Source of the DNA: Macrostomum hystrix
Lineage: Eukaryota; Animalia; Platyhelminthes
Length of the DNA: 64,000 nt
Reading direction: 5' to 3'
NCBI GenBank assembly: GCA_950097015.1
Contig: CATNEN010000001.1
Location: 24,056,001-24,120,000 of the forward strand
Made by a program: the position numbers and the translations under genes. The notes under the pieces are model-generated. The model did not search any database, was not told where the DNA came from, and was given only the letters and a program-made list of their open reading frames with translations. Position 1 is the stretch's first letter. Every line of letters begins with the position of its first letter. Shown one piece after another: positions 1 through 64,000 of the stretch.

Positions 1-2
1 CC

Positions 3-1120
3 ACCCTGCTATCAGCACGCGGAGGCGGCCAGCGGCCTCTTCGACTTCAACGCTGGTGTGAGCGACTCTTCGTCTACGATTTCGACATCGAGTATGTTCC
101 TGGTAAGCTAAACGTGCAACCTGACTTTCTGTCCCGCTACGGCTACGATCGTAAAAAGATCGGCCAAGAATCGATTGATCAACGTCAACCTGAGTCAGAC
201 ATCAACCTAGTGCTTGCCAGGAGCTCCGAGCCTATTTCAGTTGCTCAGCTCGCCGAGGCCACAGCTAGCGATGACCAACTGCAGCGAGTCGTTCAGTTCG
301 TGCTCAACGGATGGCCCAACGAGACTCCTAGCGACCTGAAGGGTTTCCATCAGTTGCAGCACGAGCTCTGCCTGTGGAACGACGGGCGCTGTCTGGCGAG
401 AGGCAGCCGAGCGGTCATCCCAGCCTCACTCCGCGACCTGGTGTTGACGGAGGCGCATCAAGGGCATGTCGGCGTGGCGAAGGTCAAGGCGCGATGCCGC
501 GAAACTGTTTGGTGGCCGCGCATTGACAGCGACGTGGAGACATTCGTGAGGAACTGCAGTGCCTGCATTCTGTCGGAGAAGGCGTTCAAGCCGATCAAAG
601 TGCCCTGGTCAACCACGGAACTTCCAGCCGGCCCGTGGAGACAGCTCCAAGTCGACATCGTCGGAGAGCTCCCGGCAACCGAAGCGTCAAATTCGCACAG
701 ATTCCTCATCGTTGTCCACGACCTCTACTCCAAGTGGCCCGAGATCATCGCGTCTTCATCGGTAACCTCTACTGCCTGCGTCGAGGCCCTTCGCAGCCTG
801 TTCGTCCGCTGGGGCCTGCCAGACGAGATCACAACTGACAACGGGCCACAATTCGTATCGAGCGAGTTCACGGACTTCCTCAGCTCACTTGGCATCAAGC
901 ACCGCCGGACTCCATTCTATTGTCCGCAGCAGAACGGCGGAGTCGAAAGGTTCAACGGCTTCATCAAGTCTTCTCTACGAGCCCTGCTGGCCGACGGCGT
1001 GGCCATGAAGCAAGCTGTGCAGGAACTCCTGCTAGCGTATCGATCGGCAGAACACGCGCTGACCAAGAAGACCCCGGCTGAGCTGATGCTAGGGCGGAAG
1101 CTTCGCCTGCATCTTGACCG
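3..1120 (+). mobile_element. Ty3/Gypsy LTR-retrotransposon pol fragment (end of RNase H plus integrase); open from the window start, 3' end lost in a 12-bp repeat
   Basis: Frame reads RLQRWCERLFVYDFDIEYVPGKLNVQPDFLSR (RNase H C-terminus), HHCC zinc finger (EAHQGHVG...CSAC), and DDE triad LQVDIVG / ITTDNGPQF / NGGVERFN; then TPAELMLGRKLR, after which the sequence becomes (GAGAGTAGGCGA)n. Confidence 0.92.
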
Positions 1121-1337
1121 GCGAGAGAGTAGGCGAGAGAGTAGGCGAGAGATTTGGCGAGAGAGTAGGCGAGAGAGTAGGCGAGAGATTTGGAGAGAGA
1201 GTGGGCGAGAGAGTAGGCGAGAGAGTAGGCGAGAGAGTAGGCGAGAGAGTAGGCGAGAGAGTAGGCGAGAGAGTAGGCGAGAGATTTGGAGAGAGAGTAG
1301 GCGAGAGATTTGGAGAGAGAGTGGGCTAGAGAGTAGG
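1121..1337. repeat. 12-bp tandem repeat (GAGAGTAGGCGA)n
   Basis: Direct tandem copies; source of the RRES repeat in the ORF track. Confidence 0.95.
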
Positions 1338-1349
1338 TTTTTTCTGAGA

Positions 1350-1516
1350 TCAAGAGAATTCCAAGAATATATGAATGCAGTCATGGATCTAAGAGAGAAT
1401 TCCAAGAATATATGAATGCAGTCATGGATCTAAGAGAGAATTCCAAGAATATATGAATGCAGTCATGGATCTAAGAGAGAATTCCAAGAATATATGAATG
1501 CAGTCATGGATCTAAG
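1350..1516. repeat. 41-bp tandem repeat, ~4 copies
   Basis: CTAAGAGAGAATTCCAAGAATATATGAATGCAGTCATGGAT recurs at 41-bp spacing (1389, 1430, 1471). Confidence 0.92.
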
Positions 1517-2059
1517 AAAGTTTCGCATGACTTTAAAAGCGCATTTCTGGCCATGCGGCGAGTCCACAATGACCAGCGGATTTTAGAGAACGCTGGCCAT
1601 GTCCGTTGTGGTCGATTGCATTGGAGTTTATTTCCGTTTCAGTAAGTAAACATGCTGCATGGCTAGAGGCAGGCTGGTCCGGAACAGCACTGCAGGTGGG
1701 TTTGAGGGTTGTTGAAATGGAACTGCTGCTGCTGCTGCTGCTGTGGCTTCTGCTGCTGCAGAAATCTCTGCGATCATCAATATTAGAACTATGGTTTTTA
1801 AACAGCTGGTACTACAGGTAAACTAATGCAAAGCCACCGGCGCATAGATTGGGATTTTAGTGGGTAAGAAAGATTTCTTGTGTGCCGCGGGTTTTCCAGC
1901 CTGTCAAGGAATTTCTGGGGATAATAATCCTCCCAATCCGGGGGGTCATTGTTTGTTTACGCTTCAATTTTTGGGATTTTCAAGATTCTTTGGGTATTTC
2001 TTTCCTAAAGCCGGTGGAAATTAATTTCAACGAATGCATAAACAATCTGCATAAAAATC

Positions 2060-2880
2060 TGAACTCCCACACTCCAATCTGAAATCCCACACTCCAATCT
2101 GAAATCCCACACTCCAATCCGAAATCCCACACTCCTATCTGAAATCCCACACTCCAATCCGAAATCCCACACTCCAATCTGAAATCCCACACTCCAATCT
2201 GAAATCCCACACTCCAATCTGAAATCCCACACTCTTATCCGAAATCCCACACTCCAATCCGAAATCCCACACTCCAATCTGAAAACCCACACTCCAATCT
2301 GAAATCCCACACTCCAATCTGAAATCCCACACTCCAATCTGAAAACCCACACTCTAATCCGAAATCCCACACTCCAATCTGAAATCCCACACTCCAATCT
2401 GAAATCCCACACTCCAACCCGAAATCCCACACTCCAATCCGAAATCCCACACTCCAATCTGAAAACCCACACTCCAATCTGAAATCCCACACTCCAATCT
2501 GAAATCCCACACTCCAATCTGAAATCCCACACTCCAACCCGAAATCCCACACTCCAATCCGAAATCCCACACTCCAATCTGAAAACCCACACTCCAATCT
2601 GAAATCCCACACTCCAATCTGAAATCCCACACTCCAATCTGAAAACCCACACTCTAATCCGAAATCCCACACTCCAATCTGAAATCCCACACTCCAATCT
2701 GAAATCCCACACTCCAATCTGAAATCCCACACTCCAATCTAAAATCCCACACTCCAATCTGAAAACCCACACTCCAACCCGAAATCCCACACTCCAATCT
2801 GAAATCGCACACTCCAATCTGAAATCCCACACTCCAATCTGAAATCCCACACTCCAATCTGAAATCCCACACTCCAATCA
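2060..2880. repeat. 20-bp minisatellite (GAAATCCCACACTCCAATCT)n
   Basis: ~41 tandem copies. Confidence 0.97.
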
Positions 2881-3206
2881 AATCTCAAATGCTTCTCAAA
2901 GCCCCATACTTGGGCTAAAAGTACAGAATCGGGGGGAAGTGACATGAGCTCAATAACAGTGTCTCAGCTGTAGCTTTGCGCGTGTGCTCAAATGCTACTC
3001 AATTCATCGGCCCGCAATGCAGAAGAAATTCAATAACTCAATCTAATGCAGAAGCACTGATAGCCGCCATCTCATCCTCTGAGATACCCATCGAAGGATA
3101 TGAAAGCAATCAGAAATATAAAATAGTCGTCCCGCATAACCCCGCTATCATTGATCCCAATAACTAATTGAGTACGTTATGCGCCTTTGCGAAATCTAAC
3201 CTCATT

Positions 3207-4030
3207 GTCTCCATCTCACCCAGTCTCCATCTCACCCAGGCTCCATCTCACCCAGTCTCCATCTCACCCAGTCTCCATCTCACCCAGTCTCCATCTCACC
3301 CAGTCTCCATCTCACCCAGTCTCCATCTCACCCAGTCTCCATCTCACCCAGTCTCCATCTCACCCAGTCTCCATCTCACCCAGGCTCCATCTCACCCAGT
3401 CTCCATCTCACCCAGTCTCCATCTCACCCAGTCTCCATCTCACCCAGTCTCCATCTCACCCAGTCTCCATCTCACCCAGTCTCCATCTCACCCAGTCTCC
3501 ATCTCACCCAGTCTCCATCTCACCCAGTCTCCATCTCACCCAGTCTCCATCTCACCCAGTCTCCATCTCACCCAGTCTCCATCTCACCCAGTCTCCATCT
3601 CACCCAGTCTCCATCTCACCCAGTCTCCATCTCACCCAGGCTCCATCTCACCCAGGCTCTATCTCACCCAGTCTCCATCTCACCCAGTCTCCATCTCACC
3701 CAGTCTCCATCTCACCCAGTCTCCATCTCACCCAGTCTCCATCTCACCCAGTCTCCATCTCACCCAGTCTCCATCTCACCCAGTCTCCATCTCACCCAGT
3801 CTCCATCTCACCCAGTCTCCATCTCACCCAGTCTCCATCTCATCCTGTCTCCATCTCACCCAGTCTCCATCTCACCCAGGCTCCATCTCACCCAGGCTCT
3901 ATCTCACCCAGTCTCCATCTCACCCAGTCTCCATCTCACCCAGTCTCCATCTCACCCAGTCTCCATCTCACCCAGTCTCCATCTCACCCAGTCTCCATCT
4001 CACCCAGTCTCCATCTCACCCAGTCTCATC
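3207..4030. repeat. 16-bp minisatellite (CTCCATCTCACCCAGT)n
   Basis: Tandem copies; 16-aa period in translations. Confidence 0.97.
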
Positions 4031-4449
4031 TCAGCAGAATCACCAGCTCACCTGACGAAGCTCCACCGCAGCGAGTCCGGGGAAGCCACGCTGATGTTGA
4101 GCAGGATGCACAACAGATGCACTATGCTGCCCATTTCAATTATTTGAGTGCCGTTCGGCCTGAGCTCGAGAATGGGATGCGGATCTGTCATCTTCCCAAT
4201 CAGCTGGAATCACTGCTCCTGATTCACGGACTGCTGCTGTCATTCCTTTCAGCTTTCTGGATTTATAAAGCCTAATAGTGTCCCAGAGAGACTTAGCTCT
4301 TTTGCTATTGGTCGGCGGGAGAACCAATCAGAGAAAAGCTATATTGTGCCTTTACAAGGATGCACCAAAGTTGTTCATGTTCTTCCCCTCTGTCCACTGT
4401 TGATTACTACGAGCTATTTTATATTTTTTCTTTACCTATTTAAATCCAA

Positions 4450-4970
4450 TACTCACCCTACCTACCTCTCCTTTGTCTACTTATCTCCCTGCCTATTTCT
4501 CTCTTACCTACTTCTCCCCTACTTACCACTCCTTTGTCTACTTCGATCCCTGCCTACTTATATCCTACCTACTTCTCTCCTACCTACTTCTCTACTATCT
4601 ACTTCTCTCCCTACCTACTAATATCCTACTTCTCTCCCTATCTACTTATATCCTACTTACTTCTCTCCATATCTACTTATATCCTACTTACTTCTCTCCT
4701 ACCTACTTCTCTACTATCTACTTCTCTCCCTATCCACTTATATCCTACCTACTTCTCCCCCTGCATACCTCTCCCCTGCCTACCTCTCCCCTGCCTACTT
4801 CTCTACTGCCTACTTCTCTACTGCCTACTTCTCTACTGCCTACTTCTCTACTGCCTACTTCTCTACTGCCTACTTCTCTATGCCTACTTCTCTACTGCCT
4901 ACTTCTCTACTGCCTACTTCTCTACTGCCTACTTCTCTACTGCCTACTTCTCTACTGCCTACCTCTCCCA
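4450..4970. repeat. CT-rich degenerate repeat ending in (CTACTTCTCTACTGC)n
   Basis: Low-complexity tandem array. Confidence 0.9.
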
Positions 4971-5479
4971 TATAATCTCTAAATTGCGTAAAAGGCATAC
5001 ATTTTTACGGTAGCATTAGCATTAACAGTAGCTATTCGACAGTAAAAACCTTCGAGGTTAAACTCTGGACTTCTAGCCAAGAATTAACTGTTGTCGCAGT
5101 ATTTGCATTTCGCTTCAATTAAGGACACAACTTGTTGCCTAATATTTACTTTGCGTGATCATAAAACTGCTTAGAAGAACAACGCGCGGAACTTTGCTGA
5201 ACTGTGCAATATGCAACACACCAGCTCTCTTCGTCCTAACAAAAAGACATTTTTTTATTCCTTTGCCTGGTAACAAATTTTAGCTTTAAGTTCGCCAATG
5301 TGCTGTGCTTTATAATCCTGTAACTGACAAGCTACCGTGGTCTGTGTTATATTCTGATCAACCTAGCTATGGCTAGGAAACATTTGTAAAAATTTAGGAT
5401 TGCAAAAACTTTTAATATGGCTGACACTCATAATGCTTTTACCGCAATTCCTACAAGCCAGTCTAAAATGCTGTAGAAA

Positions 5480-6625
5480 GGAATGAGGAGAGAGGAGAGA
5501 GAAGAGAAGACAGGAGTGGAAAGAAGAGTGGAGAGAGAGAGGAGAGAAGAGAGAGAAGAGAAGAGAGAGGAGAGAAGAGAGAGAAGAGAGGAGAGAGGAG
5601 AGAAGAGAGAGAAGAGAAGACAGGAGTGGAAAGTAGAGTAGAGAGAGAGAGGAGAGAAGAGAGAGAAGAGAGGAGAGAGGATAGAGAGGAGAGGAGAGAG
5701 GATAGAGAGGAGAGGAGAGAGGATAGAGAGGAGAGGAGAGGGGATAGAGAGGAGAGGAGAGAGGATAGAGAGGAGAGGAGAGGGGATAGAGAGGAGAGGA
5801 GAGAGGATAGAGTGGAGAGGAGAGGGGATAGAGAAGAGAGGAGAGAGGATAGAGTGGAGAGGAGAGGGGATAGAGAGGAGAGGAGAGAGGATAGAGTGGA
5901 GAGGAGAGGGGATAGAGAAGAGAGGAGAGAGGATAGAGAGGAGAGGAGAGGGGATAGAGAGGAGAGGAGAGAGGATAGAGAAGAGAGGAGAGAGGATAGA
6001 GAGGAGAGGAGAGGGGATAGAGAGGAGAGGAGAGAGGATAGAGTGGAGAGGAGAGGGGATAGAGAAGAGAGGAGAGAGGATAGAGTGGAGAGGAGAGGGG
6101 ATAGAGAGGAGAGGAGAGAGGATAGAGTGGAGAGGAGAGGGGATAGAGAAGAGAGGAGAGAGGATAGAGAGGAGAGGAGAGGGGATAGAGAGGAGAGGAG
6201 AGAGGATAGAGAAGAGAGGAGAGAGGATAGAGAGGAGAGGAGAGGGGATAGAGAGGAGAGGAGAGAGGATAGAGTGGAGAGGAGAGGGGATAGAGAAGAG
6301 AGGAGAGAGGATAGAGTGGAGAGGAGAGGGGATAGAGAGGAGAGGAGAGAGGATAGAGAGGAGAGGAGAGGGGATAGAGAAGAGAGGAGAGAGGATAGAG
6401 TGGAGAGGAGAGGGGATAGAGAGGAGAGGAGAGAGGATAGAGTGGAGAGGAGAGGGGATAGAGAAGAGAGGAGAGAGGATAGAGAGGAGAGGAGAGGGGA
6501 TAGAGAGGAGAGGAGAGAGGATAGAGAAGAGAGGAGAGAAGAGAGGAGAGAAGGGAGAGAAGGGAATAGTGGAGAGAGAAGAGAGATGTGATGTGAGAGT
6601 AGAAAAAGAGAGAGGAGATAAGAGA
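5480..6625. repeat. GA-rich ~21-bp purine minisatellite
   Basis: GATAGAGAGGAGAGGAGAGAG-type units. Confidence 0.95.
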
Positions 6626-7298
6626 GAACTGTATTCCGTCCCCACTCAAAGAGAGAAACTGTAAATAAAGAGAGAAGAGATGTGGAATGTGAGTAAGGCA
6701 TGAGAAAACTAAAAATGGTTAGAGATTGAGTAGAGCTGTGCTTTGAAAATTAATGCTCACAAGCTTGTAGCTTAGATTGACAGGCTATGCAAGTCTGCAT
6801 CCAACTGTTGCAACTGTGACAGTAAAAACATCGATTAGCATTGCTAGTATAATACGGCAGTAGCAACAGTCCGTGTCCCTCTGCAATTTCCTATTAATTA
6901 CAGTCAATTGGCTGCCGTGACCCAAAGGCGTGCACGATCGGAAAATAACTAAGCTTTAGATTCGGTTCTGGACAGTTGCAGCGTGACCCTGCTGTTGTTT
7001 GACCTCTCCTCTGTTTGACCGGTCAGAAAATCGTTCTATGCAATAGAATCACGTGACTAACTTCTGTCGGGGTTTCTGACTTATTTTAGTCGCTGGATTA
7101 TTTTTCGAGTAGAAAAGCAAAAAGAACCGAAAGGCTTCTGCGGCTGCTTGGAAGGTTATAGCGGATGTTATGGGAAAGAATGCAGAGTTATTTTAGCTCG
7201 TAGACATGATTTTGATGGCTTCAAGGCATGTAGAAGTCATTGACTACCGAATCGGTCCAAAAAATGGGGTCAATCCCCTCATCTCCTTCCTTTTATGC

Positions 7299-7779
7299 TA
7301 ATGATTTATAGTAAAACAGGCAGGGGTACCCAGGGGTAGAAAGTCAAGGGCTTTAGGCCAGACAGAGGCCGTTCAGCCAATCAGCACTTGAGCAGGGTAG
7401 AGAAAAATAGAGGGGTTAAAAAGTGGGCATGGACAGCCAATCCGAAGCGAGATGGCAGATGGCTTAAGCGCCACAATGTGTGGGGTTGAACACGCAATGA
7501 GGGCAGTGAAAAATAGCACAGTGGGCCGACCATCACCACGGCTGGTTTATAATCACTCATAGAGGAGTCTAGGCCAACACATTGTGGCGCTTAAGCCATC
7601 TGCGATCTCGCTTCGGATTGGCTGTCCAGGCTTTTAACCCCTCTATTTTTCTCTACCCTGCTAATCATTTATACTCGTAGTATTACAGGCAGGGGCACCC
7701 AGGGGTAGAAAGTCAAGGGCTTAAGGCCAGACAGAGGCCGTTCAGCCAATCAGCACTAGAGCAGGGTAGAGAAAAAAAT
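7299..7779. repeat. Compound direct plus inverted repeat, probable non-autonomous DNA-transposon/MITE remnant
   Basis: ~7392-7480 is the inverted complement of ~7577-7662; ~7315-7409 is directly repeated at ~7685-7779. Confidence 0.6.
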
Positions 7780-7890
7780 AGATAATATACCAATATTGAT
7801 AGGCTGCAGAGGGCTGAAACGAGGTAAAACGTTGAGGCGCGTAGCGCCGAGGCGCTTCATCTCGTTTCAGCCCGAGCAGCTTATCCATAT

Positions 7891-8035
7891 TAGTGTTGTA
7901 GTTAGCGGGCGTGAAACGCGTTTCACGGCCCGCCCGCAGTGCATATCTATGGAATTCGACCATAGACAACAGCAGAGGGCGGGCTGCCGTTAGTTTCAAC
8001 CTCGTTTCAACACGCGTAGGCTAACTACAACACTA
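7891..8035. mobile_element. Small MITE-like element with 16-bp terminal inverted repeats
   Basis: TAGTGTTGTAGTTAGC (7891-7906) and GCTAACTACAACACTA (8020-8035); no clear TSD. Confidence 0.5.
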
Positions 8036-8632
8036 CTATACTATTCCCCCTTGCATTGAATTCGTGCCATAGACATTCGCTTTGCAGCTGCATGGAGAAG
8101 GAGCTGGTAAGTACATATACACATACAGCTAAGGCTCTAGTCTCGCGAAGTAAAGATTTAAAAGTTCACTTCCATGCCCACGCCGGAACAAAAGCATCTC
8201 TTTCCGTCTCTTTCTTTCTTTTCTGTTTCTTTCTTTTGGACATAGCCAAAGCAAATAAAGGGCGTCGGAAATATACATGTCTAAGAAATGAATCAATTCC
8301 CGCTTCATAACTTATCCAAAAGTGGTCAATGCACCCTCATATTTTTCTATTTTTCATGTCGAGTTGCCTCTCGAATTAGGGCCAAATACTTGCAAAGCAA
8401 AAAACTCATAAATAAATGTCGACTTCTTACATGTCTACTTCAAGTAGGATTTTAAACACCACTGTTGAGCGTTGGGATTGCAGAAGTACACCTGGCCATA
8501 GACAGTGAAGTTGAGTCCTTGTTCGAGAGCAATTTTAAGCGACTAATTGTTATTCTGCCTAAAAGTCTTCTCATTTAATTCGGGAAGAGGGTCGCAGTGT
8601 AAAGGCACTCGATAAGAACCATTTGTGTCCTT

Positions 8633-11600
8633 ATGGCAGCGTTTGATGGCACTGCAACTGACTGTGCTATTCTGGCAGAAGGCCTGCGAAAAAGCTACGG
8701 CAATCAGACTGTAATTGACGGCCTGTCACTGCATGTGCCGCTGGGTAAAATGTGAGTACATACACACAGTACTGCAATCGATTGGGGAGATGGAAAGGGG
8801 AGAGAAGATATTAAATGGGAGAGAGAAGAGGTGAGAAAAGGAGTGGAGAGGAGAGGGGAAAAGGAGGGGAGAGGAGAGGGGAAAAGGAGGGGAGAGAAGA
8901 GGGGAAAAGGAGGGGAGAGGAGAGGGGAAAAGGAGGGGAGAGAAGAGGGGAAAAGGAGGGGAGAGAAGAGGGGAAAAGGAGGGGAGAGGAGAGGGGAAAA
9001 GGAGGGGAGAGGAGAGGGGAAAAGTAGAGAGGTGAGAAAAGCGTGTAGAGAAGAGGGGAAAAGGAGGGAGAGGAGAGGGGAAAAGGAGGGGAGAGAAGAG
9101 GGGAAAAGGAGGGAGAGGAGAGGGGAAAAGGAGGGGAGAGAAGAGGGGAAAACGAGGGGAGAGAAGAGGCGAAAACGAGCAGATCTAGAGAAGAGGAGAG
9201 GGGAGAGTAAAAAATGGGGACTGATAAAATTAAAGAGGCACTAGGAGAGAGTAGAGAGAAAAGCTGAATAAAAAGAAGTCGACAGAATGTTGTTTACTTT
9301 TTTAAACTTGCTGCCGACCCTACCAATCGGTAAATTTAGTCAGGCTCTTGGTCTCGAGAAACTGTGAATGTCAAAGCCAATTCTCTGCACAGCAACGTCA
9401 TTCTTTCAAAAGCGGTCCAAACCAGCTTTCAAACACAAGCAGAAGATTAAGTATTCCATAGGCACTCTCGCCCCGCCTGGGATGTCTGATAAAGGAGCAC
9501 TTTCTTGAGAAAAGCAACTTTTCTCCTTTCTTTTCTTGCCTTAGCAGAAGACATCATTTGAAGGAGAGCAGTGAGGCTTGCCTGGCAGGTGGGTTTGTTT
9601 GAGTTAGTGAAGCGTGTCTGCTAGCTTGAATAGACTATCCTGATTAAGCTAGTTTCCATGCAACTTGGGTTTAGAGTAGACTAACTAATCTTTATTAGTA
9701 AATAAGCTTTTTGATGCGCAACGCTCTTAACGTGAAATAGAGTTTAGGCCATAGACTCCAACTGTACTAGATGTCAGCTCTAACAATTCTCTATACTAGG
9801 CCATATACTAACTTTTAGGCGATAGACTATGGTTGAGGCCATTAACTAGGGTTGAGGCCATAGACTAGAGTTGAGGCCATAGACTAGAGTTGAGGCCATA
9901 GACTAGAGTTGAGGCCATAGACTAGAGTTGATGCCATAGACTAGAGTTGAGGCCATAGACTAGAGTTGAGCCCATAGACTAGAGTTGAGGCCATAGACTA
10001 GAGTTGAGGCCATAGACTAGAGTTGAGGCCATAGACTAGAGTTGAGGCCATAGACTAGAGTTGATGCCATAGACTAGAGTTGAGGCCATAGACTAGAGTT
10101 GATGCCATGGACTAGAGTTGAGGCCATAGACTAGAGTTGAGCCCATAGACTAGAGTTGAGGCCATAGACTAGAGTTGAGGCCACACACTAGAGTTGAGGT
10201 CATAGACTAGAGTTGAGGCCATAGACTAGAGTTGAGGCCATAGACTAGAGTTGAGGCCATAGACTAGAGTTGAAGCCATTGATTTAGGGCTTAGGCCATA
10301 AAATAGGTTTAAGCCATAGACGATGTGAGCAAAAAACTAATGCATTAGCCAAACTGTAGCTACGGCCTCCTTGGACCAAGCGGCTGCGGCAAGACTACTT
10401 TGTTGAAGTGCGTAGTTGGCCGCCTAGAACCCGATGCCGGCCTCATCCGGGTGCTGGGCCAGAGGCCAGGGAAGCTGGGCCACCGTGTGCCGGGCAGCCT
10501 TATCGGCTACATGCCGCAGGACCTGGCTCTGTACCAAGAATTCAGCATCTCGGAGACTCTGTTCTACTTCGGCCGCATCTTTGGCATGAACTCAAATGAC
10601 ATTGAGGCCAGGGTGGACTTTCTGGTTGGCCTGCTCAAATTGCCAGACAAGCACAAACTCATCAGCCGGTTGAGGTGAGGTGCTCAAATATTCCACTGTG
10701 CTAAATAATAGTGTCCGCCAGTTGATTTCTGAAAATGCCGCGAACTTCTGTTTCAGCGGCGGCCAGCAGCGTCGGGTGTCATTCGCCTGCGCACTGCTGC
10801 ACAAGCCGCCGCTGATGATTCTCGACGAGCCGACCGTTGGCGTCGATCCGCTGCTCAGGCAGTGGTGAGTCACAGCATCAGCTTGTATCTGAAATCAGTC
10901 TAAATTAAACAGAAATTCCACTGAAGCCCAATCTGAACTACATATGAACCGAACCTGAACCCAACATGAACCCAACCTGAACCCAACCTGAACCCAACCT
11001 GAACCCAACCTGAACCCAACCTGAACCCAACCTGAACCCAACCTGAACCCAACATGAACCCAACCTGAACCCAACCTGAACCCAACCTGAACCCAACCTG
11101 AACCCAACCTGAACCCAACCTGAACCCAACCTGAACCCAACCTGAACCCAACCTGAACCCAACATGAATCCAACCTGAAGTTTACCCGAAGTTAACCTTA
11201 ATCCATCTGATCCAAACTGAACCCAACCTGTTCCATACTGCACCTGAAAGCATCTGGCAGCATCTGAAGGACATTGTGAACAACCCGGAGCAGCCCACCT
11301 CGGTGGTCATCACCACTCACTACATCGAGGAGGCTCGTGAAGGTCACCTTGTTGCCCTGATGCGGGATGGCAGACTCTTGGCCGAGGCCAGCCCAGCTTC
11401 CCTGCTCAGCATCTACAGGGAGACCGTAAATACCTCAGGGACCGGATGGCCTGAAGCTTCAGATTCCTATCTGAGTCGCAGGATCTTGAGCATCTTGAAT
11501 CCCCTCCTCCGTCCTGTCCTGCAGAGCCTGGAGGCGGTCTTCTTGAAGCTGTGCCACAACTCGGACGGCGCCAAAGCGGCGCCGAGTTCTGGAACACCTT

Positions 11601-14600
11601 TGAGTGAGTCCAAACAGACAATTACCGACCAGCTAGCGCCAGTGTTTAAGTACGCCCATACGGCCGATGCCACTGTCGACTATCGCGAAGCAGTCCCGCT
11701 CTCCGAGTCTTTGAAGTCATTCCTGGCTTGTCCGAAGCCAGGCCGAGTGGCCGCCATGGTCTTGAAAGACTTCAGAAATATGCGACGTCGCTTCGGCTTC
11801 CTGCTGTTCCAGTTCAGCTTGCCTGTGGTGCAGATTGTGCTGTTCTGCCTGTGCATCGGCCGCGATCCTGCCGGCCTTCGACTGGCTGTCGTTAATCAGG
11901 ACGCTACGGGAAATCTGGGCGCTGATCTGCTGAAATCGTTGGACACTGCGAAAATTAAAAAGGTTAAGCTGCGTGTTTTCAGGATTTCTTAAAATATAGC
12001 AGCTAGCTTCAATCTGATTGGCTGCGGCTAGTCACGTGCTGGTTTTGGAGTGGCTAAAGAGGGAATTCCGAAAAAGGTTCTAAAAATAGCAAGAACCTTC
12101 AGGTCCGACCATAGGAAGGTATTGAATAAAAAACGGACATAAACTACAATGCAGAACTCAGTGGCATGTATATCTTATTTAATTTTATAAAAAGTAATTT
12201 AACGAAATAGAATGGAATAGAATATAATAGAATGGAATAGAATGGAATAGAATATAATAGAATGGAATAGAATGGAATAGAATGGAATAGAATTGAATAG
12301 AATGGAATAGAATGGAATAGAATGGAATAGAATGGAATAGAATGGAATAGAATGGAATAGAATGGAATAGAATGGAATAGAATGGAATAGAATGGAATAG
12401 AATGGAATAGAATGGAATAGAATGGAATAGAATGGAATAGAATGGAATAGAATGGAATAGAATGGAATAGAATGGAATAGAATGGAATAGAATGGAATAG
12501 AATGGAATAGAATGGAATAGAATGGAATAGAATGGAATAGAATGGAATAGAATGGAATAGAATAGAATGGAATAGAATGGAATAGAATGGAATCTTGGAA
12601 TAGAATGGAATAGAATGGAATCTTGGAATAGAATGGAATAGAATGGAATCTTGGAATAGAATGGAATAGAATGGAATCTTGGAATAGAATAGAATGGAAT
12701 AGAATGGAATCTTGGAATAAATTGGAATAGAATGGAATGGAATAGAATGGAATAGAATGGAATAGAATGGAATCTTGGAATAGAATGGAATAGAATGGAA
12801 TGGAATAGAAAGACTAACTCTACAATTGACAGGTGCCATTCTCGAGTCTGGAGCGGGCCAAAGAGGAGGTGCTGAGTGCTGGTGCGTGGGCAGTTTTGCA
12901 CCTGGAGTGGAACTTCACAGTCAGCCTGACTCAGCGGATGACAATGATTGGCACAGTCGGGAACTCGACCATCAGCCAAGGCAGCATTCACATGTACATG
13001 GACGAGAGCAGCTATCAGGTGAGTGCTGTGCTCAAGCAGTGCATCAGCCTCGCCTTCGAGAACATGTTCGGCGATGTCCTTGAGAGCAGACGGCTGCACC
13101 GCAATCTGGCCAAGATTCCAATCGCGTATCACGAACCGTTGCTAGGCAACAGAGATGCCACATTCACGGAGTTCATGGCTCCGGGAATCATCGTCACCAT
13201 CTTGTTCTTCTTGTCCACCGGCCTCACTGCTGTCAGCTTTGTTGTGCAACGCAAGGAGGGCCTGTTGGACAGGAGCCTGGTTGCCGGGGTCACGGTCACC
13301 GAGCTCATGCTGGGCCACGTGCTCACGGAATTAGTCATCATGTCGGGTGAGTGCGGGGGATTTAAAAATGTGGGATCTGAATTGGGATTCCAAAAAGAAA
13401 AGGATTAGAACTGATGTGATGCCAAAGAAAATAGGATAATAATTAATGGGATTCGAAAGATAATCGGAAATGAGTTGATAGGATTCCAGTGAGAATGAGA
13501 TCTGAATTGATGGGATTCCAGGGAGAATGGGATCTGAATTGATGGGATTCCAGGGAGAATGGGATCTGAAATGATGGGATTCCAGGGAAAATGGGATCTG
13601 AATTGATAGGATTCCAGGGAGAATGGGATCTGAAATGATGGGATTCCAGGGAGAATGGGATCTGAAATGATGGGATTCCAGAGAGAATGGGATCTGAATT
13701 GATGGGATTCCAGAGAGAATGGGATCTGAATTGATCGGATTCCAGAGAGAATGGGATCTGAAATGATGGAATTCCAGAGAGAATGGGATCTGAAATGATG
13801 GGATTGCAGAGAGAATGGGATCTGAATTGATGGGATTCCAGGGAGAATGGGATCTGAAATGATGGGATTCCAGGGAAAATGGGATCTGAATTGATAGGAT
13901 TCCAGGGAGAATGGGATCTGAAATGATGGGATTCCAGGGAGAATGGGATCTGAAATGATGGGATTCCAGAGAGAATGGGATCTGAATTGATGGGATTCCA
14001 GAGAGAATGGGATCTGAATTGATCGGATTCCAGAGAGAATGGGATCTGAAATGATGGAATTCCAGAGAGAATGGGATCTGAAATGATGGGATTGCAGAGA
14101 GAATGGGATCTGAATTGATCGGATTCAAGAGAGAATGGGATCTGAATTGATGGGATTCCAGAGAGAATGGGATCTGAATTGATGGGATTCCAGAGAGAAT
14201 GGGATCTGAATTGATGGGATTCCAGAGAGAATGGGATCTGAATTGATGGGATTCCAGAGAGAATGGGATCTGAATTGATGGGATTCCAGAGAGAATGGGA
14301 TCTGAAATGATGGGATTCCAGAGAGAATGGGATCTGAATTGATGGGATTCCAGAGAGAATGGGATCTGAATTGATTGGATTCGAGAGAGAATGGGATCTG
14401 AAATGATGGAATTCCAGAGAGAATGGGATCTGAAATGATGGGATTGCAGAGAGAATGGGATCTGAATTGATGGGATTGCAGAGATAATGGGATCTGAATT
14501 GATGGGATTCCAGAGAGAATGGGATCTGAATTGATGGGATTCCAGAGAGAATGGGATCTGAATTGATGGGATTCCAGGGATTCCAGAGAGAATGGGATCT

Positions 14601-16995
14601 GAATTGATCGGATTCCAGAGAGAATGGGATCTGAATTGATGGGATTCCAGAGAGAATGGGATCTGAATTGATCGGATTCCAGAGAGAATGGGATCTGAAT
14701 TGATCGGATTCCAGAGAGAATGGGATCTGAAATGATGGGATTCCAGAGAGAATGGGATCTGAATTGATCGGATTCCAGAGAGAATGGGATCTGAATTGAT
14801 GGGATTCCAGAGATAATGGGATCTGAATTGATTGGATTCCAGAGAGAATGGGATCTGAATTGATGGGATTCCAGAGAGAATGGGATCTGAATTGATGGGA
14901 TTCCAGAGAGAATGGGATCTGAAATGATGGGATTCCAGAGAGAATGGGATCTGAGTTGATGGGATTCCAGGGAGAATGGGATCTGAATTGATGGGATTCC
15001 AGAGAGAATGGGATCTGAATTGATGGGATTCCAGAGAGAATGGGATCTGAATTGATGGGATTCCAGAGAGAATGGGATCTGAATTGATGGGATTCCAGAG
15101 AGAATGGGATCTGAGTTGATGGGATTCCAGAGAGAATGGGATCTGAATTGATGGGATTCCAGAGAGAATGGGATCTAAATTTATGGGATTCCAGAGAGAA
15201 TGGGATCTGAATTTATGGGATTCCAGAGAGAATGGGATCTGAAATGATGGGATTCCAGAGAGAATGGGATCTGAGTTGATGGGATTCCAGGGAGAATGGG
15301 ATCTGAATTGATGGGATTCCAGAGAGAATGGGATCTGAATTGATGGGATTCCAGAGAGAATGGGATCTGAGTTGATGGGATTCCAGGGATTCCAGAGAGA
15401 ATGGGATCTGAATTGATGGGATTCCAGAGAGAATGGGATCTGAATTGATGGGATTCCAGAGAGAATGGGATCTGAATTGATGGGATTCCAGAGAGAATGG
15501 GATCTGAATTGATGGGATTCCAGAGAGAATGGGATCTGAATTGATCGGATTCCAGAGAGAATGGGATCTGAATTGATCGGATTCCAGAGAGAATGGGATC
15601 TGAAATGATGGGATTCCAGAGAGAATGGGATCTGAATTGATCGGATTCCAGAGAGAATGGGATCTGAATTGATCGGATTCCAGGAAGAATGGGATCTGAA
15701 TTGATGGGATTCCAGAGAGAATGGGATCTGAAATGATGGGATTCCAGAGAGAATGGGATCTGAGTTGATGGGATTCCAGGGAGAATGGGATCTGAATTGA
15801 TGGGATTCCAGAGAGAATGGGATCTGAATTGATCGGATTCCAGAGAGAATGGGATCTGAATTGATCGGATTCCAGAGAGAATGGGATCTGAAATGATGGG
15901 ATTCCAGAGAGAATGGGATCTGAATTGATCGGATTCCAGAGAGAATGGGATCTGAATTGATCGGATTCCAGGAAGAATGGGATCTGAATTGATGGGATTC
16001 CAGAGAGAATGGGATCTGAAATGATGGGATTCCAGAGAGAATGGGATCTGAGTTGATGGGATTCCAGGGAGAATGGGATCTGAATTGATGGGATTCCAGA
16101 GAGAATGGGATCTGAATTGATGGGATTCCAGAGAGAATGGGATCTGAATTGATGGGATTCCAGAGAGAATGGGATCTGAAATGATGGGATTCCAGAGAGA
16201 ATGGGATCTGAGTTGATGGGATTCCAGGGAGAATGGGATCTGAATTGATGGGATTCCAGAGAGAATGGGATCTGAGTTGATGGAACGCACAGAATGATTT
16301 CCCACGCCGCAGGCCAGACCGCTCTGCTGCTGCTGTTCTCTCTGGTTGTGTTCGGCATTCGCTGCAGCGGCTCTGTGGCCCTGGTGATTCTGTTAGCCCT
16401 GGTGAGTGGCTTCTGCGGCATGTCTCTGGGACTGCTCATCTCTGTACTGTGCTCAGTTGAGACCGCTGCGATGCAGGCTGCCCTGGGCACAATGTACCCC
16501 AGCCTGCTGCTCAGCGGCATCATGTGGCCATCGGAGGCCATGCCCGATGCTGTCTGGTACATCAGCCGGGTCATGCCCACCACACTGCCAGTGGAAGCCA
16601 TGCGATCGATTTTCGGTAGAGGTGAGGATGGGAGATGAGATTTATTTAAGTCCATTTTACGAGTAGGTTCAACCCGATGATGACATATCAGAAATGGGAT
16701 TCTTTTTGGATGCGGGAAATTTTGAAAATAGGGACATTTTTCGGCTGTTTCGGAAAAAAAGAGAATACAAAAATGTGATACATCTACTATGGGATTTTTT
16801 AGAAATGGGATATTTCGAAAATGCTGGGATATTTCGGAGTTAAATATCTCAGTTAAATATTATTTTTTTATCGACTCGAACGCAGGCTTCGGTTTGACAG
16901 AAACCTCAGTGTGGATGGGCTTCGTGTCTTCAATTTGTTGGTCAACGCTTCTGCTGCTGACAGCCGCGCTGCTGATCAGATTGAGAGGAATTTAA
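8633..16995 (+). CDS. ABC half-transporter, NBD-TMD topology, ABCH-like; 8 predicted exons (8633-8751, 10360-10674, 10757-10864, 11251-~11425, ~11525-11962, 12833-13347, ~16313-16621, 16886-16995)
   Basis: Spliced reading gives Walker [15 protein letters not shown]-loop GYMPQ, signature [12 protein letters not shown], Walker B/D-loop [14 protein letters not shown]-loop [10 protein letters not shown], then ABC-2 membrane segments ([24 protein letters not shown]); GT-AG junction phases are consistent. Confidence 0.9.
8800..9205. repeat. GA-rich repeat in ABC intron 1
   Basis: GAGAGGAGAGGGGAAAAGGAGGG units. Confidence 0.9.
9850..10280. repeat. 19-bp minisatellite (GGCCATAGACTAGAGTTGA)n in ABC intron 1
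   Basis: Tandem copies. Confidence 0.95.
10945..11178. repeat. 11-bp minisatellite (CTGAACCCAAC)n, intronic
   Basis: Tandem copies. Confidence 0.95.
12205..12810. repeat. (AATGGAATAG)n pentamer-based satellite, intronic
   Basis: Tandem copies with GGAATCTT variants. Confidence 0.95.
13490..16285. repeat. 32-bp minisatellite (GAGAGAATGGGATCTGAATTGATGGGATTCCA)n filling most of one ABC intron
   Basis: ~87 tandem copies; 32-aa period in translations. Confidence 0.97.
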
Positions 16996-17204
16996 CTGAA
17001 ATCGCCATTGACCGCTGCGAACTTATCTTAAGACTAGCGTTACCTACTTTGTTATTGTAACCTTGCTTTTCTGTTGAATAACAGTAAATAAGCGTAGTAT
17101 TGTGAACCACACTTTATGTCATTTTAAGACACTAAAGTACGTTACTAACTTGTTCACAACCAGTTTTTCCATTGCGTTCCGATTTACCTATCATCACTTT
17201 CAGG

Positions 17205-17725
17205 TAGCCACCTCACTCCCTGTCCATTCCAACGTACCCTTCTCTCAGTGCGACAGCCACCTCACTCCCTGTCCATCCAACCCCTCCTCTCAGTCCGACA
17301 ACCACCTCACTCCCTGTCCATTCAGACCCCTTCTCTCAGTCCGACAGCCGCCTCACTCCCTGTCCATTCCAACCCCTTCTCTCAGTCCGACAGCCACCTC
17401 ACTCCCTGTCCATTCCAACGTACCCTTCTCTCAGTGCGACAGCCACCTCACTCCCTGTCCATCCAACCCCTCCTCTCAGTCCGACAGCCACCTCACTCCC
17501 TGTCCATTCAGACCCCTTCTCTCAGTCCGACAGCCACCTCACTCCCTGTCCATTCAGACCCCTTCTCTCAGTGCGACAGCCACCTCACTCCCTGTCCATC
17601 CAACCCCTCCTCTCAGTCCGACAGCCACCTCACTCCCTGTCCATTCAGACCCCTTCTCTCAGTCCGACAGCCGCCTCACTCCCTGTCCATTCCAACCCCT
17701 TCTCTCAGTCCGACAGCCACCTCAC
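17205..17725. repeat. ~45-48-bp minisatellite (GACAGCCACCTCACTCCCTGTCCATTC...)n
   Basis: Tandem copies. Confidence 0.92.
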
Positions 17726-18004
17726 TTCCCCTCAAAACCTAACCTCCCACTCCATATTGAATACGCTAGTTATCTACACCAAATTATTTATTTGAAGCCG
17801 CTGTGATTTTGCTTAATCACTTTTCTGCTTTAAACATTTTAATAATTGATCAACACGATAATTCAAGGACAATACTAGTGTTTTAATTTTAGACAACCAT
17901 TTGTTAGAAAGTTATTATACTTATAGAGTCGGCCCACATTCAGAGTCATTATTTCCTATTTTGAATACATTTTTATATAGAAAAACTCAACCGTTTTTTT
18001 GGAA

Positions 18005-20205
18005 TAGACAATCCTGTCCTATGGGTTAGACAATCCTGTCTATATGGGTTAGACAATCCTGTCCTTTGGGTTAGACAATCCTGTACTATGGGTTAGACAA
18101 TCCTGTCTATATGGGTTAGACAATCCTGTACTATGGGTTAGACAATCCTGTCCTAATTGGGTTAGACAATCCTGTACTATGGGTTAGACAATCCTGTACT
18201 ATGGGTTAGACAATCCTGTCCTTTGGGTTAGACAATCCTGTACTATGGGTTAGACAATCCTGTCCTTTGGGTTAGACAATCCTGTCCTTTGGGTTAGACA
18301 ATCCTGTACTATGGGTTAGACAATCCTGTCCTTTGGGTTAGACAATCCTGTCCTATGGGTTAGACAATCCTGTCCTATGGGTTAGACAATCCTGTCCTAT
18401 GGGTTAGACAATCCTGTACTATGGGTTAGACAATCCTGTCCTTTGGGTTAGACAATCCTGTACTATGGGTTAGACAATCCTGTACTATGGGTTAGACAAT
18501 CCTGTCCTATGGGTTAGACAATCCTGTCCTTTGGGTTAGACAATCCTGTACTATGGGTTAGACAATCCTGTCCTTTGGGTTAGACAATCCTGTCCTATGG
18601 GTTAGACAATCCTGTCCTATGGGTTAGACAATCCTGTCCTATGGGTTAGACAATCCTGTCCTATGGGTTAGACAATCCTGTCCTATGGGTTAGACAATCC
18701 TGTACTATGGGTTAGACAATCCTGTCCTATGGGTTAGACAATCCTGTCCTATGGGTTAGACAATCCTGTCCTATGGGTTAGACAATCCTGTCCTATGGGT
18801 TAGACAATCCTGTCCTTTGGGTTAGACAATCCTGTACTATGGGTTAGACAATCCTGTCCTTTGGGTTAGACAATCCTGTCCTATGGGTTAGACAATCCTG
18901 TCCTATGGGTTAGACAATCCTGTCCTATGGGTTAGACAATCCTGTACTATGGGTTAGACAATCCTGTCCTTTGGGTTAGACAATCCTGTACTATGGGTTA
19001 GACAATCCTGTACTATGGGTTAGACAATCCTGTACTATGGGTTAGACAATCCTGTACTATGGGTTAGACAATCCTGTCCTATGGGTTAGACAATCCTGTC
19101 CTTTGGGTTAGACAATCCTGTCCTATGGGTTAGACAATCCTGTACTATGGGTTAGACAATCCTGTCCTTTGGGTTAGACAATCCTGTCCTATGGGTTAGA
19201 CAATCCTGTACTATGGGTTAGACAATCCTGTACTATGGGTTAGACAATCCTGTCTATATGGGTTAGACAATCCTGTCCTTTGGGTTAGACAATCCTGTCC
19301 TTTGGGTTAGACAATCCTGTCCTGTGGGTTGGACAATCCTGTCCTTTGGGTTAGACAATCCTGTCCTTTGGGTTAGACAATCCTGTACTATGGGTTAGAC
19401 AATCCTGTCCTTTGGGTTAGACAATCCTGTCCTTTGGGTTAGACAATCCTGTCCTATGGGTTAGACAATCCTGTACTATGGGTTAGACAATCCTGTCTAT
19501 ATGGGTTAGACAATCCTGTCCTTTGGGTTAGACAATCCTGTACTATGGGTTAGACAATCCTGTCCTTTGGGTTAGACAATCCTGTACTATGGGTTAGACA
19601 ATCCTGTCCTTTGGGTTAGACAATCCTGTACTATGGGTTAGACAATCCTGTACTATGGGTTAGACAATCCTGTCCTATGGGTTAGACAATCCTGTCCTAT
19701 GGGTTAGACAATCCTGTCCTATGGGTTAGACAATCCTGTCTATATGGGTTAGACAATCCTGTCCTTTGGGTTAGACAATCCTGTACTATGGGTTAGACAA
19801 TCCTGTCCTTTGGGTTAGACAATCCTGTCCTTTGGGTTAGACAATCCTGTCCTTTGGGTTAGACAATCCTGTCCTTTGGGTTAGACAATCCTGTACTATG
19901 GGTTAGACAATCCTGTCCTTTGGGTTAGACAATCCTGTCCTATGGGTTAGACAATCCTGTACTATGGGTTAGACGATCCTGTCCTTTGGGTTAGACGATC
20001 CTGTCCTATGGGTTGGACGATCCTGTCCTTTGGGTTAGACAATCCTGTACTATGGGTGAGACAATCCTGTCCTATGGGTTAGACAATCCTGTCCTATGGG
20101 TTAGACAATCCTGTACTATGGGTGAGACAATCCTGTCCTATGGGTTAGACAATCCTGTCCTTTGGGTTAGACGATCCTGTACTATGGGTTGGACGATCCT
20201 GTCCT
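18005..20205. repeat. 22-bp minisatellite (GGGTTAGACAATCCTGTCCTAT)n
   Basis: ~100 tandem copies. Confidence 0.97.
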
Positions 20206-20224
20206 GTCTCATTCCGTCAAAGAC

Positions 20225-21145
20225 TCAGGCGCGGAAGTAGACTTCATCCGTGGTACTCGTCAGCCCATCTGGCAGGGCGGTGAACCGCAGCTGACGGCAG
20301 ATCCTTGAGCTGCTGGAGTACAGGTAACCCTGACAGGTGGCATTCACCTGACACGTCAACAGACAGCTGATGGCATTGTCTGCTGGCTGGGTCCAGTAGA
20401 TTGTGGATTGGTCAGCTGAGGTGGTTTGAATAGTCGGATAAGGCGATCTCTGTCTGGCGAACTTCGGGCACCCGGTGTCAGCTGTTGGAGGCGATTGGTT
20501 TGAGACCATTGTAGAGAATGAGACCGTTGTAGAGAATGAGACCGTTGTAGAGAATGAGATCATTGTAGAGAATGAGACCATTGTAGAGAATGAGACCGTT
20601 GTAGAGAATGAGACCGTTGTAGAGAATGAGATCATTGTAGAGAATGAGACCATTGTAGAGAATGAGACCGTTGTAGAGAATGAGACCATTGTACAGAGAG
20701 AAGATTTACCTAGGTAGTCGATAGAGTAGACTGAGTTCTTGTGATTACCGCCGCACTTTAACGAGCTATCTCCTGAGCAGGTGTTGCTGCAGTCGGTGGC
20801 TGGGTTGGCAGCAGGTCCGTACCTGCCAAAGGTGTTGCCGCAGAAGCAGTAGGAGCTAAACTGCAAGCCAAAGTAGCGAAAGCCACCCAGCGAGCAAATC
20901 CCCGAGCACAGACGCGGCGTCATGGCTGAGCTTGAGGCAGCGCTATATGTCTGGATGCTGGAGTAATCAGCCAACTGACTCAGTCCAGACAGACCATTGA
21001 GATCGCGATTGGCTGTTACCGTGGTATCAACGTAGCAACCCAGGTAGGTCATTGCTTTCACTAGTCGAGCATCAGCGACGCAGGACAGCCCGACGGCCAG
21101 ATATACAAAGACGAGAGAAGTAAAACGCAGATTGTCCGCGGACAT
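20225..21145 (-). CDS. Secreted WSC-domain protein with C-terminal PAN/Apple-like Cys domain; probable 228-nt intron at 20482-20709
   Basis: Hydrophobic signal peptide (FTSLVFVYLAVGLSCVADA); WSC pattern YLGCY..D...MTPRLCSGIC..GGFRYFGLQFSSYCFCGN...C..TCSGD...CGG..KNSVY; C-terminal CLLTCQVNATCQGYLYSSSSRICRQL. Confidence 0.85.
   Translation of the reverse strand: MSADNLRFTSLVFVYLAVGLSCVADARLVKAMTYLGCYVDTTVTANRDLNGLSGLSQLADYSSIQTYSAASSSAMTPRLCSGICSLGGFRYFGLQFSSYCFCGNTFGRYGPAANPATDCSNTCSGDSSLKCGGNHKNSVYSIDYLGKSSLCTMVSFSTTVSFSTMVSFSTMISFSTTVSFSTTVSFSTMVSFSTMISFSTTVSFSTTVSFSTMVSNQSPPTADTGCPKFARQRSPYPTIQTTSADQSTIYWTQPADNAISCLLTCQVNATCQGYLYSSSSRICRQLRFTALPDGLTSTTDEVYFRA
20500..20697. repeat. 18-bp tandem repeat (TTGTAGAGAATGAGACCG)n within the predicted WSC intron
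   Basis: ~11 copies. Confidence 0.93.
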
Positions 21146-22227
21146 TTTGAGGACAGGCACTACTGCACCAAGGAGCGTTAAATTCATGAGATTTTACTGC
21201 TGCTTCTGCAGCATTTTATGCTACTCATTGTTGCTCAGTTGCGGCGTGGGTCACTGCGATTGGCTGGGCTTCTTGTGTATGTCTTTACTTGATAATTAAA
21301 CACCTTCGTACGCTTATAGACAGTTTCAGCTCCTCTCGGATGACGGATCCCACTAAGTGCTTGATCGATGATGAATTCAAATTCTAATTGAGCGAAGCGA
21401 GACAAGGACATTGTACCATGAACTTTTTGCCCGGCCCGCAAAAGGCATCGATCGATAGGAATGGCTTATACTGTGACGAAAAAGTTTTTTCGTTTTTATA
21501 CCAAGGGGGAAATTCGCCCAAGAGGGGGAGAATGCGTCGGGTGGTGACTGGTTGGTTGACAGACGATGGTGTCGTATGGTTGAGCTGCGCCTAATATTTA
21601 GGCTCGATCAGTGAAATTGGAGAAATTGGCGTCAGGGTGTCCATAGTGGCCTTTTTCCACCTTTTGTTAGCCCTCGAAGGTCCAGTAGTCCGTCTAGATG
21701 AAGGTAGGTGACCACTGAAGATTCGGGTGACGTGCTGACAAAGTTGGCAAATTCGTGTATAGGGGTGTATGAAATACACTAGCGTTTATGTAAAAAATCA
21801 GACTGTCTTCCAGAACCATTGAATATCTCGACGGCCTGAAGAGCTGGCGACTTGATTATGGTTTCAAAAGATGCGCAACAAAAAGTTGGCCCGTGATCTT
21901 GAGTTTCGTGTGCTTGCATTGCTCGGTTCAGGTGCAGCACAAACAATTGTCATGTGGGGGGGGGAAATTCCCCCAACTGATAAGATAGAAATGGCGATCG
22001 AAAACAATACAACTACAGACTTATTATTTGGTAATTTATTAGGTAGGAATATTGACCACTTGAACAATTTCTGGATACTTCAGCGTTGGTAATGCCATCG
22101 AAAAATGAGAATTAATGGTATCATTTAATATAACAAGATAAGCGAAAGCAGATAAGAATTTACAAATGTACAGTGCATCAAATAGACAGCCACGAAGTCA
22201 CACAAGTTCACAGAGCTGCAAAAGCGC

Positions 22228-23676
<1,449 letters not shown>

Positions 23677-24185
23677 CAGTATCTCGTTTTTCGGCAACCA
23701 CTAATTTTTGGCATGCGTCAGTTTCAGCAAAGTGCTAGCAAAATATTTTTTGTCCAATCACTTCGTTATTGAGACAACAGTTTGTGTTACGCATTTTTAA
23801 ACAATGCTTGCTTGTCAGCATGGTGCAATGAGACTTCAGTACAATGCAACTATTCAATTCCAGCAATACAATTCTGCACTGCAGGCAAAGGATTGCCGTT
23901 TCTAATTTTAGGTACTGAGCGAATACTGAAAGGCTCGTTGCAATTTTTTTAAAGCTTCAGTTTAGAGTTGGCACAGAGGTGCGAATTGTTGTATTCTCGT
24001 GCCCACGGTCCTGAGCTCTAATTCGTGGCCAGACCAAGTTAATTAGGGCAGATTTTTTAATTCCGTCGCATGCTTTCTCGAAAACTTCTGACCTCAAGAG
24101 AGATTTGAAAACGAGTTTTGGGCTAAAGTCGTAAACGAACAATGCTTCTCTAATAAATAAATAAAAATAATTGCAGGAGGGTTGC

Positions 24186-25799
24186 TCCTGGGGGCTGTTC
24201 CTGGGCCACTCTGGGGGCTGTTCCTGGGCAACTCTGGGACTGTTCCTGGGCGACTCTGGGGGCTGTTCCTGGGCAACTCTGGGACTGTTCCTGGGCGACT
24301 CTGGGGGCTGTTCCTGGGCAACTCTGGGACTGTTCCTGGGCGACTCTGGGGGCTGTTCCTGGGCCACTCTGGGGGCTGTTCCTGGGCGACTCTGGGGGCT
24401 GTTCCTGGGCGACTCTGGGGGCTGTTCCTGGGCCACTCTGGGGGCTGTTCCTGGGCAACTCTGGGGGCTGTTCCTGGGCCACTCTGGGGGCTGTTCCTGG
24501 GCCACTCTGGGGGCTGTTCCTGGGCAACTCTGGGACTGTTCCTGGGCGACTCTGGGGGCTGTTCCTGGGCAACTCTGGGACTGTTCCTGGGCGACTCTGG
24601 GGGCTGTTCCTGGGCCACTCTGGGGGCTGTTCCTGGGCGACTCTGGGGGCTGTTCCTGGGCGACTCTGGGGGCTGTTCCTGGGCCACTCTGGGGGCTGTT
24701 CCTGGGCAACTCTGGGACTGTTCCTGGGCGACTCTGGGGGCTGTTCCTGGGCAACTCTGGGACTGTTCCTGGGCGACTCTGGGGGCTGTTCCTGGGCGAC
24801 TCTGGGGGCTGTTCCTGGGCGACTCTGGGGGCTGTTCCTGGGCAACTCTGGGGGCTGTTCCTGGGCCACTCTGGGGGCTGTTCCTGGGCCACTCTGGGGG
24901 CTGTTCCTGGGCAACTCTGGGACTGTTCCTGGGCGACTCTGGGGGCTGTTCCTGGGCAACTCTGGGACTGTTCCTGGGCGACTCTGGGGGCTGTTCCTGG
25001 GCCACTCTGGGGGCTGTTCCTGGGCGACTCTGGGGGCTGTTCCTGGGCGACTCTGGGGGCTGTTCCTGGGCCACTCTGGGGGCTGTTCCTGGGCAACTCT
25101 GGGACTGTTCCTGGGCGACTCTGGGGGCTGTTCCTGGGCAACTCTGGGACTGTTCCTGGGCGACTCTGGGGGCTGTTCCTGGGCCACTCTGGGGGCTGTT
25201 CCTGGGCAACTCTGGGACTGTTCCTGGGCGACTCTGGGGGCTGTTCCTGGGCCACTCTGGGGGCTGTTCCTGGGCGACTCTGGGGGCTGTTCCTGGGCCA
25301 CTCTGGGGGCTGTTCCTGGGCGACTCTGGGGGCTGTTCCTGGGCGACTCTGGGGGCTGTTCCTGGGCCACTCTGGGGGCTGTTCCTGGGCAACTCTGGGA
25401 CTGTTCCTGGGCGACTCTGGGGGCTGTTCCTGGGCAACTCTGGGACTGTTCCTGGGCGACTCTGGGGGCTGTTCCTGGGCCACTCTGGGGGCTGTTCCTG
25501 GGCGACTCTGGGGGCTGTTCCTGGGCGACTCTGGGGGCTGTTCCTGGGCCACTCTGGGGGCTGTTCCTGGGCAACTCTGGGACTGTTCCTGGGCGACTCT
25601 GGGGGCTGTTCCTGGGCAACTCTGGGACTGTTCCTGGGCGACTCTGGGGGCTGTTCCTGGGCCACTCTGGGGGCTGTTCCTGGGCAACTCTGGGACTGTT
25701 CCTGGGCGACTCTGGGGGCTGTTCCTGGGCCACTCTGGGGGCTGTTCCTGGGCGACTCTGGGGGCTGTTCCTGGGCGACTCTGGGGGCTGTTCTTGGGC
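24186..25799. repeat. 23-bp GC-rich satellite (CTCTGGGGGCTGTTCCTGGGCGA)n, left half (Polinton insertion target)
   Basis: Tandem 22/23-bp units ending at TSD TTGGGC (25794-25799). Confidence 0.97.
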
Positions 25800-26517
25800 A
25801 GTAGTATGGGTTAGCAGAACCCTGCCGACACTGCGGAGATAGGAGGGCGGCCTAATGCATTTGAATGGGGGAGGGGTTGCCTATCCCAGAGCAGAGGACA
25901 CAGCCGACACTATGGAGATAGGAGGACATCGTAATGCATGTAGATAGTAGAGGCCGGCTATCTCTTTGCATTGGGGAGGGGTTAACACAGCTGGGATAGG
26001 AGGAGAGGCCGGCCTATCTCTTTGCATTGGGGAGGGGTTAACACAGCTGGAATAGGAGGAGAGGCCGGCCTATCTCTTTGCATTGGGGAGGGGTTAACAC
26101 AGCTGGAATAGGAGGAGAGGCCGGCCTATCTCTTTGCATTGGGGAGGGGTTAACACAGCTGGGATAGGAGAGGCCGGGAGGTGTTGGGTTAGAGTTGGAG
26201 ATAAGGGACGCAGAAAACATAGATTGAAAAAATTATCTATGGGGAGGGATAGAAAGGAAGTGATTGAGTGATAAAAACTAGATAGGAGGCGTAAAGGAAT
26301 GTTTGAGATTGCTGCGCCTATCTGTTTGCGCTAGGGAAGGCTAACACTGCAGAGTTGGGAGGCTCGGGAAAGAAATTGCGTAAAAAATGCAGTGAGTAAT
26401 TCTTCAGTACAAGAGTGTTAAAGCATTCAGCCTTTGTATGGGGGTGTGGGGGGCAAAGCCCCCCACAATTAATAACTCTGCCTTTGCAGCCCATCTCTTT
26501 GCACTGGGTACAGCTAG
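25800..26517 (+). repeat. Left terminal inverted repeat (718 bp) with four 56-bp internal tandem copies (~25950-26175)
   Basis: Reverse complement of 42815-43546 apart from a 14-bp indel; an identical 60-aa spurious ORF is called in both TIRs. Confidence 0.95.
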
Positions 26518-26899
26518 AGGAGGAAGAAGAAGATAGGAAGAAAGCATTGGGGTGGGGTGGGTGTGGCGTCCAATCCGATACTGGAGGGTGGGGAGGCATG
26601 GGGTGGGTGGGTGCCTGTGTCACAGTACAGGGATGAACTGATGGGATGCCGGCCTATCTGCTATAGAAGAACCCTGACGACACTGCGGAGATAGGAGGCT
26701 AGCCCGGCAGTGTATTTTGGAGTTTGGAGGGGCGCCGACAAACTCAGAACAGAGGAGGAATGAGATAGGAGGAAAGCATTGGGGTGAGTGTGGGGTGTGG
26801 CGTCCAATCCTACTTACCTACATATCTAGTCTGAGCTCCATCACAGGACAAACACCCACCCCAACTCTAGCCAATCAGAATCGAGCACACATTTTGGAT

Positions 26900-26910
26900 G
26901 GTATATAAGC
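26900..26910 (+). promoter_or_regulatory. TATA box upstream of the first Polinton ORF (CCAAT ~30 bp upstream)
   Basis: GGTATATAAGC ~85 bp before ATG 26989; GCCAATCAG at ~26870. Confidence 0.5.
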
Positions 26911-26988
26911 CCTCAAAAATCGTTAGGAAAGGAGCAAGTTTTCTCAGCTCGCAATTTACCTGATCTTAGCTTTTGACATTAGCTAGCG

Positions 26989-27726
26989 ATGGACATCTGC
27001 GACGGTTATAAGATTCAGGTTCAAGAGTACGAAGGCTTGAAGTACATAGCGATAAGAAAGTTCTACCGCCACGGCAGCACTGCAAGTCTGAAACCTGGCG
27101 TCCCTGGCTTCAACCTGAATGTTTGCCAATGGGAAAAGCTGAAGCAACTGAAGCGGTCGCTCGTAGTGTCTGCTCTCAAAAGCGAGTGCAAGGTGGTGAA
27201 ACTAGGTTTTGATAAGTTTATCGAAGTCAGGGACGGCATCATCTGGCTCAAGCGGCTGCCTGAGGACTGCTGCGAGGAATTCATGAAGCGTAACGCCGTA
27301 CCGCTGACCCCACCGCTGTGGAAGAAGCTGTGGCACAACGCATCATGGATAGACGGCCAGCTGTCGGCTCCCTTCAAGGACATGCGGACGAAGTACGAGC
27401 TGGAGTCAGATGAGGAAGAGCAGGACACGAAGCCCGTCCTGGAGGCCGAGAGATCTGAAGGCAATGGTGGAGACGGAGACGAGATCGGCTCGCCTAGAAT
27501 GCTGCAGATCGACACCGAGGCTGCCACATCCACGCCGCTTCCCCTGGCTAGCGCTGGGGATGGACGGATCCCGTCTCGGGACTCGGACTTGCGGGAGGAC
27601 CCGGTGTGGTACCAGTTCCGGGCGGCTGCGGCTGCGGCGGCCAGCGGTAGCAGGAAGCGCAAACAGCCGTTTCCACTTCGTCGGCAGGAGGCAATGAAGC
27701 TTACCAGGCTGCACTTCGATGAGTGA
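26989..27726 (+). CDS. PC4/Sub1-like (p15) ssDNA-binding / coactivator domain protein with acidic, NLS-bearing tail
   Basis: IQVQEYEGLKYIAIRKFY...LKPGVPGFNLNVCQWEKLK matches the PC4 pattern V..F.G...I.IR..Y...KPG.KGISL...QW..L; a weaker second repeat (VPLTPPLWKKL...IDGQL); SRKRKQP NLS-like. Confidence 0.72.
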   Translation: MDICDGYKIQVQEYEGLKYIAIRKFYRHGSTASLKPGVPGFNLNVCQWEKLKQLKRSLVVSALKSECKVVKLGFDKFIEVRDGIIWLKRLPEDCCEEFMKRNAVPLTPPLWKKLWHNASWIDGQLSAPFKDMRTKYELESDEEEQDTKPVLEAERSEGNGGDGDEIGSPRMLQIDTEAATSTPLPLASAGDGRIPSRDSDLREDPVWYQFRAAAAAAASGSRKRKQPFPLRRQEAMKLTRLHFDE

Positions 27727-27986
27727 CTGAACAGTGTGCTCTAATGCATCTGACTGCTTTTGTGCTCAAATCAGCTGCTCAATTTGTAATTTTGACAGTG
27801 TTAAAAGCCAGCTACTTAATGTTTTTTCCCATTTATTCAGTGTTCACAATTGCTTCTGCATTTTTATGGTGCTGGTTGTTTTTCGACGCCGGTCGATTTT
27901 CTGTTACAGTGAATAACAAAAAAAACCTAAGAAAATGAATTGGTCATGCTAGAGAAAGCAAGCCTTGCTTCGTTCTAAAACTGCTC

Positions 27987-29054
27987 ATGGAGAAAATTTA
28001 CTTTAACCCTGCTCAACCAGCCAGCTTTTCCAGTGCCTCAAAATTGCAGCATGAAATGAGAGAAAGAGGTGGTCGTGAGACCACTAAGAGCATAGAGCAG
28101 TGGCTGTGTGAGCAGCCAGTGCACACATTACACAAGCCAGCTAGAAGGCGATACCCAAGAGCACCAATCATAGTGCGATCCATTGACGATCAATGGGAGC
28201 TTGACTTGGTTGAGATGATTCCATTCGCAAAGTACAATAATGGCTACAAGTACATTCTCACATGCATTGATGTGCTGTCCAAATGTGCATGGGCCAGGCC
28301 ATTGAAAAATAAATCAGCTGCAGAAGTGAAGTCCGCATTCGAGAGCATTCTGAAATACTCAAAACGCCAGCCTCGCACAGTCCGCACAGATCAGGGGAAA
28401 GAGTTTCTCAACACTACTTTTCGCCAATTCTGCATAGAGCGGGGGATTCTGGCTTTCCCAACCAATAGTGAGCAGAAAGCAGCCATCATTGAGCGATGGA
28501 ACAGAACTCTGAAGAGCAAAATGTGGCGGTATTTCACGTACAAAAGCACCCTGCACTGGGTTGACGTGCTGTCCAAGCTAGTGAAGTCCTACAACAGCAC
28601 TTACCATAGAAGTATAAAAATGGCGCCAACAAGCGTCTGCAAAGATAATGAATCTGAGGTCTGGATGAACCTGTACGATGGGAAAGCAATTGAGACAATA
28701 GAGAAGCTGAAGAAGCCGAAATTCTGCGACAATCAGTTAGTGAGGATTTCCAATGCACCCAGGGTGTTCCGAAAGGGCTACAAGGCCAACTGGAGCGAGG
28801 AAGTGTACACTGTGGTGGCCAGGGCCCCGAAGCACTACCCGTACATGTACAAGATTAGAGACATGAAGGGGGAAGAGATTCGAGGCCTCTTCCATGAGCA
28901 TGAGCTGCAGGCTGTTCCGGACTCACAGCGGTTGTATGTGATTGAAAAGATTTTGAAGACTGAGAAACGTCATGGAAAAATCCGATATCTTGTGAAGTGG
29001 GCCGGCTACAACTCCACCGGGTGGGTGGATGAAAAGGACTTAAGAAAAGTCTAG
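27987..29054 (+). CDS. Polinton retroviral-like (rve) integrase with C-terminal chromodomain
   Basis: DDE: WELDLVEM / VRTDQGKEF / AIIERWNRTLK; YNSTYHRSIKMAP; KGYKANWSEEVY; chromodomain YVIEKILK...YLVKWAGY...WV. Confidence 0.96.
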   Translation: MEKIYFNPAQPASFSSASKLQHEMRERGGRETTKSIEQWLCEQPVHTLHKPARRRYPRAPIIVRSIDDQWELDLVEMIPFAKYNNGYKYILTCIDVLSKCAWARPLKNKSAAEVKSAFESILKYSKRQPRTVRTDQGKEFLNTTFRQFCIERGILAFPTNSEQKAAIIERWNRTLKSKMWRYFTYKSTLHWVDVLSKLVKSYNSTYHRSIKMAPTSVCKDNESEVWMNLYDGKAIETIEKLKKPKFCDNQLVRISNAPRVFRKGYKANWSEEVYTVVARAPKHYPYMYKIRDMKGEEIRGLFHEHELQAVPDSQRLYVIEKILKTEKRHGKIRYLVKWAGYNSTGWVDEKDLRKV

Positions 29055-29091
29055 TAGTAAACCTATTTCTGTGATAAAGGTATTTTCTATT

Positions 29092-29907
29092 ATGAGAAAC
29101 ATTGTTATCAACAGTGAACATGCTGAAGGTACTTCTAGTGACTTTCATTTTCACCTGCCTTCACCTATTTACTTGGATCGAAATGTGGACTATGAGGCAG
29201 GTCTGGTTGAAATCCATCTGCCTGCTTCATGGTACAATCTTGACGAACCTTACTGCGTCACTATCTCAGTTGGAAGAGAGCACGAGGCCCTGGTTCTTCA
29301 ACCTGGACGCTTTGCTAGAGTGGAGGAGCTGGTGGAGTGCCTGAATGAGCTGTTGGCCAACTCTGAGTCTCTGTTCTTTGATGCGAGGAGCGACAGAGAT
29401 GCTGAAATGGAGGCTGATGAATCAGGTCTGCTGGGACGTCGCGGTGATGCTAGGGACTTTGGAATAAAAATTGACATTCAAAACTCGAGAACAGTAGTGC
29501 AGAACAACACAGTGCAGGCAGAGCTGCATCTTCCGCCTAGCAAGATTCTGCAATGGCTTGGATTCAGCAACCAGGGATCAGTGAAAGTTCGACCTGGGCG
29601 GCTTGTCTCAGAGCGCTGCATCGGCTGCCCGCGCACCAATCTGATTAATGTGCACTGCAGCATCGTTGAGTCGAGCAATTGCAACGGCAACTCACTGCTG
29701 AGAACAGTTCGAATGAAACCTGATGCAGAATGGGGAAACTATCTGAGCCAAGTGTTTAAGAAAACCATCTTCTTTCCAATTCCGAGGATCAATTTTTTAC
29801 ACAGCCTTCGAGTTCAACTGCGAGATATTTTTGGTAGCCTTCTGGCCGCTCAGTCCTGCAGTCCCGTTCTGCTGACAGTTCAGATTCGGGAGAAAAGAAT
29901 TCAATGA
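29092..29907 (+). CDS. Minor capsid protein (penton, single jelly-roll)
   Basis: SDFHFHLPSPIYL...YEAGLVEIHLPASWYNL N-terminus and LINVHCSIVE...LLRTV...LRVQLRDIFG C-terminus typical of Maverick mCP; position next to MCP; first ATG at 29092. Confidence 0.8.
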   Translation: MRNIVINSEHAEGTSSDFHFHLPSPIYLDRNVDYEAGLVEIHLPASWYNLDEPYCVTISVGREHEALVLQPGRFARVEELVECLNELLANSESLFFDARSDRDAEMEADESGLLGRRGDARDFGIKIDIQNSRTVVQNNTVQAELHLPPSKILQWLGFSNQGSVKVRPGRLVSERCIGCPRTNLINVHCSIVESSNCNGNSLLRTVRMKPDAEWGNYLSQVFKKTIFFPIPRINFLHSLRVQLRDIFGSLLAAQSCSPVLLTVQIREKRIQ

Positions 29908-30284
29908 ATTACCAGCAGCTTATTCGGCAGTATTCGGGTGCGCGAACTGGCAAGCAGCCTGCACTGTACGGCTGCGGGAGCTCACCGGGACTCATGACGT
30001 TCCAGCCCCCATCGACTGCTCCATCAACGCTAGCTGCTGCTGGTCTCCCCAATGCTAAAAACTCTTCTATGCAATCAAAACGAAGGAAAAGAAAGTTGAA
30101 AAAAAGTAATAGTAATCATTGCAAAGACAACAAGATAAAGAAGAGCAGATCAAGAAGGAAGCAGAAAAGTTCAAGCAGGAAAAAGCTTAAGAAGAAGAGA
30201 ACTGGGAAGAGCAAGAAAGCAACAAGAAGGAAGCGAAAAGTCAGCAGCAAAACTGTGAAGCGCGTACTGGACTCTCTGTCATAG
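29904..30284 (+). CDS. Small Lys/Arg-rich protein, putative virion core/DNA-condensing protein
   Basis: C-terminal half dominated by K/R; LYGCG fits the adenain (M/I/L)xGx-G site; sits between mCP and MCP with ATGA overlap. Confidence 0.65.
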   Translation: MNYQQLIRQYSGARTGKQPALYGCGSSPGLMTFQPPSTAPSTLAAAGLPNAKNSSMQSKRRKRKLKKSNSNHCKDNKIKKSRSRRKQKSSSRKKLKKKRTGKSKKATRRKRKVSSKTVKRVLDSLS

Positions 30285-30287
30285 ACA

Positions 30288-31571
30288 ATGGCTTACGGAT
30301 TCAACCCCAGGCTCGACCTGTTCAAGACACCTGTGCTGCAGACTTGCATTGAGAAATCTGCCTATGTTGACATTCATCCTGTGAATTCCATTGTCGCAAA
30401 CTCACCCATTGAATTTGACTGCCACCAATCAGCTGATGAGTACACCGATTTAGTTAACTCATTTCTCTACATTCGGTGCCGCATTGTGAGACTGAATGGA
30501 GCATTGATGAGGGAGGATGAGCTGGGTGAGGATGGAGTTGTTGCAGACCGCAGAGACAGCAATGTGCATCCGGAAAATTTTGTTCTATCCACAGCCTTCT
30601 CAGATGTAATTGTTAGCATTAACCAGCGAATCGTCTCTGGGGGTGACCAGCTGTACCCGTACCATGCCTACTTCAAAGCACTGATGAGCTCATCCGATGC
30701 ACAGCAACTCAAATTTCACTCTGCCGGTTTCTTGGAACCCGACTCAGCTGATGAGGACCACACTGAGAACCACAGGACCTCCCAATGGAGGGAATATGCG
30801 GGACCACTCCTTAGCGACATTTTCCAGTGCCCTGTGTTTCTGCTGAACAATTTGCACCTGCACATCAAACTGGTGCCCAGTGATGGAGCATTTGGAATCA
30901 GAGCTCCAGCCGCCAACAACACCGCCTACAGGATGGAAATATCGCACTGCATCCTCTATCTTCGCCGAGTCAAAGTTCTGCCCCACATCAGCTTGGCTCA
31001 CGAGCAGGGACTGACTAATCAGAATGCGCTCTACCCAATTGAGCGAACTGAAATGCAAAACTTCATCCTGCCCCAGGGAATTCAGTCAAAAAATATTGAA
31101 GGATTCACGCACGGAAAGCTCCCGAAATTCATCATGCTGGCCTTCGTCAACCACCGAGCCTTCAATGGGCACCATCATTCCAGCCCGTTCCAGTTCCAAA
31201 ACTTCAACCTGAGTCAGCTTGCTCTCAAGAAAGGGGGTGAATCCATGTGCCACGGGGCATTTACACCTGAGAACAATTCGTTTGTGAGAGAGTATTTGCA
31301 CTACCTGAAAAGCTGTCAATCTGCGAGCCACACCAACTCGGTTCCATCGATTCCCTACCAGCTCTTCTCAAACGAGAACACAGTGTTCGCATTCGATCTG
31401 ACACCCGAGGGAGCGGCTCTGTGGTACGGGCAGAAGGAGGGAAACCTGCGGCTGGAGATTCGGTTCCGACAGGCCTTGGATGAAGCCGTGTCCCTGATTG
31501 TCATGTGTGTGTATGACTCACTGATTGAGGTCACCAAGCACAGGGAGCTATTGCTGGACTATTCATCTTAA
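30288..31571 (+). CDS. Major capsid protein (double jelly-roll, Maverick PY/hexon-like)
   Basis: LDLFKTP..QTCIE...PIEF...YTDL.NSFLY...YPYHAY...P.FLLN...YPIER...LPKFIMLAFV...AFNG...PFQF...FAFDLTP...GNLRLEIRF motifs; 427 aa. Confidence 0.9.
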   Translation: MAYGFNPRLDLFKTPVLQTCIEKSAYVDIHPVNSIVANSPIEFDCHQSADEYTDLVNSFLYIRCRIVRLNGALMREDELGEDGVVADRRDSNVHPENFVLSTAFSDVIVSINQRIVSGGDQLYPYHAYFKALMSSSDAQQLKFHSAGFLEPDSADEDHTENHRTSQWREYAGPLLSDIFQCPVFLLNNLHLHIKLVPSDGAFGIRAPAANNTAYRMEISHCILYLRRVKVLPHISLAHEQGLTNQNALYPIERTEMQNFILPQGIQSKNIEGFTHGKLPKFIMLAFVNHRAFNGHHHSSPFQFQNFNLSQLALKKGGESMCHGAFTPENNSFVREYLHYLKSCQSASHTNSVPSIPYQLFSNENTVFAFDLTPEGAALWYGQKEGNLRLEIRFRQALDEAVSLIVMCVYDSLIEVTKHRELLLDYSS

Positions 31572-32116
31572 TGAAAGTTGATATGGATGCCCTTCAGCTG
31601 CGTTCTCTTGCTAGATCCTTCCTGCTCAACAATCGAATCTTGATAGTCACCCTTTGCTTAAAGCAAAAGACCTGGATAATAAACTGGGATGAAGGAAGAA
31701 TGCGTGAGAAAATTCCCAATCACAACAGAATCATCAGCTTCTTCTTGATAAAACACAGCGTCTCGTTTGGACACTGGGTTGCATGTTTTGTTGACAATGG
31801 AAATGTAGTTGAATTATTTGATTCTCTCGGTTGGAATGCACAGACTCTGAATGCCATCCACCAATTTTTTGCTAATAAATTCAAGTTTCCTTTCCGCATG
31901 CTTTGCAATGTTAACCGAATCCAATGCAGTCAGTCGGACAAGTGCGGACTTTTCTGTCTCTATTTTGCATATCAAAGAATTGTTTTGAAGCGATCATTCG
32001 AATGGATTCTGCGAAATCTACACGTGAAAGAAAACTGCCCGTTGAATGACAGAATGCTTTGTCAGTTTGAAGCCAGCTTAAGAAAAAGAGGTTCATGGCG
32101 AAAAAGAAATACTTGA
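31571..32116 (+). CDS. Adenain/Ulp1-like cysteine maturation protease
   Basis: His-Asp-Gln-Cys set: GHWVA, FDSLG, IQCSQSDKCGLFCLYF. Confidence 0.9.
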   Translation: MKVDMDALQLRSLARSFLLNNRILIVTLCLKQKTWIINWDEGRMREKIPNHNRIISFFLIKHSVSFGHWVACFVDNGNVVELFDSLGWNAQTLNAIHQFFANKFKFPFRMLCNVNRIQCSQSDKCGLFCLYFAYQRIVLKRSFEWILRNLHVKENCPLNDRMLCQFEASLRKRGSWRKRNT

Positions 32117-32133
32117 AATAAAGCCCAACAGAG

Positions 32134-32781
32134 ATGGAGTCAGAAAGAGTGTACTATGATGTCCGCCTGCGACAGGGCAGCTGCATGATGGTCTGCGGAC
32201 CCACCAATGCTGGAAAGACAACCTTCGTGAAGCATCTAATACAGTACAGGGATGTATTATTCGACATCCAGCCTGGGAGAGTGCTCTGGTACTATGGGAT
32301 CGCACAGCCAGCGCATGCAGAGCTGAGCAGTCTTGGTGTGCAACTGCATCAGGGATTACCCACTAACTTTGAGAGCTCATTGATGAGCAATGATCTGGTC
32401 ATTTTTGATGACATGATTGATGAAACTTCTAACTCTGCTTCAATGCGAAATATTTTCACTGGACTCGCCCATCACCTGCCATGCTTTCTTGTAATGCTCA
32501 CTCAGAATATGTTTTTCAAGGGCAAGGAGTTGCGCACCATGAGCTTGAACACGATGTACTATGTGATCCTTAAAAACCCCAGAGACCAGCTGCAGATCGC
32601 TGCATTGGGCAGGCAGTGCTTTCCAGAGAAGCCTGGCTTCCTGCTTGAGGTGTTCAAGCATGTCACAGCGCAGGGCAGGGGGAGCTACCTGTTTCTGGAC
32701 TTTCACCCTTGCACTCCCGATGAGCTGCGAGTACGAGCCAGAATTCTGCCCAATCAGAGGCCACATCTGGTTTATGCTTAA
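32134..32781 (+). CDS. A32/FtsK-like DNA packaging ATPase
   Basis: Walker A GPTNAGKT, Walker B LVIFDDM, HH..LTQN.F...RTMSLN..Y...KNPRD, YLFLDFHP. Confidence 0.93.
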   Translation: MESERVYYDVRLRQGSCMMVCGPTNAGKTTFVKHLIQYRDVLFDIQPGRVLWYYGIAQPAHAELSSLGVQLHQGLPTNFESSLMSNDLVIFDDMIDETSNSASMRNIFTGLAHHLPCFLVMLTQNMFFKGKELRTMSLNTMYYVILKNPRDQLQIAALGRQCFPEKPGFLLEVFKHVTAQGRGSYLFLDFHPCTPDELRVRARILPNQRPHLVYA

Positions 32782-32824
32782 GAATATAGGTTGAGAAATG
32801 CTATTAGCCTGAATTATTGCAACT

Positions 32825-33148
32825 ATGGAAGTGTTCGAAGCTCATCAAAGTTTATTTGAAGTCCTTGCCTCTCCCAAATATACAATTAGCCTCAAGCGCG
32901 CAATAATAAAGCTGAGTCCGAAAGAAGCTTGCACTTTTCTTGTCGAGGCCTGTTACAACCTATTGAAAGAGAATTTGCCATTTTCTCTTGTTGAAAAGAC
33001 AGCGCTATTGAAATCTAAAAATATAATCCGCAGGATTCCCCGGCAAAGAAAACAGAGTGACTTACTCAAAGCTTCTTTTATCAGAATCCTCCCCATTCTG
33101 CTGAAACTTGTGAAAAAGAAGAGGAAAAGAGATGCACAAATTCAATGA
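32825..33148 (+). CDS. Small conserved-type Polinton protein of unknown function
   Basis: 107-aa ORF in the gene train; E.CYNLL...LP...K..L...K.IIR pattern resembles small Maverick ORFs that follow the ATPase. Confidence 0.6.
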   Translation: MEVFEAHQSLFEVLASPKYTISLKRAIIKLSPKEACTFLVEACYNLLKENLPFSLVEKTALLKSKNIIRRIPRQRKQSDLLKASFIRILPILLKLVKKKRKRDAQIQ

Positions 33149-33791
33149 GATGGTTCTGATCTCAAGGTCCGAGTATGAAATGCTGAGGAGGAGTGCCAAG
33201 ACCATTGAGTCTGTGAGTGACACGGCCATAAAGCAGGCACAGATGAAATGTGATGATATCCTGTTGGCCCAAGACTGCCCAGATGATATGAAGACAGCCC
33301 TGTACCAGAGTGCCATGAAGAGCTTGCTGTCAAAGCGAAAGCAGGCAGGGAAGGAAACTGCATCTGAAGACAAGAAAGCGAAGATGGTGAAAGCTGAGAC
33401 GCCACTAAGGAGCTGGGAAGAAAAGATCTGCCAGTCAGTGCCACAGAAGTTCAAACCCAGGGCTCGCAGTCTATGGGCCATCCTATCTGGCACCGAGTCT
33501 GCCATCCGTGTGTCCGATAATGGGGAGGTGAATATTTCTGGGAACTTGATCCCTGCCTCAAACATAGTGGATTTAATTCTGCACACAGTGAAGGACTCAA
33601 AAAGTTCCAGTGAGCCTGTGGGATGGGCTGCTTTCAGTGACTTGCTTCGTCAAAAGAATCTCAATGTGCCAATGTCAGCCGTAGGAAAATCTGTACAAAA
33701 AGAAATTCTGGAGTCAATTGAGAGCAAAGACGCACAGCCTTCAACCAAAGGACTGGGCAGCAAGTCTGCGTGGCTGAGGTTGAATAGGTGA
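33132..33791 (+). CDS. Conserved-type Polinton protein of unknown function
   Basis: P..FKPRARSL...GEVNISGNLIPASNIVDLI...P.GW..F..LL...NVP...VG...W pattern as recalled for a widespread Maverick ORF. Confidence 0.68.
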   Translation: MHKFNEMVLISRSEYEMLRRSAKTIESVSDTAIKQAQMKCDDILLAQDCPDDMKTALYQSAMKSLLSKRKQAGKETASEDKKAKMVKAETPLRSWEEKICQSVPQKFKPRARSLWAILSGTESAIRVSDNGEVNISGNLIPASNIVDLILHTVKDSKSSSEPVGWAAFSDLLRQKNLNVPMSAVGKSVQKEILESIESKDAQPSTKGLGSKSAWLRLNR

Positions 33792-33855
33792 AGAAAAAGT
33801 ATTTAAGAAAGGCAGCACAGTCGAATTCTGCTGGTTTTAAGGCACCCGCTTGAGC

Positions 33856-34692
33856 ATGAACTACATAGACATTCAAGGCTTCCCGTGTGATGGAGAGAAT
33901 GATAACTTCATCGTGAAGGAGCTGGCAGTCCTCGAAGTAAAAAAGGGAAGCTACCACATTTCCCACCATGTGTACGCCCCACCGCATCCGTGGGAGAGAG
34001 TGTCACCCGACATGCGAATGTACTACAGTCAGCTCACGAAACATCAGCATAAATTCAAGTGGAGCGATGGAAGCCGGCCGTATTTTCAATTGGCCGATGA
34101 CATTGTGAGCATTGGAGGCGGAGTCACTTGGACAAGCGGAGAGGAAAAATCTATTTTTCTGACTGAGCTGCTAGGCAGACAGGTATTCAACCTAGACGAT
34201 CTGAGCTCACCTTCCACCAAGGAGTCAGCTAGCGGCTGTGCTGTGAGAAATGCATTGCTGTACTACAGTTGGCTAAGGCCAAAGTTCTGCATCAGCTTAA
34301 GAAGCGAGCAGTGTCCATGGCACAAGAGTTTCAGCGACATCAGCAGTCAAAGTATTCAAAATGAGTGCAGGAACCACAACACTGAGTGTCACCAACCTGG
34401 TTGGCGGAGTGGATCTGAAACTGGTTGGAGGCAGGGGCGCCCAGCTGCCTCTAAGAGAACTGGCTCTCAGCATGGCGCATGTGATCTACCGACCCGTTTG
34501 GCCCCGGGTGCTCATCAAGCAGATGCGAAATCCCAGGGTAACTCTGCTGCTCTACCCCACTGGGCAACTGAGCATCTGTGGCGCCAAGAGCTACGCAGAC
34601 GCGGCCAGGGCTGCCCGTCGCTTCGTGGCTATGCTGCATCGCAGAGTGCCGGTTCAACTGCTGCCTCCTCAATCCATTTGTGTTCGAATTAA
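33856..34692 (+). CDS. DEDD/DnaQ-like (RNase H fold) nuclease-like protein; 3' part overlaps the TBP-like ORF in another frame
   Basis: N-terminal YIDIQGF...FIVKELAVL...PP.PW...H.FKW.DG..PY...GEEK..FL...NL...CAVRNA...W pattern; sequence after ~34290 looks like off-frame read-through. Confidence 0.6.
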   Translation: MNYIDIQGFPCDGENDNFIVKELAVLEVKKGSYHISHHVYAPPHPWERVSPDMRMYYSQLTKHQHKFKWSDGSRPYFQLADDIVSIGGGVTWTSGEEKSIFLTELLGRQVFNLDDLSSPSTKESASGCAVRNALLYYSWLRPKFCISLRSEQCPWHKSFSDISSQSIQNECRNHNTECHQPGWRSGSETGWRQGRPAASKRTGSQHGACDLPTRLAPGAHQADAKSQGNSAALPHWATEHLWRQELRRRGQGCPSLRGYAASQSAGSTAASSIHLCSN

Positions 34693-34924
34693 AACTATTA
34701 CTGCAAAGGGCAACCTGGACTTATGCGGTGCTTTATCGCTGTCTGATTTGCGCAACATTCTACCCAGCGCAACTTATGAACCTGAATCGTTTTCTGCTTT
34801 AATCTGTAAACTTCCCTTTTGCAAATGTTTGCTTTTCCATAACGGCTCATTTGTTCTCAGTGGAGCTCGCTCTCTGCGACAATTGCATTCTGATGTTGAG
34901 CATCTAGCAGCTCTCATCAAGTGA
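34361..34924 (+). CDS. Divergent TATA-binding protein (TBP)-like protein encoded by the Polinton
   Basis: Two TBP repeats: VTNLVGGVDL...LRELA...YRP...MRNPRVTLLLYPTGQLSICGAKSYADAARAARRF and ITAKGNL...LSDL...ATYEPESFSALICKL...LLFHNGSFVLSGARS; AATAAA follows at ~34936. Confidence 0.88.
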   Translation: MSAGTTTLSVTNLVGGVDLKLVGGRGAQLPLRELALSMAHVIYRPVWPRVLIKQMRNPRVTLLLYPTGQLSICGAKSYADAARAARRFVAMLHRRVPVQLLPPQSICVRIKTITAKGNLDLCGALSLSDLRNILPSATYEPESFSALICKLPFCKCLLFHNGSFVLSGARSLRQLHSDVEHLAALIK

Positions 34925-35393
34925 CTTGAATTATAAATAAATAAATGTCTGTGAAAGCCTGAGCAGTGGATCCGCTTTGAATTCAATGTAATATTTGGAA
35001 GAATAGAAGCCAAATTAAAATTTCGCAGACTTCTTTTTTTAATGCAAGCAAAGAGTACGGTAAGTTCATGCATACATTCCACTAACACACAGAAAATACG
35101 AGCTTACTCCATCCATCGCTCGTCGCATAAAAGACAACAAAAATAGAAAAATATGAAAAATAGAAAAATCAATTCCCACCACCTCATCAATTGACTTTGA
35201 AAAATTTTAATTGCAGCGGAATTCTTTCATAAATATAAAAATACAAAATACAAGAAGACCAAATACAAGACGACAACTCACACAATGTCTTCAGATAGCA
35301 TAATAAGCACAAATACAAAGGATGATTTCATTTAAAAGCACTCAAACTGAATCCTGTCCAACTAGCACGCAGAATATTCACTGGTGAATTGCT

Positions 35394-38300
35394 TTACGCC
35401 TTCGGCTGCTTTGCATCTCGTCCCGACAAGCTAGGTGGTAGCAGGACTCGCTTCCTGGTCGTAGTAGCATTTAGATGATTCCAGAGGTTGACATGGCCGA
35501 ACGGAAGGCTGACATTCGACGAAGTCCACGCTCTCTTGTCCTCCCACATTGTCAACGCCTTCTTCACCTGCTCGATCGTGTACACTTCATGCCTGACGCT
35601 GCTGATTCGTCGGACAGTCACATTGAGCTGAGTGAGGCAGTGATAGGCAGCAGCAAAGTCTTCATGCGTGATGGCACGCTTCACGACGGCCTTCTGTACG
35701 CCCTTGGCCGTCTTCTTGTCTGGTAAAGTCGACTCCTGCGCACTCTTGAACGAGTACAGTTTAGGCTTCAGAAGAATCCACTCTTTGTAGATGGAACCAG
35801 CAGATTCATCTTTGATGCAGCCCAGTCGAGCCTTCAAGCCGTCAGATCGAAGCGGATGCTGAATCGGGTAGTTAGACGTGTCCAACAGACCTCTGTCAAT
35901 CATAGTGGGCAGCATGTGCTTCTGGACATCGATGTTTTTCACGCACAGAAATAGAGAATCTGTGTCACCACCGCAAAGTTGAATCTTGGCAGCACTGGAA
36001 GTCAACTCAAACCACGGCTTCAGTTTTTCGTAGAAGAGAGCGTACATGATGAGCTTTGACAAATCGAGTACGCATTGTCCGATGTACACAGGCCGATCGA
36101 GGCGCACAGAAGTCTTGTTAAGTTGGAAGACGGACAGATTCTCCTTGATGATGCTGAACTCTTTCAGATTCGGCTTTGAGGCGAGCACTTGGGCCTGATG
36201 GTCACCGTTGCAAATTCTGACATCCCTTCGCTTCCGAACATTCTCCATTGTCTTTCCGAATAGGCTGTTGTTTTTGCTCTTGTAGTAGTTCTTTTCAAAC
36301 TCAGTGCTTGCCCTTGAGCGCTTCTCGCTATTGCTGTCTATGTAGCTCTTGAAAACCTGCTCCTGTCGAAAGCTAATTGCCTTTCGAAATGCAAGGACTC
36401 GCATCCCTTGCTGTAGGTAGAACTTGAGCACTCTACTGTGCACAACATAAGCTTCTTTGTCTAGACATGTGAGCAGCAGCTTTTGTGCACCATTATACTT
36501 CTTGTTCGGATTCAGCTGGAGCCAGAGTTGCTGCATGTAAGCAGGGAAATCCTCGAAAGCAACGGTTCCCTTCTCAGGTGCTAGCGGCAGCTCTTCAGTC
36601 CGCTGGTGAATAGAGTCCGGATAGTGCAAGTCTACTTCGATCAGATAAGCATGAGAAGCGTCATCTTGTAGGTTGAGGATGGTGCTCTCGTTCCACTGTT
36701 GTAGCTCATCGGACTCAATCCACTTGAAATCACTCACTGGCAGCGGCATGGACAGTGCTTGACCATAGAGATTATTGACATCCAAAGGCAGCAGATACCT
36801 CGTCTCTTCATCATCAGCACTGCTGCTTGAGCACACCTGATGCACGTTCGTAAAGGTCATTCCTCCGCGGATTCCAGCTTCAAACATCCGGTACATGTCT
36901 CCATCAACAAGAAGCTCCAAGCGGCGCCTTGCGCACTTCAGCGCTGATTCAAACGACAGTCCTGGAGCAGTGATGAAGTGAACGGGATCCAGGCCATCGT
37001 CAGCAAGGCTCAGTCTCCTGAATGACTCAAAGGCGTCGGCCAATTGACGAATGTCCAGTTCGAGGTAGGACATCATGTACTCGCCAAGGTCTTTGACCTG
37101 TAGCTCGCGCCACGCTTGTTTTGCGTGCTCATAATCTGCGTCTGAGCAGAACGATTGTGTGAGCACATTGAAGAAGCTCTCTTGTGATGGTAGCTCCGTC
37201 ACATGCAAATCCGAGGGCCGCTTGACAAAGTCATAGGGAAAAACCCCTTTACTGAGAAGAATGTTGTTAGATAGCAACGGCCGATGCAGCTTCATCTCGA
37301 GTGTAAGCGGACAGCTGTCAGCATTCAAAGTGCACATCACAGTCTCCAGACTGCAGCCTAGAAAGTTTAGAGAATCCAGAAACTGAATGGTGAAATTCAC
37401 GGGTCGCTTTTTACCAGATGGTAGTGTGAATTCGCCCACTTGAAACTCAACTTTCAGGCACATGTAGCGCTCGCTCGTCTGTGGAATCACGCTCATCTTC
37501 CAGTGCTCCATCTTGCACAGTGCCGTTGAAAAAATCAAGTGTAGATCATAGCAGCTGAGATTGTGGAAGTACACAGGCAAAAAGCGTCGATTCAGCTGAG
37601 CCTTCATATTGCATTCCGCGCAAGCAGCACCTCGGAAAAGCCCAGTGAGATGATCGTGATCCCAATGCTTATCAGGCCCACTTTTGAAGAGATGAGAGCA
37701 GTAGCAGCAAACCTGTGCGCCTTCAAACTTTCTTGTTGCTTCATCATTCACAATCTTCTTCTGATAGCTGTGCTCCCGGTTCCAAAAGTAGACTTCCCGT
37801 GCGAGCACCTCAAGCGAACGCAGAAATCGCTCAACGCATAAATCCGGATCGTCTTCTCGGAAAAGTTGCAGACTCTGGCTTCCTTGCTTGAGTCTTGGAC
37901 CCACACTGTCTCCCTTTTGAACTAGGAGGTAGCCAATTGCGGCCGGAACGTGCTGTGACAGCTTTCGAAGACGACCAGCTTCTTCAGGTTCGTCATTGAC
38001 ACTGGAATTGAAAGACTCAATGTCTGCATAGACTACAAATGGTGGTGAAATTGTCTTCTGCCAGCTACCAAAAGCAAGGATGTTGTTTGTCTCTGTCGGC
38101 AAAATCTCCTTGACAACGCAATCATCTGACTGATAGCAGCCCCTGCGATGTTCTTGCAGTCTCTCCTCTGACCTGAAGGCGGACAAGCAGCGCTCGCACC
38201 ATTTGCGCTGATGAAGGCCGTCTTTGCTGTTGAGTAGGCGATTCAGACTCACAACAGCGCACCAGTGAGCACTGCCTGACTTCTCATCAACAAGGTACAG

Positions 38301-39056
38301 CAGAGGCAGCAAGCGCCTTCCGGCTGCGGTTATCGCCTTAGGCTGACGCAGAACCTCCACCTTACCAGCACGCCAAGTTAGTACTGCGAAGCAGATGCCT
38401 GGATTCAGCATCTCCAACTTGTCCAGTGCATTTAGGCTCACGGGAAATGCTACGCCTTCTACGTTGAGCTCATGCAGCCACGGCCGGTATGTTGCAAGCG
38501 CCTGCGGAGATTTGCGCAAGGTCTCCTCACCGTGGTGCAGCAGCGCTAGGCAGGCATACAGGAAGCAGTTGTTGCCATCACTCGGCGGGTTAATTACAGC
38601 GTGCTTTTGCTTCAGTCCGCTTGGGAGCACAAAGTTGCTGCTTCTACCGATATAATAGCGCACACGATCTCCACGAGAGATGCAAATGTCAAAATAATTA
38701 ATCCTGTCTATTATCCAACCACTACCATTGGTGTTCATGAATTCACAGGTTCTTTCACATGCAGCCAGCTGAGCATTCCACCATTCTTCGAAACTCCATA
38801 TCTCCTCCAGGCAACTGCTGATCCACTTGTCTTCTTCAGCCACAAATTCGCAAGCCTGCCTTCTCTTCATATGGATGTTCAGACGCAGCTGCGCGCGCAA
38901 GATGACATTGGCCTGCAGCCGCTTGGTGATCGCGTCTTCTATCACGCTCCTGCACTGCCGCACCATGTCGAAGATATTCAGCTGCTGCTCCATGCGACTC
39001 GCGCTGACCCGGTGAACCTCTAGAACACCTTCATGAGCAGTGGCGTGTAGACTCAT
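35394..39056 (-). CDS. Protein-primed family B DNA polymerase (1220 aa, probably N-terminally extended by splicing) with vOTU-like, C2H2-like and EndoVII/HNH-like modules
   Basis: ExoI VVYADIES, ExoII FHNLSCYDLH, ExoIII YLELDI, PolA LDVNNLYG, PolB KSKNNSLFGK, PolC GDTDS, LKPKLY, KGV; OTU-like SDGNNCF...AHWC; CERC..F..E.L..H..C; CCYC...DHDHLTGLFRGAACAECN. Confidence 0.97.
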   Translation of the reverse strand: MSLHATAHEGVLEVHRVSASRMEQQLNIFDMVRQCRSVIEDAITKRLQANVILRAQLRLNIHMKRRQACEFVAEEDKWISSCLEEIWSFEEWWNAQLAACERTCEFMNTNGSGWIIDRINYFDICISRGDRVRYYIGRSSNFVLPSGLKQKHAVINPPSDGNNCFLYACLALLHHGEETLRKSPQALATYRPWLHELNVEGVAFPVSLNALDKLEMLNPGICFAVLTWRAGKVEVLRQPKAITAAGRRLLPLLYLVDEKSGSAHWCAVVSLNRLLNSKDGLHQRKWCERCLSAFRSEERLQEHRRGCYQSDDCVVKEILPTETNNILAFGSWQKTISPPFVVYADIESFNSSVNDEPEEAGRLRKLSQHVPAAIGYLLVQKGDSVGPRLKQGSQSLQLFREDDPDLCVERFLRSLEVLAREVYFWNREHSYQKKIVNDEATRKFEGAQVCCYCSHLFKSGPDKHWDHDHLTGLFRGAACAECNMKAQLNRRFLPVYFHNLSCYDLHLIFSTALCKMEHWKMSVIPQTSERYMCLKVEFQVGEFTLPSGKKRPVNFTIQFLDSLNFLGCSLETVMCTLNADSCPLTLEMKLHRPLLSNNILLSKGVFPYDFVKRPSDLHVTELPSQESFFNVLTQSFCSDADYEHAKQAWRELQVKDLGEYMMSYLELDIRQLADAFESFRRLSLADDGLDPVHFITAPGLSFESALKCARRRLELLVDGDMYRMFEAGIRGGMTFTNVHQVCSSSSADDEETRYLLPLDVNNLYGQALSMPLPVSDFKWIESDELQQWNESTILNLQDDASHAYLIEVDLHYPDSIHQRTEELPLAPEKGTVAFEDFPAYMQQLWLQLNPNKKYNGAQKLLLTCLDKEAYVVHSRVLKFYLQQGMRVLAFRKAISFRQEQVFKSYIDSNSEKRSRASTEFEKNYYKSKNNSLFGKTMENVRKRRDVRICNGDHQAQVLASKPNLKEFSIIKENLSVFQLNKTSVRLDRPVYIGQCVLDLSKLIMYALFYEKLKPWFELTSSAAKIQLCGGDTDSLFLCVKNIDVQKHMLPTMIDRGLLDTSNYPIQHPLRSDGLKARLGCIKDESAGSIYKEWILLKPKLYSFKSAQESTLPDKKTAKGVQKAVVKRAITHEDFAAAYHCLTQLNVTVRRISSVRHEVYTIEQVKKALTMWEDKRAWTSSNVSLPFGHVNLWNHLNATTTRKRVLLPPSLSGRDAKQPKA

Positions 39057-39581
39057 GAGCTCACCTGAGGGGAAAAATGGATGTTTAGTATCTAAAAATT
39101 AAATATCTAAATCAAAGCACACTGCATGCCAGGGCTACTCCAATAAGGCAGTAATAAATATTTGTGCATTCCTAAATGATGCACTCAAATTAGTATTTAA
39201 AATTAAATGGCATCACATCTGCATATTCGCATGAATGACAAGCAGCTATAATAATCATGCTCAATTTCTAAAAACATCATTGAAAACTGTTTTAATTAAT
39301 TGATCGATTAATTGATTGATTGGTTGATTTATTGGTTGATTTAATGATAGATGATTGATAAATTGATTGATGATTGATTGACTGATAAATTTATAAATTG
39401 ATAAATTGATAAATTGATAAATTGATAAATTGACTGATTGATTGATGATGGATTAGTTGATCGATCGATTGTTTGACTGATTGACTGATTGATTGGTTGA
39501 TTGGTTGGTTGATTGATTGATTGAGTGATTAATTGATTGAGAACTTCTGAAAGAATATCTGAAATCGCTTCGTTAACTCAC

Positions 39582-39987
39582 CTGCAAGTTGTGCATCACC
39601 GCCACTATGATTGTTGTCGCTGTTCACAGAACGCCCATTATTGCTCGATTGTATAGCACCTTCTTGCCAGGAGCTGTCGACTTCCTGCCAGGAGTGCTCT
39701 TCTTGCAGCCAGGAGTGCTCTTCTTGCAGCCAGGAGTGCTCTTCTTGCAGCCAGGAGTGCTCTTCTTGCAGCCAGGAGTGCTCTTCTTGCAGCCAGGAGT
39801 GCTCTTCTTGCAGCCAGGAGTGCTCTTCTTGCAGCCAGGAGTGCTCTTCTTGCAGCCAGGAGTGCTCTTCTTGCAGCCAGGAGTGCTCTTCTTGCAGCCA
39901 GGAGTGCTCATCATCATCATCACCAGATGAGTGCTCTGTCTCGAGGTGAGAGCTATGATTATTTCTAGACTGGAAAAATAGCAGCAT
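39582..39987 (-). CDS. Putative upstream exon of pPolB containing ~10 LQEEHSW heptad repeats (21-bp VNTR ~39685-39907)
   Basis: ATG at 39987; donor CAG/GTGAGT at 39582/39581 (phase 1) matches acceptor TTTTTCCCCTCAG/GT at 39065/39064 (phase 1), in frame with the pPolB Met. Confidence 0.55.
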
Positions 39988-40768
39988 AAACTGAGACGTA
40001 AGAATTCAAATGTGCGTAGCATGAGATATCGTGGTGATAATGAAAGGCACTCCAAAATATATCTCAAGTGATGAGTTCGAGCTCTATTTAAGAGTTTGAG
40101 TACAGCATCAGTTTCTCATAAGAAATCTATATCTGTCTAAATGTTTGCCGATTTTTTCGAGCCCAGGAAGTTTGAGGCAAAGTTTGAGTCCACCAGATTT
40201 ACCTGCCTGCTAAGTAGTAATTTTCTGTTTAAAGACTTAGAACGAACTTAAATAAACGCCCAAATCCAGACATCAGATCCATCTATACAATTTCCAATGG
40301 ACTGCTTAGAGTTTTGCACATGAAAGGAAAAATAATAATCATTCCATCTTATATTCTGACACTGAACCATCACCGCTTCGTAAATATATTTATTTCAGTA
40401 GTATAGCAAATTAGCTAAGTAAAAAATAAGAAACAACCTCGGAAAAACTTTAACAATCGCGCAAATTATCGAGTACGGAATAAAAATACACAACACGCTT
40501 GATTAAGGTTGAAGAAATTGCATAAATGAGAATAGAAAATCAACATTGGCAGGCATGGGTAAATTGCTAATGTTCTGTCCTTAAAGGCTTCCAAACGACT
40601 GATACTAGAGTAGGAAAAATGGAAGCTACTATTTCCATTGAATATTCTGTTGTGCTGATAAAAGATTGCTAGGATTAAGCAAAAAATAAAGACCAAAAAG
40701 AAAGCCTTAAATTCCAGCAAGCATAGGCCCGAAGTTCAAATGAAGCATGCTCTCAGCATCCGAATACA

Positions 40769-41833
40769 TCATAGTGGAATAATTATGATGCGATTGCCCT
40801 CCAAAGTAACTGTGTATCCGTTGCCACTAGCGCTTGGCAGTTGAAAAACAACTCCAGTGGTAGGGAGCGTCAGAAGTGCGGCCTGCTCTGCATCATTTGC
40901 ACCTTGAATAGCCGTTGCAGGCTCACCTGAATAAGCACAAACAGCAGCGTCAGCAGATGTAGCTCCTGCAGAAGCAGCTCCAGCAGAGGCAGCGCCAGCA
41001 GAGGCAGCTTCAGAAGAACCGGCGGCACCAGAAGCAGCTCTAGCAGAGGCAGCGCCACCAGAGGCAGCGCCACCAGAAGCAGCCAAAGTGGCTTCCCCAG
41101 GCTCCATCTCATCGCCGCCTTCCTCCAGCATCTCCTCGCTGTCCTCTTCCACAATCGCCTGCCACAGATGTAGCTGCTTACAGGCAATCTCCTTGCTGGC
41201 TTCCCGGGGCTGGGCCTGTTGATCTGGCTCCATTATCCCAGCTTCTGCGAGAACACGCTCGAGAACTCCAAAGCTGACATCCAGACATGGATTATCTACA
41301 CAGGGTTCCACTGAAGCAGCCGAGATGCATGCTGGAGCAACCGAGCTCGAGGTGCTGATGGCAGTTGCAGTTGCCACCTCCAATGGTGAAGAAAAGGCAG
41401 CTGCTGCAGCTGCTGGAGGCTCGCTGTCCGCCCTCCTCCTCTCAAGTGTGCAGTCAATAACTTGGCTGAGGTGTGCCGAGAGGAGACTACTCGACTTCGG
41501 CTGCTGCTGCTTCTGTTGCTGACTTTTCTTCTTCACCTCAAGCTGCTCTCTTTGCAACTGCCTTTTAGCAGCCCGAATAATCCTCCACCTGTTGGCCTCC
41601 TGCTTCTTTTTATCGGAGCTCACGATGGTGTGGCCGCGGTGGTAGCTTGGAACTCTGCCGCTTGCAATTCTCTCCACGTTGCTGCACTCGTCGCATGCTA
41701 GCCAGCAGGAAACGCGGCACAGAGGATTCTCATGGTGTCGAGGTGGAATGCCTCCGAGCTGGCAGACTTCGCAAGTCAAACAAATTTCAAAAAGCTCATT
41801 GTCGCAGCTTGAAAATATCTTTTTTGTTGTCAT
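40769..41833 (-). CDS. Polinton accessory protein: N-terminal Cys/His-rich zinc-binding region with LxCxE (LACDE), basic helix, acidic and Ala-rich tail
   Basis: 354-aa ATG ORF next to the right TIR; CLTCEVC...HH...C...CWLACDEC...H; no recognisable family. Confidence 0.7.
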   Translation of the reverse strand: MTTKKIFSSCDNELFEICLTCEVCQLGGIPPRHHENPLCRVSCWLACDECSNVERIASGRVPSYHRGHTIVSSDKKKQEANRWRIIRAAKRQLQREQLEVKKKSQQQKQQQPKSSSLLSAHLSQVIDCTLERRRADSEPPAAAAAAFSSPLEVATATAISTSSSVAPACISAASVEPCVDNPCLDVSFGVLERVLAEAGIMEPDQQAQPREASKEIACKQLHLWQAIVEEDSEEMLEEGGDEMEPGEATLAASGGAASGGAASARAASGAAGSSEAASAGAASAGAASAGATSADAAVCAYSGEPATAIQGANDAEQAALLTLPTTGVVFQLPSASGNGYTVTLEGNRIIIIPL

Positions 41834-42814
41834 GATAGCGAGTTAAAATGAAAATGCGGAACTATTCTTAGTTGTCTTAAGCAAGAAACGGATTGTGCGG
41901 ATAGAATGTATGCAAAAATTTTTACTTCGCCTCCTTAATATACTCGTTTTAAACTCCCCGCGGCCGCCATTTATGGCTACTTATATGAATTTTTGTTGTG
42001 CAGCATACCTATTACGAGCCAACTTAACAACAACAACAGTGCCTGTGCACCAGTGCGCCAGCACAGCTATCAACCCCACAACAATCCAGAGCCCTACTCG
42101 ATCTCGAACCCCAAATTATCAGACTGGCCTCAATAAAGCGATTGGGAGGGTCACCTTCCAATTAACCAGGGCAGGCGGACCAATTGCAAACAGGTAAACA
42201 GGTAGGCACTAGGGAGGCCTACCTGTGATGGAGCTTAGACTAGATCTGTAGGTAAGTAGGATTGGACACCAAACCCCACGATATAATAATGTCTTGCATC
42301 AAATTTTTGAGACACGATTGCTCAGATTATACGTAAGGTGACCATGTGAGCACGAAAGTCGAACAATCACTGACCTCAATTATCCGTCCCGAATATACCC
42401 ACATTTTCAGTGGTTGTAATATAATATATCATTTACTACCATATTTTGTTTTCTCCATCCCTCAACACCATAATAGAAAAAAATATATCGTGCCGATGGT
42501 AGTAAACAAGTAAACCTAGCACCCAACTGGCCCGTTAGTTTCCAAAACAAGCCATAGATCAAAGCTTATCCGCCGCTCCAGCATAAGCATAAAGTTACTT
42601 GAGCTGTGTTTATAAACAACTTTTATCATTACACTTTAATGCGCTTATTTTAATTTTTTGTACAATATTTTAGTTGCTATCTACAGATTTTATTAGCTAT
42701 CTTGTTTTTATAGATAACGTCCTTTTCAGTAGCTGTGCGGCGAACTCGACGCGGAGTGGGGTGCTCTCAAGTGGACAAAGAGATTGGCCAGCCTCTCCAC
42801 CAATCTCTGCTGTG

Positions 42815-43546
42815 CTAGCTGTACCCAGTGCAAAGAGATGGGCTGCAAAGGCAGAGTTATTAATTGTGGGGGGCTTTGCCCCCCACACCCCCATACAAAG
42901 GCTGAATGCTCATTGCCCTAGCCTTTAACACTCTTGTACTGAAGAATTACTCACTGCATTTTTTACGCAATTTCTTTCCCGAGCCTCCCAACTCTGCAGT
43001 GTTAGCCTTCCCTAGCGCAAACAGATAGGCGCAGCAATCTCAAACATTCCTTTACGCCTCCTATCTAGTTTTTATCACTCAATCACTTCCTTTCTATCCC
43101 TCCCCATAGATAATTTTTTCAATCTATGTTTTCTGCGTCCCTTATCTCCAACTCTAACCCAACACCTCCCGGCCTCTCCTATCCCAGCTGTGTTAACCCC
43201 TCCCCAATGCAAAGAGATAGGCCGGCCTCTCCTCCTATTCCAGCTGTGTTAACCCCTCCCCAATGCAAAGAGATAGGCCGGCCTCTCCTCCTATTCCAGC
43301 TGTGTTAACCCCTCCCCAATGCAAAGAGATAGGCCGGCCTCTCCTCCTATCCCAGCTGTGTTAACCCCTCCCCAATGCAAAGAGATAGCCGGCCTCTACT
43401 ATCTACATGCATTACGATGTCCTCCTATCTCCATAGTGTCGGCTGTGTCCTCTGCTCTGGGATAGGCAACCCCTCCCCCATTCAAATGCATTAGGCCGCC
43501 CTCCTATCTCCGCAGTGTCGGCAGGGTTCTGCTAACCCATACTACT
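42815..43546 (-). repeat. Right terminal inverted repeat (732 bp)
   Basis: Reverse complement of 25800-26517 plus a 14-bp insertion TCATTGCCCTAGCC at ~42910-42923; ends ACTACT. Confidence 0.95.
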
Positions 43547-44517
43547 TTGGGCGACTCTGGGGCTGTTCCTGGGCGACTCTGGGGGCTGTTCCTGGGCGAC
43601 TCTGGGGGCTGTTCTTGGGCGACTCTGGGGGCTGTTCCTGGGCGACTCTGGGGCTGTTTTATAGGGCGACTCTGGGGGCTGTTCTAGGGCGACTCTGGGG
43701 GCTGTTCTAGGGCGACTCTGGGGGCTGTTCCTGGGCGACTCTGGGGGCTGTTCCTGGGCGACTCTGGGGGCTGTTCCTGGGCGACTCTGGGGGCTGTTCC
43801 TGGGCGACTCTGCGGGCTGTTCCTGGGCGACTCTGGGGGCTGTTCCTGGGCGACTCTGGGGGCTGTTCCTGGGCGACTCTGGGGGCTGTTCTTGGGCGAC
43901 TCTGGGGCTGTTCCTGGGCGACTCTGGGGGCTGTTCCTGGGCGACTCTGGGGGCTGTTCTTGGGCGACTCTGGGGGCTGTTCCTGGGCGACTCTGGGGCT
44001 GTTTTATAGGGCGACTCTGGGGGCTGTTCCTGGGCGACTCTGGGGGCTGTTCTAGGGCGACTCTGGGGGCTGTTCCTGGGCGACTCTGGGGGCTGTTCCT
44101 GGGCGACTCTGGGGGCTGTTCCTGGGCGACTCTGGGGGCTGTTCCTGGGCGACTCTGCGGGCTGTTCCTGGGCGACTCTGGGGGCTGTTCCTGGGCGACT
44201 CTGGGGGGCTGTTCCTGGGCGACTCTGGGGGCTGTTCTAGGGCGACTCTGGGGGCTGTTCCTGGGCGACTCTGGGGGCTGTTCCTGGGCGACTCTGGGGG
44301 CTGTTCCTGGGCGACTCTGGGGGCTGTTCTAGGGCGACTCTGGGGGCTGTTCCTGGGCGACTCTGGGGGCTGTTCCTGGGCGACTCTGGGGCTGTTCCTG
44401 GGCGACTCTGGGGGCTGTTCCTGGGCGACTCTGGGACTGTTCCTGGGCGACTCTGGGGCTGTTCCTGGGCGACTCAGGGGGTGTTCCTGGGCGACTCTGG
44501 GGCTGTTCCTGGGCGAT
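43547..44517. repeat. 23-bp satellite, right half
   Basis: Same unit and orientation as 24186-25799; resumes in register after TSD TTGGGC. Confidence 0.97.
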
Positions 44518-44919
44518 ACAGGGACTTTTCATGACCGGCGGGCAATTAGGTACGAAAATTGATAAGAAAAATGTAGCACTCTGAATGTCCTACTTCTTCT
44601 GGTCCATCTGCTTCTGTGGCATTCCTGCCACCAGCTAGATCTAGTTTCTCGGAATCATCGACGTCACTGGCATTATCTTCGACATTCTGCCTACCTAGCT
44701 CCGCTTTGTAAACGCCAGCAGAGATGCGCTTGCACGCAGCCTTCATTGCCATGATGATGTTCATGACCTATGAGCATCGGGGTCGATGCTCATAGCACGG
44801 AAGTAGGCGCTGATGGCTTGCCGTTTTGCAGGCGACACGGCCGCAGTAGCGAGTCTGCGGACAATTTCACCGTCCCGATCGTCAACTACGGCCCCATCCT
44901 TCAACGACGATGACAATAC

Positions 44920-45655
44920 CAGAGTGTCAGGCCACCCCAATCCCAGAGTGTCAGCTCACTCCAATCCCAGAGTGACAGCTCACTCCAATCCAAGAGTGAC
45001 AGCTCACTCCAATCTCAGAGTGACAGCTCACTCCAATCCCAGAGTGTCAGCTCACTCCAATCCCAGAGTGACAGCTCACTCCAATCCAAGAGTGACAGCT
45101 CACTCCAATCTCAGAGTGACAGCTCACTCCAATCACAGAGTGACAGCTTACTCCAATCTCAGAGTGACAGCTCACTCCAATCTCAGAGTGTCAGCCCACT
45201 CCAATCTCAGAGTGACAGCTCACTCCAATCTCAGAGTGACAGCCCACTCCAATCCAAGACTGACAGCTCACTCCAATCTCAGAGTGACAACCCACTCCAA
45301 TCACAGAGTGACAGCTTACTTCAATCCCAGAGTGTCAACCCACTCCAATCCCAGAGTGACAGCTTACTTCAATCCCAGAGTGTCAGCCCACTCCAATCTC
45401 AGAGTGACAGCTCACTCCAATCTCAGAGTGACAGCTCACTCCAATCCAAGAGTGACAGCTCACTCCAATCTCAGAGTGACAGCTCACTCCAATCCAAGAG
45501 TGACAGCTCACTCCAATCTCAGAGTGACAGCTCACTCCAATCCAAGAGTGACAGCCCACTTCAATCTCAGAGTGACAGCTCACTCCAATCCAAGAGTGAC
45601 AGCTTACTCCAATCCCTGAGTGACAATGACAGTTGACTCCAAGAGTGACAGCTCA
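44920..45655. repeat. 24-bp minisatellite (AGAGTGACAGCTCACTCCAATCYC)n
   Basis: ~30 tandem copies; 8-aa period. Confidence 0.95.
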
Positions 45656-45970
45656 CTGCCATCTTCCTATATATTATAGATCCGATATAGAAAAAACATA
45701 ATACGCCTTTTTAGGGTTCTGTTGCAACTGTTGCTTCTGTTGAACTGATGATGTCCATCGAACAACTGGACGGCATATTGAAGGCCGTACGATCACGTAC
45801 GACTGAGCAGCAGTAATTACCGGCACTAACACTCCAGGCACCCACGATCTAAAAATAGAACAGCAGCCAAGTTTTACCACAAAAGTGATACAGAGCTCTC
45901 AACTGAGTAATTTGAGCTAAAAATAGTCACTACGAACCCGAAAAGTAGAAAAAAACCTTTCAATAAGTGA

Positions 45971-47484
<1,514 letters not shown>

Positions 47485-48399
47485 GCGCTTTTGCAGCTCT
47501 GTGAACTTTTGTGACTTCATGGCTGTCTTTTTGATGCACTGTACATTTGTAAATTCTTATCTGCTTTTGCATGTCTCGTTTCATCGGAATTATCTCTGAG
47601 CGCTTTTGCAGCTCTGTGAACAGACTTTCTGTTGCTGACTGTCAGAATGATGTACAGTTCTATCATTTGTAATTATGTGTTAGGCGAGAATGGTAAACTG
47701 AATTGTGACGCTTGCATCCTCATTGTTAATTCCGCAAACACGCTGTTTATTTAGAAATAAACTGCAGATTCTACTGCAACTTCTAACTATAAAGCCATCG
47801 ACCCAGTTCTCAGGTTATTCCCATGAGCCTCTTTAATTTTGTGTAAGGACAAGTAAGACATGCTAGTTCACGATCGCATGAAGTCACGAATGCAAACGAA
47901 GGTAGATTGTTATGTGAAGCCTCGTCTTTGTCAAGTGGAAGCAGTACAAGCAGTCAACGAGTGGTATCTTTCTTCGGAATCTTTACATATGCATTAGGTA
48001 AACCTATAATAGTAAATGTGGGATTATGTTTTACCGGGCTGTTGGAATGCAGGTACATTGTATCAAGGATCCGTAAATGTTTTATGAAAACTTTATTTTT
48101 GCTTTATGTCTATGGAATAAAAACCATCTAAAAATCTGGCAACTCTTAACACTCTACTCAACGATGACTACATTCAGTAGCATGATGGATCTTTATAATA
48201 AAATAAAGCCAAGAATAACCAAAAAGCCAATAAGAAGCGTTTTTTATTCCAACAGAGCCACGAAAAACCAGAGCAGAGACATTCGCGTCTATTTGCTGTT
48301 ACTAAAGCTCACATGCTCAACACGCCTCACAAGCAACAGACTAATAAATAAGCTTTCACGGGCAGGAGTTGCGTCAGTCAGGCAAGGCCCAAATTTGGC

Positions 48400-49134
48400 T
48401 CACTTGGCAGCGCTGGTGCTCTCGCGCATCGACTGGGAGCGGGATCGCTTGCGCTCCGCCTTGCGCTCCCTGGCCTCCTTGGCGCGCTGGCCGATCAGCT
48501 TGGCGTACTCGGCGGCCTCCTCGCGCTTCTTGGTGGCTCGACGGCGCTTGAGGGCCACGCGGTGACGCTTGCGCTGCAGCACAATGGGCGTGACGAGGCG
48601 CTGGATCTTGGGCGCCTTGGTGCGCTCCGGCTTGCCCTCCTTGGTCTTCTTCTTCTGCCGGATGACGTAGGAGCGGACGTCGTCCTTCTTAGTCAGCTGG
48701 AACATGCGGCGGATGTTGGAGGCGCGCTTCGGTCCCAGACGCCGGGGCACGGTGGTGTCAGTGAGGCCGGGAATCTCTTCAGGACCCTTGCGCACAATGA
48801 CCAAGCTCAGCACGGCCAGGTTGGAGTCCACAATGCAGCCGCGGACGGATTTGCGCTTGCGCTCACCGGTGCGCCGGGGCTTGTAGCAGGAGTGGCCGGC
48901 AGACAGCAGCAGGCGGACGCGGCCGTTGGTCAGGACGCCCTGCTTCATGGGGAAGCCCTGCTTGTCGTTGCCGCCGCTGATGCGTACAACGTAGCCCTTC
49001 CACTCCTCGCCCAGACTGTCGGCTGGCACCTCGGCTGACATCCGTTTCTCAAAGAACGGCGTCAGCTTCTTGATGTCGTCCACTTCGAAGCATTTCTGCG
49101 AGCCTGCAGTCGGGAAGCTGACGTTGATCTTCAT
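48400..49134 (-). CDS. RPS6: 40S ribosomal protein S6 (eS6), single coding exon
   Basis: MKINVSFP...[16 protein letters not shown]...[11 protein letters not shown]...[10 protein letters not shown]...[11 protein letters not shown]; C-terminal RSRSQS phospho-region. Confidence 0.97.
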
Positions 49135-52100
49135 CAGGATGGAGCTAGTTGAGACGGTTGCACTGAAATATTAGAATAACATTTCTGAAAGTCAGTCACT
49201 TGTTCTGTTTAGGTTTTTATGCTATGATAATAAAAAGCAAATTTTTAACATGCATAATATGTGTAAGCTAACATTGAAAATACTTATTTTTGAAAGCATA
49301 GTTACCATAAGTTTTCATATTTTTGCTTGATACATTTATTCTTATTTCAGATAATATTGGCAATCAAATTCAAACTGACAAGCTGTAGTTGTAGTTAACA
49401 AAATATAAGAAATCTGAGTTGTGTTTTACTACATAAAAGACTAGATTTTAGAGGACTAATTACAACCAAATAAGTTGCTAGATATTAACAGTACTGACTT
49501 TTGGCAATCACAGAGGCAAAGCAAAATTTAACAAGCTTAAGAGCACTATATTAAAGACTCTAGTCATCATTTGCACATGACCAATAATTGACCATGGTGC
49601 TGCACTAGTCTTCCCTTATACTATTTAACTATTTTAATGGCTACCTAAAGTAATTTCCCCATTTTTAACTTTTTAGCCTATCTGGGTCAAATTTTCAATG
49701 GCTAGAAGCCTTAGCCAGAACACTAACAACACAACGAGTAATAGTCACCAAATCATACAAAAATTGTCAAGGGTCAGTAGTGCAAGTTCAAGCTAAGGGC
49801 AACACAAGGCACCTACAATGTCTAAGAACTATCTCAATGAGTACCTAGACTCTATATTTCTATAATAACAATACTCTAAAAACAATTGCTTGTTTGTTTG
49901 CATATTAGCTAGGTATTGTTGCATATTTACTAATTTTTAATTGTCATTTGACAAATTTGTGTTTATTTACTACATTTTATGATTTGTTTGTTTGAATTAG
50001 CATAATAACTTAAGTAAAAATAAGCATATGACAATAAAAAGTATATTTTGAACTATAAGTTTAATTAAAAAGCAGAAAAGAGCAGTATAGTCATGTAACA
50101 GGGCTTATGACTACTTTTCTCTCTCTTGGTAGCATATCTCTTGGCACGAGTGGTTTATCCTTCTTTGGCACTGACTTCTTATTCTCCTGTCTTTGCTAGA
50201 CATTTTTTCTGGATCGGAGGGTCACAGCCTCAAATAAACTCAACTCAACACTTGAACACCTTATTCAGTTATATCTTATTTGTTTTTCACCATGTTGCTT
50301 TGTATCACAGGAATTGCACTCTTTTATATACACAAAAAGGTTTGTTAAAATGAATGAATTTGACAGAAAATTTTACATGTAAAAATATTTAGTGCATTTA
50401 AACAAAGAGCATAGGTTCGAATCTGACTTTTTAAAAGTGATAAAAGCATCCCTACTATAGTCAATAGAAAATAAAATAAAGCCTAGGCAAGAGTGCAAAA
50501 AAATCTAAACAGTTTTCCAAAATTGTTGGTGAAAACTATCTGCAAATGATTACGGACAGTTTCACCGCAAGTAAATTTAGCATTTGAGTTTAGAAAACTC
50601 AAATTAGAAAACTGTCAGTGGAAACTGTCAGTGAAACTGTTAGTGAACTGGCACAAGTTATACTCTTAATTAAAGCAGCAATAGAAATAGCAACAGAATT
50701 GTAACAGTTGCTAAACTTCAAAAGTTGTAAATATATGCACCAAGACAAAGCTGATGGGCATCATTTGATGCTTGCTTTTCTATTATATTTGTATTTCAAA
50801 CTTTCATATTTAAATTGAATTAGCCTCACCCTCTCCTTTTGACTATCAGATTTTGATCTGTTGTTCTTCTGACCAGTTTCCTTGAATTTGCTCCAGCTAG
50901 GCCTAACAAAGATATAGTAGGCAAACTTCAGGAAACGAATGAAAGAAAATAGATTTGTTCAAACTTAAAGTTACAGATACAAACTGACAGATAAGCAGGC
51001 TCTTGTGACCTCAACATATAGACTCTAGCTAATCCTCATACTAGGCAAGGCCTAATAGCTAAGCTATGTGATAGGCCTACTTGACTTGATTTAGGTAGTA
51101 AAAAATATAAATCCACTTCCCTAATCCATTTCTATCCCATCAACTTCTCTTAACCTAATACTAATACACAAGTTTCAACTCAAAGTGTAATTATTAAATT
51201 AATAAGGCCTTGAAAGACCTACAACAAGATCAGGGACAGGAAGTACTATACATATTTTGAGATTATAAGCAAATTAAAATCTATAATCTGTACGCATTTT
51301 AATAATTTACAGAAAATAAAGTATAAAGAATTAAGTTACGCAGCTTTTTTTAATCTGAGAGAACTCAGCTTGAGTATCTATGAGAACTCATACTGAGGAT
51401 TAATGAGAAAAAATAAAAGACTGTTTCAATACGCATGTAGTGCGGCTGGAAATGTTCTTTTAAAATTGCGCTAAATATTTAATTGTTGCTATACAGTAAC
51501 TATAGCGATTGCAAATAACATTATTATGTTATTAATTTCTACTTTTATGACCCTTGAAAATAATGCAAATATTAATTATAAATTATTTTAATCGTTGTCT
51601 AATTAAAATATAATCGCACCAGTTTGAAAAGCGCGCTGCAATCGATTGTAAGTGTAAGGCGCGGCGCGGCGTGTAAACTGAAGACGTTAAATTGCTGTAG
51701 TAAAACTGTTTAAATTCGCGACCTTCAAACCCAGTTATACTACACGCAACTAAATTTGAATTCTTTGGCGTAAAAAGATGTTATTTGTTAATGACAATCT
51801 ATTTTTTCATTTAAAGTAGTTTAATTGTATTTTTTAGCTACTTCAATGTTTTCTATAATAGCTACTATTGCTACGTGCATTATAATTTTGTTTTACTCTC
51901 TTTACGTGTGACGGTGTCACAGTGTAAAAACTCTTATTTTGTTTTACTCTTTTCGTCGAAGTGATAGATAGATTATGTATATGTATGTGTAATTATGTAT
52001 ATGTATTATATGTATATATCTAGATTTCATTTTTGAAGCCATCTCTCTCCCCACGCCGAGCTCGCGCTACAACCATTTCTTTCCATTTTAACTTTTCACC

Positions 52101-52313
52101 GCCTCGCTGCATACGTCCCTTAAATTATAATACCATTCAAATAAATTCGTCATTTAATAGTTTTCTAAAAACAAACAATCGCTACACCAAAACAGTATCG
52201 CTTCTACTTCGTCACACACGTATTGTTTTAAATCTTAGGGTTCATTTTTACCTAGCTGAGCCCTGTATATTGAGCTTTCGTGATTTATATTATATATATA
52301 TTTATTTATTTAT

Positions 52314-52350
<37 letters not shown>

Positions 52351-52915
52351 CAAGGTGCTCATTAAATATGCTCAGTTATTACAATTCGAAAGTGATCATA
52401 GACTGAAACTCTTGTTGTTATTAAGTCTGGGCCATGACTCCACAATCCGGGAGGCTAAGCCCCGTGCGTCAGCCGAATTGCTCTTGCACCATGATTTATT
52501 TTGACAAATGCGAAAAAAATAATAAAAAAACTATCGATATAGGTTATTTGAGTAAAATTGCTATTGTTCAGATTATTTTACGACATAATATTGGATATTT
52601 AAAAGTCATTGGTTGGGCATGCATTCCGTGAGTATAATGTAAAAGTAAAACAGGGTGCAGCATTCCTTGCGTAGATAAGTATAGTATAGAAGAAAGTAGG
52701 ATAATTCTGCTTCGTGCTTTTCCATCCTATTTATAGTTCCGCCCGCATATACGATGTAATATAACTGCCCAATGATAACAAGTTATATTGAAATAAATAT
52801 CAATACGAATAGGCTGTATAGGAATATCATGCTGATTTCATATTGTGTCTGTAATAAATACTGTCTTTAAACAAATGTTATGTAAGCTACTTTTTTGAGA
52901 CGCGACGTCGACTGT

Positions 52916-53545
52916 TCATTTTCCGTACCCATTGGGGCAATTCTTTATTTCGCAAGTCTCGTCCGCGGGATTGTAGGCGCAGCGGGAATCGCACAGGTAC
53001 TTTTTGGCACACTCGCCGCCGATCGTGTCGTTCCTGCCTATCCTGTTCGCCTCCTGGTCAAGGTCTGAGTCGGCGCCACCTCCCTGGCAACGCTCGCGAC
53101 AGTCGCTGCAATTGCAATCGATCATGATCACAAAACTTAGCATATTGATTGGTTGAAATCGATTAAAATGACATCAAACTCAGTTTGGGCCAAAGCTGCA
53201 GTTCAGTCCATGGACTGGACTAAAAGGTCAATTGCTCACGGGTACACTATTTTTTCCATTGTAATTACAGCCTAATCCTAAGATGAGCACAAAAGCTCAT
53301 CTGGTTATGTACGCTGCAGGAACACCGCCGGTAATCACATAAATTACATTTATTACCCGTCTGCCCCTTGCATTTACAATTCACCTGATTTTCGTGGCGC
53401 TGGCGAACCTCCTAGACCAGTCGCGGTCGTTGCAGACGTTCACAGCCCAGTAGTTACCGATGCAGTGAAAATAGTGGTCGCAGTTGAGGCAGTTCTCTTT
53501 CCGCATCAGCTTGTAGGCCTTTTTAAGCATATGCCCGGCGCAGGT
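52916..53545 (-). CDS. Cys-rich serum amyloid A (SAA)-like protein, last two exons (53545-53385, 53105-52916); first exon not located
   Basis: Spliced: KAYKLMRKENCLNCDHYFHCIGNYWA...TKISDCRE...ADSDLDQEANRIGR aligns by eye with SAA AY.DMREAN...DKYFHARGNYDA...ISDARE...DS.ADQ.AN.WGR; phase-2 GT-AG junction. Confidence 0.7.
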
Positions 53546-53614
53546 CTTGTGGTGGGGTTTAGAACAGTTAAAATAATAAAATAATAACAAAGTTTTGTTT
53601 AGAACAAAATGGCA

Positions 53615-54145
53615 TCTCATCTCTCGTCTCATGACGTCTCATCTGTCCAGTCACGTATCTCCCCTGTCTCTTATCTCCCCTGTCTCATCTCCCCTGTCTC
53701 ATCTGTCCTGTCTCTCATCTCCCCTGTCTCATCTGTCCTGTCTCTTATCTCCCCTGTCTCATATCTCACCTGTCCCATATCTCCCCTGTCTCTTATCTCC
53801 CCTGTCTCATCTGTCCCCTGTCTCATCTGTCCTGTCTCTTATCTCCCCTGTCTCATCTGTCCCCTGTCTCATCTGTCCTGTCTCTTATCTCCCCTGTCTC
53901 ATCTGTCCTGTCTCTTATCTCCCCTGTCTCATCTGTCCCCTGTCTCATCTGTCCTGTCTCTTATCTCCCCTGTCTCATATCTCCCCTGTCTCTTATCTCA
54001 CCTGTCTCATATCTCCCCTGTCTCATATCTCACCTGTCCCATATCTCACCTTCTCATATCTCCCCTGTCTCATATCTCACCTGTCCCATATCTCACCTTC
54101 TCATATTTCCCCTGTCTCATATCTCCCCTGTCTCATATCACACCT
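53615..54145. repeat. CT-rich degenerate minisatellite (CTCATCTGTCC/ATCTCCCCTGT units)
   Basis: Tandem low-complexity array. Confidence 0.9.
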
Positions 54146-54936
54146 GTCCGCTGCTGTCTCCTCGGTTCTCTCTCAAAAGGTGTAGAATCAAAAAATTAAA
54201 CTAATAATTTCTATTCAACTTATTAATCGAAAGCGGAGACTTTAAAAAGAAAGATAAAGCATAATCTGAGACAGCTTGCCTGTCAGCAGACCTGTATATC
54301 TGTGCACTTTTAGCCTTGGAGCATTGTGTATTATACATTAGCATCAAAATACAAAAAATAATGTAACACAAAAATCAGCACAAGCAAGCAGGCTATGAGT
54401 TCAGTTTAAGTTGCAAATTGAACTCAATTAGGAAACTGAATAACAAAATTAGTAAATAATGATGTAGGCAATGGCTGGTCTCAAACATAGCTACTAAGTA
54501 CAAAGTGATAGCGTATAACAAAGCTAAGCATAGACTAAATCATCAATTATACTCATACATTACTCATTGCTTTCAGGCAGTCAACGGAAATGAGAACTGT
54601 ATGTGAAGCCAAGGCTAAGTGGCAGGTACTCGTAGTTTTTACTTAACAGTGACATAGAGGCATGAGTAGATAAGCTATAAGCTATAAAAAAGCATCTAAA
54701 TGAACTTAAAAAACTTATCTTTAAGGAAGTTCCAAATTTATGAAGAACTCCAAATTCACTACAGCCATGGAAGTGTTTGAATGGGAACCACTTATTTCAT
54801 TAAATCCTAACAGGTAAACAGCCGGAGTAACTATACCTGTTTCTACTATTAAAGTGCCTCGTCATCTAATTAGTACACAGCAAATCAGGATCCCATCCAG
54901 TTTGAAAACATCTTTGATCAGGTGCCATAAAATAGT

Positions 54937-57900
54937 TTAACTGAGCTCAAACCCGCTGTTAGAGTCCACAGCCATCATAAGCTTCTGCCGCAGTATCTCC
55001 GGATCTCGATAATCCGGCAGTTTGAGCAGGTTGATGCAGGTGCTGGCGGAGGGCAGCCGGTCGGTCTCTGGCACCAGCACGAGGGTGAAGGGCGGCTGCA
55101 GCTCGCGCCAGCCGTACAGCGGCGCCCGGGTCAGCGAGGTGACGAAGCGCAAAACGGCGCGCCGCTGCCGCTCGTTGAACTCGTCCAGCATGAGGCGCCA
55201 GAAGGCGGCCACGGTTTCAGATTCGGCGCTGCAGTTCTGGTACTGGGCGTGCCGGCGAAGGTCCAGGACGTCGATCGGACTGTCCGAGCCGCTGATGAGC
55301 AGCTGCAGCTCGCTATGCGAGAAGAAGGCCAGCCAATCCGGGCAGGGGATGACAGACACCAGGCCCTGGGCGAAGGCCTGAGTCTGCGCCGCGGTCTGTC
55401 GGCGGAGCCTGTAGTCGGCCAGCAGCAGCTGGTACTCGCTGACATTGTCCGGTGTCACCCGGATGCTGCAGCCGTCCGGCTTGAGTTCTACAGTCTCGGA
55501 GCGGCCCAGCCGATCCTCGGACAGGCTGAAGTCCAGCTCCATGGCTTCCAGATCTTCGGCGCTGGCCGAGCTTAAAGCTAGTACGTTTCTGCAAGGAAAA
55601 TGTTGTTTTTCGATACATATCGTCGCCAGATTTTTTACGTACGACAATGCTTTGAAGCAGAAAGACAATTTTTTATAAATATTGACGCAATTCAATTTTA
55701 TTTACACATTGGCAGAATACATACTTTTATACAGGTCAGCACTGTCCTGTCCTGTTCTCTCCTGAATTCAATTCTTTGATCTATAGTTTTCGATACATAT
55801 CGGCTCGTAGTGACTAGATTGATACATTTATGCATTTATGGATGCAATCTGCTCAGGAATCACGTGATAGATAGAATCCTCCCAGGAATCGCACTAAGAG
55901 GTGAAATCGATTTAGGAATCGCACTAAGATGTGGAATCGGCCCAGGAATCGCACTAAAAAGGTGGAATCGGCTTAGGAATCGCACTAAGATGTGGAATAT
56001 GCCCAGGGATCGCACTGATAGATTGAATCTGCCCAGGAATCGCACTAAAGAGGTGTAATCAACTTAGGAATCGCACTAAGATGTGGAATCTGCCCAAAGA
56101 TCGCACTGATAGATTGAATCTGCCCAGGAATCGCACTAAAGAAGTGGAATCGGCTATGGAATCGCATCTGGCATTGTAAAGGAGGAGCACTCACTTGTAG
56201 AGGTCGGCATCCAGTTCGGCCAATTCGTCGATGCTGGCCGCGGCTCGCTGCTGGGCGTCTCTGGACGACCCGCTGGCGTAGATGATCACTCGGCGAAGGA
56301 AAAACGGCGCAAGCGGCAGGTCGATGAGCAGTCGTTCGAACAGCAGCTTGCCCAGCAGGCGGCCGTGAAAATAATAGTGCGACGCGTACTCTGAGTTGAT
56401 GGCCGCGCTCAGCGGGTTGGGGTACAGGGCTCCGCTGCTGGTCTGGCTGTAGAACCCGCGCTGCGGATCGAATGCGGCCGACAGCACCAGGGCGAGGAAC
56501 TCGCGCATCAGGCCGCCGCCGTCGATGCCCGCCTCCTGGGAATACCCGGCGTGGGGTGGTTGCGACATGGGGATTTCCAATTCAGGATTGGGGATATGGG
56601 ATCTGTAACAAAGGGGCTATAATGGGTAAAGAGTAGATAGCAAATGAATAAGTGCTTAGGAGAAGGGATCCGTGAGGCGATGGGGAGAAAATAGAATGGG
56701 ATCTATGTGGCGGTCGGTGGCAGAGCAGTCATCGCGTTTGCCTCTCGCACCAAGGTCCCTAAGTTCGATTCCACGGCGAGGCCACATTTATTTGGGGCGC
56801 AGCCGCGGAGAGAAGGCTTTGGGGGCTTGTCGTGCAATTTACGCCCCTTGAGGGCCAACCTCCAAGGCACAGTGAGAGTGTACACTGCCTGACGATGAGA
56901 AAGTCAGGGCAGATGTACACACCTGTGTGAGCGTGTGCCTGGATACGGTATTTGTGTGCTCAGGAGTCAGCGAAATGGGCAGAATTGCCTCCTCGCTGGC
57001 TGCGGGTCTAGTGTCACCAAATCATGTGCCATTGCCAGCAGCCCTCCTACAATTATTATTATCATTATTTTATGGGATCTATGTGGGAATAGGGGAGAGG
57101 ATGGGATGTGGAATCTGATTGATATTAGAGGTGAGAATGTGCTGTGAATCTTGCGATAGGATATTAAAAAGATAAAATGTTGGGTCTGAGACAGAATAGG
57201 GAGAAAATTGGAGGTAGGTAGGTGCGGCAAATCATCTGGTGATTTCATCCGGAACAGAGTCCAGTGTTCATCAGCAAATAACAGATTTAATCTATTTTAG
57301 TCGTTGCTCTACTATAAATTTGCTAATTTGAAAGACTTTAAAATCTATATAAAACCTGTCAATAGCTGTCCATGGGACTGCATAACTAGTAAACATGACT
57401 AGTCGGCGCACTAGGCATTCTAAACTAAATGAAATATAGTTTAGATTACACAACAATAAACTAGCTATTAGTGTAAGGCTTCTTGACATAAATAGAAATA
57501 AGACGCTTACAATTTACTAAATTGATTATATCTACGAGTAACTATAGAACAGAAGGCTCGAAAATATTTACTGGGAATAAATCAAGTAACTCTATTGTCG
57601 GCAATACGCCTAATCAAGGCTAGCCAGAGAGAATCACAATAGATTTCAAAGTGATTCTCTTTGACGAACTTTAATAATTATAGCTTAACAGTAGGACAAC
57701 CAAGCCATTTTGATTCCCCTAATTATAGCTTAACAGTAGGACTACCAAGCCATTTTGATTCCCCTAATTATAGCTTAACAGTAGGACTACCAAGCCATTT
57801 TGATTCCCCTAATTATAGCTTAACAGTAGGACTACCAAGCCATTTTGATTCCCCTAATTATAGCTTAACAGTAGGACTACCAAGCCGTTTTGATTCCCCT

Positions 57901-60900
57901 AATTATAGCTTAACAGTAGGACTACCAAGCCATTTTGATTCCCCTAATTATAGCTTAACAGTAGGACTACCAAGCCATTTTGATTCCCCTAATTATAGCT
58001 TAACAGTAGGACTACCAAGCCATTTTGATTCCCCTAATTATAGCTTAACAGTAGGACTACCAAGCCATTTTGATTCCCCTAATTATAGCTTAACAGTAGG
58101 ACTACCAAGCCATTTTGATTCCCCTAATTATAGCTTAACAGTAGGACTACCAAGCCATTTTGATTCCCCTAATTATAGCTTAACAGTAGGACAACCAAGC
58201 CATTTTGATTCCCCTAATTATAGCTTAACAGTAGGACTACCAAGCCGTTTTGATTCCCCTAATTATAGCTTAACAGTAGGACTACCAAGCCGTTTTGATT
58301 CCCCTAATTATAGCTTAACAGTAGGACTACCAAGCCATTTTGATTCCCCTAATTATAGCTTAACAGTAGGACTACCAAGCCGTTTTGATTCCCCTAATTA
58401 TAGCTTAACAGTAGGACTACCAAGCCGTTTTGATTCCCCTAATTATAGCTTAACAGTAGGACTACCAAGCCGTTTTGATTCCCCTAATTATAGCTTAACA
58501 GTAGGACTACCAAGCCGTTTTGATTCCCCTAATTATAGCTTAACAGTAGGACTACCAAGCCGTTTTGATTCCCCTAATTATAGCTTAACAGTAGGACTAC
58601 CAAGCCGTTTTGATTCCCCTAATTATAGCTTAACAGTAGGACTACCAAGCCGTTTTGATTCCCCTAATTATAGCTTAACAGTAGGACTACCAAGCCGTTT
58701 TGATTCCCCTAATTATAGCTTAACAGTAGGACTACCAAGCCGTTTTGATTCCCCTAATTATAGCTTAACAGTAGGACTACCAAGCCATTTTGATTCCCCT
58801 AATTATAGCTTAACAGTAGGACTACCAAGCCGTTTTGATTCCCCTAATTATAGCTTAACAGTAGGACTACCAAGCCGTTTTGATTCCCCTAATTATAGCT
58901 TAACAGTAGGACTACCAAGCCATTTTGATTCCCCTAATTATAGCTTAACAGTAGGACTACCAAGCCGTTTTGATTCCCCTAATTATAGCTTAACAGTAGG
59001 ACTACCAAGCCATTTTGATTCCCCTAATTATAGCTTAACAGTAGGACTACCAAGCCGTTTTGATTCCCCTTTTTATACCCCCCTTGGTATTCGCGTCATT
59101 GAATATCTCGACGGTCTGAAAAGCTGGCTGAAGAGCTGGGATAAAAAATCTGATTCACGTCATTTAAAAAAGGGAGCAGTTGGGATGTGGGATCTGTTGA
59201 GGGAGCATGATGGTTGATGATGTACAGGAGCCGAGCTCACCTCCAATCCCAGCTCATTCCTAAAGGACACCTTGAGCCTGGGATAAAGATTCTCCTCGCC
59301 GTAGAGCTGGCTAAAAGCGTCCTCGTAGATTTTATCTCGCCTAGCCGTCACCCGCAGGCCGGAGGAGCCGAACTCGTGCCTGTCATAGTCGATGGTGGCC
59401 TTGTACGCGTGCAGCAGCGAGTAGAGCAGGCGCACCCTGTCCCAGAAGTTGATGAGGTAGGGCGCCTCCGTGAGAATGGCCAGCTGAAGCCGCTCGGTGG
59501 ATGACAGGTAGGGTATGCTCAGAGAGTGGTCGTTGAGCACAGAGTAGTAGCCGAAGCTGGAGGGGGTCTCCCTGTCCAGCCAGTAGGCCGGCTGCAGCGA
59601 TTTGATTGGCGGCACGCGGCCCTGCACAGACCAGTGCGCTGATGGCGCTTCCTCGGTGGCAGCCGCGGCTGACGACCCAGCAGCCGTGACCGGGGTGAAT
59701 CGACGCAGCTGATCCAGGAGGTACAGCCGGCTAACCAGCAGCTTCACGCTAGAGAACAGGCCTGAGTACAGCTCCAGCAGCTCTCTGAAGAAGCGTAGGA
59801 TAGTTAGCGTGTTGATTGATGGGATTAGAAATATAAAATATCCAAAAAACATTAAATTTCGTAACAGGATCGAAATACTACTGAGATTTATTATCCTAAT
59901 GAGATCTATTATATAAATGGGATTTCATATTCCGTAGGGATTTTACATTTTTCCTATTACATTGGGATTTCATATTTAATAGGAATTTTCGATCAGATTG
60001 GGATTTCAAATCTGATTGAGATTGCAAATCTGATAGAGATTGCAAATCTGATAGAGATTTCAAATCTGATTGGGATTTCATATCCCATAGGGATTTCATA
60101 TCCCATAGGGATTTCATATCCCATAGGGATTTCATATCCCATAGGGATTTCATATCCCATAGGGATTTCATATCCCATAGGGATTTCATATCCCATAGGG
60201 ATTTCATATCCCATAGGGATTTCATATCCCATAGGGATTTCATATCCCATAGGGATTTCATATCCCATAGGGATTTCATATCCCATAGGGATTTCATATC
60301 CCATAGGGATTTCATATCCCATAGGGATTTCATATCCCATAGGGATTTCATATCCCATAGGGATTTCATATCCCATAGGGATTTCATATCCCATAGGGAT
60401 TTCATATCCCATAGGGATTTCATATCCCATAGGGATTTCATATCCCATAGGGATTTCATATCCCATAGGGATTTCATATCCCATAGGGATTTCATATCCC
60501 ATAGGGATTTCATATCCCATAGGGATTTCATATCCCATAGGGATTTCATATCCCATAGGGATTTCATATCCCATAGGGATTTCATATCCCATAGGGATTT
60601 CATATCCCATAGGGATTTCATTTTCCCAAACTGAAATCAGAAAGTCCCCTGTTCACAACCCACCTGGATCCGCTGCTTCCCTCCCCGCTGCCGCCGCCCC
60701 TGCCGCCACCACCAGCAGCAGCAGCAGTTTCTGAGGCCGCATTGCCACCCAGCGAGCGCAGGGCTCGCACATAGTCAGCATTGAGCAGGTCTGGCCGGGT
60801 GTCCGGATGCGACAGCAGCAGTAGGCCAAGGAGCAGGTCGCGCAGCTCACCGGACAGGCTGAGAAGGCTCTGGCGGGACAGCGGCTCCGGGGAGAACAGG

Positions 60901-63560
60901 CGGGCGAAGGTGGCCAACAGAGGCTGCAGGGCCGCCATGGCCTGAGGCTCGGGTTGCAGAGCCCTGGAGATCAGCTGAACCAGTGGCTGCGGCTGCTGAC
61001 CGTAGCGGAACTGAGACACCGCCTGCCAGAACCGGCGAAGGAAGGCCGCCCGAGCTGGGCCGGCGGGCGTCAGTGAGTACAGACTCAGGCTGGGACACTG
61101 GGAGACCGGGTAGCAACGGGTTTTAGAATTAAGATTGTTATATGTACTGATCTATCCTCAATTCTCACTGATCCCCAACTAAAAATGATCAGCACACTTA
61201 TGTCCTAACTTAGCCCTGAAATAAAAAAATTGTGATCTTTAACTAGGAGATCCCAAACGCACAGATCCAAAACTCACAGATCCCAAACTCACAGATCCCA
61301 AGCTCACAGATCCCAAGCTCACAGATCCCAAGCTCACAGATCCCAAGCTCACAGATCCCAAACTCAGACCCTAACCTCTCAGATCCCAAACTCAGATCAG
61401 AGATACTAAACGCACAGATCCCAAACTCACAGATCACAAACACACAGATCCCAAGCTCACAGATCCCAAACTCACAGATCCAAAACTCACAGATCACAAA
61501 CACACAGATCCCAAGCTCACAGATCCCAAGCTCACAGACCCCAAACTCACAGATCCCAAGCTCACAGATCCCAAACTCACAGATGCCATTCTCACAGATC
61601 CCATTCTCACAGATCCAATACTCTCAGATCCCATTCTCACAGATCCCAAAAACACTGATACTAAACTCACAGATCCCCAACTCCTATCCCAAACTCGAAA
61701 CAGTTAAAATAACAGCGTAAAATCAAAGCAACTCACCATCTCGCAGACACTGCTCAGGTGCACAAAGCACTGATTGTCTGGCTCATCAGTCACAGCCATC
61801 CTGACAGTGTCGACGAACCAGTCGCCAGCCAGACCGGCCACCGCCTCCTCAGCCAGATCGGCGGGCAGCTCTCTCAGGCAGGCTCGGCACAGGTGCAACA
61901 GCAGCAGCAGCAGTCGGGCGGTGGCAGTCGATGGCACCTGCCTGGCAAGCAGGTCGCGGCCGCGAACAGCCAGCAGGTGCAGGAGTCCCGGGCCCGACTG
62001 ACCGCTGCCCGACGGAGCCGGCGAGGCCACGTCCAGAGCCGCCGTCAGGATAGCCGGGCCAAGGAGCGGCTGGGCGACTGCAGCCGAAGCCAGCAACGGC
62101 CCGACAACCTGACAGGCGACGCGTGACGACACGGGCGAAGGCAGAAGGTTGGCAGCGCTGAAGCTCCCGATGCCGCTGCGATGACCTCTGGAATCAGGTG
62201 CAAAACAATTAACTATATTCTCCTACCCTGTTCTGAATTCAGGACACAACTGATTAATCTTCGACCTTCTTAAAGACTTCAGAATTCGTCTAATTAATCA
62301 TCGACCTACTTCAGGACTCATCTGATCAATCATCGACCTACTTCAGGACTCATCTGATCAATCATCGACCTACTTCAGGACTCATCTGATCAATCATCGA
62401 CCTACTTCAGGACCAACCCCAGTACACTGAAGAATCCCGTCATTGCTCACCTGTAGGAGCAGGCCGATGGGCAGCACAGGGTCTGTCTGAGCAGCTCTCC
62501 AGCCAGCATTCGGCACTCGTCCGTTTGACCGTGGCCGCTAGCTGCCGCGTCGGCCGGGCTGCTGAGCCTGGCAGTCAGGGGCAGCACCAGCAGGCTGCAC
62601 AGCGACCGTGCCAGCGGCTGCGAGAGAGCATCCGAGAGGTCGGCTCGCTCAGATAGGCCACACCTTTGGGATATTGGGAAATGAGGTAATCAACTACGGC
62701 CCTTTAATCTATTTGAATAAGCTAATCCCAGCTGATGCTGGTACCTATTTAACAGATGGATAAACTGTAGCCATGTAGATTAGGAGTCTTGCTGAACGAC
62801 ACAATTTTTTTGTGAAGTCGGGAATCGAACCCACAACCTTCAAGTCATAAGCTAATCACAATCCACAACCGCTTTCACAATCCCATTGACCAATTAAATT
62901 GGGGCGCAGCCGCGGAGAGAAGGCTTGGGGGCTTGTCGTGCAATTTACACCCTTGAGGGCCAACCTCCAAGGCACAGTGAAGTGAACACTGCCTGACGAT
63001 GGGAAAGTCAGCGCAGATGTACACACCTGTGTGAGCGTGTGCCTGCGTACAGTATCTGTGTGCGTGTGTGCTCAGGAATCAGCAAAATGGGCAGAATTGC
63101 CTCCTCGCTGGCTGCGGGTCTAGTGTCACCAAATGATGTGCCATTGCCCGCAGCCCTCCTGCAATTATTATTATATTTATAGAGCATGCAAAGAGCAGCT
63201 CACCTGTTAACAATGAAGGCTAGCAGGTGCCTAAAATATCCCTTGCTGGCCAGGTACTGGCACAGAGCCGAGGAGACGCCGCCGCTGTCGCCGGGCTGCA
63301 AAGCCAGCTCCATGACTCGCAGAGGTCCGGCGTACATACGATTATCTGCGTGAGGATCCAGTCTGGACAGGTGGGCCAATGTGTTGGCCAGAAATTTGCC
63401 CAAAGCAAAGCCGTCGAGATCGAAGCCGGTGGAGATTCCTGACGGCGGCTGCGGCTGCGAGCTGACAGCGGCGCTGATGGAGCGGTAATGCTTCACGTAT
63501 AGTGAGCACATAAACAGCTGGCAGCGAGGGGCGACAGGCGGGATGGATTCGAGACCGATA
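54937..63560 (-). CDS. UBE3C: HECT E3 ubiquitin ligase, UBE3C-like; 5' end beyond the window; exons approx. 63560-63205, 62660-62451, 62187-61737, 61100-60663, 59785-59241, 56535-56195, 55588-54937
   Basis: ERLQLAILTEAPYLINFWDRV, RRDKIYEDAF, LGLE/EAGIDGGGLMREFL, LYPNP, LRFVTS..RAPLYG, RLPSASTCINLLKLPDY...GFELS*; GIDGGG favours UBE3C over UBE3B. Confidence 0.88.
55855..56165. repeat. ~30-bp degenerate minisatellite (GGAATCGCACTAAGATGTGGAATC...)
   Basis: ~10 copies, intronic. Confidence 0.88.
56709..57070 (+). mobile_element. tRNA-derived SINE, apparently full length, in a UBE3C intron
   Basis: Pol III A-box TGGCAGAGCAG and B-box GTTCGATTC; body repeated at 62899-63177; (ATT)n tail. Confidence 0.75.
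57677..59069. repeat. 45-bp minisatellite (AATTATAGCTTAACAGTAGGACTACCAAGCCRTTTTGATTCCCCT)n
   Basis: ~31 near-identical copies. Confidence 0.97.
60072..60620. repeat. 18-bp minisatellite (GGGATTTCATATCCCATA)n with internal GGGAT/ATCCC palindrome
   Basis: ~30 perfect copies, with degenerate copies leading in from ~59915. Confidence 0.97.
61247..61690. repeat. 15-bp minisatellite (CACAGATCCCAAACT)n
   Basis: Tandem degenerate copies, intronic. Confidence 0.9.
62295..62412. repeat. 31-bp tandem repeat, ~4 copies
   Basis: AATCATCGACCTACTTCAGGACTCATCTGATC-type units. Confidence 0.85.
62899..63177 (+). mobile_element. Second, 5'-truncated copy of the SINE at 56709
   Basis: GGGGCGCAGCCGCGGAGAGAAGGCTT...CAGCCCTCCTGCAATTATTATT closely matches 56793-57060. 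Confidence 0.8.
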
Positions 63561-63579
63561 ATAGACTCAGCCACTCGGA

Positions 63580-64000
63580 TCTAATCTCATCTAGTCTCAT
63601 CCGCTCTCATCTCGTCTCATCCAATCTCATCTAGTCTCATCCGCTCTCATCCAATCTCATCTAGTCTCATCCGCTCTCATCTCGTCTCATTCAATCTCAT
63701 CTAGTCTCATCCGCTCTCACCCAATCTCATCTAGTCTCATTTAATCTCATCTAGTCTCATCCGCTCTCACCCAATCTCATCTCGTCTCATTCAATCTCAT
63801 CTAGTCTCATCCGCTCTCACCCAATCTCATCTAGTCTCATTCAATCTCATCTAGTCTCATCCGCTCTCACCCAACTCATCTAGTCTCATCCGCTCTCAAC
63901 CAATCACATCTAGTCTCATTTAATCTCATCTAGTCTCATCCAATCTCATCCGCTCTCATCTCGTCTCATCCAATCTCATATAGTCTCATCCAAACTCATC
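63580..64000. repeat. 10-bp-period (CTCATCTAGT/CTCATCCGCT) repeat
   Basis: Tandem copies to the window end. Confidence 0.93.

Follow-up and report, generated by a model that had tools for sequence, protein, structure and literature searches.

A divergent TATA-binding protein gene in a Polinton and a candidate promoter box ahead of its central genes

The element and its TBP gene

The locus studied here is a Polinton that encodes a TATA-binding protein (TBP) of its own; no RNA polymerase was recognised by Pfam among the ORFs of the element. The element was identified as a Polinton from its TIR ends in AGT repeats, its 6-bp TSD and its genes for a protein-primed PolB (pPolB), an integrase, an ATPase and a protease. 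Its features are collected in Table 1, where positions refer to the window, that is, the whole stretch of 64,000 nucleotides that was analyzed. Macrostomum lignano is the source of the nearest named homologues.

Table 1. Features of the Polinton and candidate promoter boxes, in order of position in the window.
Feature	Positions	Strand	Remarks
Left TSD, TTGGGC	25794..25799	+	right copy 43547-43552
Complete Polinton/Maverick, 17,747 bp	25800..43546		AGTAGT...ACTACT termini, TIRs, TSD, core genes
Left TIR	25800..26517	+	624 nt at 100% (25800-26423) plus further 96 nt
TATA box of canonical type, TATATAAG	26902..26909	+	87 nt before PC4-like gene
PC4 (p15)-like ORF	26989..27726	+	Pfam PC4 E 1.7e-6, 27.8 bits against cutoff 25
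CCTAAGAA, one-mismatch variant	27926..27933	+	61 nt before integrase
Retrovirus-type integrase with chromodomain	27987..29054	+	Pfam rve E 5e-14
CTTAAGAA box	29039..29046	+	53 nt before putative minor capsid gene
Putative minor capsid protein	29092..29907	+	labelled by position and sequence pattern; without Pfam match
TTTAAGAA box	29755..29762	+	149 nt before basic ORF
Lys/Arg-rich ORF, putative core protein	29904..30284	+	label inferred
CTTAAGAA box	30186..30193	+	102 nt before putative major capsid gene
Putative major capsid protein, 427 aa	30288..31571	+	labelled by size, position and sequence pattern; without Pfam match
Adenain-type protease	31571..32116	+	Pfam Peptidase_C5 E 3e-4, slightly below cutoff
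CTTAAGAA box	32077..32084	+	57 nt before packaging ATPase
A32-like packaging ATPase	32134..32781	+	Pfam Pox_A32 weak, E 0.009; six Polinton loci matched by tblastn
CTTAAGAA box	32777..32784	+	48 nt before 107-aa ORF; includes ATPase stop codon
ORFs of 107 and 219 aa	32825..33791	+	between ATPase and TBP block; synteny basis
TTTAAGAA box	33802..33809	+	54 nt before 33856 ORF; intergenic
278-aa ORF	33856..34692	+	tail overlaps TBP N-terminal repeat in another frame
CTTAAGAA box	34296..34303	+	65 nt before TBP ATG
TBP-like gene, 187 aa	34361..34924	+	two TBP repeats; predicted DNA face altered, presumed acidic TFIIB stirrup kept
Protein-primed PolB	35394..39987	-	5' exon plus 517-nt GT-AG intron 39065-39581; Pfam DNA_pol_B_2 E 7e-21
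354-aa ORF, Cys-rich N terminus	40769..41833	-	no Pfam match
CTTAAGAC, one-mismatch variant	41874..41881	-	48 nt before 354-aa ORF
Right TIR	42815..43546	-	100% part 42923-43546, 624 nt

The labels of the putative minor capsid, basic core and major capsid proteins are ones that we take from position, size and sequence pattern; in size and place the capsid ORFs would suit the double and single jelly-roll proteins of Polintons. The putative major capsid ORF matched its counterpart at L002, a distant TBP-bearing Polinton locus, at E 4e-31, and an ORF is found at the place in L002 that corresponds to the putative minor capsid gene. The Pfam matches of the window's own ATPase and protease were weak, whereas their L002 homologues passed the Pfam cutoffs. 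The 107- and 219-aa ORFs gave no tblastn match against the distant lineage, in which ORFs of similar size hold the same place. The N terminus of the 278-aa ORF has what we take to be a resemblance to a DEDD-type exonuclease. The PC4-like ORF is the second gene of the element, beside TBP, that resembles a general transcription cofactor.

The earlier note on this DNA had described an intact 187-aa ORF inside the TIRs, the last of the plus-strand genes, with both TBP repeats and no N-terminal extension, and each of these points was borne out. The ORF is unbroken and is the last on the plus strand ahead of the convergent pPolB gene, with AATAAA at 34936 and 34940, past the stop codon. The Pfam TBP family (PF00352) matched it in two stretches (E 2.2e-23, 82.3 bits against a cutoff of 22.9), the TBP core beginning at about residue 7, and a sequence search of the PDB returned TBP in 35 of 35 matches. 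Identity to the solved TBPs was 23-27%. An AlphaFold2 model, built on a 118-row alignment, reached a mean pLDDT of 95.9 and superposed on solved TBPs with a TM of 0.83-0.86 for the top five (0.84 is quoted below), a Z of 20.4 and an rmsd of 1.7-1.9 Å over 171-174 residues, the next unrelated row having a Z of 8.6. The model leans to cellular TBPs because the alignment is rich in them. In a structure search of BFVD, viral TBPs matched less well than the solved cellular TBPs, with a TMq of at most 0.75, and an Atlas search run with the homologue P0002, rather than with the window protein, returned only TBPs as matches. The predicted TBP fold can be regarded as settled by the HMM match alone.

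Relatives of the TBP gene and its presence in RNA

Five relatives of the window TBP were found at E <= 1e-5, four of which are full length with 71-77% identity, and an exhaustive search returned five proteins at E <= 1e-30 among 1618 at E <= 1e-3. More remote members of the family (P0012 at 53%, P0018/P0160 at 33% identity) keep the odd DNA-face residues described below. Two relatives, P0010 and P0011, are gene models in which the TBP is fused to the same neighbouring Polinton ORFs, and the gene order is therefore the same in other copies. The relatives of the putative capsid protein, at 79-82% and 57%, lie near the 71-77% and 53% of the TBP in a comparison that is not paired by contig.

A metagenome scan for the TBP family gave nine loci, six of which have a TBP (21-29% identity) beside a Polinton ATPase. 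These six are L002 and L005-L007, which come from a single assembly, plus L008 and L009, near-copies of each other that were counted once. Two further loci, L001 and L003, were rejected as Polinton TBPs, having an archaeal-type TBP and no Polinton genes, and L004 was set aside as a 1.1-kb piece with an in-frame stop in its TBP and no Polinton gene in view. The ATPases of the distant TBP-bearing Polintons are 27-42% identical to that of the window, and four of these loci share the gene block. The order in L002 is PolB, a small ORF, ATPase, ORFs of 120 and 179 aa, TBP, a further ORF and integrase, followed by a group of putative minor capsid, basic ORF, putative major capsid and protease. The block ATPase-107-219-TBP of the window is thus repeated in L002 despite identities of 27% for the ATPase and 34% for the integrase. 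The search for other copies inside Polintons, which had been proposed earlier, was therefore answered both by close relatives in the same gene order and by distant TBP-bearing Polinton loci.

The phylogenetic check named in the earlier note was made with two trees, and in neither was the window TBP nested in cellular TBP. In a quick tree of 139 rows, from which the near-duplicates P0158-P0160 and P0017 had been left out, a branch with 97% support set the window family apart, and the family lay outside the canonical group of eukaryotes. In a more careful tree of 41 rows, a branch with 99/98 support united the window family, four of the locus TBPs and eleven other short TBPs, and this group was apart from eukaryotic TBP, from the TRF2-like row and from archaeal TBP. 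A single origin of the Polinton TBPs is allowed by these trees, in which all the branches concerned are long. An origin from TRF2, prompted by look-alike stretches, was unsupported in both trees, which hold one TRF2-like row and long branches. The viral contig collection contained no relative in searches with the TBP family, the ATPase, the capsid protein, the second short-TBP group or a mixed Polinton-TBP alignment. An ATPase alignment led to two distant loci, L010 and L011, with neither a TBP nor any other gene of the element; these were unusable as a TBP-less Polinton comparison, and the Polintons compared for the promoter motif are the TBP-bearing ones. Judged by its several copies, its conservation and its occurrence in distant Polintons, the TBP gene is not a passenger, and with TBP genes in those distant elements too it is a trait of the whole lineage and not special to the window element.

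Ten sequencing runs from four studies contain the stretch or part of it, and none is recorded as RNA; one of them may be where the DNA of the window itself came from. Contigs of four runs were compared with the element and contigs of four with host DNA, X1 and X9 being in both sets; run X10 was excluded for its short scattered pieces. At the host rpS6 gene the depth was 1486 in X1, about 1860 in X2 and 386 in X9, with almost empty flanks, and loose ends in X1 and X2 matched the published spliced leader as given in the available part of PMC8629364. On the strength of this confined depth and these ends, X1, X2 and X9 behave as RNA. X1 contains a single 12,377-nt contig over 26820-39716, which spans the TBP ORF and skips exactly the GT-AG intron of PolB, and X9, which judging by its code and its rpS6 stems from a different organism, contains a diverged copy in a contig over 33858-34671. 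The TBP locus is thus present in RNA, in contigs that carry neither strand nor level. A sense TBP mRNA is likely; as the contigs are without strand, cover of the TBP ORF could be read-through from PolB.

The X1 contig differs from the element at 25 bases. Of these differences 6 lie between genes, 12 are silent and 7 alter a residue. The one difference in the TBP ORF is nonsynonymous (V60I). The 278-aa ORF overlaps the first 110 TBP codons, and over these codons such a frame stays open in about 2% of recodings. Three variants of X5/X9 lie in the overlap among those listed; all are silent in the TBP frame and all alter the other frame. A role for the overlapping frame as driver of the changes in the N-terminal repeat was considered and rejected, the listed variants being silent in TBP in 3 of 4 cases and altering the other frame in 4 of 4.

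DNA-face residues and candidate promoter boxes

Residues were aligned to the plant-type TBP P0013, which gives Arabidopsis numbering, and the residues named in the accessible text of PMC13566119 fall on the right letters. The earlier reading of the residues, with the Phe of the C-terminal repeat kept, W/P and Y at the corresponding N-terminal places and the second Asn replaced, holds throughout in this alignment. The intercalating F148 (own F144) and F165 (own F159) are kept; F57 is P48, with W47 on R56, and F74 is Y65. N27 is kept as N12, and N117 is T112. The swaps V80 to S71, T82 to C73, V119 to T114 and P149 to S145, the retained acidic stirrup and the overlapping 278-aa ORF had not been recorded in the earlier note. 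The changes are F57P, F74Y, K78Q, V80S, T82C, Q116K, N117T, V119T, P149S and T173S, and the kept positions are N27, V29, L72, E144, E146, F148, L163, F165 and V171. The predicted DNA face of the viral TBP has turned polar. Measured against canonical TBP, the protein lacks the full set of four Phe, the pair of Asn and the hydrophobic Val/Thr/Pro face, and by sequence it has the acidic stirrup.

The new states are shared by the family. Y74, S/T80, C82, K116, T117 and S/T119 occur in 10 of 10 family rows, and these together with N27, V29, E144, E146 and F148 are constant in the rows that cover them (9-10/10). Outside the family, F57 is present in 114 of 123 rows and N117 in 113 of 123. The acidic residues of the C-terminal stirrup, E144/E146 in Arabidopsis numbering and E140/E142 in the protein itself, are likewise found in 10 of 10 family rows; we take them to be the TFIIB-contacting residues.

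The motif TTAAGAA was first picked by eye from the upstream regions. In the form YTTAAGAA it occurs seven times in the element, always on the coding strand and 48-149 nt (counted from Y) before 7 of the 10 central genes; in the 46 kb outside the element, TTAAGAA occurs 0 times on the plus and 2 times on the minus strand. The protease gene and the 219-aa ORF, the starts of which overlap the upstream gene, have no YTTAAGAA. Because the motif had been chosen by eye, an unbiased check of 6-mers was run, in which TAAGAA ranked first, with 7 of the 10 upstream windows containing it; among 5000 random sets, 3 had some 6-mer in as many windows. Since most sites fall in coding sequence, synonymous recoding was used as the null, and over 3000 runs it gave at most 4 genes with the motif against the 7 observed. 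The count over the whole window was unremarkable (9 against 5.7 +/- 2.3, with 9 reached by 13 of 100 shuffles). The signal of YTTAAGAA is one of place and strand, not of abundance. None of the 25 base differences of the X1 contig falls on the motif, a comparison of low power, and among the rows listed in the run-contig tables no splice joint or loose end lies at a motif site.

One interpretation of these data is that YTTAAGAA is a candidate core promoter, which would be read in the TATA register Y-T-T-A-A-G-A-A. According to the portion of PMC13566119 available, citing Patikoglou 1999, the structural rules for ordinary TBP are A/T at positions 2, 4 and 5 and any base at 6, with Val29 barring G/C at position 5. 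The box YTTAAGAA fits these rules, and host TBP could therefore read it without the viral protein.

A different box was found in the distant lineage of L002 and L005-L007, loci that were counted as one lineage because they are 65-78% alike and not independent. YATAGGA occurs there 16 times on the plus and 0 times on the minus strand; 12 of the 16 sites lie 40-150 nt before an ATG, and the others at 7, 165, 177 and 203 nt. Against a Markov null, L002 had 6 sites where 1.1 were expected (0/300) and L005 had 5 where 0.5 were expected (1/300), and against dinucleotide shuffles the figure was 3/200. The positional test was modest, with p of 0.012, 0.06, 0.058 and 0.013 for the four loci. In the same loci TTAAGA was tested and was not positioned, and neither lineage holds the motif of the other (0 each way in the stretches tested). 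At L008, CTATAAACA occurs twice only, 41 and 43 nt before two ATGs.

Placed in the TATA register, the two boxes agree at positions 1 (Y), 3 (T), 4 (A), 6 (G) and 7 (A). The TBPs of the L002 lineage independently carry F57M, V80S, T82N, N117S, V119S and P149S, plus V29L, and Leu29 is found in 4 of 4 of them against 2 of 129 other TBPs. The L002 box with G at position 5 thus goes with a Leu29 TBP, and the window box with A at 5 with a Val29 TBP. Since G at this position is forbidden for canonical TBP, YATAGGA needs either a different reader or a different register. The side chain of Leu is larger than that of Val, and how V29L would relieve a clash with G is not obvious. Both lineages have Ser in place of Pro at residue 149, and in both boxes most sites have C at position 1 (5 of 7 sites for YTTAAGAA, 11 of 16 for YATAGGA); in the part of PMC12529657 available, this Pro is described as favouring T at position 1. 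If the two-fold symmetry of TBP is applied, V80 and T82 would belong to the pocket for position 6; both residues are changed, and both boxes have G at that position. Across the three lineages, too few for a covariation statistic, these matches between residue and box are suggestive.

A proposed late-promoter factor and its place among TBP systems

The reading that we favour, at a probability of about 0.62, is that of a viral late-promoter TBP that would read YTTAAGAA and use host TFIIB and Pol II. The earlier note had left two options, a reader of noncanonical promoters and a decoy; with YTTAAGAA as a concrete candidate the promoter reader is favoured over the decoy, and binding to the box is predicted. 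The protein would bind YTTAAGAA and recruit host TFIIB and Pol II, by which the capsid, packaging and neighbouring genes would be switched on late. The conserved C-terminal repeat (F144, F159, L157, V165) would kink the 5' half of the box, the loss of P149 would admit C at position 1, and the polar V80S, T82C, N117T and V119T may suit the middle and the 3' half of the box, where position 6 is G. Docking of host TFIIB on the kept E140/E142 stirrup is proposed because the 187-aa protein is without an extra domain to bind Pol II. The PC4-like gene, behind its canonical TATA box, would be early, and the motif ahead of the TBP gene itself would give positive feedback, primed by weak reading by host TBP or by read-through. 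The viral TBP would be expected to prefer YTTAAGAA over scrambled or TATAAAAG DNA. Against a late-promoter TBP stand the replacement of one of the four intercalating Phe by Pro and of another by Tyr, and a distance from motif to ATG that varies over 48-149 nt.

It could be, instead, that YTTAAGAA is a weak TATA read by host TBP/TFIID, and that the viral TBP is a decoy that would sequester TFIIB or the TBP regulators NC2, Mot1 or TAF1 and so tilt host transcription. In favour of this, the box is structurally permitted for canonical TBP, F57 is lost, F74 has become Tyr and the E140/E142 stirrup is invariant. We nevertheless consider it unlikely, as the new DNA-face states are fixed across relatives 33-77% identical, which a pure decoy would not require, and the second lineage has YATAGGA with its forbidden G.

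A further proposal is that the protein works in the manner of TRF2 (TBPL1), being recruited to the promoters of the element by a different factor, viral or host, with the ability to recognise the motif. Both Phe of the N-terminal repeat are lost or changed, as in the TRF2-like row P0016; herpesvirus ORF24 requires partner proteins for stable binding, as described in the available sections of PMC12529657; and unassigned ORFs adjoin the TBP gene in conserved order. In both trees, however, the family is apart from the single TRF2-like row, F148 and F165 are both kept, whereas the Phe losses of TRF2 comprise H at 148, as in that row, and W at 74, and the motif resembles a TATA box in length and composition, so that we hold the proposal to be distinctly unlikely.

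Decay of a captured host TBP, or reuse of its fold outside transcription with the motif serving RNA processing or translation, would suit the low identity to solved TBPs, the open frame over its N-terminal half and V60I as the sole TBP difference in X1, but is very improbable given a gene that is intact in several copies and conserved to much the same degree as the putative capsid protein (unpaired comparison), that lies in the same block in distant Polintons and outside cellular TBP in both trees, and given motifs at which no splice joints or loose ends were listed.

Beyond the late-promoter reading of the window element, a broader proposition can be put forward tentatively, at somewhat less than even odds: that a branch of animal Polintons has long carried one virus-specific TBP lineage, the sub-lineages of which co-evolved private TATA variants (YTTAAGAA, YATAGGA, CTATAAACA) with matching contact residues. 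If true, it would represent the smallest viral late-transcription switch, made of one 20-kDa protein with host TFIIB and Pol II; it would also provide a collection of natural TBPs with altered specificity and would suggest that such 'transposons' run a staged virus programme. The late-promoter reading of the window element, if true, would make it a pared-down counterpart, arrived at independently, of the late-promoter strategy of herpesviruses. The question bears on how Polintons time their capsid genes and on whether they are still virus-like. To our knowledge, TBP is among the most constrained proteins, and natural TBPs that read G-containing boxes would show how specificity can be rewired. 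As the element encodes its own TBP and a target box for it is predicted, a test calls for no more than a single small protein and an oligo of 8 bp, and the test is practical with Macrostomum-type flatworms as a laboratory model and the element present in RNA.

The earlier note had been aware of no description of such a gene, and this held in part. No paper was found that treats TBP as routine Polinton cargo, but a 'TBP' label is present in the legend to Fig. 5 of Starrett et al. 2021, for MELD viruses with adintovirus-like PolB (available text of PMC8502044), and the accessible part of the preprint (10.1101/697771) has the same label, also in a second legend. In the text at hand this label is a legend abbreviation, with no analysis of residues, promoter or function (PMC8502044), and the text of the Starrett 2021 supplement gave 0 matches to TBP or TATA, although its figures may say more. 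There is no TBP or TATA in the main texts, as far as available, of PMC11071308, PMC11131425, PMC8097293, 10.64898/2026.06.19.733378 and 10.64898/2026.10.13.758929. Beyond the Starrett legends the literature searched, with subscription papers and Repbase outside its scope, gave no mention of TBP for a Polinton-type virus. For coral polintoviruses the transcription factor reported is VLTF3, in the portion of PMC11131425 available. The window element resembles the animal Polintons described in the accessible text of PMC8097293 in its gene set, AGT-repeat TIR ends and 6-bp TSD, and its size is inside their range of 12.7-24.6 kb; the vertebrate core set given there is without TBP-like and PC4-like genes, whereas the window element has both.

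Eukaryotic TBP, TRF2/TBPL1 and archaeal TBP share the two-repeat saddle with the Polinton protein, which differs in having no N-terminal tail and in its long branch outside the eukaryotic and archaeal groups. The NCLDVs mostly carry their own RNA polymerase. Their TBPs (phycodna-, mimi-, asfar- and marseillevirus, in BFVD) are alike in being a virus-encoded TBP fold, with TMq up to 0.75 and 7-20% identity, below cellular TBP; the Polinton element is without an RNA polymerase ORF.

The closest parallel in principle is KSHV ORF24, one of the beta/gammaherpesvirus TBP mimics (ORF24/BcRF1/UL87), which, in the portion of PMC12529657 available, also belongs to a virus without its own RNA polymerase and combines a TBP fold with a DNA face turned polar. 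The herpesvirus late promoter TATTWAA, described in the same portion, is likewise a short noncanonical TATA-like box before structural genes; the Polinton box is YTTAAGAA, which is analogous to it and not the same. Within that text ORF24 is a multi-domain protein of a six-protein complex that binds Pol II directly, is without the acidic TFIIB residues and needs all four Phe and the Pro (PMC12529657). The Polinton TBP has 187 aa and nothing beyond the core; its acidic stirrup is retained, but the Pro and one of the Phe are gone. In structure the modelled Polinton TBP is far nearer to cellular TBP (TM 0.84) than to the herpesvirus-labelled rows of BFVD (TMq 0.56 and 0.41, E 1.6e-4 and 9e-4). The Polinton protein is thus neither a member of the herpesvirus vTBP family nor a canonical TBP; it is a variant of the viral TBP-mimic principle, and what is new here is a positioned, lineage-specific candidate promoter paired with a conserved Polinton TBP.

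Reading frames overlapping the TBP genes

The ORF upstream of the window's TBP gene was found to run uninterrupted for 110 codons over that gene, and about 2% of recodings were equally open. The overlap was also seen, over part of its length, in another copy of the element, represented by gene model P0010. In the second TBP-bearing Polinton lineage, known from metagenome loci L002, L005, L006 and L007, the TBP core lacks its own ATG. Its frame stays open for about 100 codons over the 3′ end of the upstream ORF at all four loci, a hint of fusion by frameshift, of splicing or of initiation at a non-AUG codon.

Coordinates of the features discussed
Feature	Location	Strand	Remark
ORF upstream of TBP gene	window 33856-34692		overlap 34361-34692; different frame from TBP
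TBP frame, second lineage	L002 3332-4192; L005 1923-2753; L006 2249-3091; L007 2007-2954
Inverted actin gene copies	window 22132-23633 and 46079-47580		99% alike over 1.5 kb
23-nt tandem array	window 24188-25799 and 43548-44516		either side of Polinton
PC4/p15-like ORF	window 26989-27726		preceded by canonical-type TATA box
CTATAAACA	L008 563-564 and 1417-1418	-
pPolB intron and upstream exon	window 39065-39581 and 39529-39987	-	intron GT-AG, 517 nt
Host ribosomal protein S6 gene	window 48400-49163	-

Further divergent TBPs and a PC4-like gene

Thirteen other short divergent TBPs (P0008, P0034, P0046, P0050, P0094, P0102, P0113, P0027, P0031, P0060, P0068, P0097 and P0141) are candidates for further viral TBPs. 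The 11 included in the careful tree group with the Polinton TBPs, and seven of the 13 carry S/T at both positions 117 and 119 (Arabidopsis numbering). The divergent TBP gene of L008, a third, distant element, has R at position 80 and M at position 82; the candidate promoter box CTATAAACA occurs only twice in this locus, 43 nt ahead of the ATPase and 41 nt ahead of a 191-aa ORF.

The window Polinton also holds a PC4/p15-like ORF, and therefore two general-transcription-factor-like genes. The TATA box ahead of this ORF is the clearest of canonical type near any gene start. A literature search for PC4 in Polintons found no relevant report.

Insertion sites and transcripts

The Polinton is located within the tandem array, itself flanked by the two actin copies. 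Contigs from run X5 extend to the left terminus (window 25798) and then carry different flanking DNA, which suggests additional insertion sites of the same Polinton.

The pPolB intron is skipped in a contig of X1, a run that behaves as RNA. The exon upstream of it shares the PolB reading frame and encodes about 10 copies of an acidic His/Trp repeat with a unit of seven residues (21 nt). At the ribosomal protein S6 gene, loose ends carrying a spliced leader were observed in runs X1 and X2, at positions 49134 and 49163; this leader matches the terminal part of the SL published for Macrostomum lignano (PMC8629364).
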